Positions 1 to 64,000 of a stretch of 64,000 bases of DNA are shown here, one piece after another. Numbering within the stretch: the stretch's first letter is position 1; the number at the start of each line of letters is the position of its first letter. Source of the DNA: Escherichia phage vB_EcoS_HZ_ZJUN2; sequence record PP216084; one strand, written 5' to 3'. The translations under genes were made by a program, and so were the position numbers. The notes below the pieces were generated by a model. The model saw nothing but the letters and a program-made list of their open reading frames with translations, made no database searches and was not told the origin of the DNA.

Positions 1-586
1 ACTTCATCAACTATAACAGTACCGAATACTTTAGACAGATTATTCGCATGTTTATTCACTGTTTGAATATTACTGACCACAATTGGTGGATCAATATTGT
101 ATTTCCCAGAACCTATGATACCCGGTTCAAACCCAAACCATTTACGAACTTCTGCCGCCCACATTTCACGAATAGATGTGTTGGTACAAATTACCAAAGT
201 TTTCTGGCCAAATTTATACGCAAGTGCAAGGGCTAGGATAGTTTTACCAAATCCAGGCTTACCATTAATAATACAGGTATCATCGCATTCTTCGTATATT
301 GGAAGCTGATCTTCTTCACGCAGCTTGAACTTAGGTTTTGGTATATCTACCGGAGCTAATGTGCGTTTATCAACTAATTCATATTTTACTCCTTTAACAT
401 CTAGTAAATCCAGACGCGTGATAGGAATCCACTTAATCTCTTTAGCAACAACACCACTATTCTTATACATAATAGGGTATTTACTAGTCATTGTCTCTAT
501 GTGATAAGTGGTTTGCTTACTACAATAATCCCAAAGTTCATCATCGGGCTTGAAATATGCTTTATTAGATATAACAACCTTCATAA
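1..586 (-). CDS. ATP-dependent helicase, N-terminal part (runs off the window edge)
   Basis: Minus-strand reading frame open from an ATG near 584-586 to position 1; Walker A motif GKPGFGKT in translation; start overlaps stop of upstream ORF (ATGA). Not in the ORF track because it is truncated. Confidence 0.55.
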
Positions 587-1078
587 TTTTATTCTAAGTC
601 TAGGAATTTCAGGCTCCTCTTGATGGACTTGATAAATAACAGGGCTATTATTTACCAGAATATAGCTTATATAAGCTGGAACATAGGATAATACAAATGG
701 ATATGGAACTTTAGCTACATAGCATTGGTATTTTCCGTTATAAATTCTAGCTGAATGCAAAACTTTAGAGGTGACAACATCATAGAACGTAGTTTTCTTC
801 CAGTTAATAAGATTTCCATCAGAATCTATAAATTGGCTACGCTTTGACCCAACTAATTGAGACAACATTGATATTCTACCCCTAATAGGATAGAGCTTGT
901 ATGGTAATTCTTTCCGTTTCTCAAATAGAATAAGTCTACGTTGAGAAAAAGTGCCAGGCAACTTCCTGTTATCTAGCACATATTTATTATACCTTGTTGT
1001 AATTACGGAATAATCACCTTCTTGCTCAATTGATACAAACGCCCGTAAAGCATATACGGGCAATTTGAAATCAAGCAC
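581..1078 (-). CDS. hypothetical protein (165 aa) between polymerase and helicase
   Basis: ORF track; 8-nt overlap with polymerase start and coupled ATGA with the downstream helicase; no recognisable motif. Confidence 0.5.
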   Translation of the reverse strand: MLDFKLPVYALRAFVSIEQEGDYSVITTRYNKYVLDNRKLPGTFSQRRLILFEKRKELPYKLYPIRGRISMLSQLVGSKRSQFIDSDGNLINWKKTTFYDVVTSKVLHSARIYNGKYQCYVAKVPYPFVLSYVPAYISYILVNNSPVIYQVHQEEPEIPRLRIKL

Positions 1079-3638
1079 CGAGAATCCTTCTCACGTTATC
1101 CAAATCTTTACATACAGCAATAAACTTATCATCCTTGTATTTGCTATGATCTGGATGCTCTTTATCCATTGCAGCTAGTTTCTTATACTCGAACTCTGCA
1201 TCAAGTAATACACCCTTGACATAACGAGTATATTCATCATCATCAATACAAGCGATTGATGGATGCTGCTTCTTCATCTTACCACAAGAGTAGTCACGAG
1301 AACCTCCAGCTTCAGAATCAGAATCAATACCAATCGGACAACCAGGAATACTGATACCACGATCTTTCTGAATATTACGAATCAGGATTTCATTGTATTG
1401 ATCGATCAAATCCTCACGAACAATAGCAACTACGGAGTCATGAACCAGCATAACAATCTTCATCTCTTGTTCTAGACCAAGAGAAATGATCTCATTATCT
1501 GCATCTACAGCACCTAAAAGGAGACTATCAGAAGAAGCAGACTGAATGATTGCGTTAAATCCAGAACGGATTTCTTCACCCTGAACACCACGGTCTTCGG
1601 AGTGGATATTATGCAGACGACGTTTACGACCAAAGTGACTATAGATAAATCCATGATTCTTGATCTGATCGTGGCACTTATCAATCCAACGCTTAAGCTG
1701 TGGGAACTGACCGAAGTAAGTTTCAATGTACTCTTTAGCATCTGCAACAGTACATTCTACAAACGGTTCGCCTGTCTTAGCAGCTTGTTCCAAAAGAGCC
1801 TCATTAACAGAATGAGCTACTTTAGCCGGGCCAGAACCATACAAAATACCAAAGGTGATTGCTTTAGCTGCTTGACGCAGGGCTGGGAATAACTTTTTAA
1901 CATCACGAGGTTCGCATTGGAGCTTAAATACCATGTGTGCGATGTTAGAGTGGAAGTCAGGGTATTTATCTGGTTCATTTCTCATGTTGATAAATACTTG
2001 TTGCATATTTCTATCACCAGATAGAACAGCAGCATAATAAACTTCCGCAGTTGTTAAGTCCCATGCAATTACACGATACCCAGGAGGAGCTACTACACAA
2101 CCCTTGATAATAGATTCATCACGAGGTAACTGTTGCAGGTTCAGTTTACCAGAAGAACTCAGGCGACCAGAAGTAGTCATATGCTCATGGAAGCCAGTAC
2201 GAATGCAACCATCAGCATCAATGCTCAGAAGAATCTTCTCAACGTAAGTAGAGATCAGCTTAGTCAGCTTACGAATCTCTAGTAGGGTCTTAGCAATTGG
2301 ATGTTGCGTAGACAATTCGTTCAGAGCTTCTGCATCTGTAGAGTCTGCTCCAGTATCAGTCAATTTACCTGTTGGAGTTAAGCCAACATAATCAAACAGA
2401 AGAACACGGAGTTGTTTAACAGAGTTTGGGTTAAACGCTTCGTTCTGATCTTTCTCTAGCTGAACGACTTCTGGATAAGTATACAGCTTTTCACGAGCTT
2501 TATTCAGATTATGAGTTAACTGGTACTGTGCTTCTTTCAAGCGATCAATAGAAATTGGTACACCACGATCCTCAACACGCTGGAGAAATACACAACCAGG
2601 CATTAGAACATCGTAATATAGACTGCAAAGTTTTTCATTCTTCTCAATTTTTGGTAAGAAGAAATTGTGCAAACGTAGGGTGGCATCAGTATCTTTCGCA
2701 GCGTAAGGCCACATAATATCAAACGGAATTAAATCATAGGTGAAATCTTCTTTCTTGATTTTATGTGCTTTGCAGTAATCCTCCTTGAACTTATCTAGTT
2801 CAAAGTCATAGTCACCCATATCGGTATACTTCATTGCTAGAGATTTCAAGCCATGAGTACCACGACGCTCATCTAGAGCATAATGCTGCAACATTGTATC
2901 ATGGAGCCTGCGTTCTTTATGTGCTTTATCAAAAGCAAGTCCCAGATGGTACTTATAAAAGTGCATATCAAACTTCAAGTTGTGAAAAACAATAGTGTGG
3001 TTTTCACTATCCAGAATTTTCTGGAGATAATATACTGCAACCTCTGTGAGACAATCAGAATCGATATACACACCCTGATACTCTTGGTGAGACATAGAAA
3101 CACCAAGCAGATAACCATCTCGACAGTATAGTGCTGAGGTTTCGGAGTCGAATGCGACAGGTCCGATAACCATATTATACACCATCTTGATATATTCTTC
3201 CGCCTCGTCAGGGTCAGTAATAGGACGGTAATCACCAGCTTTTGCAATCTTCTCACGACCATTGATAATATCGTGGATATTTTCTACTGTTGCATCGAAA
3301 ACTGGTTTCATTTCAGGCTTAAAGTGTAACTGGGCTGGGCTGATACTCGCAATCCAGTTAGCATATCCATTATACTCTACACGTTTACCAGTATAGTCAC
3401 CAATGCCTTTCTTACCTGCGAAATACAGGAAAGGTTCAGCACCTACTAGTATAACAAAATCGTAATCATTCGGATCAAATGGGTTTTCTGGTGTTCCAAT
3501 AGTAATGTGCTTTTTAAGCAAACGACCGGATAACCTCTCGTTACACATATGGAATACATCAACTTCCTCGCCGTATAGCTGGAAATGTTTATCGTAACGA
3601 GTGTTATTTAGAGCTTTATCAACTACTGCGATTTTCAA
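1071..3638 (-). CDS. DNA polymerase, family A (T5-type, 855 aa) with 3'-5' exonuclease domain
   Basis: 855-aa ORF; exonuclease-type FDSETSALY motif N-terminally and Pol A-like polymerase motifs C-terminally; size and context match T5-type polymerase. Confidence 0.9.
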   Translation of the reverse strand: MKIAVVDKALNNTRYDKHFQLYGEEVDVFHMCNERLSGRLLKKHITIGTPENPFDPNDYDFVILVGAEPFLYFAGKKGIGDYTGKRVEYNGYANWIASISPAQLHFKPEMKPVFDATVENIHDIINGREKIAKAGDYRPITDPDEAEEYIKMVYNMVIGPVAFDSETSALYCRDGYLLGVSMSHQEYQGVYIDSDCLTEVAVYYLQKILDSENHTIVFHNLKFDMHFYKYHLGLAFDKAHKERRLHDTMLQHYALDERRGTHGLKSLAMKYTDMGDYDFELDKFKEDYCKAHKIKKEDFTYDLIPFDIMWPYAAKDTDATLRLHNFFLPKIEKNEKLCSLYYDVLMPGCVFLQRVEDRGVPISIDRLKEAQYQLTHNLNKAREKLYTYPEVVQLEKDQNEAFNPNSVKQLRVLLFDYVGLTPTGKLTDTGADSTDAEALNELSTQHPIAKTLLEIRKLTKLISTYVEKILLSIDADGCIRTGFHEHMTTSGRLSSSGKLNLQQLPRDESIIKGCVVAPPGYRVIAWDLTTAEVYYAAVLSGDRNMQQVFINMRNEPDKYPDFHSNIAHMVFKLQCEPRDVKKLFPALRQAAKAITFGILYGSGPAKVAHSVNEALLEQAAKTGEPFVECTVADAKEYIETYFGQFPQLKRWIDKCHDQIKNHGFIYSHFGRKRRLHNIHSEDRGVQGEEIRSGFNAIIQSASSDSLLLGAVDADNEIISLGLEQEMKIVMLVHDSVVAIVREDLIDQYNEILIRNIQKDRGISIPGCPIGIDSDSEAGGSRDYSCGKMKKQHPSIACIDDDEYTRYVKGVLLDAEFEYKKLAAMDKEHPDHSKYKDDKFIAVCKDLDNVRRILGA

Positions 3639-3700
3639 ATTTAATCTCCTCTTGGTAAGTAAGTATAACTTCAGTGTTTCTTCTCTAACTTACCAATATA

Positions 3701-4591
3701 TTATACCAAATCTTTAAGCGATTCAGCAACTAAAATTTCAATACGTTTTGCTAACATATCAATTTCATCTTTGTTTAAATCACCAGGATCTTTGCCTTCG
3801 GGCAGAAGAAAGTTAGCAACTACAGGTGTTAAACGCGTTTTTGTACGAATTAGCTTGGCCAACGCTTGTGCAGCTTTATTACCCGAAGCATCATTATCTA
3901 GTAAGATAACAACAACTTTTACACCAGCAATAATATAAGGACTGAACTTATCTGCAATGTTATCTGAAGTGAACTGATGTGTACCAAAGCAGCAAGAAGC
4001 ATAGTCTATACCGTTATCCTCTAGGTTCAGCATATCAAAGATACCTTCAACTAGAATAAGAACTGGAGTATTATATCGTACAGGGAAAATCGGTGGTGAA
4101 ACTTGTTTTGGTTTTACTAAGTATTTAGGAGGGGCAGAACTGTTTATAGAACGACCCAAAAATAGGATATTGCGTCCAACAGCATCTGTGATTGGGAATA
4201 CAATTCTGCCTTCCCAGTCTGCTTGATGTTGGAAAGCAAAATATTTCTTCAAGGTCTTAGAACTTATACCTCGGAAATCACCTTCGAAAAGGTAAGCAGA
4301 TTCAGGAATTGCAAGATTCGTTGATCCATTCCTAATCTCTGAAATCTTTTTACGTACCTGTGATAGTCTTGGAGACTGTCGGTACTGAGTCTCATTAAAA
4401 TAATGGTAAATGCTCGGTATACCTTTACCGAAGCCACAACTCAAGCAGTGCATAATACCTGTTTCAGGATCAATACGCAAACTTGGGTGTTTATCGTCAT
4501 GATCTGGATTGAGACAACATATAAGAATATCACCACCTGTATCTTTATACTCAATGCCTTTCAGATCAAGTAGTTCTGTTATTCTACTCAT
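3701..4591 (-). CDS. DNA primase (DnaG-like: zinc finger + TOPRIM)
   Basis: N-terminal zinc-finger-like CCLNPDHDDKHPSLRID...CLSCGFGKG and TOPRIM-like LVEGIFDM / VVILLDNDASGNKAA. Confidence 0.8.
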   Translation of the reverse strand: MSRITELLDLKGIEYKDTGGDILICCLNPDHDDKHPSLRIDPETGIMHCLSCGFGKGIPSIYHYFNETQYRQSPRLSQVRKKISEIRNGSTNLAIPESAYLFEGDFRGISSKTLKKYFAFQHQADWEGRIVFPITDAVGRNILFLGRSINSSAPPKYLVKPKQVSPPIFPVRYNTPVLILVEGIFDMLNLEDNGIDYASCCFGTHQFTSDNIADKFSPYIIAGVKVVVILLDNDASGNKAAQALAKLIRTKTRLTPVVANFLLPEGKDPGDLNKDEIDMLAKRIEILVAESLKDLV

Positions 4592-5121
4592 GAGTTTAGC
4601 TCCTCTAGTGCAGGATAATTAGATATATCAAAAATCTCTATAACAGCACGTTCTCCATGTAGATTAGTTCTCAGTATATTTGCTGAGTTTACAGCTAATT
4701 CTAACTCTTCATACTTAAATCTGCCACCATTTTTAAGGTTGCCATTAGAGTCTCTTACCTGTACCCTCCATTTTTGTTTTTCAATATCCCAAGCAACTCC
4801 TAAGTACCCAGATTTACTACATGCTGTTTTATTTCTACTATTTTCCTGGGCTGTAGCATCTCTTAGATTACACCACCTATTATCAAAGGGTATTCTGTTT
4901 ACATGGTCTACTTTTTCAGGCAGTGTATTCTCCATAAATAGAAAAGCCATACGATGAGCTTTGTAATCCTTTCCATCTATGCCAATAATTATATAGTCAT
5001 TAGAGTCTTTTCTAGTTACTATACTCCCAGCTTTCTGATTGCCTCTAGATACTTTTCTAGTAAACTCCCCAGTTTCTGGGGAGTAATCAAATAACTCTTT
5101 TAGCCTTTCCTGTGTTATCAT
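4588..5121 (-). CDS. HNH homing endonuclease
   Basis: HNH-type motif HVNRIPFDNRWCNLRDAT; paralogous to ORFs at 33519-34342, 54339-54866 and 57830-58366; inserted between primase and helicase. Confidence 0.8.
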   Translation of the reverse strand: MITQERLKELFDYSPETGEFTRKVSRGNQKAGSIVTRKDSNDYIIIGIDGKDYKAHRMAFLFMENTLPEKVDHVNRIPFDNRWCNLRDATAQENSRNKTACSKSGYLGVAWDIEKQKWRVQVRDSNGNLKNGGRFKYEELELAVNSANILRTNLHGERAVIEIFDISNYPALEELNS

Positions 5122-6641
5122 ATATCGCTGGCCTGTTCACCTGTTGAATTTTCAGCTTTGTCTTTCTTAGCACGTTTAGGTTGAGCCGGCTTATCCTTCT
5201 CAATAGGGATAACGAACTCAGCTTCCATTTGAGATATATCTTCCATTGCTAGGTTGGTAGTGTTATCCATTCGCAGAGTTTCCCAGTTCATTTTAGGCAT
5301 AAACTTCACGCTATCAGAAGAACGAGTCTTAACGAAGTCAAACATAATAGCACCTTGACCATTATCAGCTTTTGCAGCATTAAGATTAGCAGCCATGTCT
5401 GCGGAATCAAGAATCCCCTTTGACATACGTGTTCTACCATCTTGATCGATCTGGTAAGGAGCTACACCAGCCACGTTATGTTTCTGGCAGATAGATTTGA
5501 AAGACGAGCTAACAACCATCTGTTCTTTCCAGTCATACATATCAATGGTTTTAGAGTCTGGAAGTCGGGTTTGGTTAATATAGTCCAGTAAGGCTACTGT
5601 AACTTTATCTCCATATCTAGCAACTAATTTATTTAGTTCTACGTCAACTGTTGTAATAGACAGCTCAGGGTCATAAACAATAATCATAGGAGTATGTAGT
5701 TCATACCCTTCTATTAGCTTACTCTCCATATCGTAGAAATCACTCATCTTAGCCATTGTGTATTGTTTAACGAAGTTATCAAAAAGCTCTTCACCACCAT
5801 TAAACATTCTAGCTCTAGTTCTGGCTAATCTCAACAGAGCTGCACCTTCTAGAGTATTATTACGCATTGCTAGTGCTGATACACCTGCTAACATGGCTAG
5901 ATTACGTCTAAATACTTCATGTTCTTTCATCTCAATTGAGAAGTATGGAGCAATATCTCCATTCAAATATTGCTGAACCTGTATGTTTGAACAGATAATG
6001 GATTTACCAGTACCACGCCAACCACCAAGCAGTAACGTTTCTGTGCGAGCTAAACCAATTTGAGCGTCGAACTCATTACAAATACCAAGAGCGATTAAGT
6101 TCAGTTTGGTATCTTCTTCTCTCTGGAAAATACGCATGTTATCTGCGTTGAATACTTTTCCAGTATTCGTTACTTTCTCTTCTAATTTTAAGTGAAGGGA
6201 GGCAACTCGGTTGAGAATTTCTCCCTGATCCAGCATTGTTAAATCTTGAAGCACGTCTGTTTCTAGAAGCTTCAGGAATAGATCCTGCGTATATTCGGCT
6301 TCTAGGACTTCAAGTGCCTGTTCCATGCTCACTTCTGGAATTTGAGTGTTAGCTAAGACGACTAGAGCTTGAGAAAGGCGGGCGTTCCTATTAGCTTCAA
6401 GCATAAGTGCGTCAATGGACGGCATTGTGTTATATTTTTTATAATAATTCTGGACGGCTTGGTAAATTGAGGAGAAAGCGTCATTAAAATGATCTTTATG
6501 CAGTTTTGAGAATGTTTCCAATGCTATTTGCTTCTGTTCTGAAGCAAGAAGCATCTTCAACACTACAGCTTGCACGTTAAACAAGGTCATTCTCCTTTGC
6601 ACGCTTTCGTGCCTTCTAAATGCAAAAAGGGGAAGGAGCAT
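5118..6641 (-). CDS. replicative DNA helicase (DnaB-like, RecA-fold ATPase)
   Basis: 507-aa ORF with Walker A GGWRGTGKS in C-terminal half; adjacent to primase. Confidence 0.75.
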   Translation of the reverse strand: MLLPLFAFRRHESVQRRMTLFNVQAVVLKMLLASEQKQIALETFSKLHKDHFNDAFSSIYQAVQNYYKKYNTMPSIDALMLEANRNARLSQALVVLANTQIPEVSMEQALEVLEAEYTQDLFLKLLETDVLQDLTMLDQGEILNRVASLHLKLEEKVTNTGKVFNADNMRIFQREEDTKLNLIALGICNEFDAQIGLARTETLLLGGWRGTGKSIICSNIQVQQYLNGDIAPYFSIEMKEHEVFRRNLAMLAGVSALAMRNNTLEGAALLRLARTRARMFNGGEELFDNFVKQYTMAKMSDFYDMESKLIEGYELHTPMIIVYDPELSITTVDVELNKLVARYGDKVTVALLDYINQTRLPDSKTIDMYDWKEQMVVSSSFKSICQKHNVAGVAPYQIDQDGRTRMSKGILDSADMAANLNAAKADNGQGAIMFDFVKTRSSDSVKFMPKMNWETLRMDNTTNLAMEDISQMEAEFVIPIEKDKPAQPKRAKKDKAENSTGEQASDI

Positions 6642-6650
6642 AGCCCCCTC
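6612..6650 (-). terminator. putative rho-independent terminator
   Basis: GC-rich hairpin (AGGGGAGGG...CCTTCCCCT on minus strand) followed by T-run, downstream of ORF 6673-7440. Confidence 0.4.
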
Positions 6651-6672
6651 CCCTTAGGTTTAATTTACCAGA

Positions 6673-7440
6673 TTATTCAGCAGCCGCAGCTTTTGCATCC
6701 AGTTTAGCACGCTTAGCGGCACCATCATAGTCCTTAGCAACCAGACCACGACGAGACAGCATAGATTTAACACCACGCTCAGACTTACCAGTTTTCTCAG
6801 CGATCTCAGCAACAGTCATGTTAACCAGATCCAGACCTTCTAACAGATCTTCACGAGTTTTAGCACTTGAAGTTTCCTGTACCGGCATAGCAGCGATACG
6901 ACCTTCACGAAGCAGGCTCAGAGCTTTACCACGGATCTGCTTAATATTGCGACCGAAGTGAGCAGCGATAGCTTCAATAGTAGCACCAGCAACAACCTGA
7001 TTAACAAAATCAGTTTCTTCATCCGGAGTGAAGGAACGAACAGCGGCAGCTTTTTCGGTTGGTTTAACAGAAGCGGTCATTTCCAGACTCAGGATCTTAC
7101 CCTGTACCTGTTTAGCACCGAACTGACCACCAGCTACAGCAGCAGCGATTTCAGCATAGGTATACTGACCAGCATGAGCGTTCAGGAAATCAACCAGCTC
7201 AGCTTCCTGCTCAGGAGTCCACGGGGATTTCTGTACTTCGTTAGCTTTCTGTACTTCAAAACCTTCTTTACGCAGTTTAGAGCCAACAGAGCGAGCAGTA
7301 ACATCTTTGCCAGTTTCAGCAGCTAGTTCAGCAGCAATAGCAGCTACTTGTTCTTGAGAGATTACAGCAACACCCAGAGCAGTGGCTTTTGCTTTCAGAG
7401 ACTCGGTTACACCTTCTACGTTCCAGTTCAGTTTAGACAT
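6673..7440 (-). CDS. putative DNA-binding protein with three internal repeats (possibly T5 D5-like)
   Basis: 255 aa, Ala-rich, three ~70-aa repeats each ending in an HTH-like segment (E/TIAA...G..K.V..K..SL); the D5 assignment is an inference. Confidence 0.55.
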   Translation of the reverse strand: MSKLNWNVEGVTESLKAKATALGVAVISQEQVAAIAAELAAETGKDVTARSVGSKLRKEGFEVQKANEVQKSPWTPEQEAELVDFLNAHAGQYTYAEIAAAVAGGQFGAKQVQGKILSLEMTASVKPTEKAAAVRSFTPDEETDFVNQVVAGATIEAIAAHFGRNIKQIRGKALSLLREGRIAAMPVQETSSAKTREDLLEGLDLVNMTVAEIAEKTGKSERGVKSMLSRRGLVAKDYDGAAKRAKLDAKAAAAE

Positions 7441-8215
7441 TATTATTTTTCTCCAATAGTTCTTTAATCGACAGGATTTCTATCCCATTCGTTTCGGCTT
7501 TCTTATAAGATGAGGAAGAACGTTTTGATTCATCCTCACAGATTAGGTATTTGACGTCTTTGGTAACGGATTTCTTAACCGTATACCCTAGACCTTCTAA
7601 ATAGTTTGTTGCATCCGTTCTATTTGCAAAATCTTGCAAAGATCCGGTAATACATACCGCGATTCCATTTGGCTTGGCAACTAATTCATCCGTAGTGATA
7701 ATATTAGCTTTAGTGCCCTTAATACCAGTTGAGAATTTCCACGGTAGTTCGATAACATCCTTGCCTTGTGGGGAATTTAGCCAGGCTTTGTAATTTTCTC
7801 CAGCCTTGCCGTCAGCCTTCACATCATGGAAGCTAGTGCAATTTTGGGATAATTTCTTTGCTGCAACCTCTCCAATTAGAGGGATTCCTAAAGAACCGAG
7901 AACTGAACCAAAGTCAATGTCTCCGCGAACTTTAGTATTTAATTCGCTAATTAACTTAGCGGCAACCTTGCTACCCACGGCTCTAACCAAATCTTCTTCG
8001 GTTAGGTAAAATAGTTCTGAAATCTTCGTCAGCTCCAGCTTCTCAATAGTTTTTGGGCCAAAGCCCTTTAACTTCATTTTTGAACAGAAGTTCTCAATTA
8101 ACTTGCTTGATTGCGCTGGACAGTTGGACTTATTACGACAGAATAATTGTCCGTTGACAAGATCTAGCTTAGAACCACAAGAGGGACATTGTGTTGGAAT
8201 TTCGATTTTCATCAA
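7433..8215 (-). CDS. NAD-dependent DNA ligase, C-terminal fragment (Zn finger/HhH/BRCT-like)
   Basis: CPSCGSKLDLVNGQLFCRNKSNCPAQ zinc finger at N-terminus, helix-hairpin-helix-like GFGPKTIEKL, sits downstream of the adenylation fragment. Confidence 0.7.
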   Translation of the reverse strand: MMKIEIPTQCPSCGSKLDLVNGQLFCRNKSNCPAQSSKLIENFCSKMKLKGFGPKTIEKLELTKISELFYLTEEDLVRAVGSKVAAKLISELNTKVRGDIDFGSVLGSLGIPLIGEVAAKKLSQNCTSFHDVKADGKAGENYKAWLNSPQGKDVIELPWKFSTGIKGTKANIITTDELVAKPNGIAVCITGSLQDFANRTDATNYLEGLGYTVKKSVTKDVKYLICEDESKRSSSSYKKAETNGIEILSIKELLEKNNNV

Positions 8216-8242
8216 ATTTCTTCCTTATCAATTTATATAAAT

Positions 8243-8271
8243 ATTATAGCAAGTATTTAAGCATTTAGCAA
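8243..8271 (-). promoter_or_regulatory. sigma70-type early promoter (minus strand) inside the ligase split
   Basis: -35 TTGCTA, 17-bp spacer, -10 TATAAT, followed by conserved leader ATTTATATAAATTGATAAGGAG and the ATG at 8215. Confidence 0.6.
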
Positions 8272-8414
8272 CTACAATTTTAATTAACTTTGCTTACCCT
8301 CGCCATAACTTTCTATCCCTCAACTGAATGATAATAGTATATACCTAAGCGGCGAAAATGTCAATAACCACTTTATAATTCCGATATGGTAGATGGGTAG
8401 CAAAGGGTTATGTA

Positions 8415-9389
8415 TTAATCGTATACTCGCTCTACTATGCACGGGATTACACCACCAGCACGAATCACTCGAATCTGGCAACCGATCTCTAGATCGAGAG
8501 AGTTAATATAATCAACGTTATTAAGAGTTGCTTTAACAATTGTAGCATCATCAATAATTACCGGTTCGAAATAACCAACTGGAGTTACTTTACCAGAAGC
8601 CCCTACCTGCCATTCAACTTTAGTAAGAGTTGTAATCTCGCCTTCTTCATCCTCTTTAATGGCGAAGGCTCCACGAGGGAATTTATTAGTCCAGCCTTCA
8701 CGGAAGAATTTGTTGTTGTCATTAATACGAACAACTTTACCGTCCGTCGGAATCCATTTAAAGAAGGAACGCACATTAACAACTGTTAAGAAGTTCTCAT
8801 TCTCTAGCCAAAGCATATCTTTTAAGTATGCTTCTGTAATACCTACAGATTCAGCAGAACATTGGATACCATAAGCAACAAAGATTAAACCGCCTTCTCC
8901 AATGCGTTGTACGAAAGCATCACTATCTTTGAGGTTAATAGCACCAGAGGCAAAGTTACGTTTATTTTCTACTTCTTTTGTAATTAGAACTTCACCAGTG
9001 ATTTGAGTAGGTACTTTTTGGGAAATCTTTTTAGGAATATTCAGCAATCTTACGTTGCTTGTGACATCATTCCCCAGAATACCATTACCACGAGTTAATG
9101 CTTGAACAAATTCACCGTTAATATATAATAGAGAAATTGCACAACCATCTAACTTATCAGTTTCTACCTGACCTAAAGGATTAAATGGTGGTTTATCCCC
9201 ACGATTATAATAAACTTTCTGTAAAGAATACATACGGTACAGATGTGGAATATCTCCCTTAGGCCCGATCTCTTCTTCTAGTGGGAAGCGTTTTACCAGG
9301 CAATCATACTCCTCATCAGAGATTAAAGACATGCCTTGATAATATGCTTCTTGACAACGCTTAATAAAGCCTCTTACATTATTCATCAT
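8415..9389 (-). CDS. NAD-dependent DNA ligase, N-terminal adenylation fragment
   Basis: KxDG adenylation motif (ETDKLDGCAISL) and LigA-like N-terminal domain. Confidence 0.8.
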   Translation of the reverse strand: MMNNVRGFIKRCQEAYYQGMSLISDEEYDCLVKRFPLEEEIGPKGDIPHLYRMYSLQKVYYNRGDKPPFNPLGQVETDKLDGCAISLLYINGEFVQALTRGNGILGNDVTSNVRLLNIPKKISQKVPTQITGEVLITKEVENKRNFASGAINLKDSDAFVQRIGEGGLIFVAYGIQCSAESVGITEAYLKDMLWLENENFLTVVNVRSFFKWIPTDGKVVRINDNNKFFREGWTNKFPRGAFAIKEDEEGEITTLTKVEWQVGASGKVTPVGYFEPVIIDDATIVKATLNNVDYINSLDLEIGCQIRVIRAGGVIPCIVERVYD

Positions 9390-9579
9390 CGGCGATTTCC
9401 ATCTTGAGTTCTTTATTATATTGTGTAACCATGTCCATCAAATCAGCAGATTCTTTCAGAAACGCATCTTTGTACACCTTTTGATTTACTGTGCCTATGC
9501 TATCTTGATAATTAATACGTGCTGTGGAAAGTAGATTAAGTTTTGCTTGAATCTTGGGAAGTGTTACTGTCATTGCCAT
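9379..9579 (-). CDS. hypothetical protein (66 aa)
   Basis: ORF track; overlaps neighbouring genes by a few nt (translational coupling). Confidence 0.45.
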   Translation of the reverse strand: MAMTVTLPKIQAKLNLLSTARINYQDSIGTVNQKVYKDAFLKESADLMDMVTQYNKELKMEIADDE

Positions 9580-9852
9580 TCACCGTACCTCATATGCTTT
9601 AGGCTGTCTAGTGGATCCGTGCCATGTATAATTTTTGCAAAGATGCAAATATGTAGTTTTTACTAGCCTATCCGATAATGGAGAGTATATTTCAGCTATT
9701 AATACTTCTTTTTCGTAATAAAGTGAAATCAGTTTATACCCAGTTCTAGTTTTAGTATACTTTTCCCCATTAATCTTTTCCTCCCACATGAGTATGAGAG
9801 GCTGTCCGATATATGGAAAAGGTTTAAGTGTACTTATATTTATCTTTTTCAC
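9580..9852 (-). CDS. hypothetical protein (90 aa)
   Basis: ORF track; preceded by early promoter at 9883-9911. Confidence 0.5.
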   Translation of the reverse strand: MKKINISTLKPFPYIGQPLILMWEEKINGEKYTKTRTGYKLISLYYEKEVLIAEIYSPLSDRLVKTTYLHLCKNYTWHGSTRQPKAYEVR

Positions 9853-9882
9853 TTTGCAACCCTCTCATTAATTTATATAAAT

Positions 9883-9911
9883 ATTATATAACAAAACTGA
9901 GTTGAAAGCAA
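9883..9911 (-). promoter_or_regulatory. sigma70-type early promoter (minus strand)
   Basis: -35 TTGCTT / 17 bp / -10 TATAAT plus conserved leader ATTTATATAAATTAATGAGAGGG. Confidence 0.6.
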
Positions 9912-9917
9912 ATACAT

Positions 9918-10229
9918 TTATTCTTTTTCCGCCAGGCGTTTAGCTTCTTTTTCTACTTCTAATAAAACCTCACTATTAGATAATATTTTAGTAAATGCCT
10001 TAAATAAATGAGATGTTGTTTCTAGAGTGTATGGCATACTGAATCCACTTTTTGTTGGAAACCATTCACCTTCTATATCTTGGAGCCAGTACCTAATTCC
10101 TAAGTATAGATTCCCCCTAAACTCAGATACAGTTAGCCTAACCTGTTGGCCATCTTCTCTCTCCCAGATAACTATGGACTGATCATCTACATGTCCAACA
10201 TAATCCTGATTTACATTATCTCCTGACAT
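9918..10229 (-). CDS. hypothetical protein (103 aa)
   Basis: ORF track. Confidence 0.5.
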   Translation of the reverse strand: MSGDNVNQDYVGHVDDQSIVIWEREDGQQVRLTVSEFRGNLYLGIRYWLQDIEGEWFPTKSGFSMPYTLETTSHLFKAFTKILSNSEVLLEVEKEAKRLAEKE

Positions 10230-10876
10230 TTTATTGCTCCCTGACTTAGGAGATATTCCTCTGCCTCCTCTGGTTGAATACTGAAAAACTCAGTAGAACC
10301 GTCAAATATTGACTCTGTAAATATCTGCATACTAGAAAAGAATTGATGGGCTTTATTTTCTAGGGTATATGCAGAGCCTTCATAAGAGTATACCCCATAT
10401 ATACTCAGATCCACCAAATTAGAATCTTTTTTAATCTCTTGAAGTCTTCTATCTGGGTTTTTAGATGTTCCTATTTTTGTTCCTAGCTGCGGGCTATAAA
10501 ATAGATACAAATAGCTTGTAGCCGCACAGATAGGGCAAGATCTTCTAGCATTTTTAATCTTATCCACGCTGCTAACCCATCTATGTCCTTCTACACACTC
10601 GAACTCTGCTTGACTACGGGAATTAATATAGGGAGATATAAGTTTTATACCCCTACTGGCTAGCTGTTGGTTTATTTGCTCTACAGTAAGCTTAGCTTTA
10701 TTACTACAATGTGGGCAACCACTACCCTTTCTTATATTATTTAGGTAAGCTTTCCATTGGTGGCCCTTTAAGCATTTAAACATGGCTGGTGTTCTTATGT
10801 TAACCCATTCACTTACTATACTAAAGCCTCGTGACTCTAATTCTTTATTTATTTGTTTTGCTGTTAACTTTTTCAC
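10211..10876 (-). CDS. zinc-finger protein with C-terminal T5orf172-type (GIY-YIG-like) domain
   Basis: Repeated CxxC zinc-finger modules (GCPHCSNK, CPICA) followed by LYLFYSPQLGTKIGTSKNPDRRLQEIKK; paralog of ORF 21353-22258. Confidence 0.6.
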   Translation of the reverse strand: MKKLTAKQINKELESRGFSIVSEWVNIRTPAMFKCLKGHQWKAYLNNIRKGSGCPHCSNKAKLTVEQINQQLASRGIKLISPYINSRSQAEFECVEGHRWVSSVDKIKNARRSCPICAATSYLYLFYSPQLGTKIGTSKNPDRRLQEIKKDSNLVDLSIYGVYSYEGSAYTLENKAHQFFSSMQIFTESIFDGSTEFFSIQPEEAEEYLLSQGAIKCQEIM

Positions 10877-10881
10877 TATAC

Positions 10882-10912
10882 TTTATATACAACAAAGGAG
10901 AGCCGAAGCTCT
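10882..10912 (-). terminator. putative bidirectional hairpin terminator
   Basis: AAGGAGAGCCGAAGCTCTCCTT perfect hairpin flanked by T-runs. Confidence 0.4.
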
Positions 10913-10923
10913 CCTTTTCTTTA

Positions 10924-11214
10924 CTATTTTTTACCTACTGGCGTAGCTCTATCAAGTTCACTAGACAATGAAGTGATACGTTTTACCTTATTTACCGGGA
11001 TGAATCGGAAGCTATCATTAGTACGGCTAAATACTAGAATCTCGTCGTCTTTTGGTTGGCGAATACGCTCCTGGGCGAATCGTTTACTGAGATACTTATC
11101 AGAAAAGTCCATAGTACCTTGAAGATACGTAGTACCTTTTTGACGTAATTTCTCATAATGAAGGTAGAACTCGTTATGAGCTTCACATGCGGAGATGATT
11201 TCTTGTTTATTCAT
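10924..11214 (-). CDS. hypothetical protein (96 aa)
   Basis: ORF track. Confidence 0.5.
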   Translation of the reverse strand: MNKQEIISACEAHNEFYLHYEKLRQKGTTYLQGTMDFSDKYLSKRFAQERIRQPKDDEILVFSRTNDSFRFIPVNKVKRITSLSSELDRATPVGKK

Positions 11215-11229
11215 GCAAAAATCCCCTTA

Positions 11230-11640
11230 TTACTTAGTGATAGCTCGGATTGCTTCTGCCAGATGAGCAGCCGCTTTACCGGTCAGTTTGTCGATAATTG
11301 CATCATCCAGAAAATCTGGTGCTAGGCCAGCATCAGAGAATGCTGAACGCAGGTCGGCATGAGCTTGGGCTTTGGAAGTACGAGAACCGCCAGAAGCTTT
11401 TTCTCCAGTAGATGCGCTAGATTTAGAAGCAGAGCCAGCAGCTTTCTTGATATACAAACCTGCTTTAGTCAGCTTCATACGAAAACCGTTCGGAGTTACA
11501 CCATTTTCCTGGGCAATTTCGCTAACAATTTCCATGCTAACACCCGGACGTTCATCCTCTGGGAATTGCTCCATACGAGCAACGTATTCGGAAGACATTT
11601 TTTCGAACAGTTCATCAGTCCACTGAGTTGGAGTAGTCAT
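11230..11640 (-). CDS. hypothetical protein (136 aa), Ser/Ala-rich, weak repeat similarity to ORF 6673-7440
   Basis: ORF track; own promoter at 11698-11726. Confidence 0.5.
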   Translation of the reverse strand: MTTPTQWTDELFEKMSSEYVARMEQFPEDERPGVSMEIVSEIAQENGVTPNGFRMKLTKAGLYIKKAAGSASKSSASTGEKASGGSRTSKAQAHADLRSAFSDAGLAPDFLDDAIIDKLTGKAAAHLAEAIRAITK

Positions 11641-11697
11641 ATTTTATATTTCCTTAATTAAGAATTAAACAGAATAGTTCTTTCAAACTATGAGAAT

Positions 11698-11726
11698 ATT
11701 ATATCAAGAATTATAGGATTAAGCAA
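11698..11726 (-). promoter_or_regulatory. sigma70-type early promoter (minus strand)
   Basis: -35 TTGCTT / 17 bp / -10 TATAAT. Confidence 0.55.
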
Positions 11727-11743
11727 CTGAAATTTTTCTGTAG

Positions 11744-12019
11744 TTACTCCACCAGGCCAACAGCGAGCATATCATCAATGCTGGCAATCTCCCAATCGTC
11801 GGCAATAGCTTCGCATACTGTTAACGTAACAACCTCACTATAGGGATAATTACCAGCTACCCAGGTATGCTGGGTAACTACATCCAAATCAGTATCCAAA
11901 GTTAATAATACTAAACCGTTATTATCGTTATTCCAACTTTTACGATATAAGGTTTTTGTTTCACCATCTTTCAGTAAATCTGTTAGTTTACTCACGGCGT
12001 TTTCCTTTTTCTTTATCAA
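11744..12019 (-). CDS. hypothetical protein (91 aa)
   Basis: ORF track. Confidence 0.45.
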   Translation of the reverse strand: MIKKKENAVSKLTDLLKDGETKTLYRKSWNNDNNGLVLLTLDTDLDVVTQHTWVAGNYPYSEVVTLTVCEAIADDWEIASIDDMLAVGLVE

Positions 12020-12692
12020 GTTTCAGGGCAGCCTTAACAGCTTCGTTAATCAACGTAATAATTTCTTCACGAGTCCATTTATATCCCAGAGACTTTACGT
12101 CAACCCCTAACTTTTCCAGATGTTTAACAGAAGCCAGCTCGTAATTCATATAATGGACGTTCTGTTGTTTGCCCTCTGATAGAAGCCATACACGGTAGCA
12201 ACCAACAGGATTATCCATTGCTTTTTTGATTTCACCGATACACTGGTATCCAGGAACCCAAACAAGCTCACCAACTGCAAATTCTTCTGCTACAGCATCA
12301 TCAGGAATAATTGGAGGATTCAATGGATCTACAATATCGTTCAAACGAAGTAGAGCACCGTATCGTTCCAGAACAGATTTAACCATTGCTACAGAGCGAT
12401 AATTACGATCGGCAATTTCTTCAAAAGAATCACCAGACAAATACTGCTCAATAACGTTAGCTAACTCAATGCCTTCAATGAGAGTGCCGCGTTTCTTTTT
12501 CTTCATTTCGGCAACTTGAATCTGGCGGTCTTGCCATTCTTCAATCATCCTTTCCATAGTTGGGTTGGACGATACGCCGAGCATTTCACATGCTGCTTTC
12601 TTAGTACCACCGTTCTCCAGATGCTCTATAACCTTTTTAAAGACTTCATCTGGGATTTCATGGATATGTTTCTTTCTACGAGAAACAGCCAT
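11988..12692 (-). CDS. putative HTH DNA-binding protein (234 aa)
   Basis: N-terminal HTH-like segment GGTKKAACEMLGVSSNPTMERM; driven by promoter at 12724-12752. Confidence 0.55.
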   Translation of the reverse strand: MAVSRRKKHIHEIPDEVFKKVIEHLENGGTKKAACEMLGVSSNPTMERMIEEWQDRQIQVAEMKKKKRGTLIEGIELANVIEQYLSGDSFEEIADRNYRSVAMVKSVLERYGALLRLNDIVDPLNPPIIPDDAVAEEFAVGELVWVPGYQCIGEIKKAMDNPVGCYRVWLLSEGKQQNVHYMNYELASVKHLEKLGVDVKSLGYKWTREEIITLINEAVKAALKLDKEKGKRRE

Positions 12693-12723
12693 ATTTAAAC
12701 TCCTCTCTCAAATTTATGAATCT

Positions 12724-12752
12724 ATTATACAGAAATTTTTTGCACTATGCAA
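12724..12752 (-). promoter_or_regulatory. strong sigma70-type early promoter resembling T5 PN25 (minus strand)
   Basis: Minus-strand reading TTGCAT-17bp-TATAAT followed by AGATTCATAAATTTGAGAGAGGAG and the ATG; close to the classic T5 PN25 sequence from memory. Confidence 0.7.
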
Positions 12753-12760
12753 ATAAATTT

Positions 12761-13003
12761 TTACGATTCCTTGAGCAAAGAAGCAAGTTCAGCATAGACT
12801 TTATCTAACTCAAAGCCGATGCGAAGAGACACGTTTGTTTTCCGTTGTTTAAGTAACCACTCGGATATGTTAGGGATGCCAGCTAGTCTAGCAGGAACCA
12901 CCCTACATAGCTTTTCCGAAGTATCATAAACAGGAACTTTACGTTCTTTTACTGGAAACTTCCTTGTTTCCCATTTTTTATTATTCACTGTCATTTCTAG
13001 CAC
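12761..13003 (-). CDS. hypothetical protein (80 aa)
   Basis: ORF track; overlaps 3' end of the large ATPase gene. Confidence 0.45.
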   Translation of the reverse strand: MLEMTVNNKKWETRKFPVKERKVPVYDTSEKLCRVVPARLAGIPNISEWLLKQRKTNVSLRIGFELDKVYAELASLLKES

Positions 13004-15767
13004 CTAGCTCTGACATTGCTTCTTCTGCCATAGCCTTCTCTTCCTCTGTCATGAATTTGAAAGGAATTGGCATACACTCGATTTTACAATAGGTTCTGTA
13101 CCAGTCTACGATATTCTCCGTGTTCATATCTTTACCAATACCCATCATACCAAGATACATTCTAGCATATTTTGGGTTAGCACTCTGGCCTGTTTTAAGG
13201 AAGAAATCCTTTTTCTTACCTTTTAGAGCTTCTATGAATGGTTTAATGGTTACATTTGAACACTTCTTAATGTCTTCCCAGAACATCTCGTGCATCTTAT
13301 GAAAGAATGCAGCTCGATCATTTGGTTTATCTTTGATATATTGTTCAACATGCTCAACTGTTACATCTTTAATAGACTCAAGATGATAATAGCGAACAAT
13401 AAGTAGTTTAGCTTCATACGCATCAGCATGACGTGGAGCACAATAATCCGGAGTTGAATGTAGAATAGCTTTGATTCGCTCTTCCGTATACTCTTTTCCT
13501 GCACCTTCGATAGTTCCCCAGCTTTCACTGAAAATATCAATAGTTGCACCCTGATCAAGCAAGTAATAGCGTAGAGTACTAGTATAGTTTCTAGATTCCA
13601 GCTCCCTGCGACGTGCATATAGTTGCTGTGCTAACTCCAGCCAACCCTCATCAATGTTATATTGCTCAGAACCTGCGGAGAATCCACTCGTAGATTTATC
13701 AATAAAATAATAAATGTTCTGAGCGCCACGGTCGCGCCTGATTGCTTGGAAACGCATGTTTGGCGCTTGGTTTGAGGTTCTAGTGATAACGAATACGTTA
13801 TCAAAATAGTTGAAGTCAACACCACTAGTTACGGATGGACTACATAATAAGCAATCAATTTGTTGGTCAATTAGCTCATTAGTTGTGTAATCCAGGATAC
13901 GTCGAATATCTACATCAGACGTAGAGTTTGAATGGATTTCCTTAACTAACGCACCCGTATTACGACGCAATGCCATGCCCTTCTCATTCAGTTCATCAGG
14001 GCCACAATCAGATACCAGAATAGATTTCTCCCCCATCTCTAGAGAAGTCTGAAGTGCAACCCAAATACTGGATTCGTCAGGGAATTCATAAGCATGAGCT
14101 TTTGATAGCATCTTACGGTGATGATTATAAAATGCTACTGGTTTATCAAAATCAATTAGAGAACCATATGCTTCAATAGTTTCGGCACTAATATCACCAT
14201 CTGATAGAATCACAGTTTTAGCTGTCATGAGGATGTCACGTAGAACTTGAATACATTCGCGACGTTGTTTAACAACTGGGGCGAATAATAGATCATTCAT
14301 TACAGCGTCACATTCATCAATAAAGATGGTGTCTATTTGACCAATAAAACTTTTGAACTTATGCAAAGAGTGAATAGTTGTGGACATACGATCAATAGCC
14401 CCACGTTTAAAGTTGAGCATATCTACAGACTTATCATATTGTCCTGCGCTAAATTTCTTAGCGTTTGAAGATACCAGCGCTCTAGTATTTGTAACTGCTA
14501 AAAAGTTGCCAGGAAGAACACCTGCGTCCAGCCATTTAGTTACTGCCGTAGTTTTACCAGTACCAAGACTTGCCTTAACAAAGGTTATGTGGCCTTTTGG
14601 AGGCACAATGTTAATCTTCAGGTATGGAACTTCTGGTGGAGAATCCACTTCTAATTTCTTGAGTGGAACACCCTTCAGATTTAATGGAATCTCACGTTTA
14701 GAATTATTAACAAACGCTTTGAGAGCCTGCTTACGACCGTTATTAAAGTAATCTTGAATATTACGACTGTTATCTTTAGTTGCAATATATTCAGATAAAG
14801 CGGGTTTAATCTCACGTTCTAGCCATGCGAAATCAACACCATCCTCTAATGCTCTATGGTATAGTTTAGGGATAATACGCAAGTACACCCCATCCTCAGC
14901 TTCTTCCAATTCGCTGATAGTTTCTTCTACTTTATCAGACGCGATCTTTTTGCCTTTAATTTGGTCAAGTAAGGAATAGAATTCCTCTTTGAACTCCCCT
15001 CTAGTTGTTTCATAGTCAACCAGATTATTAGGCAAATTTACCTTCGAACCTTTAACATACACCAGACGTGGCTTACTCTCCGCTTTAAACGGATCAACAA
15101 TACCATCACTAAATAAAGGATCGGCAAAATAATGGAGCTGGACAGATGAATAATAAGCTAAGTCGGCAATGTCAAAACCGAATTTTTGCTTACTACTATC
15201 ATTGATAGACGTAAATAAGAACTTTAACTGACCTTGAGTTACCTTGACGTTAGATTCTAGCATTAAGTGCATTCGGATACCTGGTTTTAGGCCAGCCGAA
15301 GACGATGCATGAGCAATAAATCCTGCATCAAGAGGAAACATGTCCTCACTAATACTATTCAACATCTTAATAATGTGGCGGGCCATACCTACAAGATTAA
15401 ACTTGTCGTATCCACCGGTATCTAGGATACCATCCACGTCCATAGCAATAATATTGCTATGGTTGGATACATTAAAGTTACCTTTCTTACGCCGCACGTT
15501 ATTTTTAGGTGCAAGACATCGACCTCGTACCGCAACGATATGAGGGTCTGACGTTAAACGTCTCATAAGAGGTAACATTTCGGCAAGGCTTTGCGGGTCA
15601 TGCTCTTCTATTACATCAAATTTGAATGGCATAGAGGCTGGTTTACCTTCTGGATGCTCTTTCGAGAATCGCTTGGCAAAGGTATAATCTTCCGCTTTGA
15701 TTTCTCGCCAAATACCTGTTGCTAAATCGCGAGAAAATCCGGCGTGACCTTGAAGAATAGAAAACAC
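12981..15767 (-). CDS. large SF2-type ATPase/helicase (928 aa), possibly replication-origin-binding/primase-helicase-like
   Basis: Walker A KASLGTGKTTAV and Walker B-like IFIDECDAV in the central region. Confidence 0.65.
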   Translation of the reverse strand: MFSILQGHAGFSRDLATGIWREIKAEDYTFAKRFSKEHPEGKPASMPFKFDVIEEHDPQSLAEMLPLMRRLTSDPHIVAVRGRCLAPKNNVRRKKGNFNVSNHSNIIAMDVDGILDTGGYDKFNLVGMARHIIKMLNSISEDMFPLDAGFIAHASSSAGLKPGIRMHLMLESNVKVTQGQLKFLFTSINDSSKQKFGFDIADLAYYSSVQLHYFADPLFSDGIVDPFKAESKPRLVYVKGSKVNLPNNLVDYETTRGEFKEEFYSLLDQIKGKKIASDKVEETISELEEAEDGVYLRIIPKLYHRALEDGVDFAWLEREIKPALSEYIATKDNSRNIQDYFNNGRKQALKAFVNNSKREIPLNLKGVPLKKLEVDSPPEVPYLKINIVPPKGHITFVKASLGTGKTTAVTKWLDAGVLPGNFLAVTNTRALVSSNAKKFSAGQYDKSVDMLNFKRGAIDRMSTTIHSLHKFKSFIGQIDTIFIDECDAVMNDLLFAPVVKQRRECIQVLRDILMTAKTVILSDGDISAETIEAYGSLIDFDKPVAFYNHHRKMLSKAHAYEFPDESSIWVALQTSLEMGEKSILVSDCGPDELNEKGMALRRNTGALVKEIHSNSTSDVDIRRILDYTTNELIDQQIDCLLCSPSVTSGVDFNYFDNVFVITRTSNQAPNMRFQAIRRDRGAQNIYYFIDKSTSGFSAGSEQYNIDEGWLELAQQLYARRRELESRNYTSTLRYYLLDQGATIDIFSESWGTIEGAGKEYTEERIKAILHSTPDYCAPRHADAYEAKLLIVRYYHLESIKDVTVEHVEQYIKDKPNDRAAFFHKMHEMFWEDIKKCSNVTIKPFIEALKGKKKDFFLKTGQSANPKYARMYLGMMGIGKDMNTENIVDWYRTYCKIECMPIPFKFMTEEEKAMAEEAMSELGARNDSE

Positions 15768-16265
15768 AACAATACTCCTGTGTTGGTTAATCGAAAATCT
15801 TTTCTTTAGGACTATTCAGAAAGAATAGAACAACTATTACTACTATTTACGTAAACATCAATTATCATCAAGCAATATGAATAAGTTATCATATCTCAGT
15901 GCTGTGCTCTCTTCGCTCATATACAGAATAGAACCTAGGTCATTGGCCGCTAAGCCGATTCTATTTGTCCTCACTATCCTATTGGTAGGTGACTACTGTA
16001 CGTGCCGCCATTCGCTGCTCTTTTCGTTCGCACCCCCATATAAAGCTCTGCCTATATAACGAGCTAAATATGCACGGTTTGGATTTACCTTTCCGAATTC
16101 AGGGTACACAGATCACTTAATTGAAGATTAACTAATGCAATATAAACACTAGTAATAGTTAAAACAACCCTTAATGGGGCAGCCTAACTGTTCCGTATCG
16201 CGGATTGTAAACAAGAAAAATTAGCAAAATCAATTTTTACTAATGTCTCTCAATTCAATATAAAT

Positions 16266-16294
16266 ATTATATCAAGATTTTGGGCATCATGCAA
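16266..16294 (-). promoter_or_regulatory. sigma70-type early promoter (minus strand) with no downstream ORF
   Basis: -35 TTGCAT / 17 bp / -10 TATAAT plus ATTTATATTGAATTGAGAGAC leader; downstream 450 bp has no ORF of 60 aa or more. Confidence 0.5.
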
Positions 16295-16385
16295 GTAAAT
16301 TTTTCCCAAAGGTGCTATCAGTGTCTTTGAGCATAGAGAAAACCGAGCCAAAATGACTCGGTAATCAGAGTTCAGCTAATAAAAA

Positions 16386-16778
16386 TCATTTGTCATTTAG
16401 GCCTGGAACATAGATCCCAACACGGTTTAATTGTTCTTTAGCTTCTTTGAGAATATCTGGAGTGTATTCCCAAATATCATCTTCCACCTGTAAAAGATGG
16501 GGCGAACAACCGTCATCCGGCACACGACATATGGCCAAACCACGTGGATGGAATATAGAGAAGTTTAGGGCAACAATCAAGCCCATAGCAGACAATTCAT
16601 TCCAATCCAATTCCCATTCCCCGGCGTATCCAGACAGGAAAACACCAACACAGGGATCATCTGTTTGCTGCTCAGGAAAAGTGAAGGAGGCTTGTCTTAC
16701 CCCCAACCAACGTTGTAGCAGCTTTTCCGCACGCTTCACCAAACTAGGGTCAATCTGACGCCAAAATACTTGTTCCAT
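16386..16778 (-). CDS. hypothetical protein, tandem paralog A (130 aa)
   Basis: ORF track; clear similarity to adjacent ORF 16788-17216 (e.g. shared WxELDxMGL / FALN / GxxxPGL segments). Confidence 0.6.
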   Translation of the reverse strand: MEQVFWRQIDPSLVKRAEKLLQRWLGVRQASFTFPEQQTDDPCVGVFLSGYAGEWELDWNELSAMGLIVALNFSIFHPRGLAICRVPDDGCSPHLLQVEDDIWEYTPDILKEAKEQLNRVGIYVPGLNDK

Positions 16779-16787
16779 TCTGCCTCC

Positions 16788-17216
16788 TTAAGCAGTTAAA
16801 CCTGGGATCATATACCCGAAACGTCGAAGTTTCTGAATCCCCTCATTTACTTCTTCCGGTGAGTAAGACCAACCATAACGTTCATTAACTTGAAAACCAG
16901 GAGATTCACTAGTTTTATAGTTAACAACGAGGCGATGCTTAGCAGGCATAAACAGCTTATAGTTTAACGCAAAAACTAAGCCCATTTCATCTAACTCTTT
17001 CCAGCCGACAATCTCTTCAAGACCATCCTCTACCTGAACAATTAAACCAATACAGGGAGCCTCATCAATATCATCTTTAAAGGCAAAGGAGATTTCGTTA
17101 TTCTCACACCATATTTTCAAAGAGTTAATAGCCTCATTATACAGGCTAGCCGGGAGAGTACGCCAAAAGTTAACCAAAATTGGGTTAGCTTCTTTAGAGA
17201 ATACATTATTGAACAT
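16788..17216 (-). CDS. hypothetical protein, tandem paralog B (142 aa)
   Basis: ORF track; paralog of 16386-16778. Confidence 0.6.
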   Translation of the reverse strand: MFNNVFSKEANPILVNFWRTLPASLYNEAINSLKIWCENNEISFAFKDDIDEAPCIGLIVQVEDGLEEIVGWKELDEMGLVFALNYKLFMPAKHRLVVNYKTSESPGFQVNERYGWSYSPEEVNEGIQKLRRFGYMIPGLTA

Positions 17217-17218
17217 AT

Positions 17219-17725
17219 TTACACCTTAAATTGCTGTAAGGATTTACACATTTCAAGATCTGGGCTAAATTCTAGCATATAGCTAACAGCTTTTAAATCT
17301 TGAAGATTTATCCCAGTCCTACCGTTGACTATAACCGTTGGATACTGATACATCATAGCACCCGCATCATCAAGCACACACCAATGTTTGAGCTTATGCT
17401 TTTCAACGAAGCGAAGAACAGAATTACCCCTAGATAATCCACCCCCAGTAAAATCCGTTGTACCAAGAAAACGATCGATAAGACCTAATCCGGTCATAAT
17501 CCGAACGTTCTCCATCTCATTTCTAACAGAGAACCAAGATGATACTCCAACAATCATTATCGGAGAAAGACGAATAAAGTCCTGAAAAGCCTTGAGAAGC
17601 GGTTTGAAAACCCAGTCACTTCCAAAGAAAATCTTTTCATCATCAGGTGCATGATGGTGGGAGATGCTCGAATTGAGCACTCCATCAATGTCCAGAAAAA
17701 TAATTGGAGTATTACTTATTTCCAT
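17219..17725 (-). CDS. HAD-superfamily hydrolase (putative phosphatase/nucleotidase)
   Basis: N-terminal HAD motif I IIFLDIDGVLN. Confidence 0.6.
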   Translation of the reverse strand: MEISNTPIIFLDIDGVLNSSISHHHAPDDEKIFFGSDWVFKPLLKAFQDFIRLSPIMIVGVSSWFSVRNEMENVRIMTGLGLIDRFLGTTDFTGGGLSRGNSVLRFVEKHKLKHWCVLDDAGAMMYQYPTVIVNGRTGINLQDLKAVSYMLEFSPDLEMCKSLQQFKV

Positions 17726-17894
17726 TTTTGTTCCTTTCTAAGAACGTATCATACTCAACCGTATCAACATATATAACACCATAGTCATCGGATTTATAGT
17801 CCATTTCCCACAGCTCACAGCGATAGCACCAACTACCATCCGCCCATACAAATATATCATCGGGATGTGTATAAACAGATTTAACTATGGACAT
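17712..17894 (-). CDS. small hypothetical protein (60 aa), paralog pair member
   Basis: ORF track; DIFVWADGSWCYRCEL resembles DIFITESGTWCYRFAY in the neighbour. Confidence 0.45.
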   Translation of the reverse strand: MSIVKSVYTHPDDIFVWADGSWCYRCELWEMDYKSDDYGVIYVDTVEYDTFLERNKNGNK

Positions 17895-18070
17895 ATCTGT
17901 TTCTCCTCATCTCCAGAGGATAACCATATATTATCCGTAGTATAGATAATTTTATATGTGTTGCCTAATCTTTCTTTTACATTAGGAAATCTATAGGCAA
18001 ACCTATAACACCAAGTGCCAGACTCAGTTATAAAAATATCCCATTCATTATTTCTTGCTTCTCGACACAT
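17885..18070 (-). CDS. small hypothetical protein (61 aa), paralog pair member
   Basis: ORF track; paralog of 17712-17894. Confidence 0.45.
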   Translation of the reverse strand: MCREARNNEWDIFITESGTWCYRFAYRFPNVKERLGNTYKIIYTTDNIWLSSGDEEKQICP

Positions 18071-18866
18071 AAGGTCTACCCTCTAAATGAGCTTCTACAC
18101 GAGCAATAAAATCAGGGTCACTGAAAGCATCCACCGCACCTTTACTCCAGTAAGGGACACCACGTTCTTCTAGCTGGTACATCTCACTACGAGTCATACC
18201 TTGATAGCCCGGTTCCGCCGCTAGGGCACTATCGTAGTAGTTAACAACCATAAGTTTCGCAGCAGTCAAATTAAGAACAGGAAATAATTCCCAGTAGAAG
18301 TTAATTACTTGGTTAGAGCAACCAACCACAATGATCATATCTTGACTGGTAATACCATCAAAAACATTATACATTTCTGTGTATGCAGGAGCATGCTCCC
18401 CAAAGAATATTACATTAGGTTTAACCCATTTATAATCATCTGGATCAATAGACTTGTACCCTACATCAATAATCCGTTTATTGCTACTATTATAGCTATC
18501 AGCTACAACAACCTCTTTTAAATATCCATGAATGTGTAGAATATCACTATGTGGAACGCCAGCACGCTCAATAAGGTCATCAACGTTGGTAGTCAAGTTT
18601 ACTACTTGACCTGGATATTGTTTATACCATTCACCAATACGCAAATGCGCAAGATTGGGTTCAACAGTTTTTAGCTCTTCACGACGCTTGTTGTAAAACA
18701 TATGGGTTTTATGATAAAAATTACCACGAAAGGCGTGAATATTACATACTTCTTCTAGATCATAATCATCCCACAGTGCTTTACCACTAGCAGTATCAGT
18801 ACGAAAAGCTCGTACACCACTTTCAACACTCAAACCTGCACCGCTAATAACAATTAATCTACGCAC
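18048..18866 (-). CDS. Sir2-family (sirtuin-like) NAD-binding protein
   Basis: Sirtuin signature motifs GAGLSVESGVRAFR, TTNVDDL, HIHG, KPNVIFFGE, IVVGCS; no obvious CxxC...CxxC zinc ribbon. Confidence 0.7.
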   Translation of the reverse strand: MRRLIVISGAGLSVESGVRAFRTDTASGKALWDDYDLEEVCNIHAFRGNFYHKTHMFYNKRREELKTVEPNLAHLRIGEWYKQYPGQVVNLTTNVDDLIERAGVPHSDILHIHGYLKEVVVADSYNSSNKRIIDVGYKSIDPDDYKWVKPNVIFFGEHAPAYTEMYNVFDGITSQDMIIVVGCSNQVINFYWELFPVLNLTAAKLMVVNYYDSALAAEPGYQGMTRSEMYQLEERGVPYWSKGAVDAFSDPDFIARVEAHLEGRPYVSRSKK

Positions 18867-19060
18867 TATACGATTCCTCGCTTAAGTCCTTCGATAATAT
18901 CTCGGAGTAAAATTGCTTCCTCCTGGCGTACCTTTTCTTGCTTAATAAGCATATCCAATCCAGCAATACAACTAGTTACACCAGCATTATAACCAGAGTT
19001 CCATTGCTCAATGAGCATGTTTTCTATATTACTTTTTAGATTCGGCTTCGAGAATGCCAT
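18866..19060 (-). CDS. hypothetical protein (64 aa)
   Basis: ORF track. Confidence 0.4.
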   Translation of the reverse strand: MAFSKPNLKSNIENMLIEQWNSGYNAGVTSCIAGLDMLIKQEKVRQEEAILLRDIIEGLKRGIV

Positions 19061-19232
19061 AAAGTTTCTCCTCTAGTTCCATAACACGATTTTCATAAGA
19101 GGCACGCAACTTTTCAATTGCCAGCGCACGCACTGTAACCTCATTAGAATTAATAGCTAATTGGGCCAGGTCTTCTGTTTCCATACGTCCGTTGTAAATT
19201 AAGCGATATTTAAGATGTTTTACGTTTTTCAT
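19029..19232 (-). CDS. hypothetical protein (67 aa)
   Basis: ORF track. Confidence 0.4.
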   Translation of the reverse strand: MKNVKHLKYRLIYNGRMETEDLAQLAINSNEVTVRALAIEKLRASYENRVMELEEKLYGILEAESKK

Positions 19233-19441
19233 TCTTGTTCCTCAAACATTTCAATTTCTGCATTAGCAATAGAAAGGGCGGGCTCAGATAAGCACAATCC
19301 CGCCCTAGGATCAATCTTCACTTCGTCCATCCAAGTATTTACTAAACATAATTTAGTTATGTCCTCACGGAGAATGGAACCATATGCCCCAGAATCCATA
19401 ATAAAATAGATACGTTCTTTATCTACCTTGTGAACTCTCAT
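19229..19441 (-). CDS. hypothetical protein (70 aa)
   Basis: ORF track; promoter at 19470-19498 immediately upstream. Confidence 0.45.
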   Translation of the reverse strand: MRVHKVDKERIYFIMDSGAYGSILREDITKLCLVNTWMDEVKIDPRAGLCLSEPALSIANAEIEMFEEQE

Positions 19442-19469
19442 ATCTTTCTCCCATCAAATTTATAAATCT

Positions 19470-19498
19470 ATTATATATAAATTTTTGGCTGAAAGCAA
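19470..19498 (-). promoter_or_regulatory. sigma70-type early promoter (minus strand)
   Basis: -35 TTGCTT / 17 bp / -10 TATAAT plus AGATTTATAAATTTGATGGGAG leader. Confidence 0.55.
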
Positions 19499-19539
19499 AT
19501 AAAATAAAAGCCAGGTCGACTAGCAACCCGGCTTTTATT

Positions 19540-21366
19540 TTATTTAAGATTTAAGTGCTTTACTCTACCAAGTACTTCTTTTTGTTTCCCAGAATTGAAT
19601 GGTCTACTGCCAGGAGACCCAAGATACCCACAAACCCTACGTGTAACTTCTATATCTTCAGATCCACAACTAGGGCATACAAAACCACGTTCAGAGGCAA
19701 TAGACTCACCCATATATCCACAGTTAAAGCACTCATCAATAGGTATGTTAACACCAATATAGTGGCTGCATTCCAATCCCTTATCTACTACATATTCAAG
19801 AGCTTTAGGGAATTTTTTCATCTGCGGCAACTCTACAAAAGAAATATTACCACCATTAGCTATTTTAGTAAAATGAGCCTCGTACTCAAATTTAATATCT
19901 GGGGCTACTTTTTCCCTTACGTCTAAATGATGACTATTAGTAAGATACCCTTTATCAGTTAGCCAGGAGTATTCTGGGAATCTATGTTCTAGTAACTTAT
20001 TAAAGCGATTACATAGAGACTCACTAGGAGTAGCATACAGACTAAACCCAAGATTAGTCTCATTAGCCTTAATTTCACAACGATTTTTTAAGTGAGTAAG
20101 AACTTCTTCCGTAAATTCAATACAATCCCTATGAGTTTGTGGTAATCCAAACATTATTTGGCACATCTCATATACCCCAATATATCCGAGAGATACAGAA
20201 GATCTACCCTCAAAAATAGGCCAGACGTATTCCTCCGCACCCAAACGTACACCAAAACCTCCGTGCATATATAGAATAGGGGCTTGTTTAGCTTTTACTT
20301 TCTTCAGCCTACCCAAGAAAAAATCATGTGCTTCAAAAGCCTCATCTACATACTTATCCAGAATATCCCAGAAATCTTCAAAAACTCCATCCGCTTCTGC
20401 AGCAACCATAGGTAGATTAATAGATACTACACCAAGATTATTACGTCCTGCAACTTCGCCAGAAGGGATAGCGGATAAAAAACTACGACAACCCATAGGG
20501 GCTTTAAAATCGCCAGTAACAGCTACAACCTTCTCATAGCTTAAATAATCTGGATACATACGTGTAGCGGAACATTCAAGTGCTAGCTGTTTTATATCAT
20601 AGTTAGGATCCCCTGGATTTTTGTTTAATCCTTCTTTAACTGAGAATACTAATTTGGGGAAGATAGGGGTTGACTCAGCAGCTCCCAAACCTTTAATACG
20701 ATTTTGAAGAATGGCTTTTTGAATCATTCTTTCCTCCCACTCTTGTCCCAGACCAAAGCCCAGAGTAACAAAGGGAGTCTGCCCATTAGAGTTAAATAAC
20801 GAATTGGTTTCATACTCTAGAGCCTGGAATGCATCATAACATTCTTTTTCAGTAAGTTCAGTAGCATATACAGCAGCTTTTCTTTCATCCTTAAGCCAAC
20901 GTAGGCCACGCCCCAGATGTTTATTGTAGGACTTCCTAACATACGGAGCTAGAACTTCATCAATACGATCAATGGAAGTACCACCATACTGAGCACCTGA
21001 TACTTGAGCAATAATCTGAGCAGTAATCGCACATGCAGTAGTTATGGATTTAGGAGTTTCAATATTCGCATTACCAATTTTAGTGCCATTTTTCAACATA
21101 CCGCCTAGGTCTACTAAACAACAGTTAGTGTACCCCTGCGCCCTATAATCCATATCATGGATATGTATTTTACCTAGATTATGGGCGTCTAATAAATGTT
21201 TAGGTAATTCTTGTGATACTAAATACTTGTTGATTTCTCCAGCTAGTAAGTCCCTCTGCGTATGAAACATCTCGCTAGGTTTATTAGCATTATTATGCTG
21301 CAAGTCTTTGTCAGCAGTTAGAGTAAGTAAACCTTTGCAATTTTCAATTAGTTCATTTTCTGTCAT
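19540..21366 (-). CDS. nrdD: anaerobic ribonucleoside-triphosphate reductase (class III, NrdD)
   Basis: 608 aa; C-terminal glycyl-radical motif RRVCGYLGS with upstream Cys-rich CFNCGY...CPSCG zinc site. Confidence 0.9.
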   Translation of the reverse strand: MTENELIENCKGLLTLTADKDLQHNNANKPSEMFHTQRDLLAGEINKYLVSQELPKHLLDAHNLGKIHIHDMDYRAQGYTNCCLVDLGGMLKNGTKIGNANIETPKSITTACAITAQIIAQVSGAQYGGTSIDRIDEVLAPYVRKSYNKHLGRGLRWLKDERKAAVYATELTEKECYDAFQALEYETNSLFNSNGQTPFVTLGFGLGQEWEERMIQKAILQNRIKGLGAAESTPIFPKLVFSVKEGLNKNPGDPNYDIKQLALECSATRMYPDYLSYEKVVAVTGDFKAPMGCRSFLSAIPSGEVAGRNNLGVVSINLPMVAAEADGVFEDFWDILDKYVDEAFEAHDFFLGRLKKVKAKQAPILYMHGGFGVRLGAEEYVWPIFEGRSSVSLGYIGVYEMCQIMFGLPQTHRDCIEFTEEVLTHLKNRCEIKANETNLGFSLYATPSESLCNRFNKLLEHRFPEYSWLTDKGYLTNSHHLDVREKVAPDIKFEYEAHFTKIANGGNISFVELPQMKKFPKALEYVVDKGLECSHYIGVNIPIDECFNCGYMGESIASERGFVCPSCGSEDIEVTRRVCGYLGSPGSRPFNSGKQKEVLGRVKHLNLK

Positions 21367-22258
21367 TGATTATTTCCTCGATAAATTTTATAGCTACTTC
21401 TGGCTCAATATTGAAGAATTCCGTAGCACCATCAAAATCTTTGTATTGGCAATTCTGTTCTTTAAAGTAATTATGGGCTAATTTTTCGATTTGAACTGCA
21501 TCACTATATTCTCCAATTTCAAATACTTTAATTACTTCCAGATCAGTAAGGTGACTACTAGATTTAATATGTAAAAGTCTACGCTCTGGATTGTTAGACC
21601 TACCTATTTTAACACCATGTGAAGGGCTATGCATAATATATACCTTAGTATTTTCTAAATCCCTATATTTACAGTAAGGACAACCATTTCCTCCTAACAC
21701 GGATCCTGGAGTAGCTTCCCACTGGTGCCCTGCACCACAGAGAAAGGTGGTCTTAGTATTTGCATTACTATATTCACCTACTATTCTAATATTCCTAGCA
21801 GTAAGACGATCGTTTATATTATTAATACTAAGTTTTTGTTTACTAATAGCACAAGATGGGCAGCCACTACCTCTATTGATTATACTATTAAGTGTAGTAG
21901 ACCACTCATGACCACAAACACACCTAAATTTAGTATTTATATCGGCACTATTTTTATAGCCCTCCAACAATGTAATACCACGGCCCTGTAATACAGTATT
22001 AATTTTATCAATATCTAGTTTACGGCTATTAATAGAACAAGTAGGACAATTGGTCTTTCCATTCCTAATAGCATCAAATTTAGATGTCCATTGATGACCA
22101 TATTCACACTGATACGTATGCCTATACCTAGAATTTTGATAAGGCTTATCCACCATAGTAAAACCACGTTCGGCTAGGCATTTATCCACTTCTTCTTGAG
22201 TTAATTTTTTCGGCATTCCTCTTCTCCACAGAATTTTTACACCTATTATACTAAACAT
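21353..22258 (-). CDS. zinc-finger repeat protein with C-terminal T5orf172-type (GIY-YIG-like) domain
   Basis: Three CPxC zinc-finger modules then IMHSPSHGVKIGRSNNPERRLLHIK; paralog of 10211-10876. Confidence 0.6.
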   Translation of the reverse strand: MFSIIGVKILWRRGMPKKLTQEEVDKCLAERGFTMVDKPYQNSRYRHTYQCEYGHQWTSKFDAIRNGKTNCPTCSINSRKLDIDKINTVLQGRGITLLEGYKNSADINTKFRCVCGHEWSTTLNSIINRGSGCPSCAISKQKLSINNINDRLTARNIRIVGEYSNANTKTTFLCGAGHQWEATPGSVLGGNGCPYCKYRDLENTKVYIMHSPSHGVKIGRSNNPERRLLHIKSSSHLTDLEVIKVFEIGEYSDAVQIEKLAHNYFKEQNCQYKDFDGATEFFNIEPEVAIKFIEEIINDRK

Positions 22259-22410
22259 TATCCACTATGTCAATTAAAATTTTCTTTCGTCATCTAATAC
22301 TGTAATATTTCGCGTATAAATAAATGATTATCTAGTATCATACTTCTACCTTTATAAGCAAGCAAATTTTTTATTTAAATGCAATATCATAGGCTTATTT
22401 AAAATTGTAG

Positions 22411-22439
22411 TTGCTTTTTACTGCATATACTGGTATAAT
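22411..22439 (+). promoter_or_regulatory. sigma70-type early promoter (plus strand) for phoH; start of rightward transcription
   Basis: -35 TTGCTT / 17 bp / -10 TATAAT. Confidence 0.6.
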
Positions 22440-22506
22440 ATATTTGTAAGTTGATAAACAAGATCTCTTTGTTGATCCTCTGTTAGAAGCGAAGTACACT
22501 ATAGGA

Positions 22507-23268
22507 GTGTTATTTATGGGAAAAGCACGTCAAAAAAGAGAGAACCGCAATGGTTCAAGAAAGCGTGGCAACAAATATGAGAATAACGTAATTCAGGCTG
22601 ATTTTTCTAATGATTACGCTAACCCAGTTGCTAAATCCCTAGTAGGTAAAAACCGCGAGCAAAAATCATATATCAATATGATCAAGAACAACACAGTGAC
22701 TGTGGGTATCGGTGAGCCAGGTACAGGTAAAACCTTTATCCCGTCTGTTCTTGCAGCTCAGGAACTCGTAGACATTCACTCAGATATTGAGCAAGTGATC
22801 CTCGTACGTCCTAATGAACCTCTAGGTAAGTCTCTTGGTATGCTTCCTGGTGATCTAGCAGAAAAGCTAGAGCCTTGGTTGGAGCCAATAGCTGATGGTA
22901 TGAAATGGGCCATCGGTGATCATGCCTATAAGGGATACGTCGAACGTCAGAAAATTAAATTTTTGGCTATAGAACATGCTCGTGGCAGAACTTTCAACAA
23001 CTCCTATGTAATTGTCGATGAAGCTCAGAATATTTCCGTTGAGGCAATGGTTTGTCTCCTAACTCGTGTAGGACAAGACTGCCGCTTAATTATCTGCGGG
23101 GATATAGCTCAGAAAGACATTAAAGGTGACTCAGGTCTAGCACTTCTTATGGAAGTTTATGAGAAATATGAAAATGCTCCATTCTCAATGATTGAATTGA
23201 TTGATAACGTTCGTTCTGTTGAGTCTAAAGCATTCTATGATATTTTTAAAGACATGGGGAAGGTGTAA
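22507..23268 (+). CDS. phoH: PhoH-like ATPase
   Basis: Walker A GEPGTGKTF, Walker B-like YVIVDEAQN, PhoH-like length. Confidence 0.85.
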   Translation: MLFMGKARQKRENRNGSRKRGNKYENNVIQADFSNDYANPVAKSLVGKNREQKSYINMIKNNTVTVGIGEPGTGKTFIPSVLAAQELVDIHSDIEQVILVRPNEPLGKSLGMLPGDLAEKLEPWLEPIADGMKWAIGDHAYKGYVERQKIKFLAIEHARGRTFNNSYVIVDEAQNISVEAMVCLLTRVGQDCRLIICGDIAQKDIKGDSGLALLMEVYEKYENAPFSMIELIDNVRSVESKAFYDIFKDMGKV

Positions 23269-23269
23269 T

Positions 23270-23467
23270 ATGGGAGACGTTGTACATCTACACCGAAAAA
23301 CTAAAATACATCGTACTTCACTGAGTGCTGCTAATATGATTACACGTAAGGAAGGGGAAGAAAGTCCTAAGACTACCCTAGCGTGGAAAATTGTAACCTC
23401 AAATCCAAATCGGCCCTTCAGCTATAATGAACTAAGTACCTCGATAGATATTCTGCTGAGAACTTAA
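23270..23467 (+). CDS. small hypothetical protein (about 66 aa)
   Basis: ATG at 23270 directly after phoH stop; track ORF 23201-23467 trimmed to this start. Confidence 0.4.
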   Translation: MGDVVHLHRKTKIHRTSLSAANMITRKEGEESPKTTLAWKIVTSNPNRPFSYNELSTSIDILLRT

Positions 23468-23611
23468 GTGGCCAAAAACTAGACTGACAACACAGAAGGC
23501 CTGGGTATGAAAATACTCGGGCCTTTTCTATCAGAAAATTTTATTTGCCAAATGACCGAGAATAAAGTAAACTATTTCCTAAATCCTGATAACTATAAAA
23601 AGGAAAACCAA

Positions 23612-25942
23612 ATGAGCCATCGCATTGAAAAAGTAATTAAACGTGACGGTACTGTAGAAGACTTTGCTCCTGAAAAACTCAATGGTTGGGCAGAGTATGG
23701 TTGTAAAACAGTTGATGTAAGTTGGTCAGCCATTACTATGGCTGCCCAAAAAACTCTGCCTAAAGGGGTTGTAGATTCCGACACTCTGATGGATGCTTTA
23801 ATTAAGGCCGCTGAAAGTCTTATCAAAGATAATCCAGCATACGACGTGCCAGCAAAGGAATTACGTCTTGCACAGATGCGTAAACGCCTTTATGATTCCT
23901 TTGAACCACCTTCTCTACGCTTCTTCCATGATCATATGGTTAGTGTAGGTGCATGGGAAGACATGAGTGCATGGATTACCGATGAGCAGTTTGAGGCTTT
24001 GAATCAGGTTATTGACCATGATCGTGACCGTCTTTTCACTAGTGGAGGACTGAAACAATTCTTTGATAAGTATTCTCGCCGTAATATAGCAACTGGCGAA
24101 ATTTACGAAACCCCGCAGTTTGCCTACATGGGTATGGCAATGGCGATGTTATCTCAACCTAACTGGACAATTCTAGATGCAATCGACCTCTACAATGCAA
24201 TGTCACTCCACAAAATCAACGTTCCTACGCCGCCATTGGTTGGCTTGCGCTCTAGTGATCGTGGATTTGCTAGTTGTTGCCTCGTTGATTCCACTGACAC
24301 ATTGGATTCAATCGACACAGCCGAGCACATCGTTTTTAAAATGGTCGCAGCCAGAGCGGGAATCGGGTATCATCTTGAAAGCCGATCAATTGCTGATCCG
24401 GTGCGAAATGGGGCATTCCCGCATTCCGGAAAACTGCCATATTATCGACACATTGACCGCTCAGTAAAGGCCAACACTCAGCAAACTCGTGGTGGTTCTG
24501 CTACAGTGTCTTATCCATACTTTGATCCTGAAATCATCCAGTTGATGCAGGTTAAGCAACAACGTGCTACAGACGAGAATAAAATCGATAAGATGGATTA
24601 TTCTCTGAGCTTTAACAATCTTTTGTTAAAACGTTATCTTAAAAATGAAGATATTACGCTAATGTCATATTTCTATGCTCCAGAAGTTCATGAAGCGTTT
24701 TATAGTGATGACGAGGCTAAATTTGAAGAAATCTATGTGGCAGCGGAGAAACGTGTGGCATCTCTTACAAAGATCGACCACGAAGGAAAAACAGTTCCAG
24801 CAGCTCCTAAAGTCTCTGCAAAAGAAATCCTAGATACTTGGCTGCGTATCCGAATGGAAACAGGACGTATGTATGCCCACCACATTGGGGAATCTAATCG
24901 TCACGGTAACTTCCTTGATCCGATCCGTATGACAAACCTTTGTGTTGAAATTACCCAGCCTACACACCCGTTCCATCACATTACAGAGCTGTATAAGACA
25001 AAAGAGCAGCTTGACCAAATGAAGCCGGAGGATATTGGGGAAGTATCTCTATGTAACTTAGGTGGTGTTGTACTAGGACGCATGGAATCTCTGGCTGAGT
25101 GGGAAAAGACTTGCTATATTCTTCTGAAATTCGTTGATACCATCATTGAAATTCAGGATTATCCGTTCCCAACTATGGAATATACGGCTAAGAAACGTCG
25201 TAATGTTGGTATTGGCCTGATGAACGCAGCAGGTGCAATGGCGGCAGAAGGTCTGGCTTATGAAGGTATTGAAGCCCGTAACTGGATTCACCGTGAGGCT
25301 GAAAAACTGTCTTACTTCCTGCATAAAGCCTCTGTACGCCTAGCTAAAGAACAGGGTGCATGTGAGTGGTTTGATCGTACTAAACCATCTAAAGGAATTC
25401 TGGTAATCGACACGTACAAGAAAACTGTTGATGAACTGGTATCCGTAGGTCTAGAAATGGATTGGGAGTCTCTGCGCGCAGATATTCTGAAATATGGTAT
25501 GCGTAACTCTGTTCTGACTGCTCAGATGCCAGGAGAAAGTTCTTCTGTTCTGTTAGGTGTTACTAACTCTATTGAACCGCCTCGTAAGATTGTATCTATC
25601 AAGGGTAGTGCAGTAAATAAAGTAATTGCAATTGCTCCGGGTGCAACCGATTGGGAAACGTTAATGAGCTATAAACTAGCTTATGATGTAGATCGTATCG
25701 AGTGGATCAAGTGGGTAGCAACTATGCAGAAATTCTTCAGTCAGTCTATCAGTACGAATATGTACTATGACTACACCAAGTTTGAGAATGAAATCATTCC
25801 TGGCCCAGTAGTAGTTCGTGATTTCATGACTGCTGTTAAGTATGGGTGGAAAACTTGGTATTATGCTAACTTCAATACCGCAAATGGTGGAGGTGCTGGA
25901 GAAGAAGCAGCCGGTTGTGCATCCGGTGGTTGTACTATTTAA
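23612..25942 (+). CDS. nrdA: ribonucleotide reductase large subunit (class Ia NrdA)
   Basis: Start moved to in-frame ATG at 23612 with RBS AAAAGGAAAACC; ATP-cone N-terminus, active-site NLCVEI, C-terminal CxxC tail. Confidence 0.9.
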   Translation: MSHRIEKVIKRDGTVEDFAPEKLNGWAEYGCKTVDVSWSAITMAAQKTLPKGVVDSDTLMDALIKAAESLIKDNPAYDVPAKELRLAQMRKRLYDSFEPPSLRFFHDHMVSVGAWEDMSAWITDEQFEALNQVIDHDRDRLFTSGGLKQFFDKYSRRNIATGEIYETPQFAYMGMAMAMLSQPNWTILDAIDLYNAMSLHKINVPTPPLVGLRSSDRGFASCCLVDSTDTLDSIDTAEHIVFKMVAARAGIGYHLESRSIADPVRNGAFPHSGKLPYYRHIDRSVKANTQQTRGGSATVSYPYFDPEIIQLMQVKQQRATDENKIDKMDYSLSFNNLLLKRYLKNEDITLMSYFYAPEVHEAFYSDDEAKFEEIYVAAEKRVASLTKIDHEGKTVPAAPKVSAKEILDTWLRIRMETGRMYAHHIGESNRHGNFLDPIRMTNLCVEITQPTHPFHHITELYKTKEQLDQMKPEDIGEVSLCNLGGVVLGRMESLAEWEKTCYILLKFVDTIIEIQDYPFPTMEYTAKKRRNVGIGLMNAAGAMAAEGLAYEGIEARNWIHREAEKLSYFLHKASVRLAKEQGACEWFDRTKPSKGILVIDTYKKTVDELVSVGLEMDWESLRADILKYGMRNSVLTAQMPGESSSVLLGVTNSIEPPRKIVSIKGSAVNKVIAIAPGATDWETLMSYKLAYDVDRIEWIKWVATMQKFFSQSISTNMYYDYTKFENEIIPGPVVVRDFMTAVKYGWKTWYYANFNTANGGGAGEEAAGCASGGCTI

Positions 25943-25952
25943 TAAAAACAAG

Positions 25953-25978
25953 GAGATCTTCGGGTCTCCTTTTTCTTT
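25953..25978 (+). terminator. rho-independent terminator after nrdA
   Basis: GGAGATCTTCGGGTCTCC hairpin + TTTTTCTTT. Confidence 0.6.
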
Positions 25979-25988
25979 GAAATTTTAC

Positions 25989-26017
25989 TTGCTAATCGCT
26001 ACCAGATTTGCTATAAT
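25989..26017 (+). promoter_or_regulatory. sigma70-type early promoter
   Basis: -35 TTGCTA / 17 bp / -10 TATAAT. Confidence 0.55.
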
Positions 26018-26041
26018 ATCTCTATATTAAGGAGATATACT

Positions 26042-26560
26042 GTGAAACCTAAACTAACAAAAGAATTTCTAGAGAAATATCTAGAACTTAGAGAAGATAC
26101 TCTCTATTGGAAGCCAAGAGAGACTAATAAAGGTGGATTTAACACTAGATTTGCGGGAAAACCTGTAGGGGCCGTCAATGGAAATGGCTACCTATGCTTC
26201 CGACTTAATGTGGAAGGTTATAGATGGGAATTAAGAAATCATGTAGTAATCTACTGTCTCTATTATGGGTATTACCCAACTAAGACAGTAGACCACAAAG
26301 ATACAAATAAACTTAATAACCATCCTTTAAATCTACGAGAATCAACCGATGCTGGTAATGCTCAAAATAGGGGAGCCGGTAAGAATAATACCCATGGACA
26401 TAAAAACCTAGAGCCTCTTAGTTCAGGAAACTGGAGGGTTAGGATAACACACAACGGTACTGTTTACAGATCTTCCGCAATGCCTCTAGAAAAAGCTCTA
26501 GAACATAGAGATATTAAACTTAAAGAATTTCATGGCGAATATGCTAACAATGGAGAATAA
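26042..26560 (+). CDS. HNH homing endonuclease (between nrdA and nrdB)
   Basis: GTG start with RBS AAGGAGA; HNH-type motif VDHKDTNKLNNHPLNLRESTDAGNAQN. Confidence 0.7.
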   Translation: MKPKLTKEFLEKYLELREDTLYWKPRETNKGGFNTRFAGKPVGAVNGNGYLCFRLNVEGYRWELRNHVVIYCLYYGYYPTKTVDHKDTNKLNNHPLNLRESTDAGNAQNRGAGKNNTHGHKNLEPLSSGNWRVRITHNGTVYRSSAMPLEKALEHRDIKLKEFHGEYANNGE

Positions 26561-26563
26561 TTA

Positions 26564-27709
26564 ATGACTACTTTACTAAACCTGAACTGGGATCCTGCTA
26601 CTAAAGATTTATTTTTAGGTGATTCTCTAGGAATCGCGGACTATGTTCGTGTAGCTCATCCAGAACTAGAACGACTAGCTCTATTAGCTCGTTCTCAGTT
26701 TTGGACTGAGACTGAGATCAGTCTAGAAAGTGACAAAAAGCAATGGCCTAATCTTCCAAGAGAAATACAAGAAATTACTCTGCTGAACTTAGCTTGGCAG
26801 ACTCAGTGTGATTCCTTTATCAGTCGTGCTCCTGAAGCAGCTATTATGCCGCTTGTAAGTCGTCCAGAATTGGAAGGTATGCTCAAACAGTGGAGCTACT
26901 TCGAAGATCTGCATAGTCGTGCTTATAGCAATATTATTCGTAATGTGCTAACTGATCCAGCAGAATTTATTGATTCTGTAACCAAAAACCAAGAAGCATT
27001 CGCACGCATCGCTGATTCTGTTGAACTATTCGATGAACTGTACCAGTTAGGTCAGTATTTCATCGCAGTACGCGATCATCGTGGCGACAATACATATCCA
27101 GAAACTGAGTTCCCTGAAGTTAAACGTGAAACTCAGGCTAAACTATTAGACGCTTACTTTGCGATCTATGGTCTGGAAGCAATGCAGTTTTACGCATCCT
27201 TTGCATGTACCTTTGCATTAGCAGAGAACGATATTCTGCAAGGTATTGCTAAAAACCTACAATTAATCGCTAAAGATGAAGCTCTACACACTCAGATGTC
27301 TAAAGCAATCATCCAGATTATGTTCCAGCAGTTTGACAAAGACCTGGTAGATGAAGCATTGGCTAAAGCACCAGCACAGCTTCTGAAAACTCTGAAAACT
27401 GAAATTGAATGGGGTCACTTCATTTTCAAAGGTCGTAGTCTGATTGGCTTGAATGCAGAACTTCTAGAAGAATATCTGTACTTTGTGGGGCGTAATGCAT
27501 TTATGCACATCGGTGTAGAATGGCCTAGTCATTTACCAGTAATCACTAAGAACCCCATTCCGTGGATCATGAACTGGTTGGATACTACTTCTCTACAGCC
27601 TGCTCCGCAAGAAATCCAGATTGGTGCAGCCTACCGTGTAGGTCAGGTCACAGAAACGTCTACTGATACTCTGAAAGATCTGGGCAATGAATTTGGAGAT
27701 TTCCTATGA
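26564..27709 (+). CDS. nrdB: ribonucleotide reductase small subunit (NrdB)
   Basis: Ferritin-like di-iron protein (EDLHSRAYS, KDEALHTQ), 381 aa. Confidence 0.9.
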   Translation: MTTLLNLNWDPATKDLFLGDSLGIADYVRVAHPELERLALLARSQFWTETEISLESDKKQWPNLPREIQEITLLNLAWQTQCDSFISRAPEAAIMPLVSRPELEGMLKQWSYFEDLHSRAYSNIIRNVLTDPAEFIDSVTKNQEAFARIADSVELFDELYQLGQYFIAVRDHRGDNTYPETEFPEVKRETQAKLLDAYFAIYGLEAMQFYASFACTFALAENDILQGIAKNLQLIAKDEALHTQMSKAIIQIMFQQFDKDLVDEALAKAPAQLLKTLKTEIEWGHFIFKGRSLIGLNAELLEEYLYFVGRNAFMHIGVEWPSHLPVITKNPIPWIMNWLDTTSLQPAPQEIQIGAAYRVGQVTETSTDTLKDLGNEFGDFL

Positions 27710-28236
27710 TTACAGCAATGTATGCAGTTGGGCCGAATGGAGAGTTCGGCCTCCGAGGTAAACTTCCCTGGGGTTCCTTCAAAGAAGAGTTAGATGCTTT
27801 CTATTCTCAACTGGACGTGTTGAATCCAGATAACATCATCATTGGTGCGGGTACTTATTTAGCACTTCCAGAAGTTGTTAGGCAACGTATGATTGGAGAG
27901 GCTGATCTATTTATTCGTGCTGACCGACCTCTGGCTGATAGCATCAAAGAAACTTACACTGCCATATCAAGGATAGGTGATACACTACCTACTTTCCTAA
28001 AAGATCAGCAAACAGTAGTTCTAGGCGGAGCTAATCTTCTCCTAGAAATGTATCAGCATGGGCATATAGAAAGTGCTTTTGTATCTACAATCTTTAGTGA
28101 GCAGAAGCTAGAGGCAGATACATACCTAGATAGTATGATACTGGATTATAACTATGAATCCACTCGATTAGTCTATGCAGTTGGCGCAAACAGTGATAAC
28201 AGCCTGCGATTTGTACAGGAATTGGTTACTTATTAA
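27706..28236 (+). CDS. dihydrofolate reductase
   Basis: DHFR-like N-terminus MITAMYAVGPNGEFGLRGKLPW; position between nrdB and thyA. Confidence 0.75.
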   Translation: MITAMYAVGPNGEFGLRGKLPWGSFKEELDAFYSQLDVLNPDNIIIGAGTYLALPEVVRQRMIGEADLFIRADRPLADSIKETYTAISRIGDTLPTFLKDQQTVVLGGANLLLEMYQHGHIESAFVSTIFSEQKLEADTYLDSMILDYNYESTRLVYAVGANSDNSLRFVQELVTY

Positions 28237-29075
28237 TGCAACAATATTTAAAAATTTTGACAGATGTAATTTTACTAGGTGAACCCCGTAATGACCGTAC
28301 AGGAACAGGCACAGTTTCAATTTTTAATTCCTATGCTAAGTTCGATCTACGTGAGGGATTCCCTGCCGTAACCACTAAACGTCTAGCTTGGAAATCGGTA
28401 GTTGGAGAACTCTTATGGTTCTTGTCTGGTTCCACAAATCTCCATGATCTACGTGTATTCACATTTGGGCGTGACGAAGGACAGTGGACTATCTGGACCC
28501 CAAATTATGAAGACCAAGCTATAAGCATGGGTTATGACAATGGTAATCTAGGACCAGTATATGGTAAACAGTGGCGCAACTTTGGCGGACGAGATCAGAT
28601 TCTAGAGCTTATTGAAGGACTCAAGAATAATCCTCATGGCCGCAGACATCTAGTTTCTGCATGGAACGTAGCTGAACTTGATAAAATGGCATTACCACCC
28701 TGTCACTACGGCTTCCAGTGTTATGTAAGTAACGATGGATACCTAGATCTTAAATGGACACAACGCTCTGTGGATTGTTTCCTCGGTTTACCTTTCAATA
28801 TTGCTAGTTATGCTTTATTAACGCATATATTAGCAAAACTGACAGGATTAAAACCTCGTTATCTTATCTTTAGTGGCGGTGATACTCATATCTATAATGA
28901 CCACATGGAGCAGGTAGAAGAACAGGTAAAACGCAAGCCACGCCCTCTGCCAACTCTAGTAATGCCAGAGTTTGTAGATCTTTACGATTTATTAGAAAAT
29001 AATACGGCAGCTTGGTCCTTCCAGCTTGAAGGATATGATCCGCATCCGGCTCTTAAAGCTAAAATGTCCTCTTAA
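28236..29075 (+). CDS. thyA: thymidylate synthase
   Basis: Active-site LPPCHYGFQCYV and SGGDTHIYNDH motifs. Confidence 0.9.
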   Translation: MQQYLKILTDVILLGEPRNDRTGTGTVSIFNSYAKFDLREGFPAVTTKRLAWKSVVGELLWFLSGSTNLHDLRVFTFGRDEGQWTIWTPNYEDQAISMGYDNGNLGPVYGKQWRNFGGRDQILELIEGLKNNPHGRRHLVSAWNVAELDKMALPPCHYGFQCYVSNDGYLDLKWTQRSVDCFLGLPFNIASYALLTHILAKLTGLKPRYLIFSGGDTHIYNDHMEQVEEQVKRKPRPLPTLVMPEFVDLYDLLENNTAAWSFQLEGYDPHPALKAKMSS

Positions 29076-29082
29076 CTTAAAT

Positions 29083-29100
29083 AGCCCTTCGGGGCTATTA
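29083..29100 (+). terminator. rho-independent terminator after thyA
   Basis: TAGCCCTTCGGGGCTA hairpin + T-rich tail. Confidence 0.55.
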
Positions 29101-29114
29101 TATTTAAATTTCAT

Positions 29115-29143
29115 TTGCTTACTGAGTGAAATTTAGATATAAT
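29115..29143 (+). promoter_or_regulatory. sigma70-type early promoter
   Basis: -35 TTGCTT / 17 bp / -10 TATAAT. Confidence 0.55.
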
Positions 29144-29167
29144 ATATTTTATAAATCGGAGACAACT

Positions 29168-29422
29168 ATGGGACTCTTTAAAAAGAAAGTTTATTTAACA
29201 CAAAGTCAAGAACGTAGGTTCTTAGCTCTGTCTCAGTATTATCACTTACCTTTCGATCATTTCGTAGAACGGGCGTTAGAACAATTCCTAGAAAAGGAAT
29301 TAAAGGCAATTAGACCTGAACCGCCAAGAGTACCAAATGATGCACAGAGAGGTCATCCATGTATTCCTCCTATGCCGCCAATTCCTCCAGCGACTAGGGT
29401 AATTATAGAAGGCGAAAACTAA
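29168..29422 (+). CDS. hypothetical protein (about 84 aa), Pro-rich C-terminus
   Basis: Track ORF 29126-29422 trimmed to the first ATG downstream of the promoter (MGLFKK...). Confidence 0.5.
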   Translation: MGLFKKKVYLTQSQERRFLALSQYYHLPFDHFVERALEQFLEKELKAIRPEPPRVPNDAQRGHPCIPPMPPIPPATRVIIEGEN

Positions 29423-29691
29423 TGTCTATTCTTTTATCTGCTTTAGAAGCAAAACAAAATACTATTGCTGTTATTAGACAGGAAGTAATTAATCTAGAGT
29501 CACTTATTGCCGCAGAGATTGATAAAGCAATCAAAGAAAAAGAATTTAACTGCCATATTCAGGGATTAACTGAATATTCAGAAAACGCCAGAAACAGCGT
29601 TATGCAACGACTCACTAAACTAGGCTATGTCGTAGAAGCTAAGTATGAGCAGCGTGAAGGCTATTGGGTAACTATTGATTGGAGCAAATAA
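29422..29691 (+). CDS. hypothetical protein (89 aa)
   Basis: ORF track; coupled to neighbours. Confidence 0.5.
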   Translation: MSILLSALEAKQNTIAVIRQEVINLESLIAAEIDKAIKEKEFNCHIQGLTEYSENARNSVMQRLTKLGYVVEAKYEQREGYWVTIDWSK

Positions 29692-30167
29692 TGTCGGTTT
29701 TCCACATTTACACAGATGGTGCTTGTAAGTCTAATCCAGGTCCCGGTGCTTGGGGTTTTATTGTCTATGATGATAACGACGATCGTTTAGGTTCTAAATC
29801 TGGTTATAATCCTAAAACTACAAATAATGAGATGGAACTCACGGCTATTGTAGAGGCTCTACGTTGGTCAGTTAAAAAAGATAATAGACCAATTGTTATC
29901 TATACTGATTCTGCTTATTGCAAAAATGGTATGGAAAGCTGGATGTTCTCTTGGCAAAGGAAAGGCTGGAAGAAAGCAGATGGTGAAGTTCCTCTTAATT
30001 TAGAACTTTGGCAGGAAGCATTTAAATTAACACAGCAGTATATCAACTTCCACAATACTAATCCTACCTTTATTAAGGTAAAAGGGCACTCAGGAATTAG
30101 TGGTAATGAAGCTGTAGATGCATTATGTAACACAGTTATTACTGAGCAAGAACTTGCCGAGATGTGA
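29691..30167 (+). CDS. ribonuclease H
   Basis: RNase H1 motif HIYTDGACKSNPGPGAWG and TNNEMELTA; start set to ATG 29691 with RBS GGAGCAAATA. Confidence 0.85.
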   Translation: MSVFHIYTDGACKSNPGPGAWGFIVYDDNDDRLGSKSGYNPKTTNNEMELTAIVEALRWSVKKDNRPIVIYTDSAYCKNGMESWMFSWQRKGWKKADGEVPLNLELWQEAFKLTQQYINFHNTNPTFIKVKGHSGISGNEAVDALCNTVITEQELAEM

Positions 30168-30188
30168 TAAATAAATTAAAAAATTTTC

Positions 30189-30217
30189 TTGCTTAAAGCC
30201 CTCTAATTTAGTATAAT
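30189..30217 (+). promoter_or_regulatory. sigma70-type early promoter
   Basis: -35 TTGCTT / 17 bp / -10 TATAAT. Confidence 0.55.
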
Positions 30218-30244
30218 ATTCGTATTGAAAGTGAGGAGGGCTTT

Positions 30245-30523
30245 ATGCGGATTTATAACTCAAATTCACTAGGATTTAAACCATTGAGAAAACGTGCACA
30301 ATCACCTCGTCAAATAAGAAAGGCTAATATTGGTGAACCAGAAACACGTCTTCCACCCCCTCCAGAACAACGTTTAGTTTATCTGGATGAAGAATTAGCT
30401 GAACGCGAAAGAAAAGCTCAAGAAGAGATTGAGCGTAAGAAAATGTGTACTGCTCCAGCGTATAATAAAGGAGCGTATCAATATGTTTCCGATGCAGAAC
30501 AAGCCAAGATGGTTGGTAGATAA
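30245..30523 (+). CDS. hypothetical protein (92 aa)
   Basis: ORF track; RBS GAGGAGGG. Confidence 0.5.
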   Translation: MRIYNSNSLGFKPLRKRAQSPRQIRKANIGEPETRLPPPPEQRLVYLDEELAERERKAQEEIERKKMCTAPAYNKGAYQYVSDAEQAKMVGR

Positions 30524-30539
30524 TTTTTAAAAAATTCAG

Positions 30540-30568
30540 TTGCTAAACGCTTCAAATTCTCGTATAAT
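30540..30568 (+). promoter_or_regulatory. sigma70-type early promoter
   Basis: -35 TTGCTA / 17 bp / -10 TATAAT + leader ACTTCATAAATTGATAAACAAAAAGGAAAAC. Confidence 0.6.
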
Positions 30569-30606
30569 ATACTTCATAAATTGATAAACAAAAAGGAAAA
30601 CAAATA

Positions 30607-31122
30607 ATGGCTAAGCAAAAAAACGCAAAAACTCAAGCAGCTACTACAGTTAAAACTTTCCCGCAGACTGAGGCTAACCGCAAAGCTCGTCTGGAACGCC
30701 ACCTGCGCAAGCATCCTACTGATGCTCAAGCTGCACAGGCACTGAATCGTCCGGCTCCGATTCGTCAAAAGCCGAAGGCTAAGAATGCTACTCGTTCTGT
30801 AACCCGCCTTGTGACCTATGTACAGGGTTATGGCCACAAATCTGTTCCAGTAACACTGAGTTTCAATGCTGGAGCTGAATTGTTCTCTCGTAATGGCATG
30901 GCCATGAAAGATTATGAGAAAGCAGTTAACCAGAAACGCAAGCCAACGGCAGATCTGCTTCGTGACACTCGTGGACAGTTTGGCTCTGTTAAGCCAAATA
31001 TCTTTGGCGTAGAGTATAGTAAAGATAGTGTTCGTGCTCTGTGTTACGGTGTAGGCATTAAGTTCACTGGTGATTCTGCTCGTAAATCTGCTAAACCAGC
31101 TCGTAAACGTAAAGCGAAGTAA
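30607..31122 (+). CDS. highly basic hypothetical protein (171 aa), possibly nucleic-acid binding
   Basis: ORF track; Lys/Arg-rich termini. Confidence 0.55.
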   Translation: MAKQKNAKTQAATTVKTFPQTEANRKARLERHLRKHPTDAQAAQALNRPAPIRQKPKAKNATRSVTRLVTYVQGYGHKSVPVTLSFNAGAELFSRNGMAMKDYEKAVNQKRKPTADLLRDTRGQFGSVKPNIFGVEYSKDSVRALCYGVGIKFTGDSARKSAKPARKRKAK

Positions 31123-31163
31123 TAGATAGGAGGGGCTTTCGCCCCTCATAGTTTGGAGAAACT

Positions 31164-31400
31164 ATGCGTAATTTTGTAGTAAAGAATGATTTTAACCGTG
31201 CTAGCACCCATAAGTCCGCTAGAGATTATACAAGACTTTCTAGTCATGAGGTAATGGACACCTGTTATGAAGAGCTGGAAGGTAGCTGGAATGAATGGCC
31301 CAACTTCTCTATGGAAGAAAACTGGGATGTCAGTGAGGATATGCTTCCTGGTTTTAAAGACCCCAAGAAGTGGGAGTCTATTAAAGAGACAGCTCTTTAA
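31164..31400 (+). CDS. hypothetical protein (78 aa)
   Basis: ORF track; RBS GGAGAAACT. Confidence 0.5.
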   Translation: MRNFVVKNDFNRASTHKSARDYTRLSSHEVMDTCYEELEGSWNEWPNFSMEENWDVSEDMLPGFKDPKKWESIKETAL

Positions 31401-31428
31401 TAGTTTTCTACACAATAAAGGATAAGTT

Positions 31429-32130
31429 ATGAAAGTAAAACCATTTGGTATGCTAGATATTGAATCTCTAGGAACTCCAGGAGATTGTGGTACTACTCAT
31501 ATCGTAATGCCTTCTTTCGCTTTTGTGGCTATGCATGGGATTGATAAAGACCCTGACTTAGTATTTGCTACTTTGGATGTGCAGGATCAGCTTAATTCTG
31601 GTGCCAAAGTTACAGCATCTACTCTAGCATTCTGGATGGATCAAGCTAAAAATAGCCCGTCTGCTATTCACATTATGGAAGCTATGAAGGAACGTAATCC
31701 AAAACTGATTGCCTTCCAAAATGGTAAACATCATTGCACTAATAAATTAGGCTCAAACTATGCTGCCTTCTCTATGGCTCAAAATATTATGGAGTTGGCT
31801 CTAGGCGAAAATGCTTTGTATTATGGCAATGGCCCAGAGTTTGATATGACTATCTACTCTGCAAACACGTTCCATGCTGGAACCAATGAAGAGGTAGTTC
31901 CGTGGAAATTCTGGAATTTAGGCAATGTTCGATCTCTTCGTAATCTCTGGATGCAAGCTGGTTATAGTTACAAAGATCTAGAGGCTGAAGGTATTAGCTG
32001 GGCAAAAGCTAAAATGGAGAAGATGGACACCATTCGTTATGGGATCTATCCGGTTAAGCACGACCCAGCATTCGATGCCCTAGTTGAGGGCTATTGTGTT
32101 GCAGCTATGATCGAAAAAATGAAAATTTGA
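31429..32130 (+). CDS. hypothetical protein (233 aa), possibly DEDD-type exonuclease
   Basis: ORF track; N-terminal FGMLDIESLG resembles Exo I motif (weak). Confidence 0.45.
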   Translation: MKVKPFGMLDIESLGTPGDCGTTHIVMPSFAFVAMHGIDKDPDLVFATLDVQDQLNSGAKVTASTLAFWMDQAKNSPSAIHIMEAMKERNPKLIAFQNGKHHCTNKLGSNYAAFSMAQNIMELALGENALYYGNGPEFDMTIYSANTFHAGTNEEVVPWKFWNLGNVRSLRNLWMQAGYSYKDLEAEGISWAKAKMEKMDTIRYGIYPVKHDPAFDALVEGYCVAAMIEKMKI

Positions 32131-32131
32131 T

Positions 32132-32160
32132 TTGCTTCCGGCTCCAAAATTCTGTATAAT
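32132..32160 (+). promoter_or_regulatory. sigma70-type early promoter
   Basis: -35 TTGCTT / 17 bp / -10 TATAAT. Confidence 0.55.
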
Positions 32161-32201
32161 ATATTCATAAATTTGAGAAAACAATAAAAGGAAAAACAAA
32201 T

Positions 32202-32384
32202 ATGCCAGTATCTAAAAATGTTCGTAAAAATGGTAAGAAAGCTACTCGTAATCTGGGTATCCGTCGTATGGCTGAACGTCAATCAGGTGTCCAGAAAATC
32301 TTTGATCTGCTAAATCGTGCTAACCCTAAAATTGATAACAATAACGATACTGTTCTGCGCACTCTGCTGGCAATTGGTCTGTAA
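32202..32384 (+). CDS. hypothetical protein (60 aa)
   Basis: ORF track; RBS AAAGGAAAAAC. Confidence 0.5.
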   Translation: MPVSKNVRKNGKKATRNLGIRRMAERQSGVQKIFDLLNRANPKIDNNNDTVLRTLLAIGL

Positions 32385-32437
32385 TAGACCAACTTTAAAC
32401 AAATTCAAATCTCAAACTTCATATAAGGAAGCAAATA

Positions 32438-33076
32438 ATGACTACTCGTATCTCTAAAACTCGCGCTCTGGCAACTATCAAATCTCTGGAAGCTAAAATC
32501 CGTAAAGCTACTGAACAGCAGCTTCTGATCGCTGTTGGCGAAGGTAAGGATAAAAACCAGGTTGTAGTTGGCGCTGCAATCGAAGTAGCTGATCTGTCTA
32601 CTCGTATTAAGGCAGATTTCCAATCTCTCCTGGATATGATGTCCCAGCGTGATCGTATCAAAGCCGCTCTGATTAAGAGCAATGCGGAAACAGTAGTTGA
32701 GATTGGTTCTCGTAAGATGACTGTTGCGGAAGCAATTGAAGCTAAGCGTTCTATGGAACTTAAAGCCCAACTGCTGGCTAATATGCGTAAGCAGTTCCAT
32801 GCCGCTACGGTTAAGTTTAATACGCAGAAAGCACAGTTTGATGCTAAATATGAGCGTTTGCAGGATAGCATGGCTACCCGCGATAAGAAAACTTCCGAAG
32901 ATGAAGTTAAAATGCAGCTCAACCTGCTGGAACTCAAGAATACTCCATTCTTGATTGATCCGCTGGAACTGGAAAAGCTGATTAAGCAGCATGACGAGGA
33001 ATATCAGGACTTTGCAACAAATGTTGACTTTGTTCTGTCCGAGTCTAACGCCTCTACCTTCATTGAAGTAGAGTAA
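32438..33076 (+). CDS. coiled-coil hypothetical protein (212 aa)
   Basis: ORF track; RBS AAGGAAGC; the two antisense ORFs over the same region are rejected. Confidence 0.55.
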   Translation: MTTRISKTRALATIKSLEAKIRKATEQQLLIAVGEGKDKNQVVVGAAIEVADLSTRIKADFQSLLDMMSQRDRIKAALIKSNAETVVEIGSRKMTVAEAIEAKRSMELKAQLLANMRKQFHAATVKFNTQKAQFDAKYERLQDSMATRDKKTSEDEVKMQLNLLELKNTPFLIDPLELEKLIKQHDEEYQDFATNVDFVLSESNASTFIEVE

Positions 33077-33459
33077 TAATTTAAAAGCTAGTAAATCGGT
33101 AGACGAAAGCCCAAGCATCTTACCTCGCAGCAGCGGTTGAAATACGAGGTTAAATAGGACCGCTGACCATACTATAAAGTATAATCTATTGGAGATTATG
33201 TTTATTACACCAGCCTTTTAAGCTGACACGTAAGAACAAAGCGTCGTTGATATTACCGACACAACTTCAAAGATCAACATTTAAGTATGAAAGCTGAAAA
33301 GTTTAAAGAACTCAAACTTCTAAACTTCTAAATCTAAAAGATGCAAAGTATTCGTTGATGATTCAAACCCTAGATCAAAGGTACATGGCTCATAAGATAT
33401 GGCCTGTGGCGCCTCTAGGCTGTTTATCGGTTTACTAGTTTCACAATTTAAAAATGTAT

Positions 33460-33488
33460 TTGCTAATCTACTAAATTATATGTATAAT
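33460..33488 (+). promoter_or_regulatory. sigma70-type early promoter
   Basis: -35 TTGCTA / 17 bp / -10 TATAAT. Confidence 0.55.
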
Positions 33489-33518
33489 ATATTTTTAAAT
33501 TGATGAAACGAGGCTATT

Positions 33519-34342
33519 ATGGGTAAATTACAAAAACAAATACTACCATATATAGATTATATTCGAGAAATTATAGAGTATAATCCTTATACCGGTAAAT
33601 TATTTTATAAGCCTAATAAATACAAGAATAAAACTTGGCACACCCTATATGCTGGGAGAGAGAGATATGTAGTAAGAACTCTGATGGGTATATCAGAGTT
33701 AGTTTGCTCTTAGATAACAAACCCACAATTATTTATGGACACCGAATAGCGTGGTTGCTACATTATGGTGAAGAGCCGCCTCATATGATCGACCATATAA
33801 ATACCATACCGTGGGATAACAGAATTATTAATTTAAGAGAGACAAATTTTAAGTTAAATAGAATTAATACTAATAAAACCATAGGTGTAGAACTCCTCCC
33901 AGAGGGTTTTGTATATAGCATTACATTAGATGGAAAGTTCTTCGTATCTCCTGGCTTCACCACTTTCGAACAAGCTAAAGGGGAAAGAGAAAAACTAGTA
34001 AATGGCTTATGTAACGCAGAAATTGGGAAGCAGACCAATATCCTAATAGACGATGTTAGAAATCTACCTGAAATGTCTATTATTTGTCGTACAGTTGTAT
34101 GTGCGCTAGAATTATCAGACGCGTTTAGTTTCACAGGCTCATACCTATTTATGGACTCAGATCTAGGAGATCCAGAGGTACAAGGAAAAGATTTATTAGA
34201 TCATATACTATTTTTAGGTCAAAGACCTTTAAAAGTGGTTTTAGTAACATCTAACCCCGTTGACGCAGAGTACATGAGAGGTACTCTTACATCTTATGGA
34301 TACAGAGAAAATCCCAATAGATTAGAATATGATCTATTTTAA
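33519..34342 (+). pseudogene. HNH homing endonuclease interrupted by a frameshift
   Basis: ORF 33519-33713 matches the N-terminal module of the paralogs at 4588, 54339 and 57830; ORF 33635-34342 in another frame carries the HNH core HRIAWLLHYGEEPPHMIDHINTIPWDNRIINLRETN. Confidence 0.6.
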
Positions 34343-34354
34343 GGAGTAAAAAGA

Positions 34355-34804
34355 ATGAAGGCAGCTTTGCTTTTAGTAGCTGCCCTTACCGTCAGCTTTA
34401 GTAGTCAGGCATCGCACGATGCAAAAGAAATAGATTGCATTGCTAAAAATATCTATTTCGAAAGTCGTGGTGAGGGCATAAAGGGAATGACGGCGATTGC
34501 ACATGTTACTAAAAACCGTGTAAACTCCGGTAAATTCCCAGATTCCTACTGTAAAGTAGTATATCAGTCTAACCAGTTCTCTTGGGTATCCAAGAGACCA
34601 AAAGTTGATAAAACCGATGAGGCTTGGAAAACCGCCAAGAATTTAGCTAGAGTGATATACTACGTTGATTTACCACAAGATCCTACACATGGGGCTTTAT
34701 ACTTCCATAGCGGTAAAGATAAACCTTACTGGACAAAGAAATTTAAGAAAACAACTAAGATTAAGGGGCATACATTCTATAAACCTGTTGTCACTAAAAC
34801 TTAA
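34355..34804 (+). CDS. secreted SleB-like cell-wall hydrolase (Hydrolase_2-type)
   Basis: Signal peptide MKAALLLVAALTVSFSSQA; motifs NIYFESRGEGIKGMTAIAHVTKNRV and QSNQFSWV typical of SleB-family hydrolases. Confidence 0.6.
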   Translation: MKAALLLVAALTVSFSSQASHDAKEIDCIAKNIYFESRGEGIKGMTAIAHVTKNRVNSGKFPDSYCKVVYQSNQFSWVSKRPKVDKTDEAWKTAKNLARVIYYVDLPQDPTHGALYFHSGKDKPYWTKKFKKTTKIKGHTFYKPVVTKT

Positions 34805-34811
34805 AAATTTA

Positions 34812-34840
34812 CTTGCTTAAATACTTAAATTTCCGTATAA
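34812..34840 (+). promoter_or_regulatory. sigma70-type early promoter
   Basis: -35 TTGCTT / 17 bp / -10 TATAAT. Confidence 0.55.
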
Positions 34841-34872
34841 TACTTCCATAAATTAATGAGAGGAAGCGAAAT

Positions 34873-35043
34873 ATGAAATCAGTTGTAATTATTGGTGTTA
34901 ACACTCGCGGTATTCGTACTACGAAAACTGTTAAAACTTCTAACGTTGCTGAAATCACTATGAACCCTAAAAAGTTTGATTTCGCCAAAGTCTCAGCAGT
35001 TATGACAGAACAATCTTTTAACCAAGCATTAGGAATGAAGTAA
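34873..35043 (+). CDS. small hypothetical protein (about 56 aa)
   Basis: ATG with RBS GAGAGGAAG; stop overlaps next ATG (TAATG); below ORF-track cutoff. Confidence 0.45.
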   Translation: MKSVVIIGVNTRGIRTTKTVKTSNVAEITMNPKKFDFAKVSAVMTEQSFNQALGMK

Positions 35044-35486
35044 TGGAAGAGAATATTTTAGATGTTTTGCGTAGAGCTTTGCAGGATTCTAAGTTTAATG
35101 GTTCTGATAAAGAAGTCGCTAAAAGCTATCAGACCATAATCGGGGATCTTCAGCGTATTGATAAAGATTTCATCACTTCTGAACAATTTGTGTCTTATCT
35201 CAAAGCTCAACTAAAAAGCATTAACCAGATGAAAGCTAAACTTCATGGTCAAGATCTCGATAGTTATAGCTTACAGTCTGCTCAGTATGAGTATATTCTA
35301 AATAAATGGTTGCAGGAGTATCTGCCTCCTCAGTTATCTGATACTGAGATTCGTAAATACTTTGCAGAATTAGTTAAGCTAAACCCTGGAATTACAAAGG
35401 GTATGCTGATGAAAGCGATTAAGGAAGAATTTCCTGGGCGTTATGATGGTGGTACTGCTGCTCAGATTGCTGGCGAATTTAATTAA
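35043..35486 (+). CDS. GatB/YqeY-domain protein
   Basis: C-terminal segment EIRKYFAELVKLNPGITKGMLMKAIKEEFPGRYDGGTAAQIAGE resembles YqeY domain. Confidence 0.5.
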   Translation: MEENILDVLRRALQDSKFNGSDKEVAKSYQTIIGDLQRIDKDFITSEQFVSYLKAQLKSINQMKAKLHGQDLDSYSLQSAQYEYILNKWLQEYLPPQLSDTEIRKYFAELVKLNPGITKGMLMKAIKEEFPGRYDGGTAAQIAGEFN

Positions 35487-35494
35487 AAATTTAT

Positions 35495-35523
35495 TTGCTA
35501 AATGCCTTTAAATTCTGTATAAT
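35495..35523 (+). promoter_or_regulatory. sigma70-type early promoter at head of tRNA region
   Basis: -35 TTGCTA / 17 bp / -10 TATAAT; no ORF follows. Confidence 0.55.
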
Positions 35524-35746
35524 ATATTCATAAATTAGGGAACAGCGAGCCGATTACGCTGAATGCAGAATCCCAACCGGAGCGCATTGAATAGAGTCGG
35601 TGGGTTAGTTGTAAAACTAGTACACAGGGGGCGGCAATCCCGGTTAGTGGCTAGAACGTGTAAAATGAGGCGTCTGAAACCTCTCCCCTAAACTCTTCTC
35701 TAATTTATAAATAGTGGGGTGTGGAAATCACTTATGTAGTAACACT

Positions 35747-35818
35747 GCCGATCTAGTATAAACGGTATTATCAAGCCGTAACTGGTGGAAGATGTAGGTT
35801 CGAATCCTACGATCGGTA
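35747..35818 (+). tRNA. tRNA-like element (anticodon not resolved; no encoded CCA)
   Basis: Canonical T-arm GTAGG-TTCGAAT-CCTAC and 7-bp acceptor pairing GCCGATC/GATCGGT; D and anticodon arms could not be folded cleanly by eye. Confidence 0.35.
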
Positions 35819-35857
35819 AGAACTGGATAACTGGTGCTTTTAACGTAAAAGCTTCCG

Positions 35858-35930
35858 AGGTTAGTTGCGCACTGCCTAAACCACGCGGTAGTTGGTTCCA
35901 GACTAACCAACCAGTCTGCTGAATAGTTTT
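35858..35930 (+). terminator. hairpin + T-run (terminator or processing site)
   Basis: GTTGGTT-CCAGACT-AACCAAC hairpin followed by TTTTATT. Confidence 0.3.
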
Positions 35931-36319
35931 ATTACGATTTAACTATGTCCAGGCTAAAGAAGAACTTTAGAAGGTATTCTAGGTAGTGAAGTTTTTCCTC
36001 CATATCGGAGTAGTTTTTCAAGCTACCAACAAAGTGGGAAATGCTGACATGAGAGATGTCACTAATGGTGCACAATAGCACAGGTAATTCGCGATAACTC
36101 CTGTTGAGTAGCAGCAAAAGGCGGGAAGTCATGACCCCAAGCCTAACCGAGTCCTCAATATACCGCAGGACATAACCACTAAGTCACCCTGACTTAAACT
36201 GGAAAATAATAGACGTTACTGTATTTTGTCTTGAAATACTTAATGAGTGAGACTTATGACTCTCCCGGTATCGTCTGTATTTTTAAGAGTTTTTACGAGA
36301 GTTCTTAAAAATACTTAAA

Positions 36320-36391
36320 CGGGGTGTAGTCTAAGGGAGAGGCAGGAGTCTTCTAAATTCCTTTATGCAGGTTCGAATCCTGTCACCTCGG
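36320..36391 (+). tRNA. tRNA-Arg (anticodon UCU), CCA encoded
   Basis: Manual cloverleaf: acceptor CGGGGTG/CACCTCG, D-stem GTCT/AGGC, anticodon stem GGAGT/ATTCC with loop CTTCTAA, T-arm GCAGG-TTCGAAT-CCTGT, then G-CCA. Confidence 0.6.
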
Positions 36392-36428
36392 CCAATTTTA
36401 TTAACTGTAACTAAAACAAAGGAAATAT

Positions 36429-37376
36429 ATGTTTGCTACTAAAAACACTAAAGAACTGACTTATGAGCAAAAATTGATGCGTAATATCAAACGTTGGGGT
36501 ATTGGTGTTGCAGTTGGTTTGGTAGGTTTAGTTCTGGCCCTTAACTCCTATACTGTGGTTCAAGACGGTACTGTTAAAACCCAGACTTTCCTGGGTAAAG
36601 TTGACCCTAGCCCAGTATTACCAGGCTTTCATATTGTAAATCCTTTTGCTTCTTTCGATACTTTTAGTACTAAAGATATTGCTGTAAAATTAGATAAACT
36701 TCAGGTTCCTAGCCAGGATAAGTTTAAATCCACTGTTGACCTGACTGTTATGTTGCAGTTTGATGGTTCTAAGGCACCGATCAACCGTATTAATGCAGGT
36801 ACTCAGGATCAGGCGTTAGACAAATATGTAACTGAAAAATTACTGTCTACCATCCGTGAGTTTGGTAAGTCTGTACCTAAAGCACAAGATTTGTTTGATG
36901 CTAAAATTCAAGCACAATTACAAACTGCAATTCAACAGGAAGTTGAAGAGTATGCACGCCCTTATGGTTACACAGTTAAGCAAGTGTTCCTTCAGGATAT
37001 CACATTACCACCGGTAATTATGGAACAGGTACAGAATACCAAAGTTCGTGAAGAACAAGTTAATGCTGCGAAAGCTGAATTGGCTCGTGTTGAACAAGAA
37101 GCACAGCAGAAGGTTAAACAAGCAGAAGCAGATCGTGAAGCTCGTAACAACCAAGCTATTGCAAACGAACGTGATGCAGATGCTAAACTGTATGCAGCTA
37201 AGAAAGAAGCCGAAGCTAACGCCGCTCTGCAACGTACTATTACTCCTGAGATGATTCGCTGGAAACAACTAGAAGTTGAAATGACTCGTGCTCAGAAGTA
37301 TCAAGGTGGTGTGCCGCAAACAGTAGTTGGCACTGGGTACGATGGCCGGATGATTATGGATATGCGTAACAAGTAA
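36429..37376 (+). CDS. SPFH/band-7 (prohibitin/HflK-like) membrane protein
   Basis: N-terminal TM helix (WGIGVAVGLVGLVLAL), SPFH-like core, long charged coiled-coil C-terminal region (EQEAQQKVKQAEADREARNNQAIANERDADAKLYAAKKEAEANA). Confidence 0.65.
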   Translation: MFATKNTKELTYEQKLMRNIKRWGIGVAVGLVGLVLALNSYTVVQDGTVKTQTFLGKVDPSPVLPGFHIVNPFASFDTFSTKDIAVKLDKLQVPSQDKFKSTVDLTVMLQFDGSKAPINRINAGTQDQALDKYVTEKLLSTIREFGKSVPKAQDLFDAKIQAQLQTAIQQEVEEYARPYGYTVKQVFLQDITLPPVIMEQVQNTKVREEQVNAAKAELARVEQEAQQKVKQAEADREARNNQAIANERDADAKLYAAKKEAEANAALQRTITPEMIRWKQLEVEMTRAQKYQGGVPQTVVGTGYDGRMIMDMRNK

Positions 37377-37400
37377 TTCCCACACGTAATATTCGAAGTA

Positions 37401-37440
37401 AGCCCTGTGTTCCCTGGAGAGCGCAGGGCTTTTCTGTTTT
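37401..37440 (+). terminator. rho-independent terminator
   Basis: AGCCCTG...CGCAGGGCT hairpin + TTTCTGTTTT. Confidence 0.6.
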
Positions 37441-37602
37441 AAGGTAGAGGATAAGTGTGTCTCTTTGGTCACTCAGCTATGACAAATACTTTACACTATA
37501 TCACATTGAAAATCAAGTGGGGATAACAATTTTGGGGTCTATCCACTTACCTGCTACCATTAAGCATCCTGTTATTTTCCTCTAAAAAGTTAAAAAATTC
37601 AA

Positions 37603-37631
37603 TTGCTTGAATGCTAAATTCTCTGTATAAT
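37603..37631 (+). promoter_or_regulatory. sigma70-type early promoter
   Basis: -35 TTGCTT / 17 bp / -10 TATAAT. Confidence 0.55.
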
Positions 37632-37661
37632 ATATTTATAAATTTGAGAGAGGAATCTAGT

Positions 37662-38180
37662 ATGACTGTTGATGAACTAACAGAACATCTCTTATCTAGA
37701 GGGTTTGATACAGATAAGTATCATTGCTGGTTAAGCCAGGAAGGATGGCTAACAGTCCCGTTGTATGACTTCTCTGGGATGTTGAGAGGCTATCAAACTT
37801 ATAATCCTTCTGCTCCAAAAGGTCATGGTAAGTGTCCCTTTGAAGCTAAATATTTTACTTATTCTACTACCCAGTGTGTATGGGGATTAGAAACTCTCAA
37901 TGGAGATGAAAAAGTAGTATTGATTGCTGAATCTGTATTTAAGGCAGTTGCGTTACATAACGCTGGTTATCCAGCCCTGGCAATGTTGGGTTCTTCCCCC
38001 GGAAAAGCATTATTAAAGCAATTGAAATTATTACCTTTTAAATTGGTAGCTGTAGGAGATAATGATCCTGCGGGTGAAAAATTTGCTAGAAAATTAAACG
38101 GCTTTGTTTCTCCTGTAGATGTAGATGAGATGTCTACCGAAAACTTGAAAAATTTTCTTGCTATGAAGCTAAATTTCTAA
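37662..38180 (+). CDS. TOPRIM-domain protein (about 172 aa)
   Basis: Track ORF 37611-38180 trimmed to ATG 37662 downstream of the promoter; TOPRIM-like VVLIAESVFKA...LVAVGDNDPAGEKFA. Confidence 0.55.
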   Translation: MTVDELTEHLLSRGFDTDKYHCWLSQEGWLTVPLYDFSGMLRGYQTYNPSAPKGHGKCPFEAKYFTYSTTQCVWGLETLNGDEKVVLIAESVFKAVALHNAGYPALAMLGSSPGKALLKQLKLLPFKLVAVGDNDPAGEKFARKLNGFVSPVDVDEMSTENLKNFLAMKLNF

Positions 38181-38186
38181 TATAAT
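38158..38186 (+). promoter_or_regulatory. sigma70-type promoter overlapping the 3' end of the TOPRIM gene
   Basis: -35 TTGCTA / 17 bp / -10 TATAAT; drives the two following tRNAs. Confidence 0.5.
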
Positions 38187-38200
38187 ATATTTATAAATTC

Positions 38201-38286
38201 GGAAGAATAGCATAACGGTATTGCAGCAGATTGCTAATCTGTCGGTTTGAAATATAGCCTTGTGGGTTCGATTCCCACTTCTTCCG
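38201..38286 (+). tRNA. tRNA-Ser (anticodon GCU), class II, CCA encoded
   Basis: Acceptor GGAAGAA/TTCTTCC, anticodon stem GCAGA/TCTGT with loop TTGCTAA, long variable arm, T-arm GTGGG-TTCGATT-CCCAC, G-CCA. Confidence 0.65.
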
Positions 38287-38295
38287 CCAAATTCT

Positions 38296-38370
38296 GGTTC
38301 TCAAGCTCATATGGTATGAGCACCCAGCTCATAACTGGAAGGTACGTAGGTTCGAATCCTCGGGGAGCCA
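38296..38370 (+). tRNA. tRNA with anticodon CAU (Met/fMet/Ile2 not distinguished)
   Basis: Acceptor GGTTCTC/GGGAGCC, D-arm GCTC-ATATGGTAT-GAGC, anticodon loop CTCATAA, TTCGAAT T-loop with imperfect T-stem, A-CCA. Confidence 0.5.
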
Positions 38371-38396
38371 CCAACTTAATTAGAAAGTAGTAAACT

Positions 38397-39080
38397 ATGA
38401 GAACTGATATACTCGATAGAAAGGAAGAAATAACTCAGTGGATAGCTCAGGGAAAATCTAAAGCAGAGATAGCAAGAATGCTATCTTGTGCCTCGAATAC
38501 TCTAGAAGCATATTTAGGAAAACTAGGGATAATAATTACTCCTACTAATAGGCAGCAGGATAATAAATATAAGTCTGCAACAGAGTATTTATATAATGGC
38601 AGTCCTATCTCTTCCTATAGACTAAAGAATAAAATTCTTAACGAGGGACTAAAACCACATAAATGTGAGGGTTGCGGACTAGAAAGCTGGTTAAATAAAC
38701 CAATTCCCTTAGAACTCGAGCATAAAGATGGAGACCACTATAATAATGAGTGGGACAACTTAGCCCTCCTATGCCCAAATTGTCATGCACTAACACCTAC
38801 TCATGCAGGCAAAAATATTGGCAGGTATACAGAAAGGGTGGTAAATACATGTGCTATTTGTCATTGCGAAATTAGCCCAAAGGCAACGCACTGTAAATCA
38901 TGTACCCCGAAAGAACTAACTATAAATCCAGATATTACTGCGGAGCAAATAGAGTATTGGGTATCTAAGTATTCCTGGGTTCGTGCCTCCAAAGAATTAG
39001 GATTATCTGACACGGGGTTAAGAAAAAGATATACGTCCTTAACAGGAAAAGATCCTAAAAGTATTAAGAAAAGTAGGTAG
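38397..39080 (+). CDS. HNH endonuclease (227 aa)
   Basis: HNH motif CEGCGLESWLNKPIPLELEHKDGDHYNNEWDNLALLCPNCH; C-terminal tail paralogous to ORF 41268-41849. Confidence 0.7.
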   Translation: MRTDILDRKEEITQWIAQGKSKAEIARMLSCASNTLEAYLGKLGIIITPTNRQQDNKYKSATEYLYNGSPISSYRLKNKILNEGLKPHKCEGCGLESWLNKPIPLELEHKDGDHYNNEWDNLALLCPNCHALTPTHAGKNIGRYTERVVNTCAICHCEISPKATHCKSCTPKELTINPDITAEQIEYWVSKYSWVRASKELGLSDTGLRKRYTSLTGKDPKSIKKSR

Positions 39081-39109
39081 TATAATTAACACCAAATTAA
39101 GGAAATAAG

Positions 39110-39277
39110 ATGTATAGACATCCACCTCCGCCAACACGTCGTTCTAGAGAAGTTATTCTCATGGAATTGACTAAAAACTTCAAGGCAACTCTTGAAGATA
39201 GAGATCTAGGCACGGATGAAGATATTGATTTTATTTGTAGACTATTAAAGATGAAACTGGAGAAACAACATGGCTAA
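39110..39277 (+). CDS. small hypothetical protein (about 55 aa)
   Basis: ATG with RBS AAGGAAATAAG; below ORF-track cutoff. Confidence 0.35.
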   Translation: MYRHPPPPTRRSREVILMELTKNFKATLEDRDLGTDEDIDFICRLLKMKLEKQHG

Positions 39278-39476
39278 TCCTGAAATTACCGCACAACGTT
39301 TCATGCTTAAAGGCATGATTGCTGAGGCAGGTATAACTCAAGAGGTTGCAGATTTTCATAAGCAATTTCTTGACATTATAACTCTAGCTAAAGAGACTGG
39401 AGAAAAAGAACACGGTGCAGCAATTATGGCTATAACTCTTATTAGTCTAGACTTGGCAGAAGAATCTGGAGTTTAG
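39270..39476 (+). CDS. hypothetical protein (68 aa)
   Basis: ORF track. Confidence 0.45.
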   Translation: MANPEITAQRFMLKGMIAEAGITQEVADFHKQFLDIITLAKETGEKEHGAAIMAITLISLDLAEESGV

Positions 39477-39506
39477 CTCCTCCGAACAGAATTTTTAAAA
39501 ATGTAC

Positions 39507-39536
39507 TTGCCTTTTGCTTTAAATTTCTGGTATAAT
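39507..39536 (+). promoter_or_regulatory. sigma70-type early promoter
   Basis: -35 TTGCCT / 18 bp / -10 TATAAT. Confidence 0.5.
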
Positions 39537-39566
39537 AGTTATATAAATTGATGAAGGAGTTAACGA

Positions 39567-39842
39567 ATGCAAAATCGTGTTATAGCAACTGGTATTGAAA
39601 GTGCAATCTGTAAATCCTGGGAAGGCTGGGAAGGTGAGATTGAATGGCTTTATTTCTACGATGTAGAACTTCTGCCGGAAATTAAAGCTAAATGTGTTGA
39701 AGCTGGCATGGCTCCAGATGCAAAAGCTGATATTGATATTTCAATGTCTGAACTTAAAGGTCGTGTAATTACTGTTAGTGATGGGGGCGAAGAAGTTTTC
39801 GAACTTCCATTCTCCTTAACTGTCGCTCCTAAGTTCGACTAA
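39567..39842 (+). CDS. hypothetical protein (91 aa)
   Basis: ORF track; RBS GAAGGAG. Confidence 0.5.
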   Translation: MQNRVIATGIESAICKSWEGWEGEIEWLYFYDVELLPEIKAKCVEAGMAPDAKADIDISMSELKGRVITVSDGGEEVFELPFSLTVAPKFD

Positions 39843-39878
39843 CTAATACAGCACTGAGCAAGTTCTTTAAAATTTGAC

Positions 39879-39907
39879 TTGCTCAGTGCCTTAAAACTTG
39901 GTATAAT
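39879..39907 (+). promoter_or_regulatory. sigma70-type promoter embedded in an inverted repeat
   Basis: -35 TTGCTC / 17 bp / -10 TATAAT; the -35 lies in the 3' arm of hairpin GCACTGAGCAAG...CTTGCTCAGTGC (39851-39890). Confidence 0.5.
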
Positions 39908-40041
39908 AGTTATCTAATTTGGAAAGTTCTTTTTAAGGTAGTTCTTACTTTAGCAGAGTAAACTTTCGGCAGATGGCGGCAGCCACTTTACCGATATTCC
40001 ATAGTCAGTGCCGCAAACACTGGCTACCTTAAAGAGAATTT

Positions 40042-40126
40042 GGGCGTTTATTCCGTAAGTGGTAGCGGAGGGGAATGTAAATCCCTGGTCATTGCGACTC
40101 GAGTGGTTCGACTCCATTAACGCCCA
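40042..40126 (+). tRNA. tRNA-Tyr (anticodon GUA), class II, CCA encoded
   Basis: Acceptor GGGCGTT/AACGCCC, anticodon stem GGGGA/TCCCT with loop ATGTAAA, long variable arm, T-arm GTGG-TTCGACT-CCAT, A-CCA. Confidence 0.6.
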
Positions 40127-40137
40127 CCAAATTTAAT

Positions 40138-40209
40138 GCACCTATCGTCTAATGGTTAGGACATCAGGATTTCAATCTGAGAATCGGAGTTCAATTCTCC
40201 GTGGGTGTA
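40138..40209 (+). tRNA. tRNA-Glu (anticodon UUC), CCA encoded
   Basis: Anticodon stem TCAGG/TCTGA with loop ATTTCAA, T-arm CGGAG-TTCAATT-CTCCG, acceptor GCACCTA/TGGGTGT. Confidence 0.55.
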
Positions 40210-40220
40210 CCAATTTCTGC

Positions 40221-40294
40221 ATTCCTAGAGTGTTACTGGACAGCATGTCGGTCTCCAAAACCGTACGGTCTAGGTTCGAGTCCTAGTAGGTTTG
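40221..40294 (+). tRNA. tRNA-Trp (anticodon CCA), tentative
   Basis: D-stem TGTT/AGCA, anticodon loop CTCCAAA, T-arm CTAGG-TTCGAGT-CCTAG, G-CCA; acceptor stem has two mismatches. Confidence 0.45.
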
Positions 40295-40303
40295 CCAAAA
40301 TTT

Positions 40304-40375
40304 GCACCTTTAGCTGAGATGGATTAGCGCTTGCCTGAAGAGCTTGAAAGGTTGGATCGTTACCAACGGGGTGCA
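40304..40375 (+). tRNA. tRNA (anticodon uncertain, possibly CUG)
   Basis: Acceptor GCACCTT/GGGGTGC with A-CCA, T-stem GTTGG/CCAAC with unusual T-loop ATCGTTA. Confidence 0.4.
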
Positions 40376-40395
40376 CCAAATTGAAGGAGCTGCTG

Positions 40396-40668
40396 ATGCA
40401 TCCTGAAAACTTCTTTATTTACTGCGCGGATAAGTCGCTGAAACGTAGAATTAACAAAGTCTATCATTATCGTGCTAGTCAACAGCCTTATGTATACGCT
40501 TTTGACGGTGATCACATTCCACTAGAACAATTATCTTGTGATTACATGATATTGAAGAACTTTGACGAGACGAAGATCTCAAGCGTTTATAATCGACAGA
40601 ATCCATTAACGTGGAAATATAAGAAGAAAAAGAAAGGCATCAAATTCTTAAAAAATATAGTTGCTTAG
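40396..40668 (+). CDS. hypothetical protein (about 90 aa)
   Basis: Track ORF 40381-40668; likely start ATG 40396 after RBS GAAGGAG. Confidence 0.45.
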   Translation: MHPENFFIYCADKSLKRRINKVYHYRASQQPYVYAFDGDHIPLEQLSCDYMILKNFDETKISSVYNRQNPLTWKYKKKKKGIKFLKNIVA

Positions 40669-40689
40669 TTTCCAAAAGTTCTGTATAAT
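40661..40689 (+). promoter_or_regulatory. sigma70-type promoter driving tRNAs
   Basis: -35 TTGCTT / 17 bp / -10 TATAAT; -35 overlaps the stop region of ORF 40396-40668. Confidence 0.5.
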
Positions 40690-40737
40690 AATTACATAAA
40701 TTGAACTGGAGAAGCAACATGATAGAACAAGATAAAT

Positions 40738-40810
40738 CGACCGTTGGCTGAATGGCTTAGGCGAAGGATTGCAAATCCTTTTTATGTGAGTTCAAATCTC
40801 ATGCGGTCGT
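40738..40810 (+). tRNA. tRNA-Cys (anticodon GCA), CCA encoded
   Basis: Acceptor CGACCGT/GCGGTCG, anticodon stem AAGGA/TCCTT with loop TTGCAAA, T-arm GTGAG-TTCAAAT-CTCAT, T-CCA. Confidence 0.65.
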
Positions 40811-40815
40811 CCAAT

Positions 40816-40956
40816 TTGCTGAAAGAATTGTTAAATCAATTCAGGCACGCGTAGGAACACTGTCTCCGTAATTGAAAGATGAGGCACGGTTTGGAGAGGT
40901 ATGCCGCTACACGCTACGGTGCTAACTCCGTCTAGGTGAAAATCCTAGTCAGCAAT
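40816..40956 (+). ncRNA. ~141-nt tRNA-like structured RNA candidate
   Basis: Perfect 7-bp terminal pairing TTGCTGA/TCAGCAA, T-arm-like hairpin CTAGG-TGAAAAT-CCTAG at the 3' side, internal hairpin GAATTG-TTAAAT-CAATTC; too long for a tRNA. Confidence 0.3.
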
Positions 40957-40965
40957 GTAAATTTA

Positions 40966-41048
40966 GGGTCGTTGGCTGAACGGTTTAAGCGCCGGACTGT
41001 TAATCCGTATCCGCAAGGATAAAGTAGGTTCAACTCCTACACGGCCCG
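40966..41048 (+). tRNA. class II (long variable arm) tRNA with anticodon GUU (Asn-type anticodon on a Ser/Tyr-type body)
   Basis: Acceptor GGGTCGT/ACGGCCC, Ser-like D-arm TG-GCT-GAACGGTTTAA-AGC, anticodon stem CCGGA/TCCGT with loop CTGTTAA, variable arm ATCC-GCAA-GGAT, T-arm GTAGG-TTCAACT-CCTAC, discriminator G, CCA. Confidence 0.5.
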
Positions 41049-41078
41049 CCAAATTCACTAACAACTGAGGAAATAGAT

Positions 41079-41264
41079 ATGACAACTCGTGCAATTGCTC
41101 GACTAGAAGCTGATCGTGATAATATGATTAATAATATTAAGGTTCGTGGTAATATTATTAAGGCTCTGAAAGCTGAACTTCTTGAGGAACTTCAAGGTCA
41201 AGTAGAGCGTCGTGAAGCTCTAAAAGAGGTTGAGGAAGCTATCGAAAAACTCAAGGCTGAATAA
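41079..41264 (+). CDS. small coiled-coil hypothetical protein (61 aa)
   Basis: ORF track; RBS GAGGAAATAG. Confidence 0.45.
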   Translation: MTTRAIARLEADRDNMINNIKVRGNIIKALKAELLEELQGQVERREALKEVEEAIEKLKAE

Positions 41265-41267
41265 ATT

Positions 41268-41849
41268 ATGCACGGAATATCCTTACCCATTCCAGGGTTT
41301 GAGGAGTACTTAGTAAGTTTGGATGGGTTAGTATTTAGTATCAAATCAAACAAAATACTAACCCCAATAACCAGTAATTACGGATACTTATCTATACGTC
41401 TCCATAAAAATGGTCAACAGAGAAATACCGGTGTACATAGGATTTTAGCATGTGCATTTAAGAAATTACCAAGTCTAGACTCTGAACTAGAAGTTGACCA
41501 TATTAACACAGACATTACTTATTGGGGTCTTAATAACTTACAAGTGCTCACAAAAGAGCAGCATCTAGAAAAGACTTTAAAAGATAAAGGATTTAGTAAA
41601 CTAAACCATGATAATTGTTGTAAGGATTGTGGTAAAGCTATTTCTTTAAAAGCTGAAAAATGTCAGGAGTGCTCTTCACATAAACCAAAAGATATCTCTA
41701 TAACTAAAGAAATAATCGAGGTTACAGTAAGAGAGCTAGGCTGGTCAGGTGCAGGGAGAAAGTTAAGTTATTCAGATAATGGGTTGCGTAAAAGATACAC
41801 TTCTTTAGGAGGCAATCCTAAAGAACTTAAAAAGTTAAAGGTACTATAG
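41268..41849 (+). CDS. HNH endonuclease (193 aa)
   Basis: HNH motif LEVDHINTDITYWGLNNLQVLTKEQH with Cys cluster CCKDCGK...CQEC; stop codon lies inside the 5' acceptor stem of the following tRNA-Asp. Confidence 0.7.
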   Translation: MHGISLPIPGFEEYLVSLDGLVFSIKSNKILTPITSNYGYLSIRLHKNGQQRNTGVHRILACAFKKLPSLDSELEVDHINTDITYWGLNNLQVLTKEQHLEKTLKDKGFSKLNHDNCCKDCGKAISLKAEKCQECSSHKPKDISITKEIIEVTVRELGWSGAGRKLSYSDNGLRKRYTSLGGNPKELKKLKVL

Positions 41850-41911
41850 TCTAACGGTTAGGATACTCCCCTGTCACGGGAGAGGTAGGGTTTCGATTAC
41901 CCTTAGTACCG
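41840..41911 (+). tRNA. tRNA-Asp (anticodon GUC), CCA encoded
   Basis: Acceptor GGTACTA/TAGTACC, anticodon stem CTCCC/GGGAG with loop CTGTCAC, T-arm GTAGG-GTTTCGATTA-CCCTT region, G-CCA. Confidence 0.65.
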
Positions 41912-41931
41912 CCAAATAAGGTAGGTTAGCT

Positions 41932-42090
41932 ATGGAACGTAGGGAGTTTACTCCAGAAGAGATAGAGCAGATAAAAGAATCTGCTATGAAAAATGCTAGA
42001 ATATCTCTGTCACTGGAAGGTATCATTATTAGTGATGTAAACTTTGAAAAAATCAAAGCCATAGCTGATGAACTGGAAAAAGTAATTTAA
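41932..42090 (+). CDS. small hypothetical protein (about 52 aa)
   Basis: ATG with RBS AAGGTAGG; below ORF-track cutoff; sits between two tRNAs. Confidence 0.35.
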   Translation: MERREFTPEEIEQIKESAMKNARISLSLEGIIISDVNFEKIKAIADELEKVI

Positions 42091-42091
42091 T

Positions 42092-42164
42092 ACATCCATA
42101 GCTCAATGGTTAGAGCTACCGCCTCTTAAGCGGAGGGTTCTAGGTTCAAGTCCTAGTGGGTGTA
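42092..42164 (+). tRNA. tRNA-Lys (anticodon CUU), tentative
   Basis: D-arm GCTC-AATGGTTAG-AGC, anticodon stem CCGC/GCGG with loop CTCTTAA, T-arm CTAGG-TTCAAGT-CCTAG, A-CCA. Confidence 0.5.
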
Positions 42165-42193
42165 CCAAATTAAACTAGCACGAGAAATATGCT

Positions 42194-42541
42194 ATGATTA
42201 ATGCTAAAGAAGAATTGTTACTTGCCCTAAAGAATACTAATTCTGAAGTTAAGTGTATTAAGATAGAATTCGGTTATTATGGGGATAAAGAAGTTTGGGT
42301 ATTACCCGTAGGTTATACAGAAAAAGATATTGAAGATTTTCTAAATAATCTAGACTTTAAATATGATTCTGGTTATGGTGGGCAATTGCTTTATGGTAAC
42401 GTGTGGTTTACTGATGGAACTTGGTTAGAACGCGGTGAATACGACGGTTCTGAATGGTGGGAATATAAGGCTACGCCAGCAATCCCAGAAGAATGCCGAA
42501 CAATTAATGGTGAAGTAGATCATACATTACTACTAAATTAA
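42194..42541 (+). CDS. hypothetical protein (115 aa)
   Basis: ORF track. Confidence 0.5.
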   Translation: MINAKEELLLALKNTNSEVKCIKIEFGYYGDKEVWVLPVGYTEKDIEDFLNNLDFKYDSGYGGQLLYGNVWFTDGTWLERGEYDGSEWWEYKATPAIPEECRTINGEVDHTLLLN

Positions 42542-42551
42542 TAAAAATTAA

Positions 42552-42625
42552 CAGTGCGTAGCTCAGCTTGGTAGAGCGTCTGCTTTGGGAGCAGAATGTC
42601 GCAGGTTCGAGTCCTGCCGCACTGA
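42552..42625 (+). tRNA. tRNA-Pro (anticodon UGG), CCA encoded
   Basis: Acceptor CAGTGCG/CGCACTG, D-arm GCTC-AGCTTGGTAG-AGC, anticodon stem TCTGC/GCAGA with loop TTTGGGA, T-arm GCAGG-TTCGAGT-CCTGC, A-CCA. Confidence 0.7.
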
Positions 42626-42634
42626 CCAAACAAT

Positions 42635-42707
42635 TGCGGGTGGGAGGCATAGAGTTCTTCTTAGTCTCATAAGCTAAGTAAGTCCAGGGCAGTACTGGAA
42701 CCCGCTA
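42635..42707 (+). tRNA. tRNA with anticodon CAU and non-canonical T-loop
   Basis: Correct cloverleaf spacing; anticodon stem TTAGT/GCTAA with loop CTCATAA; T-stem TCCAG/CTGGA but T-loop GGCAGTA instead of TTCRANY; A-CCA. Confidence 0.45.
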
Positions 42708-42727
42708 CCAATTTCAAGAAAAACTCA

Positions 42728-42756
42728 TTTGCTTAATGCTTAATTTCTTGTTATAA
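42728..42756 (+). promoter_or_regulatory. sigma70-type promoter driving an untranslated RNA
   Basis: -35 TTGCTT / 17 bp / -10 TATAAT; downstream ~320 nt lack any ORF of 60 aa or more before tRNA-Ala. Confidence 0.5.
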
Positions 42757-42764
42757 TATTTATA

Positions 42765-43089
42765 TAAATTGATGCGAAAATAGCTGCCTAGATACCAGGT
42801 GTATGACGTCTACACTAGCAGAGCTACCGAAAAAGAGATCCTCAGGATAAACGTCGTAGCAAAATTAGTCTGGTATCCATCAATTTAGTTCACTAAGGTA
42901 TTAGCTCGACCTAGGACTGGCTGCCAAAAAGCACGATCCCTACGACTTGGGAGAAGTTCTAGATTAGTCCACTAGATTCAGCGGCAACTGAATAGTGTAT
43001 TGGGTTTGCGAGATGACGCGGTTCCTTCCGCTCGAAGCGAAGGTGCTGTAGTTACGCCGAGCTAATAGCCTTAGTAAACTAAAGAATTT
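42765..43089 (+). ncRNA. candidate structured non-coding RNA (~320 nt) co-transcribed with tRNAs
   Basis: Promoter-proximal, no plausible ORF, several complementary segments (e.g. GATACCAGG / CTGGTATC; AGCTGCCTAG / CTAGGACTGGCTGCC). Confidence 0.3.
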
Positions 43090-43160
43090 GGGGATATAGT
43101 TTAATGGTAGAACATCTGCTTTGCACGCAGAAGACGAGGGTTCAACTCCCTCTTTCTCCA
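43090..43160 (+). tRNA. tRNA-Ala (anticodon UGC), CCA encoded
   Basis: Anticodon stem TCTGC/GCAGA with loop TTTGCAC, T-arm GAGGG-TTCAACT-CCCTC, A-CCA. Confidence 0.6.
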
Positions 43161-43168
43161 CCAAATTC

Positions 43169-43250
43169 GGGGCTATGCTGGAACTGGTAGACAATACGGC
43201 CTTAGATTCCGTAGCTTAAATGCGTGGGAGTTCGAGTCTCCCTAGCCCCA
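43169..43250 (+). tRNA. tRNA-Leu (anticodon UAG), class II, CCA encoded
   Basis: Acceptor GGGGCTA/TAGCCCC, anticodon stem ACGG/CCGT with loop CTTAGAT, long variable arm, T-arm GGGAG-TTCGAGT-CTCCC, A-CCA. Confidence 0.55.
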
Positions 43251-43377
43251 CCAAATTTGATGGTCAGAGTAAATTAAACCTACTATCTCGGTTGAGCTGT
43301 TTTAATGGGTTCGAATCCCAGCGAGGCGTAACTGCCTGGTGTGATAGAGGCATCATTCCACTAATATTGGAAAACTA

Positions 43378-43608
43378 ATGAAACGAGAATTAAAAAAATC
43401 TTATATAATTAAGATAAATAAGCTAAGAAGTAGGGCAAAAGGATGGCCACTTCGGATATTAATTGCGGATAACCATATTAGATACCATGCGGAACAACGT
43501 CATTATAAACAGTGGGAGTCATACTGCCGCTCAAAAGCAGGTCGTTTAGATGGATCTTATGAGTTTCTATTTGGTAAGAAGCCTACTAGAGTAGCTTTAG
43601 GTAATTAA
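43378..43608 (+). CDS. hypothetical protein (76 aa)
   Basis: ORF track. Confidence 0.45.
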   Translation: MKRELKKSYIIKINKLRSRAKGWPLRILIADNHIRYHAEQRHYKQWESYCRSKAGRLDGSYEFLFGKKPTRVALGN

Positions 43609-43613
43609 TACTT

Positions 43614-43701
43614 GGAAGAGCAAATCGAATTGGCGACGAAAACCGCTTGGAAAGTGGCTGACTGGTAAAACGGCTTGAGAGTTCAAATCTCTCCTCTTCC
43701 G
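43614..43701 (+). tRNA. tRNA-Ser (anticodon GGA, tentative), class II, CCA encoded
   Basis: Acceptor GGAAGAG/CTCTTCC, anticodon loop TTGGAAA, long variable arm, T-arm GAGAG-TTCAAAT-CTCTC, G-CCA. Confidence 0.55.
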
Positions 43702-43711
43702 CCAAACAAAT

Positions 43712-43798
43712 AGAAGGTAGGGCGTAGTGGTACGCAACTAGTCTTGAAAACTAGCCCGCTGTAGTGATACGGTGATGGTTCGACTCCATTACCTTCTG
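43712..43798 (+). tRNA. tRNA-Ser (anticodon UGA), class II, CCA encoded
   Basis: Acceptor AGAAGGT/ACCTTCT, anticodon stem CTAGT/ACTAG with loop CTTGAAA, long variable arm, T-arm with TTCGACT loop, G-CCA. Confidence 0.6.
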
Positions 43799-43817
43799 CC
43801 AACTTATAAGGTAATAT

Positions 43818-44000
43818 ATGTCTTTAACGAAAACTGTGAAGGTTACACTAACTGATGGCACAGAGTTTAGTGCACAAGTAACCTTACTAGAAGACGGTTA
43901 TTGGGAAGTATATCTTCCACACGTTAATTCTACTGGTAGAGGATGGACTCAACAACAGGCTATTGTTGATGCTTTAAATGAGGCTTCTGCTGGTTTATAA
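43818..44000 (+). CDS. hypothetical protein (60 aa)
   Basis: ORF track. Confidence 0.45.
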   Translation: MSLTKTVKVTLTDGTEFSAQVTLLEDGYWEVYLPHVNSTGRGWTQQQAIVDALNEASAGL

Positions 44001-44008
44001 AAATTCTT

Positions 44009-44106
44009 GGAATATGCCGGAATTGGTAGACGGGACTGCCGAATAGGTTTACTAGGAACATCCACTCCTAGAAATATACCTTAAAAGCGGTTGAGTTAAA
44101 TGGTCT
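44009..44106 (+). ncRNA. irregular tRNA-like element (Leu-like D-arm plus T-arm, about 45 nt too long)
   Basis: D-arm CCGG-AATTGGTAGA-CGGG resembling bacterial tRNA-Leu, T-arm GAAGG-TTCAAGT-CCTTC, acceptor-like pairing GGAATA/TATTCC, but extra hairpins lie between D- and T-arms. Confidence 0.3.
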
Positions 44107-44367
44107 AACTCATGAAGGTTCAAGTCCTTCTATTCCTTGATACATCAATGGCTCAAAGTGTAACGGTGCTATTTGATGCTCTTGGCAAGACTTCCCCGAC
44201 ATGCGTTCGGGAGTAAGCTGCTAAGACTAGAATAGAAGAGTTTCTGAGAGCCGCCACAATTGAAAATTCGTACTCGTCTTGAGCTGCGTGCAATAGGAGA
44301 TAACTTGATTAGTATTCTAGAACATGCTAATTGAGGAAGGTTTCGCTAACCCTGCGAGTTTTCAATT

Positions 44368-44441
44368 GTGGCTATATCATAATTGGTTAATGATCCTGAT
44401 TGTGAATCAGGCCTATGTGGATTCGAATTCCACTAGCCACC
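44368..44441 (+). tRNA. tRNA-His (anticodon GUG), CCA encoded
   Basis: Acceptor GTGGCTA/TAGCCAC, anticodon stem CCTGA/TCAGG with loop TTGTGAA, T-arm GTGGA-TTCGAAT-TCCAC, C-CCA. Confidence 0.65.
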
Positions 44442-44469
44442 CCAAATTAACTTAAATAGGAAATAAAAT

Positions 44470-44664
44470 ATGGCTGATTTCTGCAAACAATGCTCCATTG
44501 ATATGTGGGGTAAAGATACTGGTGACTTAGCTGGTCTGATTACAGAAGCCGAAGTCAAAGAAGGTTATGGTGCAGTTGTGGTTTGCGAAGGATGCGGAGT
44601 CATTCGAGTAGATCATGAAGGCAAACGTTTGGAAGAATCTGAGCCAACAACAATTTTTCCGTAG
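44470..44664 (+). CDS. small Cys-rich hypothetical protein (64 aa)
   Basis: ORF track; RBS AGGAAATAAAAT; CxxC...CxxC pattern. Confidence 0.5.
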   Translation: MADFCKQCSIDMWGKDTGDLAGLITEAEVKEGYGAVVVCEGCGVIRVDHEGKRLEESEPTTIFP

Positions 44665-44677
44665 AGTAAAGAATTAT

Positions 44678-44750
44678 TGGGATGTAGATCAATTGGCAGA
44701 TCGTCGGCCTCTGACTCCGAAGGTTCCACGTTCGATCCGTGGCATCCCAG
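44678..44750 (+). tRNA. tRNA-Gln (anticodon CUG), CCA encoded
   Basis: Acceptor TGGGATG/CATCCCA, anticodon loop CTCTGAC, T-arm CCACG-TTCGATC-CGTGG, G-CCA. Confidence 0.6.
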
Positions 44751-44759
44751 CCAAATTAT

Positions 44760-44832
44760 TGGAGAGTAGTGTAACGGTTAGCACAACGGCCTTTGACTCC
44801 GTTAATGGTAGGTTCGATTCCTCCTTCTCCAG
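44760..44832 (+). tRNA. tRNA-Gln (anticodon UUG), CCA encoded
   Basis: Acceptor TGGAGAG/TTCTCCA, anticodon loop CTTTGAC, TTCGATT T-loop, G-CCA. Confidence 0.55.
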
Positions 44833-44842
44833 CCAAATTAAT

Positions 44843-44914
44843 GCGTGATTAGTTCAGTGGCTAGAATAACTGGCTTCCAACCAGTAGACACGAGTTCGAC
44901 TCTCGTATCCCGCA
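44843..44914 (+). tRNA. tRNA-Gly (anticodon UCC), CCA encoded
   Basis: Anticodon stem ACTGG/CCAGT with loop CTTCCAA, T-arm ACGAG-TTCGACT-CTCGT, A-CCA. Confidence 0.6.
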
Positions 44915-44931
44915 CCAAATAAGGAATCTCT

Positions 44932-45153
44932 ATGCACGTTTTTGAGTTTCGTAATAAAAGTACCAATAAACGAGTTATTGTTATTGGGGAAACATATCGA
45001 GCATATGAACAAACTGACGGCTCTGTTATCTTGAATGATGAGAAAGGGGGTTTTAGCTTTTATCCAGAAGAAACATATGAAGAGTTTCGTACCAAGTTTC
45101 TTTTACCAGACTGGCTAGCAGTAGCCGAGCAACGAGAATCCGAAGATGGCTGA
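44932..45153 (+). CDS. hypothetical protein (73 aa)
   Basis: ORF track; RBS AAGGAATC. Confidence 0.5.
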   Translation: MHVFEFRNKSTNKRVIVIGETYRAYEQTDGSVILNDEKGGFSFYPEETYEEFRTKFLLPDWLAVAEQRESEDG

Positions 45154-45211
45154 TAACCTAAAATTAAGGGTTGACAAACAAAAGAAATCCCATTGAAATA
45201 ATGGGATTATC

Positions 45212-45283
45212 GCTCCTAAAGCATTGTTGGCGATGCAGTTGCCTTGTAAGCATCTGAGCTGGGTTCGATTCCTAGTGGGAGCA
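45212..45283 (+). tRNA. tRNA-Thr (anticodon UGU), CCA encoded
   Basis: Acceptor GCTCCTA/TGGGAGC, D-stem GCAT/ATGC, anticodon loop CTTGTAA, T-arm CTGGG-TTCGATT-CCTAG, A-CCA. Confidence 0.55.
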
Positions 45284-45301
45284 CCAAATTTAAAAATTCA
45301 T

Positions 45302-45330
45302 TTGCTTTCTCTCTTATTTATTGTTATAAT
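45302..45330 (+). promoter_or_regulatory. sigma70-type early promoter
   Basis: -35 TTGCTT / 17 bp / -10 TATAAT + leader ATTTACATAAATTAATGAGAGGGAAACC. Confidence 0.55.
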
Positions 45331-45360
45331 ATTTACATAAATTAATGAGAGGGAAACCAA

Positions 45361-45651
45361 ATGAAACGTTATCTTTCTGTTATGTTCCAAACCGGCGGCC
45401 AAAGATACACCTATGAATTTCCACCTTCCTGGAAAATCAGGGAAGGTGATCAAGTAGTTGTGTTAACACCGCGTGAAGAATATAAAGTAGTGACGGTTAA
45501 ACAAGTATTTCCAAAAGATCATGAACCAGCTATAGGCATCCGATATAAGATGATTCATGGCGTGGTTCGTCAAGTACCACGAACTGAGGTAGAAGTAGAT
45601 AATACTGGAGAAACTAAATTCCATTATACTTCTCACTTAGACAGTGTGTGA
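45361..45651 (+). CDS. hypothetical protein (96 aa)
   Basis: ORF track. Confidence 0.5.
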   Translation: MKRYLSVMFQTGGQRYTYEFPPSWKIREGDQVVVLTPREEYKVVTVKQVFPKDHEPAIGIRYKMIHGVVRQVPRTEVEVDNTGETKFHYTSHLDSV

Positions 45652-45666
45652 TGTAAATATTTTAAT

Positions 45667-45740
45667 GCTTCGGTAGCTTAGCGATCTAAAGCACTCGGCT
45701 GATAACCGAGAGATCGGGGGTTTAAATCCCTCCCGAAGTA
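45667..45740 (+). tRNA. tRNA-Ile (anticodon GAU), CCA encoded
   Basis: Acceptor GCTTCGG/CCGAAGT, anticodon stem CTCGG/CCGAG with loop CTGATAA, T-arm GGGGG-TTTAAAT-CCCTC, A-CCA. Confidence 0.65.
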
Positions 45741-45837
45741 CCAAATCTAGGAATTAAGACTATGCGTCCAGGAAAGTTTAAAAAAGCTAGTTGGTCCAAA
45801 GAGTACAAAGAATACTTACTTAGCCTAGTAAAACGTA

Positions 45838-45910
45838 ATAGTTAGTTGGCAGAGTGGTTATGCACCTCCTTCATACGGAGCGACTACAGTGGTTCAAATC
45901 CACTACTAAC
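45838..45910 (+). tRNA. tRNA-Met-type (anticodon CAU), CCA encoded
   Basis: Acceptor AGTTAGT/ACTAACT, anticodon loop TTCATAC, T-arm AGTGG-TTCAAAT-CCACT, A-CCA; a 27-codon mini-ORF (45762-45841) ends inside its 5' end. Confidence 0.6.
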
Positions 45911-45928
45911 TACCAAACAGGAGATCTA

Positions 45929-46297
45929 ATGAAAGCGTATCAAAATCTTAAATCTGGCGTAATTAATATTGTTCATAATAACCAGATTATTCAACTGTAC
46001 TCTAAAGATGGTGAACTTAAACAAAAAGTTCTAGTTGAAGATCTAGAGAGTATCACACCTCATTTTGACCCCGAATCCTTTCGTGAAGTCAAAGTGGAAG
46101 TCGCCCCTCAAATTGAAGGTGGTCAACACCTAAATGTCAATGTGTTAAGTCGTGATCAGCTTTTGGATGCGCAGAAACATCCTGAAAAATACCCTCAATT
46201 AACTATCCGTGTTTCAGGGTATGCTGTGCGTTTTAACGCACTGACGCGTGAACAGCAGAACGACGTTATTAGTCGTACATTTACTCAGGTGATGTAA
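45929..46297 (+). CDS. hypothetical protein (about 122 aa)
   Basis: Track ORF 45854-46297 trimmed past the tRNA to ATG 45929 with RBS CAGGAGATC. Confidence 0.5.
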
Positions 46298-46378
46298 TGG
46301 GGCTTGGATACGGCTTCTACGAACTACGTAGGGTAGTCGAGCAAACTCCATTTATCTCCCAAGTTTTAGGAGAAATGT

Positions 46379-46693
46379 GTGGATCGAGCATTAAGACGTC
46401 ACCATCGGCAACGTGTGAAAAACAATCGCAAGAAATATTGGACAGTCTTCCCACATGAAGAAAGCCCTAAACGGTTAGGTATTATCACTACTACTCCTTG
46501 CATCTGTTCTTGTTGGATGTGCGGGAATCCTCGCAAACACTTTAAGAATAGTAAAGCAGGGATGAAAACCTCGGAGATTAGGAAAATGGAAGCAATGATT
46601 ACGGATATTTCAAATGATGAATTTGATGGCTTTGTAGGATTCGGAGAAGGAATTAGCTCAGACTGTTTCGAAGATGAACGCCCCGATCTGTGA
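46379..46693 (+). CDS. hypothetical protein (104 aa), Cys-containing
   Basis: ORF track. Confidence 0.45.
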   Translation: MDRALRRHHRQRVKNNRKKYWTVFPHEESPKRLGIITTTPCICSCWMCGNPRKHFKNSKAGMKTSEIRKMEAMITDISNDEFDGFVGFGEGISSDCFEDERPDL

Positions 46694-46699
46694 TTAATA

Positions 46700-46737
46700 A
46701 CAAACCCCAGCTATTGAATAAGTAGTCTGGGGTTTTT
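46700..46737 (+). terminator. rho-independent terminator
   Basis: AACCCCAG...CTGGGGTTTTTCTG. Confidence 0.55.
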
Positions 46738-46814
46738 CTGTATATAGGTAAATAATTTATGTATAATAAAATTCACCCACATTAGGTTAATTTAAAAGAC
46801 TTAATGGAGGTAAT

Positions 46815-47162
46815 ATGAGCCGTACTTATCGTAAACAATCTGGTGATCAGTGGTGGAAGTCTAAAGCTAATTACACCCAGGGATATGCTTTCCTCAAAGC
46901 AAGTGGCTACTACATTCGTGTTACTTATGCTAAATCCTGGGATGAGGTAGAACAGGAAATGGAAGAAGCAACCATTCGTAATGAGAAAAAGGATGGTTAT
47001 AGCTGGAATTCTGTTAGTAAGAATGTTAAGTGGCATTCTAATAAAATGGTTCGTCAAGGAAATCGTCAGGAACTCCACCGCGTGATGAAAGACCCAGAAA
47101 ATTACGACTATAATCGCGATCATGACATGCGTAAGCGTGGATTATGGTGGTGCTACGACTAA
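46815..47162 (+). CDS. hypothetical protein (115 aa)
   Basis: ORF track; RBS TAATGGAGGTAAT. Confidence 0.5.
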   Translation: MSRTYRKQSGDQWWKSKANYTQGYAFLKASGYYIRVTYAKSWDEVEQEMEEATIRNEKKDGYSWNSVSKNVKWHSNKMVRQGNRQELHRVMKDPENYDYNRDHDMRKRGLWWCYD

Positions 47163-47179
47163 TTTCTGAAATAATTCAT

Positions 47180-47208
47180 TTGCTAAACCTCTCTTTTCTT
47201 GTTATAAT
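47180..47208 (+). promoter_or_regulatory. sigma70-type early promoter
   Basis: -35 TTGCTA / 17 bp / -10 TATAAT + leader ATTTATAAATTGATGAGAGAGG. Confidence 0.55.
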
Positions 47209-47238
47209 ATATTTATAAATTGATGAGAGAGGTTTGAA

Positions 47239-47520
47239 ATGAAAACTCGTCTAGACTGTGCTATTCACGTTGTCGAGCATAGTGTTGTTGGAACCTATAT
47301 GTCTTATCATGAGGCAGGTCGCTTAATTAAAGAACGTGTGGCAGATGTGTGTGGATTGAAGATTACTGCTGAGGAAGCTGATGATCTTTTAGGCCAAGCA
47401 CTTGAGAAAACCGAAATATTCCTCTGTGATTCTTGTTCTTGGTGGTGTGAAGCTCACGAACATTCCTTCAATGATTATGATGTATGTCGTGATTGTAGTG
47501 GGGAGGATGAAGATGAATAA
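47239..47520 (+). CDS. hypothetical Cys-rich protein (93 aa)
   Basis: ORF track; C-terminal CDSCSWWCEAHEH...CRDCSGEDEDE. Confidence 0.5.
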   Translation: MKTRLDCAIHVVEHSVVGTYMSYHEAGRLIKERVADVCGLKITAEEADDLLGQALEKTEIFLCDSCSWWCEAHEHSFNDYDVCRDCSGEDEDE

Positions 47521-47812
47521 GTTTATTATTGCACTGATGATCTCCGCAGTTAGTTTCGGTTCTCTAGCATCTACCAAAGTTTTTATGAAAAATGGCAATG
47601 TTAAAGTCCAACAGAACGGTATTATTACCGAGTATGGTAAAGTTCGTGATGTTAAGGAACGTAACGGCAGAGTAGAAATATATACTAATAAAAACTTCTC
47701 TACTCCGGCTGTTACTGTTAGCAAACGTGGTGAGATAACTACTCAACGTACTAATAGCTCTAGTTCTTTTACTTGTCGTTATGATTGCGACTTTGAAGGT
47801 GAAGATGAATAA
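47507..47812 (+). CDS. small secreted protein (about 101 aa) with signal peptide
   Basis: Track ORF 47402-47812 trimmed to ATG 47507 (MKMNKFIIALMISAVSFGSLASTK...). Confidence 0.5.
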   Translation: MKMNKFIIALMISAVSFGSLASTKVFMKNGNVKVQQNGIITEYGKVRDVKERNGRVEIYTNKNFSTPAVTVSKRGEITTQRTNSSSSFTCRYDCDFEGEDE

Positions 47813-48200
47813 TTTAGATCCTAGAATTAAATTTGCAATTACAGAAATCCAAGATCAAATTGATGAGGATTTCACTGTTTGGTCAAGGTCTGGTAATGGA
47901 GAATATTGCCAGCTTTATAGTATGAAAATGGGTATCTCAATTGAGCTTAATATCAACTCTGAAGGTAGAGTAGAAGCCCAACCCATGTTCAGTGTTCCAG
48001 GCTTCTCTGGATTTGTTGCAGGTATAAAATTGTGTCTACCAAATAACCATCTTCATCGAGTTATTTGTCAGTTAGAGACTATTAAGCATTTCTTGCCAGA
48101 AGGTAACATTAATGACTACTACCATGAAGTTGTAGCAGCTCATATGATGAAAGAAAGTAAACGTCGGAGAGAAGAACGTGAAAAGACTAAACATCAATAG
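47805..48200 (+). CDS. hypothetical protein (about 131 aa)
   Basis: Track ORF 47781-48200 trimmed to ATG 47805, overlapping previous stop (ATGAATAA). Confidence 0.5.
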   Translation: MNNLDPRIKFAITEIQDQIDEDFTVWSRSGNGEYCQLYSMKMGISIELNINSEGRVEAQPMFSVPGFSGFVAGIKLCLPNNHLHRVICQLETIKHFLPEGNINDYYHEVVAAHMMKESKRRREEREKTKHQ

Positions 48201-48474
48201 CACAGTGCAGATTCCAGCAACTAAGGATGTTTTAACATTCCTACGGAGTGAAAACGCCCAGTTTTGGCATGATCATGTTGTAAAGAACGGTAGTACTCCA
48301 GATGTAGTTGCCTTTGCTAAAAAACGTATCGAAGAATATAAAGATCCAGAGATTAAAGATGGGATGATCACTATGCAATTGTGGGTAGCCATGAATACGT
48401 TTGGACCTACTATGAGTCTAGGAGTTACTCCACTGTTTACTAATATTCTAATTAATGAAAAGGATCTGAAATGA
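48178..48474 (+). CDS. hypothetical protein (98 aa)
   Basis: ORF track. Confidence 0.5.
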   Translation: MKRLNINSTVQIPATKDVLTFLRSENAQFWHDHVVKNGSTPDVVAFAKKRIEEYKDPEIKDGMITMQLWVAMNTFGPTMSLGVTPLFTNILINEKDLK

Positions 48475-48755
48475 TTATCTCTCCTTTTGCTCTTTGGTTC
48501 GTCATCGGGTCTGTGGTTGCTATTTACAGCTTGATTGATGATCTATATATTTCTAAGAATAAAGATGTAATATTATACGTTATACATAAAACCCGACCAT
48601 TAGACCTACCACCTCTTGATGATAAAACATTACTCAGGTGTGCTAGATCTGTGATACTTATTATGGATATTCTGCTAGGCCCAGCATCTGTATTCTTCTT
48701 TTATAGAAAAACTCGTAATATGAAAAAATTTAAAGCTGAAATGCAGAATATCTAA
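48471..48755 (+). CDS. small membrane protein (94 aa)
   Basis: ORF track; hydrophobic N-terminal segment. Confidence 0.5.
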   Translation: MIISPFALWFVIGSVVAIYSLIDDLYISKNKDVILYVIHKTRPLDLPPLDDKTLLRCARSVILIMDILLGPASVFFFYRKTRNMKKFKAEMQNI

Positions 48756-48829
48756 AGAACTCGCGTAGGACCGAGTTGCGTCACCTGCAACTGTTACGGA
48801 TAAGGGAGTCGTGCCCCTTAGTGTGGTAA

Positions 48830-49210
48830 GTGGTGAGGTGGCTGCTAGCCCTAACTGGAGATAATATGACTATATTACTAATTCTTGTTACAACTTGGTT
48901 TTTAATCGGTGCTGTATATGCGATAGCTATTATTAGACATTTGGATGAACATTCTGCTGAATGGTTTGTTAAGTATCTACGTATTGATGATCAAGAACAG
49001 AAGTTTAAAGATGAAAAGCATAAAAAAGCAGTAAATAATATGACAGCCAAAGAATGCTTGTTCTACATGCGTATTGTAGGGTTCTTTGGACTATTAGTTG
49101 CTGGCCCAATTGGTTCTACCATTGCTCCATATAAAGAAACAGTTGCTGACATCAAATTGTGGAGAAATGCAGGGGTACTACGCAAAGCTAGAGAAACTAA
49201 TATTACATAA
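48830..49210 (+). CDS. membrane protein (126 aa)
   Basis: ORF track; two hydrophobic segments. Confidence 0.5.
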   Translation: MVRWLLALTGDNMTILLILVTTWFLIGAVYAIAIIRHLDEHSAEWFVKYLRIDDQEQKFKDEKHKKAVNNMTAKECLFYMRIVGFFGLLVAGPIGSTIAPYKETVADIKLWRNAGVLRKARETNIT

Positions 49211-49253
49211 GATTGATACTAAATCAACTTACTAGCAAAAGCAAATAATGACA

Positions 49254-49290
49254 AAGCCCAGCCTGCACTTTTGCGACTGGGCTATTTTTA
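49254..49290 (+). terminator. rho-independent terminator
   Basis: GCCCAGCC...GACTGGGC hairpin + TATTTTTAT. Confidence 0.5.
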
Positions 49291-49304
49291 TAATAAAATT
49301 TTAG

Positions 49305-49333
49305 TTGCTTAGATGCCCAAACTTTTGTATAAT
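49305..49333 (+). promoter_or_regulatory. sigma70-type early promoter
   Basis: -35 TTGCTT / 17 bp / -10 TATAAT. Confidence 0.55.
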
Positions 49334-49364
49334 ATGTTTATAGATTGAGGCAAGAGGATTAAAT

Positions 49365-50063
49365 ATGAGGATTATTTCTAAGTTCGCCGATGTGTATGAT
49401 TTGCAGAACAGTTTGTTCGACCCAGATCGCGTTTGGGAGCGTAAAACTGAAGAGTTGCTGGTTAAAGTAACCGATGATGCAGAAAAGAACATTGTGCATA
49501 CTCGCCAGGTATTTCGTGATGGCTCGCTATCTTTTCGTGGTGATTTCGAATATTTTGTAAACCCACTATTTGTTGCAGGTGAAGTTTACTGGTTGCACGA
49601 GCTGTACTGCTGGCATCCAGCATTTAGCTTCAAAACGTTTAATCTCGACACTATGTTCGATAAAATGGAAGAGATGGGATTGCATGCTCGCTCTTACTTA
49701 ATGGATAAGAGTCGCGGAGATGTTCGTGAAACAATGCGTGATTTGCTCGCTGAAGCAAAACCTAAAGCAGAACGTATCTTATCCGAACTGCGTGTACCGA
49801 TTGCATATGTGAAAGGTATTAAAAAGAACGATAACGATGATGTTCGTAACTTCGTGATTCAGACTAACATTCGTTTCCATCAATCAGGTATTCCGTGGCA
49901 GGAAATTGAAAGTAACTTATACCGTTTACACCAAGTTCTCGAACAGTATATCTTCGGTGTACTAGGAACTGGTGAGCCTGATATGATTAAAGTATCAGAT
50001 AAAGACAGGTTAGCAGCGCATGGATTTGATACAAAAACTTCTTTCAGGAATATGGCGCGGTAA
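49365..50063 (+). CDS. hypothetical protein (232 aa)
   Basis: ORF track; RBS GAGGATTAAAT. Confidence 0.55.
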   Translation: MRIISKFADVYDLQNSLFDPDRVWERKTEELLVKVTDDAEKNIVHTRQVFRDGSLSFRGDFEYFVNPLFVAGEVYWLHELYCWHPAFSFKTFNLDTMFDKMEEMGLHARSYLMDKSRGDVRETMRDLLAEAKPKAERILSELRVPIAYVKGIKKNDNDDVRNFVIQTNIRFHQSGIPWQEIESNLYRLHQVLEQYIFGVLGTGEPDMIKVSDKDRLAAHGFDTKTSFRNMAR

Positions 50064-50469
50064 GTGGTATATCCTGGGAGCAGGTCTAGCGATAGGCATC
50101 GGGTTCGGTGCTTATCACTTAGTAGATAGAGTGGAGACTTTAGCGGGAGATCTTGCAGTAGCTACTAAAAAGATCTCTTCTCTAGAGACTTCCCTTAATA
50201 AGGTGAAAGCTGAAAGCGAACTTCGTGAGACTAGAATGAATCAGTATTTCACAATGAATAATATTTCGCAAGCAGATCTAGACAAAAAGATTAAGCAGTT
50301 AGATAAAGCTCTTAGTCGCCAAGATATTATAGCTGCAAAGCCTGGATTGGTAACATTAATTGCTAAAAAGCAGAGTAAAGAATTTGAGGAGAGATTAGCA
50401 TGTCTTTCTGGAAGTGTGGAATACTGCTCGCAGCCGCAATCACAATCACAGGCTGTGCACAAGAAATAA
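50020..50469 (+). CDS. putative inner-membrane spanin-like protein (Rz-like: N-terminal TM + coiled coil)
   Basis: TM helix WYILGAGLAIGIGFGAY then coiled-coil LAGDLAVATKKISSLETSLNKVKAESELRE. Confidence 0.45.
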   Translation: MDLIQKLLSGIWRGKWYILGAGLAIGIGFGAYHLVDRVETLAGDLAVATKKISSLETSLNKVKAESELRETRMNQYFTMNNISQADLDKKIKQLDKALSRQDIIAAKPGLVTLIAKKQSKEFEERLACLSGSVEYCSQPQSQSQAVHKK

Positions 50470-50753
50470 AGCCAGAGCCCTCTCATGAGCTACCAACAGC
50501 TCACGTAGATTGGCCTAAAGGACTTCAACCTTGTAGCTTTGACTTTAAGTTTGAAAAGAAAGTAGCTACAAATGGAGAAGATGGCGTAGTAGTTGTTGTA
50601 CCATATAAAGATTGGAATATGTTGGCAAAATGCCGTGAGGCAGAATATTCCTTTATTTCACGATTGACTAGTATGGTTTGCTTCTATCGCCAAGATTTAC
50701 AAGAAAAACGTTGCTTAGTTTACTATCCACCCATTAACAATAGGAAAGATTAA
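50400..50753 (+). CDS. putative outer-membrane lipoprotein, spanin-like (Rz1-like), start overlapping previous ORF
   Basis: Lipoprotein signal with lipobox LAAAITITGC; start embedded in a different frame in the 3' end of ORF 50020-50469. Confidence 0.45.
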   Translation: MSFWKCGILLAAAITITGCAQEIKPEPSHELPTAHVDWPKGLQPCSFDFKFEKKVATNGEDGVVVVVPYKDWNMLAKCREAEYSFISRLTSMVCFYRQDLQEKRCLVYYPPINNRKD

Positions 50754-51505
50754 TGTCAGTATTAGTAGGTTTACATGGCGAGGCAGGTGCAGGAAAAGAT
50801 ACCGTTGCAAAATTAATTATCGATTGGTGTAATGACACGTATCCAACGTGTTCACCCCGTCGTTACAGTTTTGCTAAACCAGTTTATGAGCTTGCATCCG
50901 TAATCCTCGGGGTAACTCCAGAGTTTCTGGGAGAGCGCAGGGGAAAAGAAATTGACCAATGGTTTACTGTCACACAATCTCAATTGGAGCGAGCTAGAGA
51001 CGTATGGTTTAAATACGGTATCGATAAGTTTGAAGACTTCTCGTACGTTTGGCCGATTTTTGAGGAAAAATATCTTAATCCTCAACAACTTATCTCAGAG
51101 AATAAAGAAGACGGACTTTACAGTTTATTTATTTCTCCGAGAAAAATGTTACAGCTCGTAGGAACAGAGCTAGGAAGGCAGCTGGTACATGAACGCATTT
51201 GGCTCATAATTCTGGAGCAATCCATCGCTAAAGACGACCCAGATGTCGCCGTAATAACAGATGTGAGATTCCCCAATGAAGGAGAGTTACTCAGAGAAAC
51301 GAACCATTTAGATATGGATTCTTTACTAATAAATGTAGTGCCCGCTGAGCAGAAGTTCACTATTAAATCAGATCATCCATCTGAAAGTGGTATTCCTGCA
51401 AAATATATCACCCACGAATTAGTTAATAAATTCGATGGTATCAATAACCTTAAACTAGAAGTGTATAACTTCTGTGACTTAGAGCTAGAACCACTAGTTG
51501 GATAA
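50753..51505 (+). CDS. deoxynucleoside monophosphate kinase (P-loop NMP kinase)
   Basis: N-terminal Walker A VGLHGEAGAGKDTVAKL; ~250 aa as for phage dNMP kinases. Confidence 0.7.
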   Translation: MSVLVGLHGEAGAGKDTVAKLIIDWCNDTYPTCSPRRYSFAKPVYELASVILGVTPEFLGERRGKEIDQWFTVTQSQLERARDVWFKYGIDKFEDFSYVWPIFEEKYLNPQQLISENKEDGLYSLFISPRKMLQLVGTELGRQLVHERIWLIILEQSIAKDDPDVAVITDVRFPNEGELLRETNHLDMDSLLINVVPAEQKFTIKSDHPSESGIPAKYITHELVNKFDGINNLKLEVYNFCDLELEPLVG

Positions 51506-51517
51506 TCAAGGATCGCT

Positions 51518-52102
51518 ATGACTAATAAAAAAGAAGAAAAGACTAACCTGTTTCACTCCATTCGCCAATCTAATGAGTATACCTTTTTCTTTGATGAAGA
51601 ATTAGGCCCGCCGGATGAATACCGTGATTTATCAATGGTACTTATGCAGGCAAATGAGGACGACGAAATTAATCTGATGATTAATGGTCCGGGTGGTTAT
51701 GTTGATACTGCTGCACAGTTATCTAACTTAATTGCTAATTGCCGTGGAACAGTTATAGGACATCTGGTTGGTCCTAGTGCTTCTGCTTACTGCACAATTT
51801 TCCTATCCTGCCATGGATGGGTAGTACATCCACATGCTACGCTAATGGGGCACACGTTCTCTGGCGGATTCTGTGAGAAGGGTCAAGAAATCAAGAAAGC
51901 CTATGAATCTTACAACAAGTTCGTAGAAGATATGATGCTAGATGTCTACTATCCGTTCTTCTCTATAGACGAAATCGACGAGATGGTAAAAGACAACAAA
52001 AATATCTATCTAGATAGCAAAGAAATCCATAAGCGTATTGAAATCTTGGCAAAATATCGATCTGAGCAATGTAATAAAGCCCAGTTATCTCAATCAGAGT
52101 AG
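51518..52102 (+). CDS. ClpP-like serine protease (S14 family) homolog
   Basis: ClpP-like core LMINGPGGYVDTAAQLSNLI...VIGHLVGPSASAYCTIFLSCHG...HPHATLMGH. Confidence 0.55.
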   Translation: MTNKKEEKTNLFHSIRQSNEYTFFFDEELGPPDEYRDLSMVLMQANEDDEINLMINGPGGYVDTAAQLSNLIANCRGTVIGHLVGPSASAYCTIFLSCHGWVVHPHATLMGHTFSGGFCEKGQEIKKAYESYNKFVEDMMLDVYYPFFSIDEIDEMVKDNKNIYLDSKEIHKRIEILAKYRSEQCNKAQLSQSE

Positions 52103-52119
52103 CATAACGAAGAGTAAGT

Positions 52120-52155
52120 AGTTTTAAGCCAGGGTTTAACGACCCTGGCTTTTCT
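52120..52155 (+). terminator. rho-independent terminator
   Basis: GCCAGGGTTTAACGACCCTGGC + TTTTCTTTT. Confidence 0.6.
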
Positions 52156-52275
52156 TTTATCTAAAATTCTTATTGACAACGACAAAATTTTATGCTCCAG
52201 AAGTGATCTTTAAAAACACATTGTAATTTTCCTCTAGAATTAGTATAATGGTACTGGTTAGAGGAGGTTACAAAA

Positions 52276-52932
52276 TTGGAAAAGTTCTTACAACTATTAA
52301 CGGTACTGCTCCAAGAAGCGAAAGATCCAGCATCGCTTCTTAAACGTCTGCTAACTATCTTAGTTGCTGTCATTATTTTCTTATTTGTTAGTAATACTAG
52401 TGAGGTGATGTCATTCTTAAAGACTTTTTCCACGTCTGCGGTTCTACAGGATGTTCAAACTCAAAGGATAGATAACTTTCCTAATGTAGCTAGAGAAAAG
52501 AGCATGGTGCTTTTCTCCCAAACGGGTGCGGATGCTGTTTTTGTCGTCAAGTATAAACCCGATGCTATCAATGATTATTCCAATATTATTGCATGGGAAA
52601 GTGATGCGCAATTAGATAGGGCTGACTTGGCTGATAAAGCGGTAAATAAAACGTCTGAATTATACAGACGTCACTTGGAAGGCTTTAACTACGCATCGGA
52701 TTTAAGTGTAAAAGTAAATAAATACATGGGGTTAAATATACCTGCGTTTAAGAACGTTACCTTTAATTACATATACACTTGTCCGTATTTCAATCTAAAC
52801 AATATCTATGCTGGATATATTGGTATTGCTTGGAAAGATAATCCTGTAGATGCAGCCGATTCTGAGAAATTTAACGAGTACTTAACAAAGCTCTGTTCCC
52901 CACAACAGAGATCTTTAGGTAGATCAATATGA
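52276..52932 (+). CDS. putative holin (membrane protein immediately upstream of and coupled to endolysin)
   Basis: 218 aa, N-terminal TM segment LLTILVAVIIFLFV; stop overlaps endolysin start (ATGA). Confidence 0.5.
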   Translation: MEKFLQLLTVLLQEAKDPASLLKRLLTILVAVIIFLFVSNTSEVMSFLKTFSTSAVLQDVQTQRIDNFPNVAREKSMVLFSQTGADAVFVVKYKPDAINDYSNIIAWESDAQLDRADLADKAVNKTSELYRRHLEGFNYASDLSVKVNKYMGLNIPAFKNVTFNYIYTCPYFNLNNIYAGYIGIAWKDNPVDAADSEKFNEYLTKLCSPQQRSLGRSI

Positions 52933-53342
52933 GTTTTAAATTTAGTCAAAGAAGTTTAGATAGATTAAAAGGTGTTCACCCCGACTTAGTAAAAGTAACA
53001 CATAGGGCTTTAGAATTAAGCCCCTATGATTTTACTATTACAGAAGGACTTCGTTCCCTAGAACAAAGTGCTAAGAACATTGCTAATGGTACATCTTTCT
53101 TAAAAGATCCTAGCAAATCTAAGCATGTTCAAGGTAGGGCGGTAGATTTTGCTCCGCTTAAGGATGGAAAGATTGACTGGAATGATCTAGAATCCTTTAA
53201 GTTAGTGGCAGATGCCTTCTTTAAGGCAGCGGAAGAGCTAGGAGTAAAGATTAGATGGGGTGGTGATTGGAACCAGAATGGAAGTTATAAGGATGAAATC
53301 CAACGTGGTACTTTTGATGGCCCACATATAGAATTGATTTAA
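52929..53342 (+). CDS. endolysin, L-alanyl-D-glutamate peptidase (M15-type), 137 aa
   Basis: Zn-ligand context HVQGRAVDFAP...DW...IRWGGDW; size matches the T5 endolysin. Confidence 0.8.
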   Translation: MSFKFSQRSLDRLKGVHPDLVKVTHRALELSPYDFTITEGLRSLEQSAKNIANGTSFLKDPSKSKHVQGRAVDFAPLKDGKIDWNDLESFKLVADAFFKAAEELGVKIRWGGDWNQNGSYKDEIQRGTFDGPHIELI

Positions 53343-53349
53343 GTAAAAT

Positions 53350-53375
53350 ACGGCGGGAATACTCCCGCCTTTTAG
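53350..53375 (+). terminator. rho-independent terminator after endolysin
   Basis: GGCGGGAATACTCCCGCC + TTTTAGG. Confidence 0.6.
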
Positions 53376-53415
53376 GCAAAAGGGCTCTAATAATTTTTGA
53401 AAATAGGAGAAAGCC

Positions 53416-53838
53416 ATGTTTGCAGAACTATTCACCATGATGCTGCTAGGTATCTGGAAAATAAGTCTAGTAGTATTCGTTTTAATAATAGTCTTTACTA
53501 TCCTTGCACTAACTACCCAAAATAGCTTATTAATAAAGGTTATTCATGTACTAGAGTATATAATTATGGGTTCATTCGGCGTTTGTAAATGTAAATGCAA
53601 TTGCCATAGAGATACGAAGTATTGTTGGTTATGGATGGAACTAGAGAATCCTATATCCATAGCTTTGGCTGTTTCATTCGGTATGATTCTTATGGCCCTT
53701 ACTCTAGCATTAATACCTTTGATGTTAGCTGAGGGAGTTACAGCGTATTTCACCCTTTTCTCCCCGATACTTATGTACTCAATTTACCCAATAACTATGT
53801 ATCTAGTTAGGAAAAGATTTATACATGTAGTAGATTAA
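53416..53838 (+). CDS. multi-pass small membrane protein (140 aa)
   Basis: ORF track; several hydrophobic helices and a Cys cluster CKCKCNCH. Confidence 0.5.
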   Translation: MFAELFTMMLLGIWKISLVVFVLIIVFTILALTTQNSLLIKVIHVLEYIIMGSFGVCKCKCNCHRDTKYCWLWMELENPISIALAVSFGMILMALTLALIPLMLAEGVTAYFTLFSPILMYSIYPITMYLVRKRFIHVVD

Positions 53839-53851
53839 GATAAAAAAGTAG

Positions 53852-53880
53852 TTGACTTTTAGCCCTAGTTATTATATAAT
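53852..53880 (+). promoter_or_regulatory. sigma70-type early promoter
   Basis: -35 TTGACT / 17 bp / -10 TATAAT. Confidence 0.55.
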
Positions 53881-53913
53881 ATATACATAAATTAGTTAAG
53901 AGAGGTATATATT

Positions 53914-54342
53914 ATGTCTGATCGTTTCTATACTCAAATGGCGGAACATTTTCGTATACCACATTACGAGCTAAACATTGCACTCCGTGACCATGACTCT
54001 CCTGAGTACAAAAAGCTCGAAAAGAAGGCGGAAAAATCTATTGATACAAAGGTAGGTGCACCTATGTCTAAGGGCAAAAAGTTAACTCGTCTTGATCTTA
54101 ATAAAATTTTAACTGAACTTTTGGGTACTGATATTGAAGGTGCTAAATTACCACTTCTTGTACTAGAGACTATGATTAAAAAGGTCAAAAATAAAGAATA
54201 TAAGAAGGTAGAAGTCCCAGAAGGCAGATTAAAGGCTCCGTATCAGGAAGCATTAACCGAGTGTTTGGGTGTAAATCTTGATCTGAGCACCGCAACTGTT
54301 AAGTGCATGAAAAACTTCTTAGAAGCTATTAATAAACTATGA
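53914..54342 (+). CDS. hypothetical protein (142 aa)
   Basis: ORF track; RBS AGAGAGG. Confidence 0.5.
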   Translation: MSDRFYTQMAEHFRIPHYELNIALRDHDSPEYKKLEKKAEKSIDTKVGAPMSKGKKLTRLDLNKILTELLGTDIEGAKLPLLVLETMIKKVKNKEYKKVEVPEGRLKAPYQEALTECLGVNLDLSTATVKCMKNFLEAINKL

Positions 54343-54866
54343 TTACACAGGATACTCTTAAACAGATGTTCAATTACGACCCTGAAACGGGAATCTTTAC
54401 ATGGAAAGTAAGTAGAGGACCGAAAAAGAAGGGCGATATAGCAGGAACACTCACCAAAGATGGATACATTAGAATAACCATTAATAAACGCCCTTATTAT
54501 GCGCAGCAATTAGCATGTCTATACATGACTGGAGAATGGCCAGAGCATGAGATGGACCATGAAAATCGCATAACCTATGATAATAGGTGGTGTAATATTC
54601 GTAATGCTACTAAACAGGAAAATCTAAGAAATAGGAAGGCATGGGGTAAATCCGGCTATTTAGGAGTTTCATGGAATCGAGGTAAGTGGCAAGTCTACGT
54701 CGTGAACTCAAATGGAGAAAGTATATCCGGCGGGCGTTTTGAACATAAAGATTTAGAATTGGCAGTTAAATCAGCCAATACTTTAAGAGCAAAATTGCAC
54801 GGGGAACGTGCAATTTTTGAAGAATTTACAGGATATATACCTGATATTGGAGAGTTAAATAAATGA
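54339..54866 (+). CDS. HNH homing endonuclease
   Basis: N-terminal module FNYDPETGIFTWKVSRG and HNH core DHENRITYDNRWCNIRNAT; paralog of 4588, 33519 and 57830. Confidence 0.75.
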   Translation: MITQDTLKQMFNYDPETGIFTWKVSRGPKKKGDIAGTLTKDGYIRITINKRPYYAQQLACLYMTGEWPEHEMDHENRITYDNRWCNIRNATKQENLRNRKAWGKSGYLGVSWNRGKWQVYVVNSNGESISGGRFEHKDLELAVKSANTLRAKLHGERAIFEEFTGYIPDIGELNK

Positions 54867-55153
54867 GTAAATTAGTATATCTATTGAAAGGTTCCACTTG
54901 CAATCCTTGCAAAATGTTTGAGCCAGTATTTGATAAAGTAGTCAGTGACTATAATTTGGAAATCCATAAAGAGACTGATAATACAGAATTAATGCAGAAA
55001 TTTGGTGTGCGCCAAGTTCCTGTAGTAGTTCTGGCGGATCGTTTACCTAATGGTCGAGTAGAAGCTAATCATATTTTGATTGGACGTCAGCTTCGTAAAG
55101 AAACTATGCACGAAGCTATTAAAAATTTCCTGGATGATAATCCAGAGGACTAA
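54863..55153 (+). CDS. thioredoxin/glutaredoxin-like protein (CxxC)
   Basis: Active-site-like STCNPCKM near N-terminus, ~96 aa; plausible RNR reductant. Confidence 0.55.
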   Translation: MSKLVYLLKGSTCNPCKMFEPVFDKVVSDYNLEIHKETDNTELMQKFGVRQVPVVVLADRLPNGRVEANHILIGRQLRKETMHEAIKNFLDDNPED

Positions 55154-55157
55154 TAAA

Positions 55158-55190
55158 CAAAGCCTGATCTTAGCTGATCAGGCTTTTATT
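55158..55190 (+). terminator. rho-independent terminator
   Basis: AAGCCTGATCTTAGCTGATCAGGCTT + TTATTTT. Confidence 0.6.
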
Positions 55191-55194
55191 TTAC

Positions 55195-55223
55195 TTGCTT
55201 TTTGCTAAAAATTTTGATATAAT
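55195..55223 (+). promoter_or_regulatory. sigma70-type early promoter
   Basis: -35 TTGCTT / 17 bp / -10 TATAAT. Confidence 0.55.
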
Positions 55224-55250
55224 ACTTATATAAATTGATTGGAGGATTAA

Positions 55251-55496
55251 ATGTTAGCGGAACAAGCAAAACGTTTAGCCAGGATAAATAGAGCTGCACT
55301 TCTTAATAGCAGAAAGAAACCATATAAGTATGTTAAAAAGAGAATAGTTTCTTCTGTGGGGATTGGGGGTTCTTTTGTGCAGTTTAATCGTGATGAAATT
55401 AGTTATGAAGCTATAAAAGCCCTCTATAAAGAGGGTTATACTCTCCAACTATCTAACGACTATGGCACAACTATTTTAACTGTTATTTGGGAATAA
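55251..55496 (+). CDS. hypothetical protein (81 aa)
   Basis: ORF track. Confidence 0.5.
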   Translation: MLAEQAKRLARINRAALLNSRKKPYKYVKKRIVSSVGIGGSFVQFNRDEISYEAIKALYKEGYTLQLSNDYGTTILTVIWE

Positions 55497-55498
55497 TT

Positions 55499-56362
55499 AT
55501 GAAAAAAGAATTTAATGTACATAAAACTCTAGTAGTGCCGGATGACGCTAATTTGTTTTTCGTTGGTGATATTCATGGATGCAATGATTTGCTAGAAGAT
55601 GCGTTGAAATTAGCTGGGTATAATAGCAAAAAAGATTGCGTAGTATGTGTCGGAGACTTAATAGACCGAGGCACACAAAACCTACAAGTTTTAGCCAAAT
55701 TCCTGTATAATCCACGTTTTATCAGTGTACGTGGTAATCATGACCAATTTATGATTGTGGGAGATTGGGCTAATTGGATGTATAATGGTGGTATGTGGGC
55801 CATGAATGAACTAGATGCAGACACAATTAAAAATATTGCCGAAGATATGGCTGAAAAAATGCCAGTATTCCTAACTGTTAGACATCGTGGTAAGAAATTT
55901 GGTGTTGTTCACGGTGGCGTACCTTTTACGTACAAAGAATGTGGTAATGAAGTAGAAACCCCAGTATGGGATAATCTTATTGCACAAGTAGAAGCAGCTA
56001 AGGAAGACCCACATGACCATCCTGGATACCATATTGAACCATATTTATGGGATCGAGATGTAATCCAAGAAATAGGCTTCTACTTGTCCAAAAATGGTGA
56101 GGAACACCCGTATTTCCAGCGTTATGCAGGATTTAAAGAAAAATACATGGTAGAAGTGCCAGAAGTTAAAGGTGTAGATTTCGTGTTTCACGGGCATACT
56201 GGAGTTCCTTACCCACTTCTTTATAAGAACCGTGTTTATCTTGATACTGGCGGTGTTTTCAACGGGCAGTTGACGGTTGCGCAAGTTAACGATGAAACTG
56301 GCAAAATCACCACATTTACCACAGACAAAATTGATAGCTGCGGTGTACAGAGGATTCTTTAA
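55499..56362 (+). CDS. Ser/Thr protein phosphatase-like metallophosphoesterase (calcineurin-like)
   Basis: Motifs GDIHG, GDLIDRG, GNHD; track ORF 55487 trimmed to ATG 55499. Confidence 0.8.
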   Translation: MKKEFNVHKTLVVPDDANLFFVGDIHGCNDLLEDALKLAGYNSKKDCVVCVGDLIDRGTQNLQVLAKFLYNPRFISVRGNHDQFMIVGDWANWMYNGGMWAMNELDADTIKNIAEDMAEKMPVFLTVRHRGKKFGVVHGGVPFTYKECGNEVETPVWDNLIAQVEAAKEDPHDHPGYHIEPYLWDRDVIQEIGFYLSKNGEEHPYFQRYAGFKEKYMVEVPEVKGVDFVFHGHTGVPYPLLYKNRVYLDTGGVFNGQLTVAQVNDETGKITTFTTDKIDSCGVQRIL

Positions 56363-56883
56363 TGAAAGTTCGCTTTTGGAGTGACCTCCACTTGGGGCAT
56401 GCAAATATTACTAAATTCAGACCAATCTTCTCTACTATGGAAGAGCATGACGAATTTATTATGGACACTATCACATCCGTGAAGGATAAGCGTACAGTAT
56501 TCTATATTTTAGGAGACGCATTTGTATCTAGAAATGGTTTGGAGAAGTTCGAAAAACTCTTTGGTAATGTTAGAACTACGTTAGTTTTGGGAAACCACGA
56601 CTTAGAACGAGAAGGATTATCTTTCAAAGACTTAATAGGGATTGTAGATAACGTACAATCCCTAGTTAAGTATAAAAACTTCTGGCTTTCCCATGCCCCA
56701 ATACACCATGGGGAGCTGAGAGGTAAGAAGAACTTACATGGGCATACTCACTTTGAGCTAATGGGGGATCCTCGTTATATTAACGTTTGTGTCGAGTATG
56801 CAAAATCACCAGTACGTCTGGAAGACATCATGAGTGGTAAGTATACCTCACATGATAAAACTAGCTGGATGTTAAATGTCTGA
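56362..56883 (+). CDS. second metallophosphoesterase (calcineurin-like)
   Basis: Motifs SDLHLGH, ILGDAF, LGNHD, HGHTH; start overlaps previous stop. Confidence 0.65.
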   Translation: MKVRFWSDLHLGHANITKFRPIFSTMEEHDEFIMDTITSVKDKRTVFYILGDAFVSRNGLEKFEKLFGNVRTTLVLGNHDLEREGLSFKDLIGIVDNVQSLVKYKNFWLSHAPIHHGELRGKKNLHGHTHFELMGDPRYINVCVEYAKSPVRLEDIMSGKYTSHDKTSWMLNV

Positions 56884-56991
56884 GTATATAGCTGAGGCTA
56901 TTATTAAACGAATCATACAAGCGATAGCAATACTTATAATCATTTGTATTGCTATTGGTACAGGATTAGGCATTTTAATTAAAAGTTTTAT

Positions 56992-57020
56992 TTGCTAAAA
57001 TGCTTAAGTTTCTGTATAAT
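56992..57020 (+). promoter_or_regulatory. sigma70-type early promoter
   Basis: -35 TTGCTA / 17 bp / -10 TATAAT. Confidence 0.55.
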
Positions 57021-57050
57021 TACTTTATAAATTGATGAGAAGGAATCAAA

Positions 57051-57479
57051 ATGAACAAAGTTGATAAAGCTCTAGTTTTCGCAGCAGCAGATAAATTTGA
57101 ACAAGTTAAGGCAACTTTCCGAACCTTGTTCCAGTCTTACGTTCAGGATAAGTCTAATCCTATCTCTGAACGTTTGATGGTCTGGGAATGTTACGCAACT
57201 GATGCCCTATTAATGGCAGATTACAGGGGTGAGGCAGACGAAGAGATAGAAGAACTTTTTGCTGAAGAAGCTCCACGTTATCAGGCAGTTTATTTCCAAG
57301 ATCTAGCTGAACGCATCATTCCTGACGATCTTTGGGATAAATACTACGGTAATCCTGAAGATGATGGAATGACGCCAGAAGCGTGTATTGAACTGATTTG
57401 CAAAAATCATCCTGAAATTGCAGAAAAATTTGAGCAAGTATTGGCTTCTGAGTTCTCAGGTTTCGTTAACGATTGGTAA
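57051..57479 (+). CDS. acidic hypothetical protein (142 aa)
   Basis: ORF track; RBS AGAAGGAATC. Confidence 0.5.
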   Translation: MNKVDKALVFAAADKFEQVKATFRTLFQSYVQDKSNPISERLMVWECYATDALLMADYRGEADEEIEELFAEEAPRYQAVYFQDLAERIIPDDLWDKYYGNPEDDGMTPEACIELICKNHPEIAEKFEQVLASEFSGFVNDW

Positions 57480-57496
57480 GTAATTAAAAAATTCAG

Positions 57497-57525
57497 TTGC
57501 TTTAAGCCTTAAAATTCTGTATAAT
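57497..57525 (+). promoter_or_regulatory. sigma70-type early promoter
   Basis: -35 TTGCTT / 17 bp / -10 TATAAT. Confidence 0.55.
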
Positions 57526-57557
57526 AAGTTCATAAATTAATGAGAGAGGAAATTCTA

Positions 57558-57836
57558 ATGGAAAACATGACTAAAGACTTCGACGCCTCTAACCTTACTA
57601 AGACTGAGATGGCCAATGTATTAGCAATTCTCCTCGATATGCAAGGATTTGAGGGGCAACTGATGAAAATGTCTATTCCAGCGATGAAGAAGATGTACGA
57701 TTCCCTTAACAAGAACGCAATGGCCTTTAACCTGGCAAAACAAGAGGCACGCTTTGCTAAAGAGCACCAAGCAGTGGCAGAACGCCGAGCAGCTAGCTTT
57801 GAGCGTGAAGTTAAGCAATTGAAGAAAAAATGCTAA
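57558..57836 (+). CDS. hypothetical protein (about 92 aa)
   Basis: Track ORF 57540 trimmed to ATG 57558 with RBS GAGAGAGGAA. Confidence 0.5.
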   Translation: MENMTKDFDASNLTKTEMANVLAILLDMQGFEGQLMKMSIPAMKKMYDSLNKNAMAFNLAKQEARFAKEHQAVAERRAASFEREVKQLKKKC

Positions 57837-58366
57837 CACAAAAAAGATTAAAAGAGCTATTCGAATACCGCCCGGAAACGGGCGAGTTTATTAGGAGGGT
57901 GAGCAGAGGCCGAGCTAAGGCAGGCTCTGTAGCTGGAACATCAGATAAAGATGGGTATATTATCATAGGGATCGATAGGGAAAGGTATAAAGCTCACCGA
58001 CTGGCCTTTTTGTACATGGATGGTAAAATTCCCGAAGAAGTCGACCATAAAAATAGGATTACATGGGATAATAGGTGGGATAACCTGAGGGATACTACTT
58101 CTAGTGAAAATAACAAAAATAGAACTACATATAGTAATTCAGGTTATTTAGGGGTTTCTTGGCATAAAGCTGCCCAAAAATGGCAAGTACAAAATAAAGA
58201 TATTAATAAAAAACCTGTGTATGGTGGACTATTTGATTACTTAGATTTAGGATTAGCGGTTAAAAGAGCTAACGAGCTACGATTAGAGCTACACGGGCCT
58301 ACCGCTGTTATAGAAACTTTTGATCATACAAAACCCTTACCTACTTTAGAGGAATTAAATAAATGA
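57830..58366 (+). CDS. HNH homing endonuclease
   Basis: N-terminal FEYRPETGEFIRRVSRG and HNH core DHKNRITWDNRWDNLRDTT. Confidence 0.75.
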   Translation: MLTQKRLKELFEYRPETGEFIRRVSRGRAKAGSVAGTSDKDGYIIIGIDRERYKAHRLAFLYMDGKIPEEVDHKNRITWDNRWDNLRDTTSSENNKNRTTYSNSGYLGVSWHKAAQKWQVQNKDINKKPVYGGLFDYLDLGLAVKRANELRLELHGPTAVIETFDHTKPLPTLEELNK

Positions 58367-58644
58367 TTACAGAAATTCTCATTGGACTACTAGTTCTTAT
58401 GACACTAGCAGCGATTGGTGGGATTATTGGTATTGTAAGCATGAGAAAAAATATAGAGAGTATGCTTATTACTAATAGTGGACTTCACGGCCGCTTAATA
58501 GAACAAGAACAAGATATTGAACTAGCGCAAAGACGCTCAGATATTCTAAAAGAAAAACTAAACAATATTGAAGCAATAGCTGGGAATACAAAATTACCTA
58601 ATAAAGTAATGCGTGCACAGATAATTACGGAGATTAAAAAATGA
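58363..58644 (+). CDS. membrane-anchored coiled-coil protein (93 aa)
   Basis: ORF track; N-terminal TM. Confidence 0.45.
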   Translation: MITEILIGLLVLMTLAAIGGIIGIVSMRKNIESMLITNSGLHGRLIEQEQDIELAQRRSDILKEKLNNIEAIAGNTKLPNKVMRAQIITEIKK

Positions 58645-58886
58645 TGATGTTTATTCTAGCGTTTTATCTAATTGTGGTTGGTGTACTGGTTACCAAGTAC
58701 CACACATGGACACCAAAGAATGTAGCTAAGGTAGCATTATTTATTATTCCAGTCCCGCTTATTATCTTTTCTATGTTACTAGTGATGTTAGTTGGTAAAG
58801 TAACAAAAACCGATATTAAACGTATTGCCGATGAATTGCAACAGTCTTGTGACATGGTAGAGGATATTCTTAAAGATGAAGCTTAA
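58641..58886 (+). CDS. small membrane protein (81 aa)
   Basis: ORF track; two TM segments. Confidence 0.45.
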   Translation: MMMFILAFYLIVVGVLVTKYHTWTPKNVAKVALFIIPVPLIIFSMLLVMLVGKVTKTDIKRIADELQQSCDMVEDILKDEA

Positions 58887-59202
58887 TTTTAATGAATTAA
58901 ATACCTTACATGAGATATTACAGTTTGTGAATAATAATATTAGTATTCCAGATGATACATTAGAAGTTCTCAGGATAATTGAGAAAAAGGTAGGGATTGA
59001 AATTGAGGACTCCTGGAAACCACTTTCTGTATTAACACCTCTTAATATGAAAGTGATAGTTAAAAATATCGATACTGGTGAAGAATGTAAGATGATTCGT
59101 AAAGAGCTAGCTGATAGTTATTCACCAAAGTCTGTAGTAATGTATCATGATGACACACCTAAGATCCTACAGACAGCTAATTACGTATGGCGTCTCCCAT
59201 GA
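58876..59202 (+). CDS. hypothetical protein (108 aa)
   Basis: ORF track. Confidence 0.5.
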   Translation: MKLNFNELNTLHEILQFVNNNISIPDDTLEVLRIIEKKVGIEIEDSWKPLSVLTPLNMKVIVKNIDTGEECKMIRKELADSYSPKSVVMYHDDTPKILQTANYVWRLP

Positions 59203-59301
59203 TTGATTTAGTACCAATTACTGCGGGGCTATTAGCACTATTAGTGCTCGCAGTTTTTATTATTGTGGAGCAGGCCAAAGTAATAAGGAGACTTAAAAAC
59301 A

Positions 59302-59502
59302 ATGATAAAACGTCTTGTTTATCAGGCACCAAAGATTGTAACTGAGTATTTTGTATTACTGCCTCAGATTGTATTTCTAACAGCATTATTTAATATACTT
59401 TTTCGACATCTAGGAATAACAGAAAATATCTTCTACACTTCTGAACTACTTCCTTTTATGTACGAAGGCATCATCGTGGCAATTAACGGAGTTCGTAAAT
59501 GA
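59302..59502 (+). CDS. small membrane protein (66 aa)
   Basis: ORF track. Confidence 0.45.
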   Translation: MIKRLVYQAPKIVTEYFVLLPQIVFLTALFNILFRHLGITENIFYTSELLPFMYEGIIVAINGVRK

Positions 59503-59960
59503 CAGCACTACAACAACTACAGAATTACTGGTTTGATAACCAATTTAACGATCTCTTTATCCAGTTATTTGTCGAAACGAACGGACGCTTCAACTACCGA
59601 TTCTTTAATAAGTTTCACGAGACAAAATTCTCGCATACAGAAATTAATGCAGCGATCCAAGACCTAACTGGTTCTAAAGTAGTTCAGTATCGTGAAGTAG
59701 ATTTTACACCAGATTGTTTTGGGTTTGAATTGTTTAAGAAAGCATATAAATTTGGTAAGTTTGAAGATGCTCGTCAATGGGTTTATGATTTCTGGTATAA
59801 TACCGATATTGTTCCTAGTCGTGTACTGATTCTTAACTGGATTGCTAAACAACATCCACCTAAAGCTCAATCGTCCTTCTTACCAACTGACACAGGAAAC
59901 CTTTACCATGACAGAAAAGAAAAATCCATTGCTGGAGCAGATGAAGGAATGGGAGAGTAA
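59499..59960 (+). CDS. hypothetical protein (153 aa)
   Basis: ORF track. Confidence 0.5.
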   Translation: MTALQQLQNYWFDNQFNDLFIQLFVETNGRFNYRFFNKFHETKFSHTEINAAIQDLTGSKVVQYREVDFTPDCFGFELFKKAYKFGKFEDARQWVYDFWYNTDIVPSRVLILNWIAKQHPPKAQSSFLPTDTGNLYHDRKEKSIAGADEGMGE

Positions 59961-60279
59961 TATTGAATCTGGTCTGGTAGACGGAGAAGATATTGTTAAC
60001 TCTATGCTAGAAGTAACAATAGATAATATAAATCCTATTTTGGCCAGTGAAACCTCAGATCTTATAGGACTTTCTAGTACTTTCGATTCTTTGGCTAAAT
60101 TAGCTTTAGATGACGAAGAGATAACCAAAGAAGATCTAGCCTCAGCTATGAATATGGCTATTAACGCTTACATTGGCAAACGTACCGATGAACTCGACAA
60201 ACAAATCAAAAAGCGTGATACAACACTAAATCTTATGGAAACGGCCACTATTTTAAGAAGTGGTAAACAACTTCATTAA
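59905..60279 (+). CDS. acidic hypothetical protein (about 124 aa)
   Basis: Track ORF 59842-60279; probable start at internal ATG 59905 (MTEKKNPLLEQ). Confidence 0.45.
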   Translation, partial: TMTEKKNPLLEQMKEWESNIESGLVDGEDIVNSMLEVTIDNINPILASETSDLIGLSSTFDSLAKLALDDEEITKEDLASAMNMAINAYIGKRTDELDKQIKKRDTTLNLMETATILRSGKQLH

Positions 60280-60284
60280 TTCTA

Positions 60285-60315
60285 GAGGCCAGGACTTGAT
60301 TGTTCTGGCCTTTTG
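60285..60315 (+). terminator. rho-independent terminator
   Basis: GGCCAGGACTTGATTGTTCTGGCC + TTTTGTGTTT. Confidence 0.55.
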
Positions 60316-60537
60316 TGTTTCAAGGAACTTCAAATGCAAGTATATGTCCTTACTAGAGATATAAATGAGTATAATCAGGATGGTGAATATTTTGTAAAAG
60401 TATTCGCTGAAAAGCCAAGCAAACAACAATTATTAGATGCTGGAGTACCAGAAGACCAAGCTAAGTGTATACTACAAGATAAAGAGTTTACTGGTGATGC
60501 TTACGAATGTTTCTACCTTAGATGTGAGAATATCTAA
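60313..60537 (+). CDS. hypothetical protein (74 aa)
   Basis: ORF track. Confidence 0.45.
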   Translation: MCFKELQMQVYVLTRDINEYNQDGEYFVKVFAEKPSKQQLLDAGVPEDQAKCILQDKEFTGDAYECFYLRCENI

Positions 60538-60539
60538 TA

Positions 60540-60979
60540 TGAGAGAAAAAGTAAATGAATTATTAATCGAGGAAGCTAACAACTTCCCAATAAATAGGTT
60601 TATCAAATCGGATGGATCTATTAATAGAACTAAGATTAAGCAACTACATCCCGACTTTCAACAAGAAGCATTAAACCTTATATTTATCAAGAAAGCTGTT
60701 GCAGTTCATGGAGCTTTCTTTGGATATGAGCGTGTAAATTACAAAACAATGCAACAGCAAGTCGAGATCTATTGTCCAGACCATGAAGGGTATTATTGGC
60801 AAACTGCTAGATCTCATTTAGAAGGACATGGTTGTCGACTGTGTGCACACAAGGTTGTGCAGCGTGTCACGGATTATGGAACCTATACCGTACCAGCATG
60901 TTATCATAAATTTGTAATTGACGATAATCATATAGTTTGGTATAATAAGTTTTCAAAGTTAAGAATGGAGATAAAATAA
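60540..60979 (+). CDS. hypothetical Cys/His-containing protein (about 146 aa)
   Basis: Track ORF 60437-60979 trimmed to ATG 60540 (MREKVNELL...). Confidence 0.45.
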
Positions 60980-61164
60980 TGGAAACTCTTTTTCTTTTAA
61001 TGCTCGTAGGTTCTCTGTTACTAATACTAGCACTTCTACTAATCTGCAATATTCTTAACAACAAGAATCTAGAACTAAAGTGTGAGAACCAAATCCTTAA
61101 TCGTGAACTTAAACAATATAACATCGCAGCCCATAAACTGTTAGACAAACTGGAGAATAAATAA
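60979..61164 (+). CDS. small membrane protein (61 aa)
   Basis: ORF track; TM segment LFLLMLVGSLLLILALLLI. Confidence 0.5.
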   Translation: METLFLLMLVGSLLLILALLLICNILNNKNLELKCENQILNRELKQYNIAAHKLLDKLENK

Positions 61165-61769
61165 TGACTTTTAATGCACAACAACCTATTCAAGTAGTAC
61201 CAGACCATGAACTGAATACATGGGATTATAGCTTTAAAGATTTAACTGCTACTATACAATTCAAATCTATGAAGCTAACATTTGCACACACTGATCTTAG
61301 AGCCTGTAAAGATCTTGAAGGTAAGCTCGAAGATGCTCGTAAGATTTTTGGTAAGGCTCGCATCCCGGCTGATAATCTAATTAACGCATTAATCGATGCA
61401 GGATACAAACTCGTGAAGACTGAGGTGAACCGCCCTAGTACTCCAGTGACTATTAGAGATCCGTGGCAGCCAGGGACAATCTCAATGCTAAATAAATCAT
61501 CGGATATACACAATGTTCCTTGTGGGGGTGTGATAAGTAGTACGCAGTCCTATCGAGTTGGTGAAGATTACGGCCCATCTGTACAGTTGAAACATACTCA
61601 AGAAGCTTTTGAATCTGATATGCGAAGCGTAGCACCTGCGGATGCTGGAGTTTCTAGGAGTTCTGTTTGTACTATTCATTTTAATAATCCTGGTAAACAT
61701 GGAAGTTTAGAAGATGCTATTATGGAGGCGTTGGGAGCTGTCATTAATGAAGATAAGAGAGGTAGCTAA
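61164..61769 (+). CDS. hypothetical protein (201 aa)
   Basis: ORF track. Confidence 0.5.
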   Translation: MTFNAQQPIQVVPDHELNTWDYSFKDLTATIQFKSMKLTFAHTDLRACKDLEGKLEDARKIFGKARIPADNLINALIDAGYKLVKTEVNRPSTPVTIRDPWQPGTISMLNKSSDIHNVPCGGVISSTQSYRVGEDYGPSVQLKHTQEAFESDMRSVAPADAGVSRSSVCTIHFNNPGKHGSLEDAIMEALGAVINEDKRGS

Positions 61770-61780
61770 TCCTCTAATAT

Positions 61781-61800
61781 ATGAGCCTCTACGGAGGCTC
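61781..61800 (+). terminator. putative hairpin terminator
   Basis: GAGCCTCTACGGAGGCTC followed by A/T-rich tract. Confidence 0.4.
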
Positions 61801-61847
61801 TAAAATAAAAAGAAGGTCATCCAGACCTTAAAAATGAGAGATAAATA

Positions 61848-62732
61848 ATGTATAACTTTAAAGACAAACTAAGACAAAATGCTGGTAAAGGAAAGACAAA
61901 GGAGAATAATAGTGTTCCTAATGCTAAAGTACTTCCGTTTCCTGAACTAACTCAAGAAGAAAAAGATAAACTAGCATTTATGTTCGATGCACTTATAGGA
62001 TTAAGTGGACGACTATACTCCACCCTTAGTCTTAATGAGAAACGTCTAGTAGAGATGTTTTGTAAACGTTACCCAGTTACTTCAAAGGGCAACGCCCATA
62101 AAGAAGGTGAAAAAGCATTCACAGTCTTAAAAATCAGTGCATATGCACATCGTTTCTTAGTTTATGGATTACAGATGGAATACTTCACCATTCCCCCATT
62201 TAAGTCATTTCACATTTTTGAAGATGAACGAATGAATATTGATGATCTCTATGGGGATACGTACAAATATTCAGGAAGTCCATTCCATGATGCATTAAGA
62301 AGCTATCCTACTAGTTATCTACCAGTTAGGGCATCACAAGGTAAAGCTAGCATCTTTGCTGTATACTCAGGATCTAAAGCATCTGATCTAGAAACTTATA
62401 TATTTAAAGAGCGTAAATCTGTGCTTCCAGATGAAGCATTATATAATAATCCGTTGCTTCCAGAAAAAGAACCAGAGAAAATTGATGTAACCCCACCAAT
62501 CCCATCTGATTCTCCTTACCTGAAGTTTGAAAACCACGTTGGATGGGTTCTAGAAATGGGTGTAGCTTCACCGCTTGCTGCAGCATTCATCAATAGGTAT
62601 CTAGAAATTCCTGACGAGTTCCACACACGTTATAATACGAATATTCAGATTACAGATGAATTAATAGCCATTGCAAAAGGTACACCTACTGACACTGAGG
62701 CGTATCAAAAAGCATACCAAGAGTTACTGTAA
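61848..62732 (+). CDS. hypothetical protein (294 aa)
   Basis: ORF track; RBS GAGAGATAAATA. Confidence 0.55.
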   Translation: MYNFKDKLRQNAGKGKTKENNSVPNAKVLPFPELTQEEKDKLAFMFDALIGLSGRLYSTLSLNEKRLVEMFCKRYPVTSKGNAHKEGEKAFTVLKISAYAHRFLVYGLQMEYFTIPPFKSFHIFEDERMNIDDLYGDTYKYSGSPFHDALRSYPTSYLPVRASQGKASIFAVYSGSKASDLETYIFKERKSVLPDEALYNNPLLPEKEPEKIDVTPPIPSDSPYLKFENHVGWVLEMGVASPLAAAFINRYLEIPDEFHTRYNTNIQITDELIAIAKGTPTDTEAYQKAYQELL

Positions 62733-62741
62733 GATCCTGCA

Positions 62742-62775
62742 TGTCTCGGTGCACAATACCTGTACCGAGACTCAA
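62742..62775 (+). terminator. putative hairpin terminator after last gene
   Basis: GTCTCGGTGCACAATACCTGTACCGAGAC. Confidence 0.45.
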
Positions 62776-63278
62776 ATACAAACTCTCGTTGACAGATAGC
62801 TAAATGTATGTTATCATAACTCTATGAGTTAATAGAATTAACCATTTAGAGTTGCCACACAGAAGGTGTGGTGGTTCAGTAATTTAAAATTACTAACTTG
62901 TAGCGGAGGATACGGAGCGACAGGACAAGTTAATAAGTAATTTAATATAAATTGCTAGAAACACCACGAGACCTTCTGGCGGGGGCAAAGCTCTATATGA
63001 GAACCCTGGGGGATCTTATACTTAAAATAAAAGTAAAACTTTTGACCACATAATTTACATTCAAGATGATACACCTGTTGCCGCTCATCTGCTAGGATGG
63101 CACAACACTTTCCTAGAAACTCTAGAGTTCTCACGAAATACTCACGAGATACCACACTTCTAGTGGGCGGTTCTCCTAAGTTTCTAGGAACATATACTAG
63201 GCGGTTAATACAGGGCGGTTATGGGGAGGGCGGTTATTTCTAGACAACATTTTTTGAAAACACTTTTCCAGAAATTAC

Positions 63279-63881
63279 TGTCGGATTTGCACATTGTGTT
63301 TCTAGAAATTTATGGTCGGATTTGCACAATTGCCTAAGTTTTCATGAACATATAATCTCTTGAAAATGGCAGCATTATTTCGGGCCGAAGGCCCATGATT
63401 GCCTGAGTTTTTAGAGCCACAGAAATTTTCACTTGTCAAGCTATTTTGCCTCATTTTGCTAATAAAATTTTACTTTATCTCCTCTAATCTCAAATTAACC
63501 CAAATCTTCTCAACTCTTCCCCAAAATCCCCGCAAATCGGGTGCCCCGCACCAAACATGCGCCCCTCTAGCTTCCCCCCTAATTTTCTCTCGCTCTCTCA
63601 ACTTCTCCCCAAACCCATACAATCACACACCCTCCAATCGAAGTCACAAAAATTTCATCGGATTCGCACAAATAAACCCATGTCGGATTTGCACATATTC
63701 TAGCTAATTCCACAGGATTGATGCGCAGCATCGGATTGCTGGAGTTTTTGGGAAAATTCATTGTCGGATTCGCACACTATAAAAATTTTTGGGGTCGGAT
63801 TTGCACACTACCAAAAATTGTCGGATTCGCACATACATGCCCGCACGTAACACCCGTGGAGCAATGTCGGATTTGCACAAA
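63279..63881. repeat. array of at least 8 dispersed direct repeats, consensus GTCGGATTYGCACA
   Basis: Copies at about 63279, 63314, 63659, 63681, 63761, 63793, 63819 and 63866; non-coding context; followed by palindrome GCGCAGGGCAATTGCCCTGCG at 63883-63905. Confidence 0.75.
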
Positions 63882-63911
63882 AGCGCAGGGCAATTGCCCT
63901 GCGACTTTGAA

Positions 63912-64000
63912 TGAGAATAATTATCATTTAAGAAGTGGAATGCGAATGATAATTATTCTCATTTAAGAAGTGGAATGATTCTCATTTAAGAAGTGGAATG
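63912..64000. repeat. palindrome plus 3 tandem copies of TCATTTAAGAAGTGGAATG
   Basis: Inverted repeat GAGAATAATTATCAT / ATGATAATTATTCTC and three direct repeats at 63924, 63959 and 63982, running to the window edge. Confidence 0.75.

What the first reader, a model, noticed from the sequence alone, without database searches (positions are those of the whole stretch)
44009..44380. Irregular tRNA-like segment and a long-range inverted repeat abutting tRNA-His
44009-44106 has a Leu-like D-arm and a canonical T-arm but ~45 extra nt between them. Downstream, GCCACAATTGAAAA (44251-44264) is the exact inverse complement of TTTTCAATTGTGGC (44367-44380), which includes the first bases of tRNA-His. The ~100-nt loop between could be an excised or processed element, or the pairing could occlude the tRNA-His 5' end as a regulated processing site.
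Basis: seen in the sequence. Interest (0 to 1): 0.5.

Follow-up and report, generated by a model that had tools for sequence, protein, structure and literature searches.

The report
Known T5 stable RNAs beside tRNA-His
The flagged stretch holds three small stable RNA genes already catalogued in phage T5 (a tRNA-like RNA1, RNA I and RNA III), and the inverted repeat is the conserved 20-base-pair stem at the base of RNA III, so the finding is real but already known, with function still unknown.

Summary
The window is a T5-like phage. The interval 44006-44367 matches, at about 97-98% identity, three RNAs annotated in T5 GenBank records. These are RNA1 ("tRNA-like stable RNA with unknown functions"), RNAI and RNAIII ("stable RNA with unknown functions"), lying directly upstream of tRNA-His.

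The "irregular tRNA" is RNA1. It is a class-II, Leu-like cloverleaf whose anticodon loop is replaced by a ~40-nt helical extension. Covariation supports this fold (97.6% of cells paired, 14 of 35 pairs with double changes). It has no conserved anticodon and no encoded CCA.

It is the 20-bp basal helix of RNAIII (44253-44272 / 44353-44372). The helix spans RNAI's CCA end and the first 5 nt of tRNA-His.

Relatives carry six unrelated inserts in this slot. All keep a 20-bp helix, with 11 compensatory pairs and many G·U pairs, so the pairing is selected at the RNA level.

The best reading is a double-strand processing site in the polycistronic precursor, probably cut by RNase III. That enzyme assignment is inferred, not shown.

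Novelty: already known. Function: still open.

The parts
44006..44149 (+). RNA1: tRNA-like stable RNA (extent as annotated in T5). The tRNA-like core is 44008-44138.
   Evidence: Aligns to T5 rna1. ARAGORN -i calls 44008-44138. The structure is supported by covariation on 21 sequences.
44009..44014 (+). RNA1 acceptor-stem 5' strand (GGAATA). It pairs with 44131-44136 (TATTCC). No CCA follows.
   Evidence: Five of 6 pairs show double compensatory changes. The lack of CCA is shown.
44017..44033 (+). RNA1 D-arm, Leu-like (CCG-GAATTGGTAGA-CGG).
   Evidence: G18/G19-type residues are invariant. The D-loop matches the phage's own tRNA-Leu.
44035..44091 (+). RNA1 extended anticodon arm. Stem 44035-44039/44087-44091. 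Helix 44045-44048/44078-44081. Apical hairpin 44052-44071 with loop ACAUCCAC at 44058-44065.
   Evidence: Helices 3-5: 8 pairs with double changes. The loop is kept exactly in 26 of 27 loci retrieved without using the loop.
44092..44112 (+). RNA1 long variable arm (TGAGTT-AAATGGTCT-AACTCA). Loop at 44098-44106.
   Evidence: helix 6. The window and T5 differ by a compensatory T-A to A-T change. The loop is conserved.
44114..44130 (+). RNA1 T-arm (GAAGG-TTCAAGT-CCTTC).
44137..44149 (+). RNA1 3' trailer forming a small hairpin (TTGAT-AC-ATCAA). In some relatives an extra ~125-nt module sits inside it.
   Evidence: Sequence. Insertions in L015 and bux are shown.
44150..44256 (+). RNAI: 107-nt rod-like stable RNA. 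It has a tRNA-type terminal stem (GGCTC/GAGCC) and an encoded GCCA 3' end.
   Evidence: T5 rnaI. Fold. A second, 100/101-nt form shares only the ends. The CCA rule is shown.
44257..44260 (+). 4-nt spacer CAAT between RNAI and RNAIII, lying inside the helix.
44261..44366 (+). RNAIII: 106-nt stable RNA. It has a basal stem plus a three-branch interior.
   Evidence: T5 rnaIII. Fold z = -2.9. It is found in 282 phage records, all at 90% identity or more.
44253..44272 (+). 5' arm of the 20-bp helix. It covers the discriminator G and CCA of RNAI, the spacer, and the first 12 nt of RNAIII.
44353..44372 (+). 3' arm of the 20-bp helix. It covers the last 14 nt of RNAIII, U-1, and the first 5 nt of tRNA-His.
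44368..44444 (+). tRNA-His(GUG). T5 records annotate it from 44367 (U at -1).

Best explanation
The interval is part of a polycistronic tRNA-cluster transcript of a T5-like phage. Between a small ORF and tRNA-His it carries three non-tRNA stable RNA genes that are already named in T5.

(i) RNA1 is a tRNA(Leu)-derived, class-II tRNA-like RNA. Its acceptor, D, variable and T arms are intact, but its anticodon loop has been replaced by a ~40-nt helical extension. It therefore cannot decode. Two nearly invariant loops suggest it is recognised in trans.

(ii) RNAI is a rod-shaped RNA with a tRNA-like acceptor end and an encoded GCCA.

(iii) RNAIII is a branched hairpin.

The inverted repeat is the 20-bp helix at the base of RNAIII. 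In the unprocessed precursor it pairs RNAI's GCCA end and spacer with the last nucleotides of RNAIII and the first 5 nt of tRNA-His. This holds the tRNA-His acceptor strand until the helix is cut.

The most likely mechanism is inferred, not shown. Host RNase III would make a staggered cut in this helix. That cut would release RNAIII with a 2-nt 3' overhang, leave RNAI with a 4-nt tail that exonucleases trim back to CCA, and free the tRNA-His 5' end.

My sub-confidences are: identity with the T5 RNAs 0.97; RNA-level selected helix 0.9; RNase III as the enzyme about 0.4.
For: Identity. The region is 96.8% identical to T5 AY692264, whose annotation places RNA1, RNAI, RNAIII and tRNA-His end to end. 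AY543070 calls them 'tRNA-like stable RNA' and 'stable RNA with unknown functions'.

RNA1 fold. Of 35 pairs, 97.6% of cells are paired and 14 pairs show double changes. No shuffle out of 500 matched this, and slid controls gave 40-51% paired with at most 3 such pairs. RNAalifold gives the same fold.

Not a decoder. The implied anticodon is UAA, AAA or AAC, and the insert position varies among variants. RNA1 has no encoded CCA, whereas 20 of 21 tRNAs in the window have one.

Helix. Six unrelated inserts occupy the slot, which measures 42-147 nt from RNAI's discriminator base to the 5th nt of tRNA-His. All keep pairs 1-20, and pairs 21-22 are not kept. Eleven pairs show double changes, no shuffle out of 500 matched, and slid controls gave 32-45% paired. 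There are 17 G·U cells against 5 non-pairs, which points to pairing of the + strand RNA.

Occlusion. In the MFE of 44150-44447 the 20-bp helix forms and the tRNA-His acceptor stem does not.

Geometry. The T5-annotated RNAIII ends (44261 and 44366) give a 2-nt 3' overhang within the helix.

Precedent. E. coli RNase III takes part in T4 tRNA maturation (PMC4810235).

No counterexample. All 26 viral contigs with this tRNA-His carry the arrangement.
Against: No transcript-end data were available here. The RNAIII and tRNA-His boundaries come from a GenBank annotation whose experimental basis I could not read. The 3' end may simply have been set next to a tRNA-His drawn with a -1 nucleotide.

The outer 4-5 bp (CCAC/GTGG) never vary. 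They are also constrained independently by RNAI's CCA end and the tRNA-His acceptor, so they say nothing about pairing.

RNase P, followed by exonucleases or another endonuclease, could produce the same ends.

The tRNA region of T5 is dispensable in the laboratory (deletion mutants cited in PMC11464382 and PMC12483538). RNA1 is absent from DT57C. None of these RNAs is therefore essential.

The sequences sampled are related phages, so the covariation counts are not independent events.
Confidence: 0.75

Rival explanations
1. RNA1 is a real intron-containing tRNA-Leu(UAA). Its 40-nt insert is removed to give a decoding tRNA for the phage's commonest Leu codon.
For: It places a 40-nt insert at 32/33 and finds a perfect CUUAAAA loop. 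UUA makes up 25.6% of Leu codons in long ORFs of the window. The window and T5 have only a tRNA-Leu(UAG).
Against: In other RNA1 lineages the same procedure gives AAA or AAC 'anticodons' and different insert positions, while the extension helices themselves covary and so are selected. RNA1 has no encoded CCA, unlike 20 of 21 tRNAs here. The insert is far too short for a group I intron and gives no Rfam intron hit. Bacteria have no known protein-based tRNA splicing (established knowledge). T5 records list the full 144-nt form as the stable RNA.
Confidence: 0.04
2. The inverted repeat is a DNA-level feature. It would be the terminal inverted repeats of small mobile cassettes, or recombination or homing-endonuclease sites, that shuttle inserts into the slot in front of tRNA-His. 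On this view it is not an RNA structure.
For: The slot holds six unrelated inserts in otherwise similar phages. RNA1, RNAI and RNAIII types are combined mosaically. HNH homing endonuclease genes lie nearby in T5. A similar hairpin element upstream of tRNA-Tyr is shared at 87-90% with unrelated Vequintavirinae phages.
Against: Each insert brings its own inner arm sequence, yet keeps exactly 20 pairs. There are 17 G·U cells against 5 non-pairs. G·U pairs are tolerated only in RNA of the + strand, and would be C·A mismatches on the other strand or in a cruciform. The arm sequence occurs only at this one locus in 64 kb. No target-site duplication was seen. Cassette exchange and an RNA-level role are not mutually exclusive.
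Confidence: 0.1
3. The complementarity is incidental. RNAI must end in GCCA and tRNA-His must start with GUGGC, so the arms match by coincidence, and the rest is just RNAIII's own terminal stem with no role in processing.
For: Pairs 2-7 of the helix never vary. They are explained by the two independent constraints: the CCA end and the tRNA-His acceptor.
Against: The helix is continuous across both junctions. Its length is fixed at 20 bp in all insert types, and pairs 8-20 covary. The spacer (CAAU) and the -1 U, which belong to neither mature RNA core, are always paired. The precursor fold has z = -5.3.
Confidence: 0.08
4. The distal part of RNAIII acts as an intrinsic terminator or attenuator that controls read-through into tRNA-His.
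For: The consensus scan flags the hairpin at 44342-44358 followed by TTTTCAATTG as terminator-like.
Against: Two such sites were found in the region against 1.5 expected in shuffles. The T-run is the 3' arm of the 20-bp helix. No promoter-like site on the + strand precedes tRNA-His. In T5 the nearest annotated upstream promoter is P13b, far upstream, so tRNA-His needs read-through. Other insert types lack this hairpin.
Confidence: 0.03

Closest known systems
Bacteriophage T5 stable RNAs RNA1, RNA I and RNA III (GenBank AY543070, AY692264; also DT57C NC_027356)
   Same: They have the same sequence (about 97-98% identity), the same order, the same end-to-end arrangement before tRNA-His, and the same lengths of 144, 107 and 106 nt.
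   Different: Nothing substantive differs. The window is a different isolate, 99.4% identical to Salmonella phage phA11. The records give no structure or function ('unknown functions').
Class-II tRNA-Leu (Rfam RF00005)
   Same: RNA1 has an acceptor stem, a Leu-type D-loop GGAAUUGGUAGAC, a long variable arm, and a T-arm with the UUCAAGU loop.
   Different: The anticodon loop is replaced by a ~40-nt helical extension. There is no conserved anticodon and no encoded CCA, and position 1:72 is a U·U mismatch. Rfam scores it below threshold.
RNase III processing stems: rRNA operon stems, T7 early sites, and the T4 tRNA cluster (PMC4810235 and its refs 47-48)
   Same: It is a ~20-bp duplex formed by sequences that flank an excised RNA inside a polycistronic precursor. 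The annotated ends give a 2-nt 3' overhang.
   Different: Cleavage by RNase III has not been shown for T5. Here the duplex also contains the mature CCA end of one RNA and the first 5 nt of a tRNA.
Phage T4 species 1 and species 2 stable RNAs (rnaD, rnaC) in the T4 tRNA cluster (from my own knowledge)
   Same: They are small stable RNAs of unknown function, co-transcribed and co-processed with phage tRNAs. They have tRNA-like terminal features.
   Different: The listed hits of the blastn searches with RNA1, RNAI and RNAIII were T5-like phages; I did not search T4-like genomes specifically. I recall the T4 RNAs from memory and did not compare them here.
tRNA mimics such as bacterial Y-RNA-like YrlA and tmRNA
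   Same: They have a tRNA-like elbow (D-loop/T-loop) joined to a non-tRNA helical module.
   Different: There is no Rfam hit to YrlA or tmRNA, and ARAGORN finds no tmRNA. In RNA1 the ends are at the acceptor stem. In YrlA, as I recall, the ends are at the opposite helix.

Membership tests
T5 RNA1 / RNAI / RNAIII (annotated stable RNAs of Tequintavirus T5) | Sequence identity and co-linearity with the annotated T5 genes | tested here: met
   Mean column identity is 98% over 43990-44460. T5 misc_RNA features map to 44006-44149, 44150-44256 and 44261-44366.
T5 RNA1 / RNAI / RNAIII (annotated stable RNAs of Tequintavirus T5) | Accumulation as discrete stable RNAs in infected cells | not testable with these tools
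   This rests on the GenBank notes ('stable RNA') in AY543070. No expression data were available.
Canonical tRNA (Rfam RF00005 / ARAGORN default) | Cloverleaf scoring above the curated threshold | tested here: not met
   Only a partial 23.9-bit hit at 44070-44138 against a gathering score of 29. There is no default ARAGORN call, and the region is absent from the Rfam gathering list.
Canonical tRNA (Rfam RF00005 / ARAGORN default) | 7-nt anticodon loop with an anticodon conserved among orthologues | tested here: not met
   The anticodon arm is extended by ~40 nt. The implied anticodons are UAA, AAA or AAC, with insert positions from 33 to 39.
Canonical tRNA (Rfam RF00005 / ARAGORN default) | Encoded 3' CCA, as in the phage's own tRNAs | tested here: not met
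   Twenty of 21 window tRNAs end in CCA. RNA1's acceptor stem is followed by TTGATAC.
Canonical tRNA (Rfam RF00005 / ARAGORN default) | Acceptor, D and T arms with elbow nucleotides (U8, G18G19, U54U55C56) | tested here: met
   These columns are invariant in 21 sequences, and the acceptor stem covaries.
Intron-containing tRNA (group I intron in tRNA-Leu(UAA), or enzymatically spliced tRNA intron) | An intron with a self-splicing core or a conserved splice motif, leaving a conserved anticodon loop | tested here: not met
   The insert is 40-41 nt. There is no Rfam intron family hit at E<=10. The residual loop is not conserved, and the insert helices themselves covary.
RNase III processing site | About two turns (~20 bp) of mostly regular duplex flanking the excised RNA | tested here: met
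   The 20-bp helix 44253-44272 / 44353-44372. Its length is fixed at 20 bp in 10 distinct arm pairs from six insert types.
RNase III processing site | Staggered cleavage leaving a 2-nt 3' overhang | tested here: inconclusive
   T5-annotated RNAIII ends: 44261 pairs with 44364, and the 3' end is at 44366. This fits, but the experimental basis of the annotation is unknown.
RNase III processing site | Dependence of the ends on the rnc gene, or cleavage by purified enzyme | not testable with these tools
   This needs an experiment.
MITE-like or other mobile element with terminal inverted repeats | Multiple copies, a conserved TIR sequence, and target-site duplication | tested here: not met
   The arm sequence occurs only at this locus in the window. 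The inner arms differ between inserts but stay complementary, and the excess of G·U pairs indicates RNA pairing.
Y-RNA-like (YrlA) / tmRNA tRNA mimics | Match to the curated covariance model or to the ARAGORN tmRNA model | tested here: not met
   No such Rfam hit at E<=10 in 43800-44500 or at gathering score in 34000-47000. ARAGORN finds no tmRNA.

The most novel reading that the evidence does not exclude
The T5-type tRNA cluster is assembled from exchangeable structured-RNA cassettes. In it, RNA1 is a trans-acting tRNA mimic: its intact tRNA elbow and two nearly invariant loops (ACAUCCAC and AAAUGGUCU) bind or decoy a host tRNA-handling or tRNA-targeting defence factor. This would make it an RNA component of the phage's tRNA-rich 'anti-defence island'. 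The fixed 20-bp helix is an RNase III ruler that sets the unusual U-1 5' end of the phage tRNA-His.
Probability: 0.12. Interest if true: 0.6.

Novelty: already known. Interest (0 to 1): 0.3.

Why it matters
The RNAs themselves are not new. T5 records have listed them for about two decades as stable RNAs "with unknown functions".

What this analysis adds is comparative evidence. RNA1 has a selected tRNA-like fold with a helical module in place of the anticodon. It is present in 492 phage records, including Klebsiella and Pectobacterium phages. The helix joining RNAI, RNAIII and tRNA-His is conserved as a 20-bp RNA duplex even when its contents are swapped.

None of these RNAs has an Rfam family. 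Many genome records annotate hypothetical proteins over them, or nothing at all.

The T5 tRNA region is now known to counter tRNA-targeting defences such as PARIS and retrons (PMC11464382; bioRxiv 10.1101/2023.03.15.532788). These co-transcribed tRNA-like RNAs are therefore reasonable candidates for follow-up, but nothing here shows such a role.

Tried and rejected
- **Rfam** at E<=10 over 43800-44500, and at gathering score over 34000-47000, gave only tRNA hits and no family for RNA1, RNAI or RNAIII.
- **Literature searches** for the original T5 RNA I/III papers found nothing readable in the held library. I found only secondary citations and the GenBank notes.
- **A scan of 185,579 representative bacterial and archaeal genomes** with the two-loop RNA1 pattern gave 4 chance matches inside coding regions and no tRNA-like context.
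- **A viral-contig scan with the 14-mer GAGAGCCGCCACAA** returned mostly random hits and no new insert types.
- **The intron-containing tRNA-Leu(UAA) reading** was considered and rejected, because the anticodon is not conserved and CCA is lacking.
- **The terminator reading** of 44342-44358 was rejected.
- **The MITE / DNA-level reading** was judged unlikely because of the excess of G·U pairs.
- **Loop invariance of RNA1** was at first biased by my own search pattern. I re-tested it with a loop-independent D-arm/T-arm pattern: 26 of 27 loci keep both loops, and T5 wild type has ACATCCGC.
- **RNAI internal structure** shows little covariation beyond the terminal stem, so I make no claim about its interior.

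Full report
**What the window is.** The region 43800-44460 is 99.4% identical to Salmonella phage phA11. From position 43959 it is 96.8% identical to phage T5. The window carries a T5-type tRNA cluster: 21 ARAGORN tRNAs between 35746 and 45915, all on the + strand. The finding lies between a 60-aa ORF (43818-44000) and tRNA-His (44368-44444).

**Checking the observation.** Both features are real, but the coordinates are off.
- The Leu-like D-arm is at 44017-44033.
- GCCACAATTGAAAA is at 44253-44266, and its complement TTTTCAATTGTGGC is at 44359-44372. These are 2 and 8 nt away from the stated positions.
- The second arm does include the first 5 nt of tRNA-His.
- The 14-mer occurs twice in the window, once on each strand (its two arms), against 0.04 expected. 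No shuffle out of 100 gave two matches.
- The repeat extends to 18 nt at 94% complementarity and to a 20-bp helix once G·U pairs are counted. The fold of 44245-44380 has z = -5.3.

**What is annotated there in T5.** The T5 records place three misc_RNA genes end to end in exactly this interval. On the window they map as follows:

| Feature | Length | Window coordinates |
|---|---|---|
| RNA1 | 144 nt | 44006-44149 |
| RNAI | 107 nt | 44150-44256 |
| Spacer CAAT | 4 nt | 44257-44260 |
| RNAIII | 106 nt | 44261-44366 |
| tRNA-His (as drawn in T5) | – | from 44367 |

The wild-type record AY543070 describes RNA1 as a "tRNA-like stable RNA with unknown functions". It describes RNAI and RNAIII as "stable RNA with unknown functions". 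It also lists further RNAs of the same kind: RNA2, RNA3, RNAIV, RNA2H and RNAX. DT57C annotates RNAI and RNAIII as well. The finding therefore rediscovers catalogued genes. None of them has an Rfam family.

**RNA1 structure.** Default ARAGORN and Rfam do not call RNA1 as a tRNA. Its MFE fold is a cloverleaf with a very long anticodon arm.

I collected homologues in two ways: by blastn (T5, phA11, Klebsiella, Pectobacterium and Epseptimavirus phages) and by pattern scans of viral contigs. I aligned 21 distinct sequences (A2). I then tested an explicit structure: acceptor stem, D-arm, 5-bp "anticodon" stem, 4-bp extension helix, 6-bp apical hairpin, 6-bp variable arm and T-arm.
- 97.6% of cells are paired.
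- 14 of 35 pairs show changes on both sides.
- No shuffle out of 500 reached these values.
- Slid controls gave 40-51% paired and at most 3 such pairs.
- RNAalifold independently predicts the same fold.

The acceptor stem changes completely between lineages: GGAAUA/UAUUCC, GAAGUA/UACUUC, GGAGUA/UACUCC, and AUGCCG/CGGGGU (one G·G mismatch) in Klebsiella phages. The tRNA elbow nucleotides are invariant.

Two loops are nearly invariant: ACAUCCAC at the tip of the extended arm (44058-44065) and AAAUGGUCU in the variable arm (44098-44106). My first retrieval pattern contained these loops, so I repeated the retrieval with a D-arm/T-arm pattern that does not. Of 27 loci, 26 keep both loops exactly. 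T5 wild type has one substitution, ACAUCCGC.

**Is RNA1 an intron-containing tRNA?** With introns allowed, ARAGORN calls 44008-44138 as tRNA-Leu(UAA). It places a 40-nt insert at 32/33 and finds a perfect CUUAAAA loop. It is the only such call in the 64-kb window. UUA is the commonest Leu codon here at 25.6%, and the only canonical Leu tRNA is UAG.

Against this reading:
- The same procedure on other RNA1 lineages gives AAA or AAC and different insert positions.
- The insert's helices covary, so the insert itself is selected.
- RNA1 lacks the encoded CCA found in 20 of 21 tRNAs of the window.
- 40 nt is far too short for a group I intron.

I conclude that RNA1 is a tRNA(Leu)-derived mimic, not a decoder. 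The spliced-tRNA reading keeps about 4%.

**RNAI.** It starts exactly where RNA1 ends. It has a 5-bp terminal stem (GGCUC/GAGCC), which is GGGCC/GGCUC in the Pectobacterium phage. It ends in an encoded GCCA followed by CAAU, which follows the NCCA + AAU rule of the phage's tRNAs. Two forms exist, of 107 nt and 100/101 nt. They share only the two ends and have different interiors. Beyond the acceptor-like end it is not tRNA-like.

**The inverted repeat.** It is the 20-bp helix 44253-44272 / 44353-44372.
- The 5' arm is RNAI's discriminator G plus CCA, the CAAU spacer, and the first 12 nt of RNAIII.
- The 3' arm is the last 14 nt of RNAIII, U-1, and G1-C5 of tRNA-His.

In relatives, the slot between RNAI's CCA end and tRNA-His holds six unrelated inserts. 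The slot measures 42-147 nt from RNAI's discriminator base to the 5th nt of tRNA-His. I joined the first and last 24 nt of each distinct slot (A3) and counted pairs.
- Pairs 1-20 are kept, pair 21 mostly is not, and pair 22 never is.
- 11 pairs show double changes.
- No shuffle out of 500 reached these values, and slid controls gave 32-45% paired.
- Examples of compensated arms are CAAGUGAGUACUAU/AUAGUAUUCACUUG in the Pectobacterium phage and AAUUAAAGU/ACUUUAAUU in L019.
- Within pairs 1-20 there are 17 G·U cells against 5 non-pairs. This asymmetry is expected for pairing of the + strand RNA, not for DNA.

All 26 viral contigs that contain this tRNA-His show the arrangement. Pairs 2-7 never vary and are independently constrained, so the evidence rests on pairs 8-20 and on the fixed length.

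**How it probably works.** In the predicted fold of the RNAI-RNAIII-tRNA-His precursor, RNAI's terminal stem stacks directly on the 20-bp helix, and the tRNA-His acceptor stem does not form.

With the T5-annotated ends, U44261 pairs with A44364 and RNAIII ends at 44366. That is a 2-nt 3' overhang, the product geometry of RNase III. It leaves a 12-bp stem on RNAIII.

My best model has three steps:
1. Host RNase III cuts the helix.
2. RNAI's CAAU tail is trimmed back to CCA.
3. The tRNA-His 5' strand is freed to fold.

RNase III involvement in T4 tRNA maturation is a precedent (PMC4810235). This enzyme assignment is inferred, at a confidence of about 0.4. I could not read the experimental basis of the annotated ends, and RNase P plus exonucleases remains possible.

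**Function of the RNAs.** Their function is unknown.
- RNA1 is widespread. It occurs in 492 phage records at 72-100% identity, including 71 Klebsiella phages.
- RNAI (107-nt form) is in 305 records and RNAIII in 282. All RNAIII matches are at 90% identity or more, consistent with cassette presence or absence.
- RNA1 is missing from DT57C.
- The T5 tRNA region tolerates deletions (references cited in PMC11464382 and PMC12483538).
- The region is described as an anti-defence island (bioRxiv 10.1101/2023.03.15.532788). A trans-acting tRNA-mimic role for RNA1 is an attractive hypothesis but untested.

**Verdict.** The features are real and structured, and the helix is selected at the RNA level. 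They are already known as T5 RNA1, RNAI and RNAIII. Interest is modest at 0.3.

Noticed in passing
window 39924-40041 (upstream of tRNA-Tyr 40042-40129); L156 1201-1318: A second RNAIII-like element. It is an 18-nt inverted repeat at 89% complementarity that folds into a ~19-bp basal stem with a branched interior (z = -3.85). It ends 1 nt before tRNA-Tyr. The same ~118-nt element occurs at 87-90% identity in the tRNA regions of unrelated Vequintavirinae phages such as UPEC06 and A73. Many T5-like phages lack it. This suggests exchange of structured-RNA cassettes between phage tRNA clusters.
   Followed up: partly
window 44367-44368: The phage tRNA-His has U rather than G at position -1, with C73. 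T5 records draw the tRNA from that U (78 nt). The U is always paired with an A in the 20-bp helix. How the mature 5' end is set, and how HisRS accepts this tRNA, is unclear.
   Followed up: no
L147 (phage bux) and L015, between RNA1 and RNAI; window 44137-44149: The short trailer hairpin TTGAT-AC-ATCAA between RNA1 and RNAI hosts an extra ~125-nt module in some Epseptimavirus phages. This is a second 'slot' bounded by a small stem.
   Followed up: no
window 38296-38370 and 40304-40375; 35746-35819: Rfam calls two further tRNAs that ARAGORN missed. By position they are probably the T5 Ile2(CAU) and Phe homologues. ARAGORN's tRNA-Ser(ACT) at 35746 is the only tRNA call without an encoded CCA and may be a pseudo-tRNA or another tRNA-like RNA.
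   Followed up: no
window 42899-43070 (upstream of tRNA-Ala 43090): This is the homologue of T5 'RNA2H', another annotated stable RNA of unknown function. Its ends form an inverted repeat, 42899-42913 / 43053-43067.
   Followed up: partly
public records matching window 44006-44367: Many GenBank records of T5-like phages annotate 'hypothetical protein' CDSs over RNA1, RNAI or RNAIII, or annotate nothing there. Only the T5 and DT57C records name the RNAs. The CDS calls are probably mis-annotations.
   Followed up: partly
whole window: UUA is the most used Leu codon (25.6% in ORFs of 150 aa or more). Yet the only canonical Leu tRNA is UAG. The T5-type RNA1 still carries a CUUAAAA remnant of a Leu(UAA) anticodon loop.
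   Followed up: partly
L159 (T5 wild type AY543070) versus L001 (T5 st0 AY692264), RNA1 apical loop: The two T5 records differ in the otherwise conserved apical loop: ACATCCGC in wild type against ACATCCAC in st0 and in every other RNA1 sequence examined here. This is either a real polymorphism or a sequencing difference.
   Followed up: no
window ~44930-45200 (ORFs between tRNA-Gly and tRNA-Thr): PMC12483538 reports that T5 mutants escaping the DRT9 defence map to this tRNA-rich del-1 region and its P11 operon, with 'gp58' named as a trigger. I did not establish which window ORF corresponds to it.
   Followed up: no

What the first reader, a model, noticed from the sequence alone, without database searches (positions are those of the whole stretch)
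50020..50753. Overlapped spanin-like gene pair located ~2 kb upstream of the holin-endolysin cassette
ORF 50020-50469 has a TM helix plus coiled coil (i-spanin-like). ORF 50400-50753 starts inside its 3' end in another frame and encodes a lipoprotein signal with lipobox ITGC (o-spanin-like). The pair is separated from holin/endolysin (52276-53342) by dNMP kinase and a ClpP-like gene, an unusual arrangement.
Basis: inference. Interest (0 to 1): 0.5.

Follow-up and report, generated by a model that had tools for sequence, protein, structure and literature searches.

The report
Known T5-type overlapped spanin gene pair
These two overlapping genes are the ordinary, already catalogued inner- and outer-membrane spanin genes of a T5-like phage, which break the host's outer membrane at the end of lysis, and their position apart from the holin and endolysin genes is the norm for this phage family.

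Summary
ORF 50020-50469 (149 aa) has an N-terminal transmembrane helix followed by a heptad-repeat helix. ORF 50400-50753 (117 aa) starts 70 nt inside it in another frame, behind a strong Shine-Dalgarno sequence, and opens with a lipoprotein signal (lipobox ITGC, Cys19, Ala at +2).

The window is a T5-like phage (Tequintavirus). The pair is 91% and 95% identical to T5 genes T5p044 and T5p043. It belongs to the published "T5 family" of overlapped two-component spanins, described with the same 70-bp overlap (Kongari et al. 2018). Many GenBank records label the orthologues i-spanin/o-spanin.

Both proteins fall in the same PHROG families as the T4 spanins PseT.3 and PseT.2, which have been tested experimentally. 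They keep the two o-spanin cysteines that are essential in T4.

The layout spanins, dNMP kinase, Clp-like protease, terminator/promoter, holin, endolysin is not unusual. All 38 related loci examined have it, across at least four Demerecviridae genera, and more than 420 phage records match the region.

Verdict: real, correctly interpreted, already known, low interest. I found no direct experimental test of a T5-family spanin.

The parts
50020..50469 (+). i-spanin gene (149 aa), orthologue of T5p044. It overlaps the upstream gene 49365-50063 by 44 nt.
   Evidence: ORF. PHROG 739 'Rz-like spanin', E=7e-37. 91% identity to T5p044 and 94% to the JLBYU40 'putative i-spanin'. Third-codon-position excess of variation, 18/9/61.
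50068..50124 (+). Transmembrane helix of the i-spanin (residues 17-35), preceded by K6, R13 and K15. This predicts an N-in / C-out (periplasmic) topology.
   Evidence: Kyte-Doolittle maximum 1.55. Residues are nearly invariant among 23 homologues.
50125..50256 (+). Heptad-repeat / coiled-coil helix of the i-spanin periplasmic domain (about residues 36-79).
   Evidence: 8 of 8 hydrophobic a/d positions for residues 36-63; 6 of 2000 shuffles match. Published coiled-coil calls are 31-73 for T5 and 33-75 for the 149-aa Stitch orthologue (PMC6139136 supplement). The AF2 model is helical for residues 45-79 and 84-98, but at low confidence.
50335..50355 (+). Conserved AKPGLVT motif of the i-spanin (residues 106-112), shared with T4 PseT.3 (HKPGLV).
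   Evidence: A106, K107, P108, L110 and T112 are invariant across four genera. Aligned with T4 PseT.3 by hhalign.
50400..50469 (+). 70-nt overlap. In one frame it encodes the Cys-containing C-terminal tail of the i-spanin (C128-X7-C136 and onward). In the other it encodes the signal peptide and lipobox of the o-spanin.
   Evidence: Coordinates. C128, G131 and C136 are invariant. Substitutions in the overlap are listed. The same 70-bp overlap is reported for T5, SPC35 and Stitch (PMC6139136).
50386..50393 (+). Shine-Dalgarno sequence GAGGAGAG of the o-spanin gene, 6 nt before the ATG, lying inside the i-spanin coding sequence.
   Evidence: Sequence read.
50400..50753 (+). o-spanin gene (117 aa; 99-aa mature lipoprotein), orthologue of T5p043.
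   Evidence: ORF. PHROG 812, E=3e-28. 95% identity to T5p043 and 97.4% to the SelmaRatti o-spanin. hhalign probability 97.4% to T4 PseT.2. Codon-position variation 15/12/50.
50445..50456 (+). Lipobox ITGC (residues 16-19). Cys19 is the predicted acylated N-terminus of the mature protein. The +2 residue is Ala, so no inner-membrane retention signal.
   Evidence: Cys19 is invariant, G18 is near-invariant, and no Asp occurs at +2 in the 19 of 20 homologues whose signal peptide could be scored.
50673..50714 (+). C-terminal motif M-V-C94-F-Y-R-Q-D-L-Q-E-K-R-C105 of the o-spanin. It aligns with T4 PseT.2 C87...C98.
   Evidence: C94, Y96 and C105 are invariant in 20 sequences including T4. hhalign alignment. 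Both Cys are essential in T4 (PMC6139136).
50532..50633 (+). Segment bounded by the second cysteine pair, C45 and C78, of the o-spanin.
   Evidence: The two cysteines are present together in 13 and absent together in 7 of 20 family representatives. Both are also missing in Providencia phage PSTCR5.
49365..50063 (+). Conserved upstream gene (232 aa, PHROG 4243, unknown function), first gene of the presumed transcription unit. A promoter-like site lies at 49271-49299.
   Evidence: T5 annotates a promoter at the equivalent place upstream of T5p046.
50753..51505 (+). dNMP kinase gene (dnk). Its ATG overlaps the o-spanin stop codon.
   Evidence: Pfam DNMK E=1e-10 and PHROG 139. 98% identity to T5 dnk.
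51518..52102 (+). Clp-protease-like gene.
   Evidence: PF00574 E=3.5e-8 and PHROG 1827 E=1e-88.
52126..52161 (+). Intrinsic-terminator-like hairpin (11-bp stem followed by a T run) that would end the unit containing the spanin genes.
52221..52249 (+). Promoter-like site TTGTAA-17-TATAAT in front of the holin gene.
   Evidence: T5 annotates a promoter at the equivalent place.
52276..52932 (+). T4 T-type holin gene (218 aa, TTG start).
   Evidence: PF11031 E=2e-113.
52929..53342 (+). Endolysin gene (M15 L-alanyl-D-glutamate peptidase type, 137 aa).
   Evidence: PF13539 E=1.6e-8 and PHROG 465 E=2e-58.

Best explanation
The two ORFs are the two-component spanin of a T5-like phage.

Shown from sequence: the 149-aa protein has the features of a type II inner-membrane protein, with a mostly helical, heptad-repeat periplasmic domain that ends in a conserved AKPGLVT...C-X7-C tail. 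The 117-aa protein has a signal-peptidase-II lipoprotein signal with no inner-membrane retention residue.

Inferred by homology with T4 PseT.3/PseT.2 and by analogy with lambda Rz/Rz1: the lipoprotein is acylated at Cys19 and sorted to the outer membrane. The two proteins bind through their C-terminal regions to form a complex that spans the periplasm and is trapped within the peptidoglycan mesh. The T-type holin (52276-52932) triggers and lets the M15 endolysin (52929-53342) destroy the murein. The freed complexes then change conformation and fuse the inner and outer membranes, which removes the last barrier to release of progeny phage.

Disulfides are probably needed. The o-spanin pair C94/C105 corresponds to the T4 pair that is essential and isomerises to intermolecular links. 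C45/C78 probably form an extra structural disulfide. The i-spanin pair C128/C136 has no T4 counterpart.

The spanin genes appear to be transcribed with the upstream gene, dnk and clp from their own promoter. The holin and endolysin genes follow a terminator and a separate promoter. Lysis timing would therefore rest with the holin, not with spanin synthesis.
For: - Anatomy.
- PHROG spanin families 739 and 812, E=7e-37 and 3e-28.
- T4 PseT.3 and PseT.2 hit the same two PHROGs at 1e-37 and 5e-42.
- hhalign probability is 95.4% (i-spanin) and 97.4% (o-spanin) against the T4 proteins, with the MxCxYRQxLxExxC and KPGLV motifs aligned.
- T4 pseT.3/pseT.2 complement lambda Rz-am Rz1-am, and both PseT.2 cysteines are essential (PMC6139136).
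- 91% and 95% identity to T5p044 and T5p043, which are members of the published overlapped 'T5 family' with a 70-bp overlap.
- GenBank labels of i-spanin/o-spanin in many orthologous records.
- Purifying selection in each reading frame.
- The lipobox Cys, C94, Y96 and C105 are invariant across 20 representatives down to 20% identity.
- Synteny with the holin and endolysin in all 38 loci.
- Terminator and promoter between clp and the holin gene, matching the promoter annotation in T5.
Against: - I found no direct experimental test of any T5-family spanin in the searchable literature. Function rests on homology to T4 and on topology signals.
- Pfam, NCBIfam and PDB sequence searches gave no significant hit. 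There is therefore no detectable relationship to lambda Rz/Rz1.
- The AF2 monomer models were of low confidence (pLDDT 45 and 41), so the fold and the interface are not established.
- The promoter and terminator calls are consensus matches only. Promoter-like sites were no more frequent than in shuffled sequence.
- No dedicated LipoP or SignalP predictor was available. The lipoprotein call is rule-based.
Confidence: 0.9

Rival explanations
1. The pair is a membrane protein plus lipoprotein with a non-lytic role. One example would be superinfection exclusion or receptor masking, like the T5 lipoprotein Llp that blocks FhuA. In that case it only resembles spanins in topology.
For: No T5-family spanin has been tested directly. 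The genes sit among early-type metabolic genes (dnk, clp), not in the holin-endolysin operon. T5-like phages do encode other small lipoproteins (Llp is mentioned in PMC4342426).
Against: Both partners show profile-level homology to T4 PseT.3/PseT.2, whose spanin function was shown by complementation. The cysteines essential in T4 are invariant. [quoted passage not shown] The coiled-coil plus lipoprotein pairing is what the spanin model requires.
Confidence: 0.05
2. Only the 149-aa ORF is a gene. The 50400-50753 ORF is an accidental open frame with a fortuitous lipobox.
For: It starts inside another gene. Several GenBank records leave it unannotated or truncated. HMD-P5 annotates only the last 44 codons, and PSTCR5 annotates none of it.
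Against: 284 of its 354 nt lie outside the i-spanin gene, in a stretch that has no other ORF on the + strand. Variation there is concentrated at its own third codon positions, 15/12/50. There is a strong Shine-Dalgarno sequence. It is conserved as an ORF with an invariant lipobox Cys down to 20% identity. The truncated annotations are explained by a GTG start in those phages that is synonymous in the i-spanin frame.
Confidence: 0.01
3. The pair is a true spanin, but it contributes little to lysis in practice. Outer-membrane disruption would mainly be achieved by other means, such as shear or another phage factor, so deleting the pair gives no phenotype under normal conditions.
For: From my own knowledge, not tested here: spanin defects in lambda are masked in shaken cultures without divalent cations.
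Against: Both genes are strictly conserved under purifying selection in several hundred Demerecviridae genomes. This holds even where homing endonuclease genes have inserted beside or between them without destroying them.
Confidence: 0.04

Closest known systems
Phage T5 spanins T5p044 (i-spanin) and T5p043 (o-spanin): the 'T5 family' of Kongari et al. 2018 (T5, EPS7, Stitch, SPC35, AKFV33, FFH1, DT57C, My1, phiR201, Shivani)
   Same: Identity is 91% and 95%. The o-spanin has the same length (117 aa), the overlap is the same 70 nt, and the lipobox ITGC is the same. All six periplasmic cysteines are shared, as are the neighbours dnk, clp, holin and endolysin. The 149-aa i-spanin form is the one listed for phage Stitch.
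   Different: T5 has an HNH homing endonuclease gene (T5p045) directly upstream. Its i-spanin therefore has a different N-terminal 15 residues (MRKWFVDLVWNNK..., 147 aa). In the window the i-spanin start overlaps the 232-aa upstream gene by 44 nt. The window also lacks the endonuclease gene that separates the two spanin genes in Shivani-type phages.
[quoted passage not shown]
   Same: Same PHROG families, 739 and 812. hhalign probability is 95% and 97%. They share the KPGLV motif, the W-P motif and the C-terminal MxCxYRQxLxExxC motif, whose two cysteines are essential in T4. Both phages also use a T-type holin (PF11031), and in both the spanin genes lie away from the holin gene.
   Different: Pairwise identity is only about 20-26%. 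The T4 genes overlap by 4 nt and are classed as 'separated'. The T4 i-spanin has no cysteine and lacks the C-X7-C tail. The T4 o-spanin lacks the C45/C78 pair. The T4 endolysin is a lysozyme, not an M15 peptidase (the T4 side from my own knowledge).
Phage lambda Rz/Rz1
   Same: Same functional class and topology: a type II inner-membrane coiled-coil protein plus an outer-membrane lipoprotein, encoded by genes that share DNA in two frames, with periplasmic cysteines (PMC6139136).
   Different: No detectable sequence similarity; there were no Pfam hits at E<=0.1. Rz1 is wholly embedded in Rz, whereas here the genes only overlap. Mature Rz1 is short, proline-rich and unstructured. This o-spanin is 99 aa when mature, and published predictions for the T5 family give about 18% helix and 27% strand. 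The lambda genes sit immediately after S and R in one cassette.

Membership tests
Two-component spanin (functional class) | i-spanin: a single N-terminal transmembrane domain with N-in topology and a periplasmic, largely helical coiled-coil domain | tested here: met
   TMD at residues 17-35, Kyte-Doolittle mean 1.55, with K6/R13/K15 upstream. Heptad a/d positions 8 of 8 hydrophobic, 6 of 2000 shuffles match. Published coiled-coil calls for orthologues.
Two-component spanin (functional class) | o-spanin: a lipoprotein signal peptide with lipobox Cys and no inner-membrane retention residue (Asp) at +2 | tested here: met
   LLAAAITITGC fits the PROSITE-type rule. K5 is in the n-region, the Cys is at position 19, and +2 is Ala. 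Invariant across the family. No dedicated LipoP or SignalP run was possible.
Two-component spanin (functional class) | The two genes are adjacent in an embedded, overlapped or separated architecture, with the i-spanin first | tested here: met
   70-nt overlap in a different frame. Overlaps of 34-88 nt occur in the other genera.
Two-component spanin (functional class) | At least one periplasmic cysteine available for homotypic intermolecular disulfides | tested here: met
   i-spanin C128 and C136; mature o-spanin C45, C78, C94 and C105. Whether disulfides actually form could not be tested.
Two-component spanin (functional class) | [quoted passage not shown] | not testable with these tools
   This needs complementation or deletion experiments. 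No published test for the T5 family was found.
T5 spanin family (Kongari et al. 2018: at least 40% identity over at least 40% of length) | Sequence identity to the T5 i-spanin and o-spanin above the family threshold | tested here: met
   91% to T5p044 and 95% to T5p043 over the full length.
T4 PseT.3/PseT.2-like spanin superfamily (PHROG 739 / 812) | Significant profile match for both partners, with the two essential o-spanin cysteines conserved | tested here: met
   PHROG E=7e-37 and 3e-28. The T4 proteins hit the same PHROGs. hhalign probability 95.4% and 97.4%. C94 and C105 align with T4 C87 and C98.
Lambda Rz (Pfam Phage_lysis) / Rz1 sequence families | Significant match to the Pfam models for Rz and Rz1 | tested here: not met
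   No such Pfam hit at E<=0.1 for either protein. The pair is a functional analogue of lambda Rz/Rz1, not a detectable homologue.

The most novel reading that the evidence does not exclude
The T5-type complex may use a covalent architecture that differs from both studied models. It combines three elements. First, it has the T4-like essential o-spanin pair C94/C105. Second, it has an extra o-spanin pair, C45/C78, that is always gained or lost together. Third, it has an i-spanin C-X7-C tail, invariant across genera, that T4 lacks and that is encoded entirely within the region overlapping the o-spanin signal sequence. That tail may have arisen by read-through (overprinting) into the o-spanin leader. 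It could provide i-spanin dimerisation, or even a heterotypic i-o disulfide, which has not been described for spanins.
Probability: 0.25. Interest if true: 0.3.

Novelty: already known. Interest (0 to 1): 0.08.

Why it matters
It matters little as a discovery. The pair is a textbook-class lysis function, already catalogued for T5 and annotated in many close relatives.

Its practical value is for annotation. The o-spanin gene is often missed or truncated in T5-like genomes because it overlaps the i-spanin gene and sometimes starts with GTG.

The T5 family is also a natural intermediate between the T4 and lambda spanin systems for anyone studying disulfide requirements or the evolution of overlapping genes. 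No member appears to have been tested experimentally.

Tried and rejected
- **Pfam, NCBIfam and PDB sequence searches.** These gave only sub-threshold noise, such as FtsL, MctB and VgrG. I rejected these hits as meaningless.
- **The search for homologous proteins with the o-spanin.** It returned only 4 clusters. The profile search of 1.84 billion representatives gave 23 hits. The family is therefore small and largely confined to T5-like and T4-like phages.
- **AlphaFold2 monomer models.** Mean pLDDT was 45 and 41, so I ran no fold search and drew no structural conclusion beyond the helical tendency.
- **Literature searches for a direct test of T5 spanins.** I found none. The two 2025 phage-essentiality preprints I read (HIDEN-SEQ and a transposon-mutagenesis study) do not cover T5-like phages.
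- **Is the separation from the holin and endolysin genes a rearrangement specific to this phage?** Rejected: the synteny is identical in all 38 loci.
- **Is the 44-nt overlap of the i-spanin start with the upstream gene a sign of a wrong start codon?** The only in-frame start codons before the transmembrane helix are ATG 50020 and TTG 50026. The start is therefore essentially fixed.

Full report
**Identity of the window**

The 4.1-kb region 49300-53400 matches 449 phage records, 421 of them over at least 80% of its length. The best matches are about 93-94% identical and are almost all T5-like phages of Salmonella and Escherichia (Tequintavirus and relatives, Demerecviridae). The window is therefore part of a T5-like phage genome.

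**Observation**

The ORF listing returns both ORFs at exactly the stated coordinates: 50020-50469 (149 aa) and 50400-50753 (117 aa). They lie in different frames and share 70 nt.

The first protein has its hydrophobic maximum at residues 17-35 (YILGAGLAIGIGFGAYHLV), preceded by K6, R13 and K15. Residues 36-63 follow a perfect heptad pattern, with 8 of 8 a/d positions hydrophobic; only 6 of 2000 shuffles do as well.

The second ORF is preceded by GAGGAGAG 6 nt before its ATG. It begins MSFWKCGILLAAAITITGC|AQE, which has a basic n-region, a hydrophobic core, the lipobox ITGC with Cys19, and Ala at +2.

Both frames are under purifying selection. Among 28 distinct close relatives, variable sites by codon position are 18/9/61 in the i-only part and 15/12/50 in the o-only part, each in its own frame. 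The overlap is the least diverse segment (mean per-site diversity 0.049, against 0.068 and 0.093).

**What it is**

The two proteins hit PHROG 739 and PHROG 812, both described as 'Rz-like spanin', at E=7e-37 and 3e-28. The T5 orthologues are T5p044 (91% identity) and T5p043 (95% identity). RefSeq T5 labels both 'Rz-like spanin', and many other records call the orthologues i-spanin and o-spanin.

Kongari et al. 2018 (PMC6139136) define a 'T5 family' for both the i-spanins and the o-spanins. Its members are T5, EPS7, Stitch, SPC35, AKFV33, FFH1, DT57C, My1, phiR201 and Shivani. The paper states that the T5 spanin genes overlap by 70 bp. Its supplement lists T5 as 147 aa and 117 aa, and Stitch as 149 aa and 117 aa. 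Both are 'ovl 70', with one coiled coil at residues 31-73 (T5) or 33-75 (Stitch). The window carries the Stitch-type form.

**Link to an experimentally tested system**

T4 PseT.3 and PseT.2 hit the same two PHROGs, at E=1e-37 and 5e-42. Profile-profile comparison of my Demerecviridae alignments with the T4 proteins gives 95.4% probability for the i-spanin and 97.4% for the o-spanin.

The o-spanin motif SMVC94FYRQDLQEKRC105 aligns with T4 TMxC87YYRQELKEDKC98. In T4 the pair complements lambda Rz-am Rz1-am, and both of these cysteines are essential (PMC6139136).

A profile search of 1.84 billion representative proteins found only 23 relatives. I aligned 18 of them with the window protein and T4 PseT.2, giving 20 sequences. 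In that alignment the lipobox Cys, C94, Y96 and C105 are invariant. No sequence whose signal peptide could be scored has Asp at +2.

The second cysteine pair, C45/C78, is present together in 13 sequences and absent together in 7. Both are also absent in Providencia phage PSTCR5. This pattern suggests that the two cysteines pair with each other.

The i-spanin tail C128-X7-C136 is invariant in all four genera examined, is absent from T4, and lies entirely inside the overlap.

**Mechanism (inferred)**

The published model, based on lambda and T4, is as follows.
- The i-spanin is anchored in the inner membrane and the lipoylated o-spanin in the outer membrane.
- They bind through their C-terminal regions and span the periplasm within the murein mesh.
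- Once the holin-released endolysin has degraded the murein, they fuse the two membranes.

Here the steps shown are the topology signals, the homology and the conservation. Complex formation, disulfide chemistry and membrane fusion are inferred.

**Arrangement**

A strong terminator-like hairpin lies at 52126-52151, followed by a T run. A promoter-like site, TTGTAA-17-TATAAT, lies at 52221-52249. Both sit between clp and the holin gene. T5 annotates promoters at the equivalent positions, upstream of T5p046 and upstream of the holin gene. The spanin genes therefore probably belong to a separate transcription unit running from 49365 to 52102.

This layout is not unusual for the group. The order 232-aa gene, i-spanin, o-spanin, dnk, clp, holin, endolysin is found in all 38 related loci examined. 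These include Klebsiella Sugarlandvirus, Pectobacterium Hongcheonvirus and Providencia Priunavirus. T4 likewise keeps its spanin genes apart from its holin gene t and endolysin gene e.

The only variation in the layout is insertion of homing endonuclease genes:
- before the i-spanin gene (T5 type);
- between the two spanin genes (Shivani type; L015, L016, L020);
- between the o-spanin gene and dnk (L015, which is phage H8).

These are shown. The window has none of the three insertions.

**Limits**

Pfam, NCBIfam and PDB give no significant hit, so there is no detectable homology with lambda Rz/Rz1. The AF2 monomer models were poor (pLDDT 45 and 41). I found no published experiment on a T5-family spanin.

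**Verdict**

Only the 'unusual arrangement' claim fails. The feature is already known and of low interest.

Noticed in passing
window 52929-53342: The endolysin is only about 64% identical to the T5-type endolysin found in most relatives, but 95-99% identical to that of a minority (L014, L016, L020). The adjacent holin is 93-100% identical in all the Tequintavirus-type loci. This looks like two endolysin alleles exchanged among T5-like phages.
   Followed up: partly
window 50400; L001 2601-2954; L021, L025, L026, L027, L032: In six relatives the o-spanin start codon is GTG instead of ATG. This A-to-G change is synonymous (GCA to GCG) in the overlapping i-spanin frame. It explains why some records truncate the gene (HMD-P5 annotates only the last 44 codons). 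PSTCR5 leaves the gene unannotated although its start codon is ATG.
   Followed up: yes
window 50020 and 50753 junctions; L002 2963-3460; L015 2412-2909, 3315-4013, 4356-4892; L016 3315-4013: The spanin locus is a hot spot for homing endonuclease genes in relatives. Insertions occur upstream of the i-spanin gene (T5 HNH T5p045), between the i- and o-spanin genes (a 232-aa ORF, which replaces the last residues of the i-spanin and the first residues of the o-spanin), and between the o-spanin gene and dnk (phage H8). The window has the empty allele at all three sites.
   Followed up: partly
window 54339-54866: A 175-aa ORF with an HNH_3 domain (E=1e-11) lies between the 142-aa gene (53914-54342) and the thioredoxin-like gene (54863-55153). 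In phage HMD-P5 those two genes are adjacent. This is probably a homing endonuclease insertion specific to this phage lineage.
   Followed up: partly
window about 50934-50935, minus strand (inside dnk): The site annotated in T5 as a 'major DNA single-chain interruption' aligns here with its GCGC-containing context conserved; the minus strand reads CCTGCGC|TCTCC. This phage probably carries the same genomic nick.
   Followed up: partly
L004 3980-4456 (Klebsiella phage Shiner): The annotated i-spanin start (4049) leaves only about 14 hydrophobic residues at the N-terminus. The open frame starts at a TTG at 3980, and the tblastn match to the window i-spanin reaches upstream of the annotated start to 4001. 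The true start is probably upstream and overlaps the preceding gene, as in the window.
   Followed up: no
window 49365-50063: The conserved 232-aa gene just upstream of the spanin genes (PHROG 4243, unknown function; no Pfam or NCBIfam hit) is labelled 'DNA polymerase III subunit epsilon' in some records. I found no support for that label. It exists as two alleles only about 55% identical among otherwise close relatives.
   Followed up: no
protein hits P0001, P0059, P0066; records: Near-identical T5-like spanin sequences are filed in public databases under Shigella sonnei, Brucella melitensis, Enterococcus faecalis, and 'Campylobacter' or 'Listeria' phages. These are most likely contamination or host mislabelling rather than real host range.
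   Followed up: no

What the first reader, a model, noticed from the sequence alone, without database searches (positions are those of the whole stretch)
62733..64000. Repeat-dense non-coding region at the window end (possible terminal-repeat boundary or regulatory locus)
After the last ORF there is ~1.25 kb without genes containing: about 8 copies of GTCGGATTYGCACA, at least 4 copies of GGGCGGTT (63165-63240), several TTTCTAGRAA motifs, palindromes (CCACACAGAAGGTGTGG at ~62855; GCGCAGGGCAATTGCCCTGCG at 63883) and three tandem copies of TCATTTAAGAAGTGGAATG. T5 is known to carry repeat-rich sequence near its injection-stop/terminal-repeat boundary; these arrays could be protein-binding iterons.
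Basis: partly seen in the sequence, partly recalled or inferred. Interest (0 to 1): 0.6.

Follow-up and report, generated by a model that had tools for sequence, protein, structure and literature searches.

The report
T5-type terminal-repeat boundary repeat region
This gene-free, repeat-packed stretch is the already described "injection-stop / repeat region 3" at the right edge of the long terminal repeat of a T5-like phage, so it is real and conserved but not new, and how it works is still unknown.

Summary
The window is a T5-like phage (Tequintavirus-like) read on the T5 minus strand. Positions 62733-64000 are colinear with T5 (NC_005859) 10935-9619, which covers T5's annotated injection-stop signal, the 7.9% major nick and the right end of the left terminal repeat. 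Six related genome records end exactly at window 63413|63414, so the terminal-repeat boundary lies inside the finding. The GCGCAGGGCAATTGCCCTGCG palindrome sits at the conserved nick site (A|GCGC, 63882|63883). The GTCGGATTYGCACA units are T5's "DRD" repeats. They bracket the repeat end (2 outside, 6 inside) in one orientation. They do the same in Pectobacterium phage My1 and Klebsiella phage IME260, where the spacers are unrelated. This points to binding sites for one sequence-specific protein. My preferred but unproven reading is that they help form the genome end (pac-like). The main rival is a role in two-step DNA transfer. The stretch has no conserved protein gene. It probably does hold an unannotated small RNA gene (promoter 62789-62817, about 190 nt of hairpin RNA). 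Verdict: already known, moderate-to-low interest.

The parts
62743..62771 (+). Hairpin GTCTCGGTGCA-N7-TGTACCGAGAC just after the stop of the T5.018 homologue. It may mark the end of the leftward early operon, but no T-run follows it.
   Evidence: Inverted repeat I12. Invariant stem in 10 relatives.
62789..62817 (+). Sigma-70 promoter-like site TTGACA-17-TATCAT with an extended TG. It points toward the terminal repeat.
   Evidence: 11 of 12 consensus positions. Invariant in 10 relatives. Consensus-type promoters sit at the same place in two non-homologous alleles.
62822..63010 (+). Not annotated in T5.
   Evidence: MFE -67.4 kcal/mol, z -6.6. 67 pairs, 99.9% of cells paired, 3 compensatory pair changes, G-U pairs valid only on the + strand. 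No Rfam match. Non-homologous analogues in L040 (z -6.8) and L079 (z -6.8, with an intrinsic terminator).
63092..63310 (.). Cluster of CTAG-centred palindromes and half-sites (TTCTAGR, including the three TTTCTAGRAA sites). The arrangement varies between relatives.
   Evidence: 9 CTAG in 62940-63320, the densest in the window, Poisson P about 1e-4 before multiple-testing correction. Variable block in the alignment.
63165..63235 (+). GGCGGTT direct repeats at 63165, 63200 (AGGCGGTT), 63213 and 63228. The last two (CAGGGCGGTTAT...GGGAGGGCGGTTATT) are conserved even in My1 and IME260.
63280..63328 (+). DRD group A: two GTCGGATTTGCACA units, 35 nt apart, outside the terminal repeat. They start 134 and 99 nt before the repeat end.
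   Evidence: Near-100% conservation in 21 relatives.
63383..63395 (.). Invariant G+C hairpin GGGCC-gaa-GGCCC, about 20 nt before the repeat end. IME260 has a different hairpin at the same position.
63397..63449 (.). Core of the genome end. GATTGCCTGAGTTTTTA | GAGCCACAGAAATTTTCACTTGTCAAGC, with the terminal-repeat boundary between 63413 and 63414. Bases from 63414 onward are inside the repeat.
   Evidence: Six genome records (including T5) end at this exact homologous position. The T5 LTR is annotated 1-10219. The My1 annotated TR end aligns here, and the IME260 annotated end is 20 nt away. The sequence is nearly invariant.
63414..63656 (+). C-rich, G-poor tract (C 35%, G 8%) immediately inside the repeat end. 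It contains the direct repeat TCTCAACTYYTCCCCAAA twice.
   Evidence: Most skewed 200 nt of the whole window. The same composition appears at the same place in My1 and IME260 without sequence similarity. Repeat family D8.
63657..63879 (+). DRD group B: six (G/A)TCGGATTYGCACA units inside the terminal repeat, starting 243 to 452 nt from its end. Spacings are 25, 81, 31, 26 and 46 nt.
   Evidence: The same spacings occur in T5.
63845..63890 (+). Major nick-site module, CGTAAC..CG..G..AA-N-AA|GCGCAGGG. The predicted nick lies between 63882 and 63883 on the + strand (the T5 minus strand). It is the homologue of the T5 7.9% / 99.6% interruption.
   Evidence: T5 nick annotated at 9748/9749 on the minus strand. 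Base-by-base correspondence and a motif shared with the T5 18.5% and 32.6% nick sites. Three such + strand sites in the window.
63884..63903 (-). Perfect 20-nt palindrome CGCAGGGCAATTGCCCTGCG. On the minus strand a T-run (CTTTTGTG) follows it, so it also looks like an intrinsic terminator for rightward pre-early transcription.
63907..64000 (+). Start of the DRE/DRC-type array: GAATGAKAATNATTCTCATTTAAGAAGTGGAATG units, with three exact TCATTTAAGAAGTGGAATG copies and two Fur-box-like palindromes at 63912-63926 and 63947-63961. The window end cuts it off. The published shear point for first-step transfer maps to about 63920.
   Evidence: In fp01 more such units follow, then the DnaA-box inverted repeat. 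The shear point is 9618 in AY587007 coordinates, about 9698 in NC_005859.

Best explanation
SHOWN: the region is the homologue of bacteriophage T5 'Repeat Region 3' plus the short unique spacer next to it. It is the non-coding block at the right edge of the roughly 10-kb direct terminal repeat of a T5-like phage.

Read in window orientation it contains, in order:
- the end of the early operon;
- a promoter plus hairpin-RNA cassette;
- a CTAG / GGCGGTT motif block;
- two DRD units;
- a G+C hairpin;
- the genome-end position (63413|63414);
- a C-rich tract;
- six more DRD units;
- the conserved major nick site (63882|63883);
- the first units of the repeat array in which first-step DNA transfer stops.

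INFERRED mechanism (my commitment, about 0.4): the 14-bp DRD units are asymmetric binding sites for one phage-encoded sequence-specific protein. That protein marks the right genome end on replicating concatemers. The two arrays bracket an almost invariant cut site, as pacL and pacR bracket pacC in SPP1, or as the hexamer repeats bracket the P1 pac cut. I propose they recruit or position terminase for the initiating cut. T5 injects its left end first, so by the last-in, first-out rule packaging should start at the right end and proceed into the repeat.

The nick module and the DRE-type array further in serve other functions of the same block: nicking before encapsidation, and the pause of DNA entry at about 8%. 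The pause mechanism is still unsolved in the literature.
For: Identity:
- 447 matching Demerecviridae records.
- Colinear alignment to T5 10935-9619, where iss, nick and LTR end are annotated.
- The literature describes the same set of repeats, including nine DRD copies.

Genome end:
- Six records end at 63413|63414.
- The My1 annotated TR end aligns with it.

DRD units as binding sites:
- 8 copies against 0.39 expected.
- All copies have the same orientation.
- 38 copies from four phages give the near-invariant core TCGGATT-GCAC.
- Arrays are kept on BOTH sides of the repeat end in Markadamsvirinae, My1 (Mccorquodalevirinae) and IME260 (Sugarlandvirus), although no alignment of 100 nt or more to this region was found in those loci.
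- Multi-copy clusters were found only in contigs of 96-122 kb.
- The most conserved segment of all is the 90 nt around the cut.

Not at the other end: no DRD unit occurs near the T5 left terminus.
Against: - No experiment links DRD units to terminase or to any protein. I found no paper on a T5 pac site.
- Group B extends to about 465 nt from the cut, which is long for a pac site.
- The last DRD unit abuts the nick, and group B lies just distal to the first-step-transfer stop, so a role in DNA transfer fits the geometry equally well.
- Many relatives keep one more copy 1.8 kb away inside the T5.019 gene, which a pac model does not explain.
- Some record ends may have been set by homology to T5 rather than measured.
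- The IME260 annotated end is 20 nt off.
- The window itself cannot show terminal redundancy.
Confidence: 0.4

Rival explanations
1. The DRD units belong to the two-step DNA-transfer machinery. They would be bound by the conserved pre-early DNA-binding protein A2 (with A1), or by a host envelope factor, to hold the DNA at about 8% or to restart transfer.
For: Group B begins 4 nt from the 7.9% nick and within about 50 nt of the estimated shear point. T5 annotates the iss across 9140-10149, which covers group B. A2 is annotated as a DNA-binding protein required for transfer and is one of the few LTR genes conserved in all T5-like phages. Papers up to 2026 still attribute the stop to this repeat-rich region.
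Against: Copies outside the terminal repeat, beyond the C-rich tract, are conserved in three subfamilies, and a stop signal at 8% would not need them. Davison's own candidates for iss are the DnaA-box inverted repeat and the DRE repeats, not the DRD units.
Confidence: 0.3
2. The DRD units are low-affinity DnaA boxes. This extends Davison's model, in which membrane-bound host DnaA holds the entering DNA.
For: The 3' nine bases of five units (ATTTGCACA) match TTWTNCACA at 8 of 9 positions. That gives 5 relaxed hits in the region against 0.5 expected from window density. Consensus DnaA boxes exist about 300 nt further into the repeat in relatives.
Against: No unit matches the full consensus (0 hits). 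The 5' half, TCGGA, is as invariant as the 3' half. The TTCGCACA variants have 2 mismatches. My1 uses GCACT, which changes the CACA end of the box. Spacings of 25-81 nt are unlike oriC-type arrays.
Confidence: 0.1
3. The block is mainly a transcriptional insulator and regulatory region. The repeats would be operator sites for an early or late regulator. The C-rich, G-poor tract would be a Rho-utilisation site that stops leftward early transcription, or the RNA from the 62789 promoter, from entering the pre-early repeat.
For: A strong promoter faces the repeat. The 243-nt tract with C 35% and G 8% on the transcribed-sense strand is conserved in composition in three subfamilies. The palindrome at 63884-63903 is terminator-like for the opposite direction.
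Against: There is no gene start within 1 kb of most DRD units. Early genes here are transcribed toward the region, not away from it. Composition alone does not show Rho dependence.
Confidence: 0.12
4. The repeats are selectively neutral leftovers of local duplications in a non-coding spacer.
For: Some blocks (63100-63200) are rearranged between relatives.
Against: The region is more conserved than the neighbouring coding sequence, with many columns invariant in 22 phages. The motif, its orientation and its layout persist in phages whose spacers show no similarity.
Confidence: 0.03

Closest known systems
Bacteriophage T5 'Repeat Region 3' / injection stop signal (Heusterspreute et al. 1987; Wang et al. 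2005; Davison 2015 and bioRxiv 10.1101/866236)
   Same: Homologous and colinear at 87-95% identity to T5 and fp01. It has the same DRD units with the same spacings, the same nick-site palindrome, the same repeat-end sequence, the same GGCGGTT pair and the same DRE-type units.
   Different: The window has 8 DRD copies where T5 has 9: the T5 copy at about 10478 sits in a block the window lacks. The copy inside the T5.019 homologue is degenerate here. The CTAG block is rearranged. The window stops about 90 nt into the DRE array, so the DnaA-box inverted repeat is not in it.
pac sites with recognition repeats on both sides of the cut (SPP1 pacL-pacC-pacR; P1 pac hexamer repeats). From my own knowledge, not tested here.
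   Same: Same-orientation short repeats flank a conserved cleavage position at which packaging would start.
   Different: T5-type genomes have unique ends and a 10-kb direct repeat, not headful-permuted ends. The arrays span about 600 nt. No terminase binding is known.
T7 concatemer junction: short repeat arrays flanking the terminal repeat, and a promoter (phiOR) needed for processing. From my own knowledge.
   Same: A direct-terminal-repeat phage with repeat arrays next to the repeat boundary and a promoter reading toward the junction.
   Different: The T7 repeat is 160 bp and T7 uses its own RNA polymerase. There is no sequence similarity, and the promoter geometry differs.
Replication iterons and DnaA-box clusters (plasmid and lambda origins, oriC)
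   Same: Multiple same-orientation copies of an asymmetric 14-bp unit, whose 3' half resembles a DnaA box at 8 of 9 positions.
   Different: T5 origins map near the genome centre. There is no consensus DnaA box, no AT-rich unwinding element next to the units, and the spacings are irregular.

Membership tests
T5-type LTR right boundary / Repeat Region 3 (iss region) of Demerecviridae | Sequence homology and colinearity with T5 about 9.2-10.4 kb, downstream of the T5.018 homologue | tested here: met
   The flanking ORF 61848-62732 (294 aa) corresponds to T5.018.
T5-type LTR right boundary / Repeat Region 3 (iss region) of Demerecviridae | Array of DRD direct repeats (nine in T5) | tested here: met
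   8 copies, with the same spacings as T5.
T5-type LTR right boundary / Repeat Region 3 (iss region) of Demerecviridae | The right end of a long direct terminal repeat lies within it | tested here: inconclusive
   Six related records end at the homologous position 63413|63414 and the sequence there is invariant. The window holds only one copy, and no reads are available to show redundancy in this genome.
T5-type LTR right boundary / Repeat Region 3 (iss region) of Demerecviridae | Major single-strand interruption at Pu|GCGC on the T5 minus strand at about 7.9% | tested here: met
   The sequence AAAA|GCGCAGGG at 63882|63883 is identical to the annotated T5 site and shares the extended motif of the two other T5 nick sites. 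The nick itself cannot be tested.
T5-type LTR right boundary / Repeat Region 3 (iss region) of Demerecviridae | IRD'-spacer-IRC' inverted repeat with paired DnaA boxes | not testable with these tools
   It lies beyond the window end. It is present in the closest relative fp01 about 250-350 nt past the homologue of position 64000.
T5-type LTR right boundary / Repeat Region 3 (iss region) of Demerecviridae | DNA entry pauses here after about 8% of the genome | not testable with these tools
   Needs infection experiments (blender shear or time-resolved sequencing).
Terminase recognition (pac-type) site | A defined cleavage position flanked by repeated recognition elements | tested here: met
   The record ends are flanked by DRD group A (starting 134 and 99 nt before) and group B (starting 243 to 452 nt after). 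The same holds in My1 and IME260.
Terminase recognition (pac-type) site | Sequence-specific binding by the small terminase subunit, and a requirement for packaging | not testable with these tools
   No binding data exist. The literature search found nothing for T5.
DnaA-box cluster | Matches to TTWTNCACA | tested here: not met
   0 consensus hits in 62733-64000. Five DRD units match 8 of 9 positions.
Fur box | Match to GATAATGATAATCATTATC, or to the 7-1-7 core TGATAATNATTATCA | tested here: inconclusive
   No 19-mer match at 3 or fewer mismatches. Two 15-mer core matches with 1 mismatch each at 63912 and 63947, but both derive from one repeat unit.
Rho-dependent terminator (rut site) | 80 nt or more of C-rich, G-poor RNA downstream of a promoter | tested here: inconclusive
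   C 35% and G 8% over 243 nt on the strand read from the 62789 promoter. Rho dependence was not testable.
Small non-coding RNA gene | Promoter, stable conserved secondary structure with covariation, and a terminator | tested here: inconclusive
   Promoter 11 of 12. z -6.6. Three compensatory pairs, all from a single lineage split. No clear terminator in this allele, although allele C has one. No expression data and no Rfam family.

The most novel reading that the evidence does not exclude
Two readings the evidence does not exclude.

1. The DRD iterons are not part of the injection-stop signal. They are instead the long-missing packaging-recognition array that defines the right genome end of all Demerecviridae. 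That would separate 'end formation' from 'injection stop' within a block that has been treated as one signal since 1987.

2. The adjacent promoter plus long-hairpin cassette is an unannotated small RNA gene of about 170-190 nt. It exists in at least three non-homologous alleles at the same locus, each paired with a different upstream gene.
Probability: 0.3. Interest if true: 0.55.

Novelty: already known. Interest (0 to 1): 0.3.

Why it matters
How T5 stops DNA entry at 8% and then restarts it has been open for more than 50 years. Papers from 2026 still call the mechanism poorly understood. This window adds no new kind of element.

The comparison does sharpen the question:
- The 14-bp DRD units bracket the genome end in three subfamilies.
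- The nick module is a separate, reusable motif.
- The actual pause point lies in the DRE array.

The two DRD units outside the repeat (63280-63328) are single-copy. They are therefore an easy genetic target for telling a packaging role from a DNA-transfer role. The candidate RNA gene would be among the first second-step DNA to enter the cell.

Tried and rejected
- Rfam at permissive thresholds found nothing credible in 62600-64000. The best hit scored 28.7 bits against a 627-bit gathering threshold. Nothing was found in the two alternative RNA alleles either.
- Protein-coding readings were rejected. ORFs in the region are not preserved in frame or extent among 22 relatives. Pfam gives nothing for the two flanking proteins, and PHROGs gives only families of unknown function.
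- There are no consensus DnaA, IHF or Chi sites in the region.
- There is no Fur 19-mer match at 3 or fewer mismatches.
- A strict G-quadruplex / i-motif pattern was not found in the C-rich tract.
- No DRD unit occurs near the T5 left terminus or at the left junction of the right repeat, so the units are not a signal shared by both ends.
- The apparent 80-bp disagreement on T5 LTR length (10,139 against 10,219) is consistent with a coordinate offset at the left end between two T5 records, not with a different right boundary. I inferred this.
- The record end of phage bastian falls elsewhere. It carries only a 48-nt annotated repeat there, so I did not treat it as evidence of a physical terminus.
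- Davison's 2015 review and the supplement of the 2020 preprint could not be read. My assignment of individual palindromes to his names (palI, palJ, DRA, DRC) is therefore left open.
- The literature search for a T5 pac site or for a T5 transcript map of this locus gave nothing usable.
Full report
**Observation.** I read 61800-64000 and listed ORFs. The last convincing gene is the 294-aa ORF at 61848-62732.
- GTCGGATTYGCACA occurs 7 times exactly and once with one mismatch. All copies are on the + strand, at 63280, 63315, 63657, 63682, 63763, 63794, 63820 and 63866. Expectation for the whole 64-kb window is 0.39.
- GGGCGGTT occurs exactly 3 times in 63165-63235, plus AGGCGGTT at 63200.
- TTTCTAGRAA occurs at 3 places. 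These belong to the densest CTAG cluster of the window.
- TCATTTAAGAAGTGGAATG occurs exactly 3 times, the last copy ending at base 64000.
- Both palindromes are present.
- The internal ORFs (up to 102 aa) are not conserved in frame or length in 22 relatives. They sit in a stop-poor C-rich tract, so the region has no protein gene.

**Identity.** The 1268 nt match 447 phage records, nearly all T5-like Demerecviridae. The best is Tequintavirus fp01 at 95%. A 20-kb piece of the window matches such phages at no more than 96%.

The window + strand is the T5 minus strand. Window 63198-64000 aligns with NC_005859 10436-9619, and 61001-63139 aligns with 12673-10529. In that curated T5 record the same stretch carries four features:
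- the left terminal repeat, 1-10219;
- a misc_feature 'injection stop signal (iss)', 9140-10149;
- a 'major DNA single-chain interruption' at 9748/9749 on the minus strand;
- the gene T5.018 (294 aa), with no CDS between 9157 and 10936.

Davison's preprint (10.1101/866236) describes this block as 'Repeat Region 3'.

**The terminal-repeat boundary.** I aligned the region against loci fetched from IMG/VR. Six genome records stop at the same homologous base, window 63413|63414. They are T5 itself, NBEco002 and four others of 108-121 kb. The sequence there is GATTGCCTGAGTTTTTA|GAGCCACAGAAATTTTCACTTGTCAAGC, and bases from 63414 onward are inside the repeat.

The 90 nt around this point are the most conserved part of the whole block. 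The annotated repeat end of Pectobacterium phage My1 aligns with it (GTGTGTTTTT|CC...TTTTTCATTTGTCAATCC). That of Klebsiella phage IME260 is 20 nt away from the same TTTTTTA|GAGCCACAGG motif.

I cannot show redundancy for this genome itself, because the window holds only one copy and no reads are available.

The published LTR lengths of 10,139 and 10,219 bp appear to reflect an 80-bp coordinate offset at the left end between two T5 records. The DnaA-box repeat is also shifted by about 80 bp between them. This is my inference.

**The nick site.** Base-by-base comparison places the T5 7.9% nick at window 63882|63883 (...GCACAAAA|GCGCAGGGCAATTGCCCTGCG).

The three annotated T5 major nick sites share more than the published Pu|GCGC. 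All have CGTAAY..CG..G.AA about 35-20 nt upstream, and GCGCAGGG at the nick. The window has three such + strand modules, at 37420|37421, 50934|50935 and 63882|63883. The only minus-strand GCGCAGGG lacks the upstream part.

On the minus strand the palindrome is followed by CTTTTGTG, so it also scores as an intrinsic terminator for rightward pre-early transcription.

**The DRD units.** Thirty-eight copies from the window, T5, My1 and IME260 give R-T-C-G-G-A-T-T-Y-G-C-A-C-A/T. The bases TCGGA and GCAC are essentially invariant, and there is no dyad symmetry. All copies point the same way.

In every phage they form two groups that bracket the repeat end:

| Phage | Copies outside the repeat | Copies inside the repeat |
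|---|---|---|
| Window | 2 (start 134 and 99 nt before the end) | 6 (start 243-452 nt after the end) |
| T5 | 3 | 6 |
| My1 | 3 | 6 |
| IME260 | 6 | 6 |

In My1 and IME260 the alignment found no stretch of 100 nt or more matching the window region. The motif, its orientation and its layout are therefore under selection, which is the signature of a protein-binding array.

Clusters of the motif occur only in contigs of 96-122 kb; the other hits are single copies. There is none near the T5 left terminus.

The 3' nine bases resemble a DnaA box at 8 of 9 positions. No unit meets the consensus, the 5' half is equally conserved, and My1 changes the CACA end. I therefore favour a phage protein over DnaA.

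**Other conserved modules.**
- The pair CAGGGCGGTT...GGGAGGGCGGTTATT is kept in all three subfamilies.
- Immediately inside the repeat end lies a 243-nt tract with C 35% and G 8%. It is the most skewed stretch of the window. The same composition, but not the same sequence, is present in My1 and IME260. On an RNA read from the 62789 promoter this would look like a Rho-utilisation site. That is a lead only.
- The last 94 nt of the window are the beginning of the DRE/DRC-type array. In fp01 more CATTTARAWAGYGGAATG units follow, then the DnaA-box inverted repeat. These are the elements Davison regards as the likeliest stop signal.
- His estimated shear point (9618 in AY587007, about 9698 in NC_005859) maps to roughly window 63920.
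- The units contain the palindrome AATGAKAATNATTMTCATT. Two copies are one mismatch from the Fur 7-1-7 core, but there is no 19-mer Fur match.

**A probable RNA gene.** Directly after the T5.018 homologue there is a hairpin (62743-71). Next comes a near-consensus promoter, TTGACA-17-TATCAT with TG, at 62789-62817, which points toward the repeat.

The following ~190 nt fold into a small 5' hairpin, a ~150-nt rod and a 3' hairpin (-67.4 kcal/mol, z -6.6). In 18 homologues, 99.9% of pair cells are standard pairs. Three pairs show compensatory double changes, and several G-U pairs exist only on the + strand. All the variation comes from one lineage split, so the covariation evidence is modest.

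Only 140 of the 447 relatives carry this sequence. Others have, at the same place, non-homologous DNA with the same design:
- L040 has a 12 of 12 promoter and a rod with z -6.8.
- L079 has TTGCAT-18-TATAAT, a z -6.8 structure and a clean intrinsic terminator.

The upstream gene differs too: phrog_8583 here against phrog_8993 in L040. No Rfam family matches. I regard this as a likely unannotated, polymorphic small RNA locus. Its function is unknown.

**Mechanism.** What is shown is identity, layout and conservation. What the parts do is inferred.

I commit, at about 0.4, to the DRD arrays being recognition sites that position the end-forming (terminase) cut at 63413|63414.
- They flank the invariant cut in three subfamilies, as recognition repeats flank the cut in the SPP1 and P1 pac sites (from my own knowledge).
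- T5 injects its left end first, so by the last-in, first-out rule packaging should begin at this right end (inference).

The main rival, at about 0.3, is a role in two-step transfer through A2/A1 or a host factor. Group B lies next to the nick and the pause point, and A2 is a conserved DNA-binding protein. Weak DnaA boxes, a transcriptional insulator and neutral repeats are less likely, for the reasons given with each rival.

**Verdict.** The feature is an already described hallmark of T5-like phages. Interest is moderate to low for the finding as such. Some value lies in two by-products:
- the separation of the block into end-formation, nick and pause modules;
- the candidate RNA cassette.

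Noticed in passing
window 62789-63010; L040 4407-4640; L079 8726-8935: A consensus-type promoter followed by a highly structured RNA of about 170-190 nt (z about -6.6 to -6.8). It exists as at least three non-homologous alleles at the same locus in T5-like phages, each next to a different last early gene. It is not annotated in T5 and has no Rfam family.
   Followed up: partly
window 37376-37428 and 50890-50942 (+ strand): Two more copies of the extended major-nick module CGTAAY..CG..G.AA-N17-GA|GCGCAGGG. They correspond to the T5 32.6% and 18.5% interruptions. The shared upstream half extends the published Pu|GCGC consensus.
   Followed up: partly
window 63912-63926 and 63947-63961: Two palindromes (TGAGAATAATTATCA, TGATAATTATTCTCA), each one mismatch from the Fur 7-1-7 core. 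The family-wide consensus AATGAGAATNATTCTCATT recurs in T5, fp01, My1 and IME260. This is notable because the T5 receptor FhuA is (from my own knowledge) iron/Fur-regulated. A literature search found no paper combining 'bacteriophage T5' with 'Fur box'.
   Followed up: partly
window 63414-63656: The most strand-skewed 200 nt of the whole window (C 35%, G 8%) lies exactly inside the repeat end. The composition, but not the sequence, is conserved in My1 and IME260. It is rut-like for + strand RNA, and G-rich on the strand whose 3' end is the genome terminus.
   Followed up: partly
window about 61500 (inside ORF 61164-61769, the T5.019 homologue): T5 and many relatives keep an extra exact DRD unit inside the T5.019 coding sequence, about 1.8 kb from the array. 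In this window it is degenerate (TCGGATATACACA).
   Followed up: partly
window 63328-63343, 63397-63412, 63734-63749: The sequence immediately before the genome end (GATTGCCTGAGTTTTT) occurs three times as a direct-repeat family, GATTGCYNRAGTTTTY. One copy follows a DRD unit and one lies inside DRD group B.
   Followed up: no
relatives: PV844355 (WP85), MH745368 (fp01) 95911-96198, KX845404 (IME260) 10155-10304: Several GenBank records annotate 'hypothetical protein' CDSs inside this non-coding block (up to 7 in WP85, and one spanning the IME260 repeat end). These are probably spurious calls favoured by the stop-poor C-rich tract.
   Followed up: no
L040 3658-4389 compared with window 61848-62732: The last early gene before the repeat region is replaced in some T5-like phages (243 aa phrog_8993 in place of 294 aa phrog_8583). 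There is only faint colinear similarity (E 0.016), so the two may be distant alleles of one family.
   Followed up: partly
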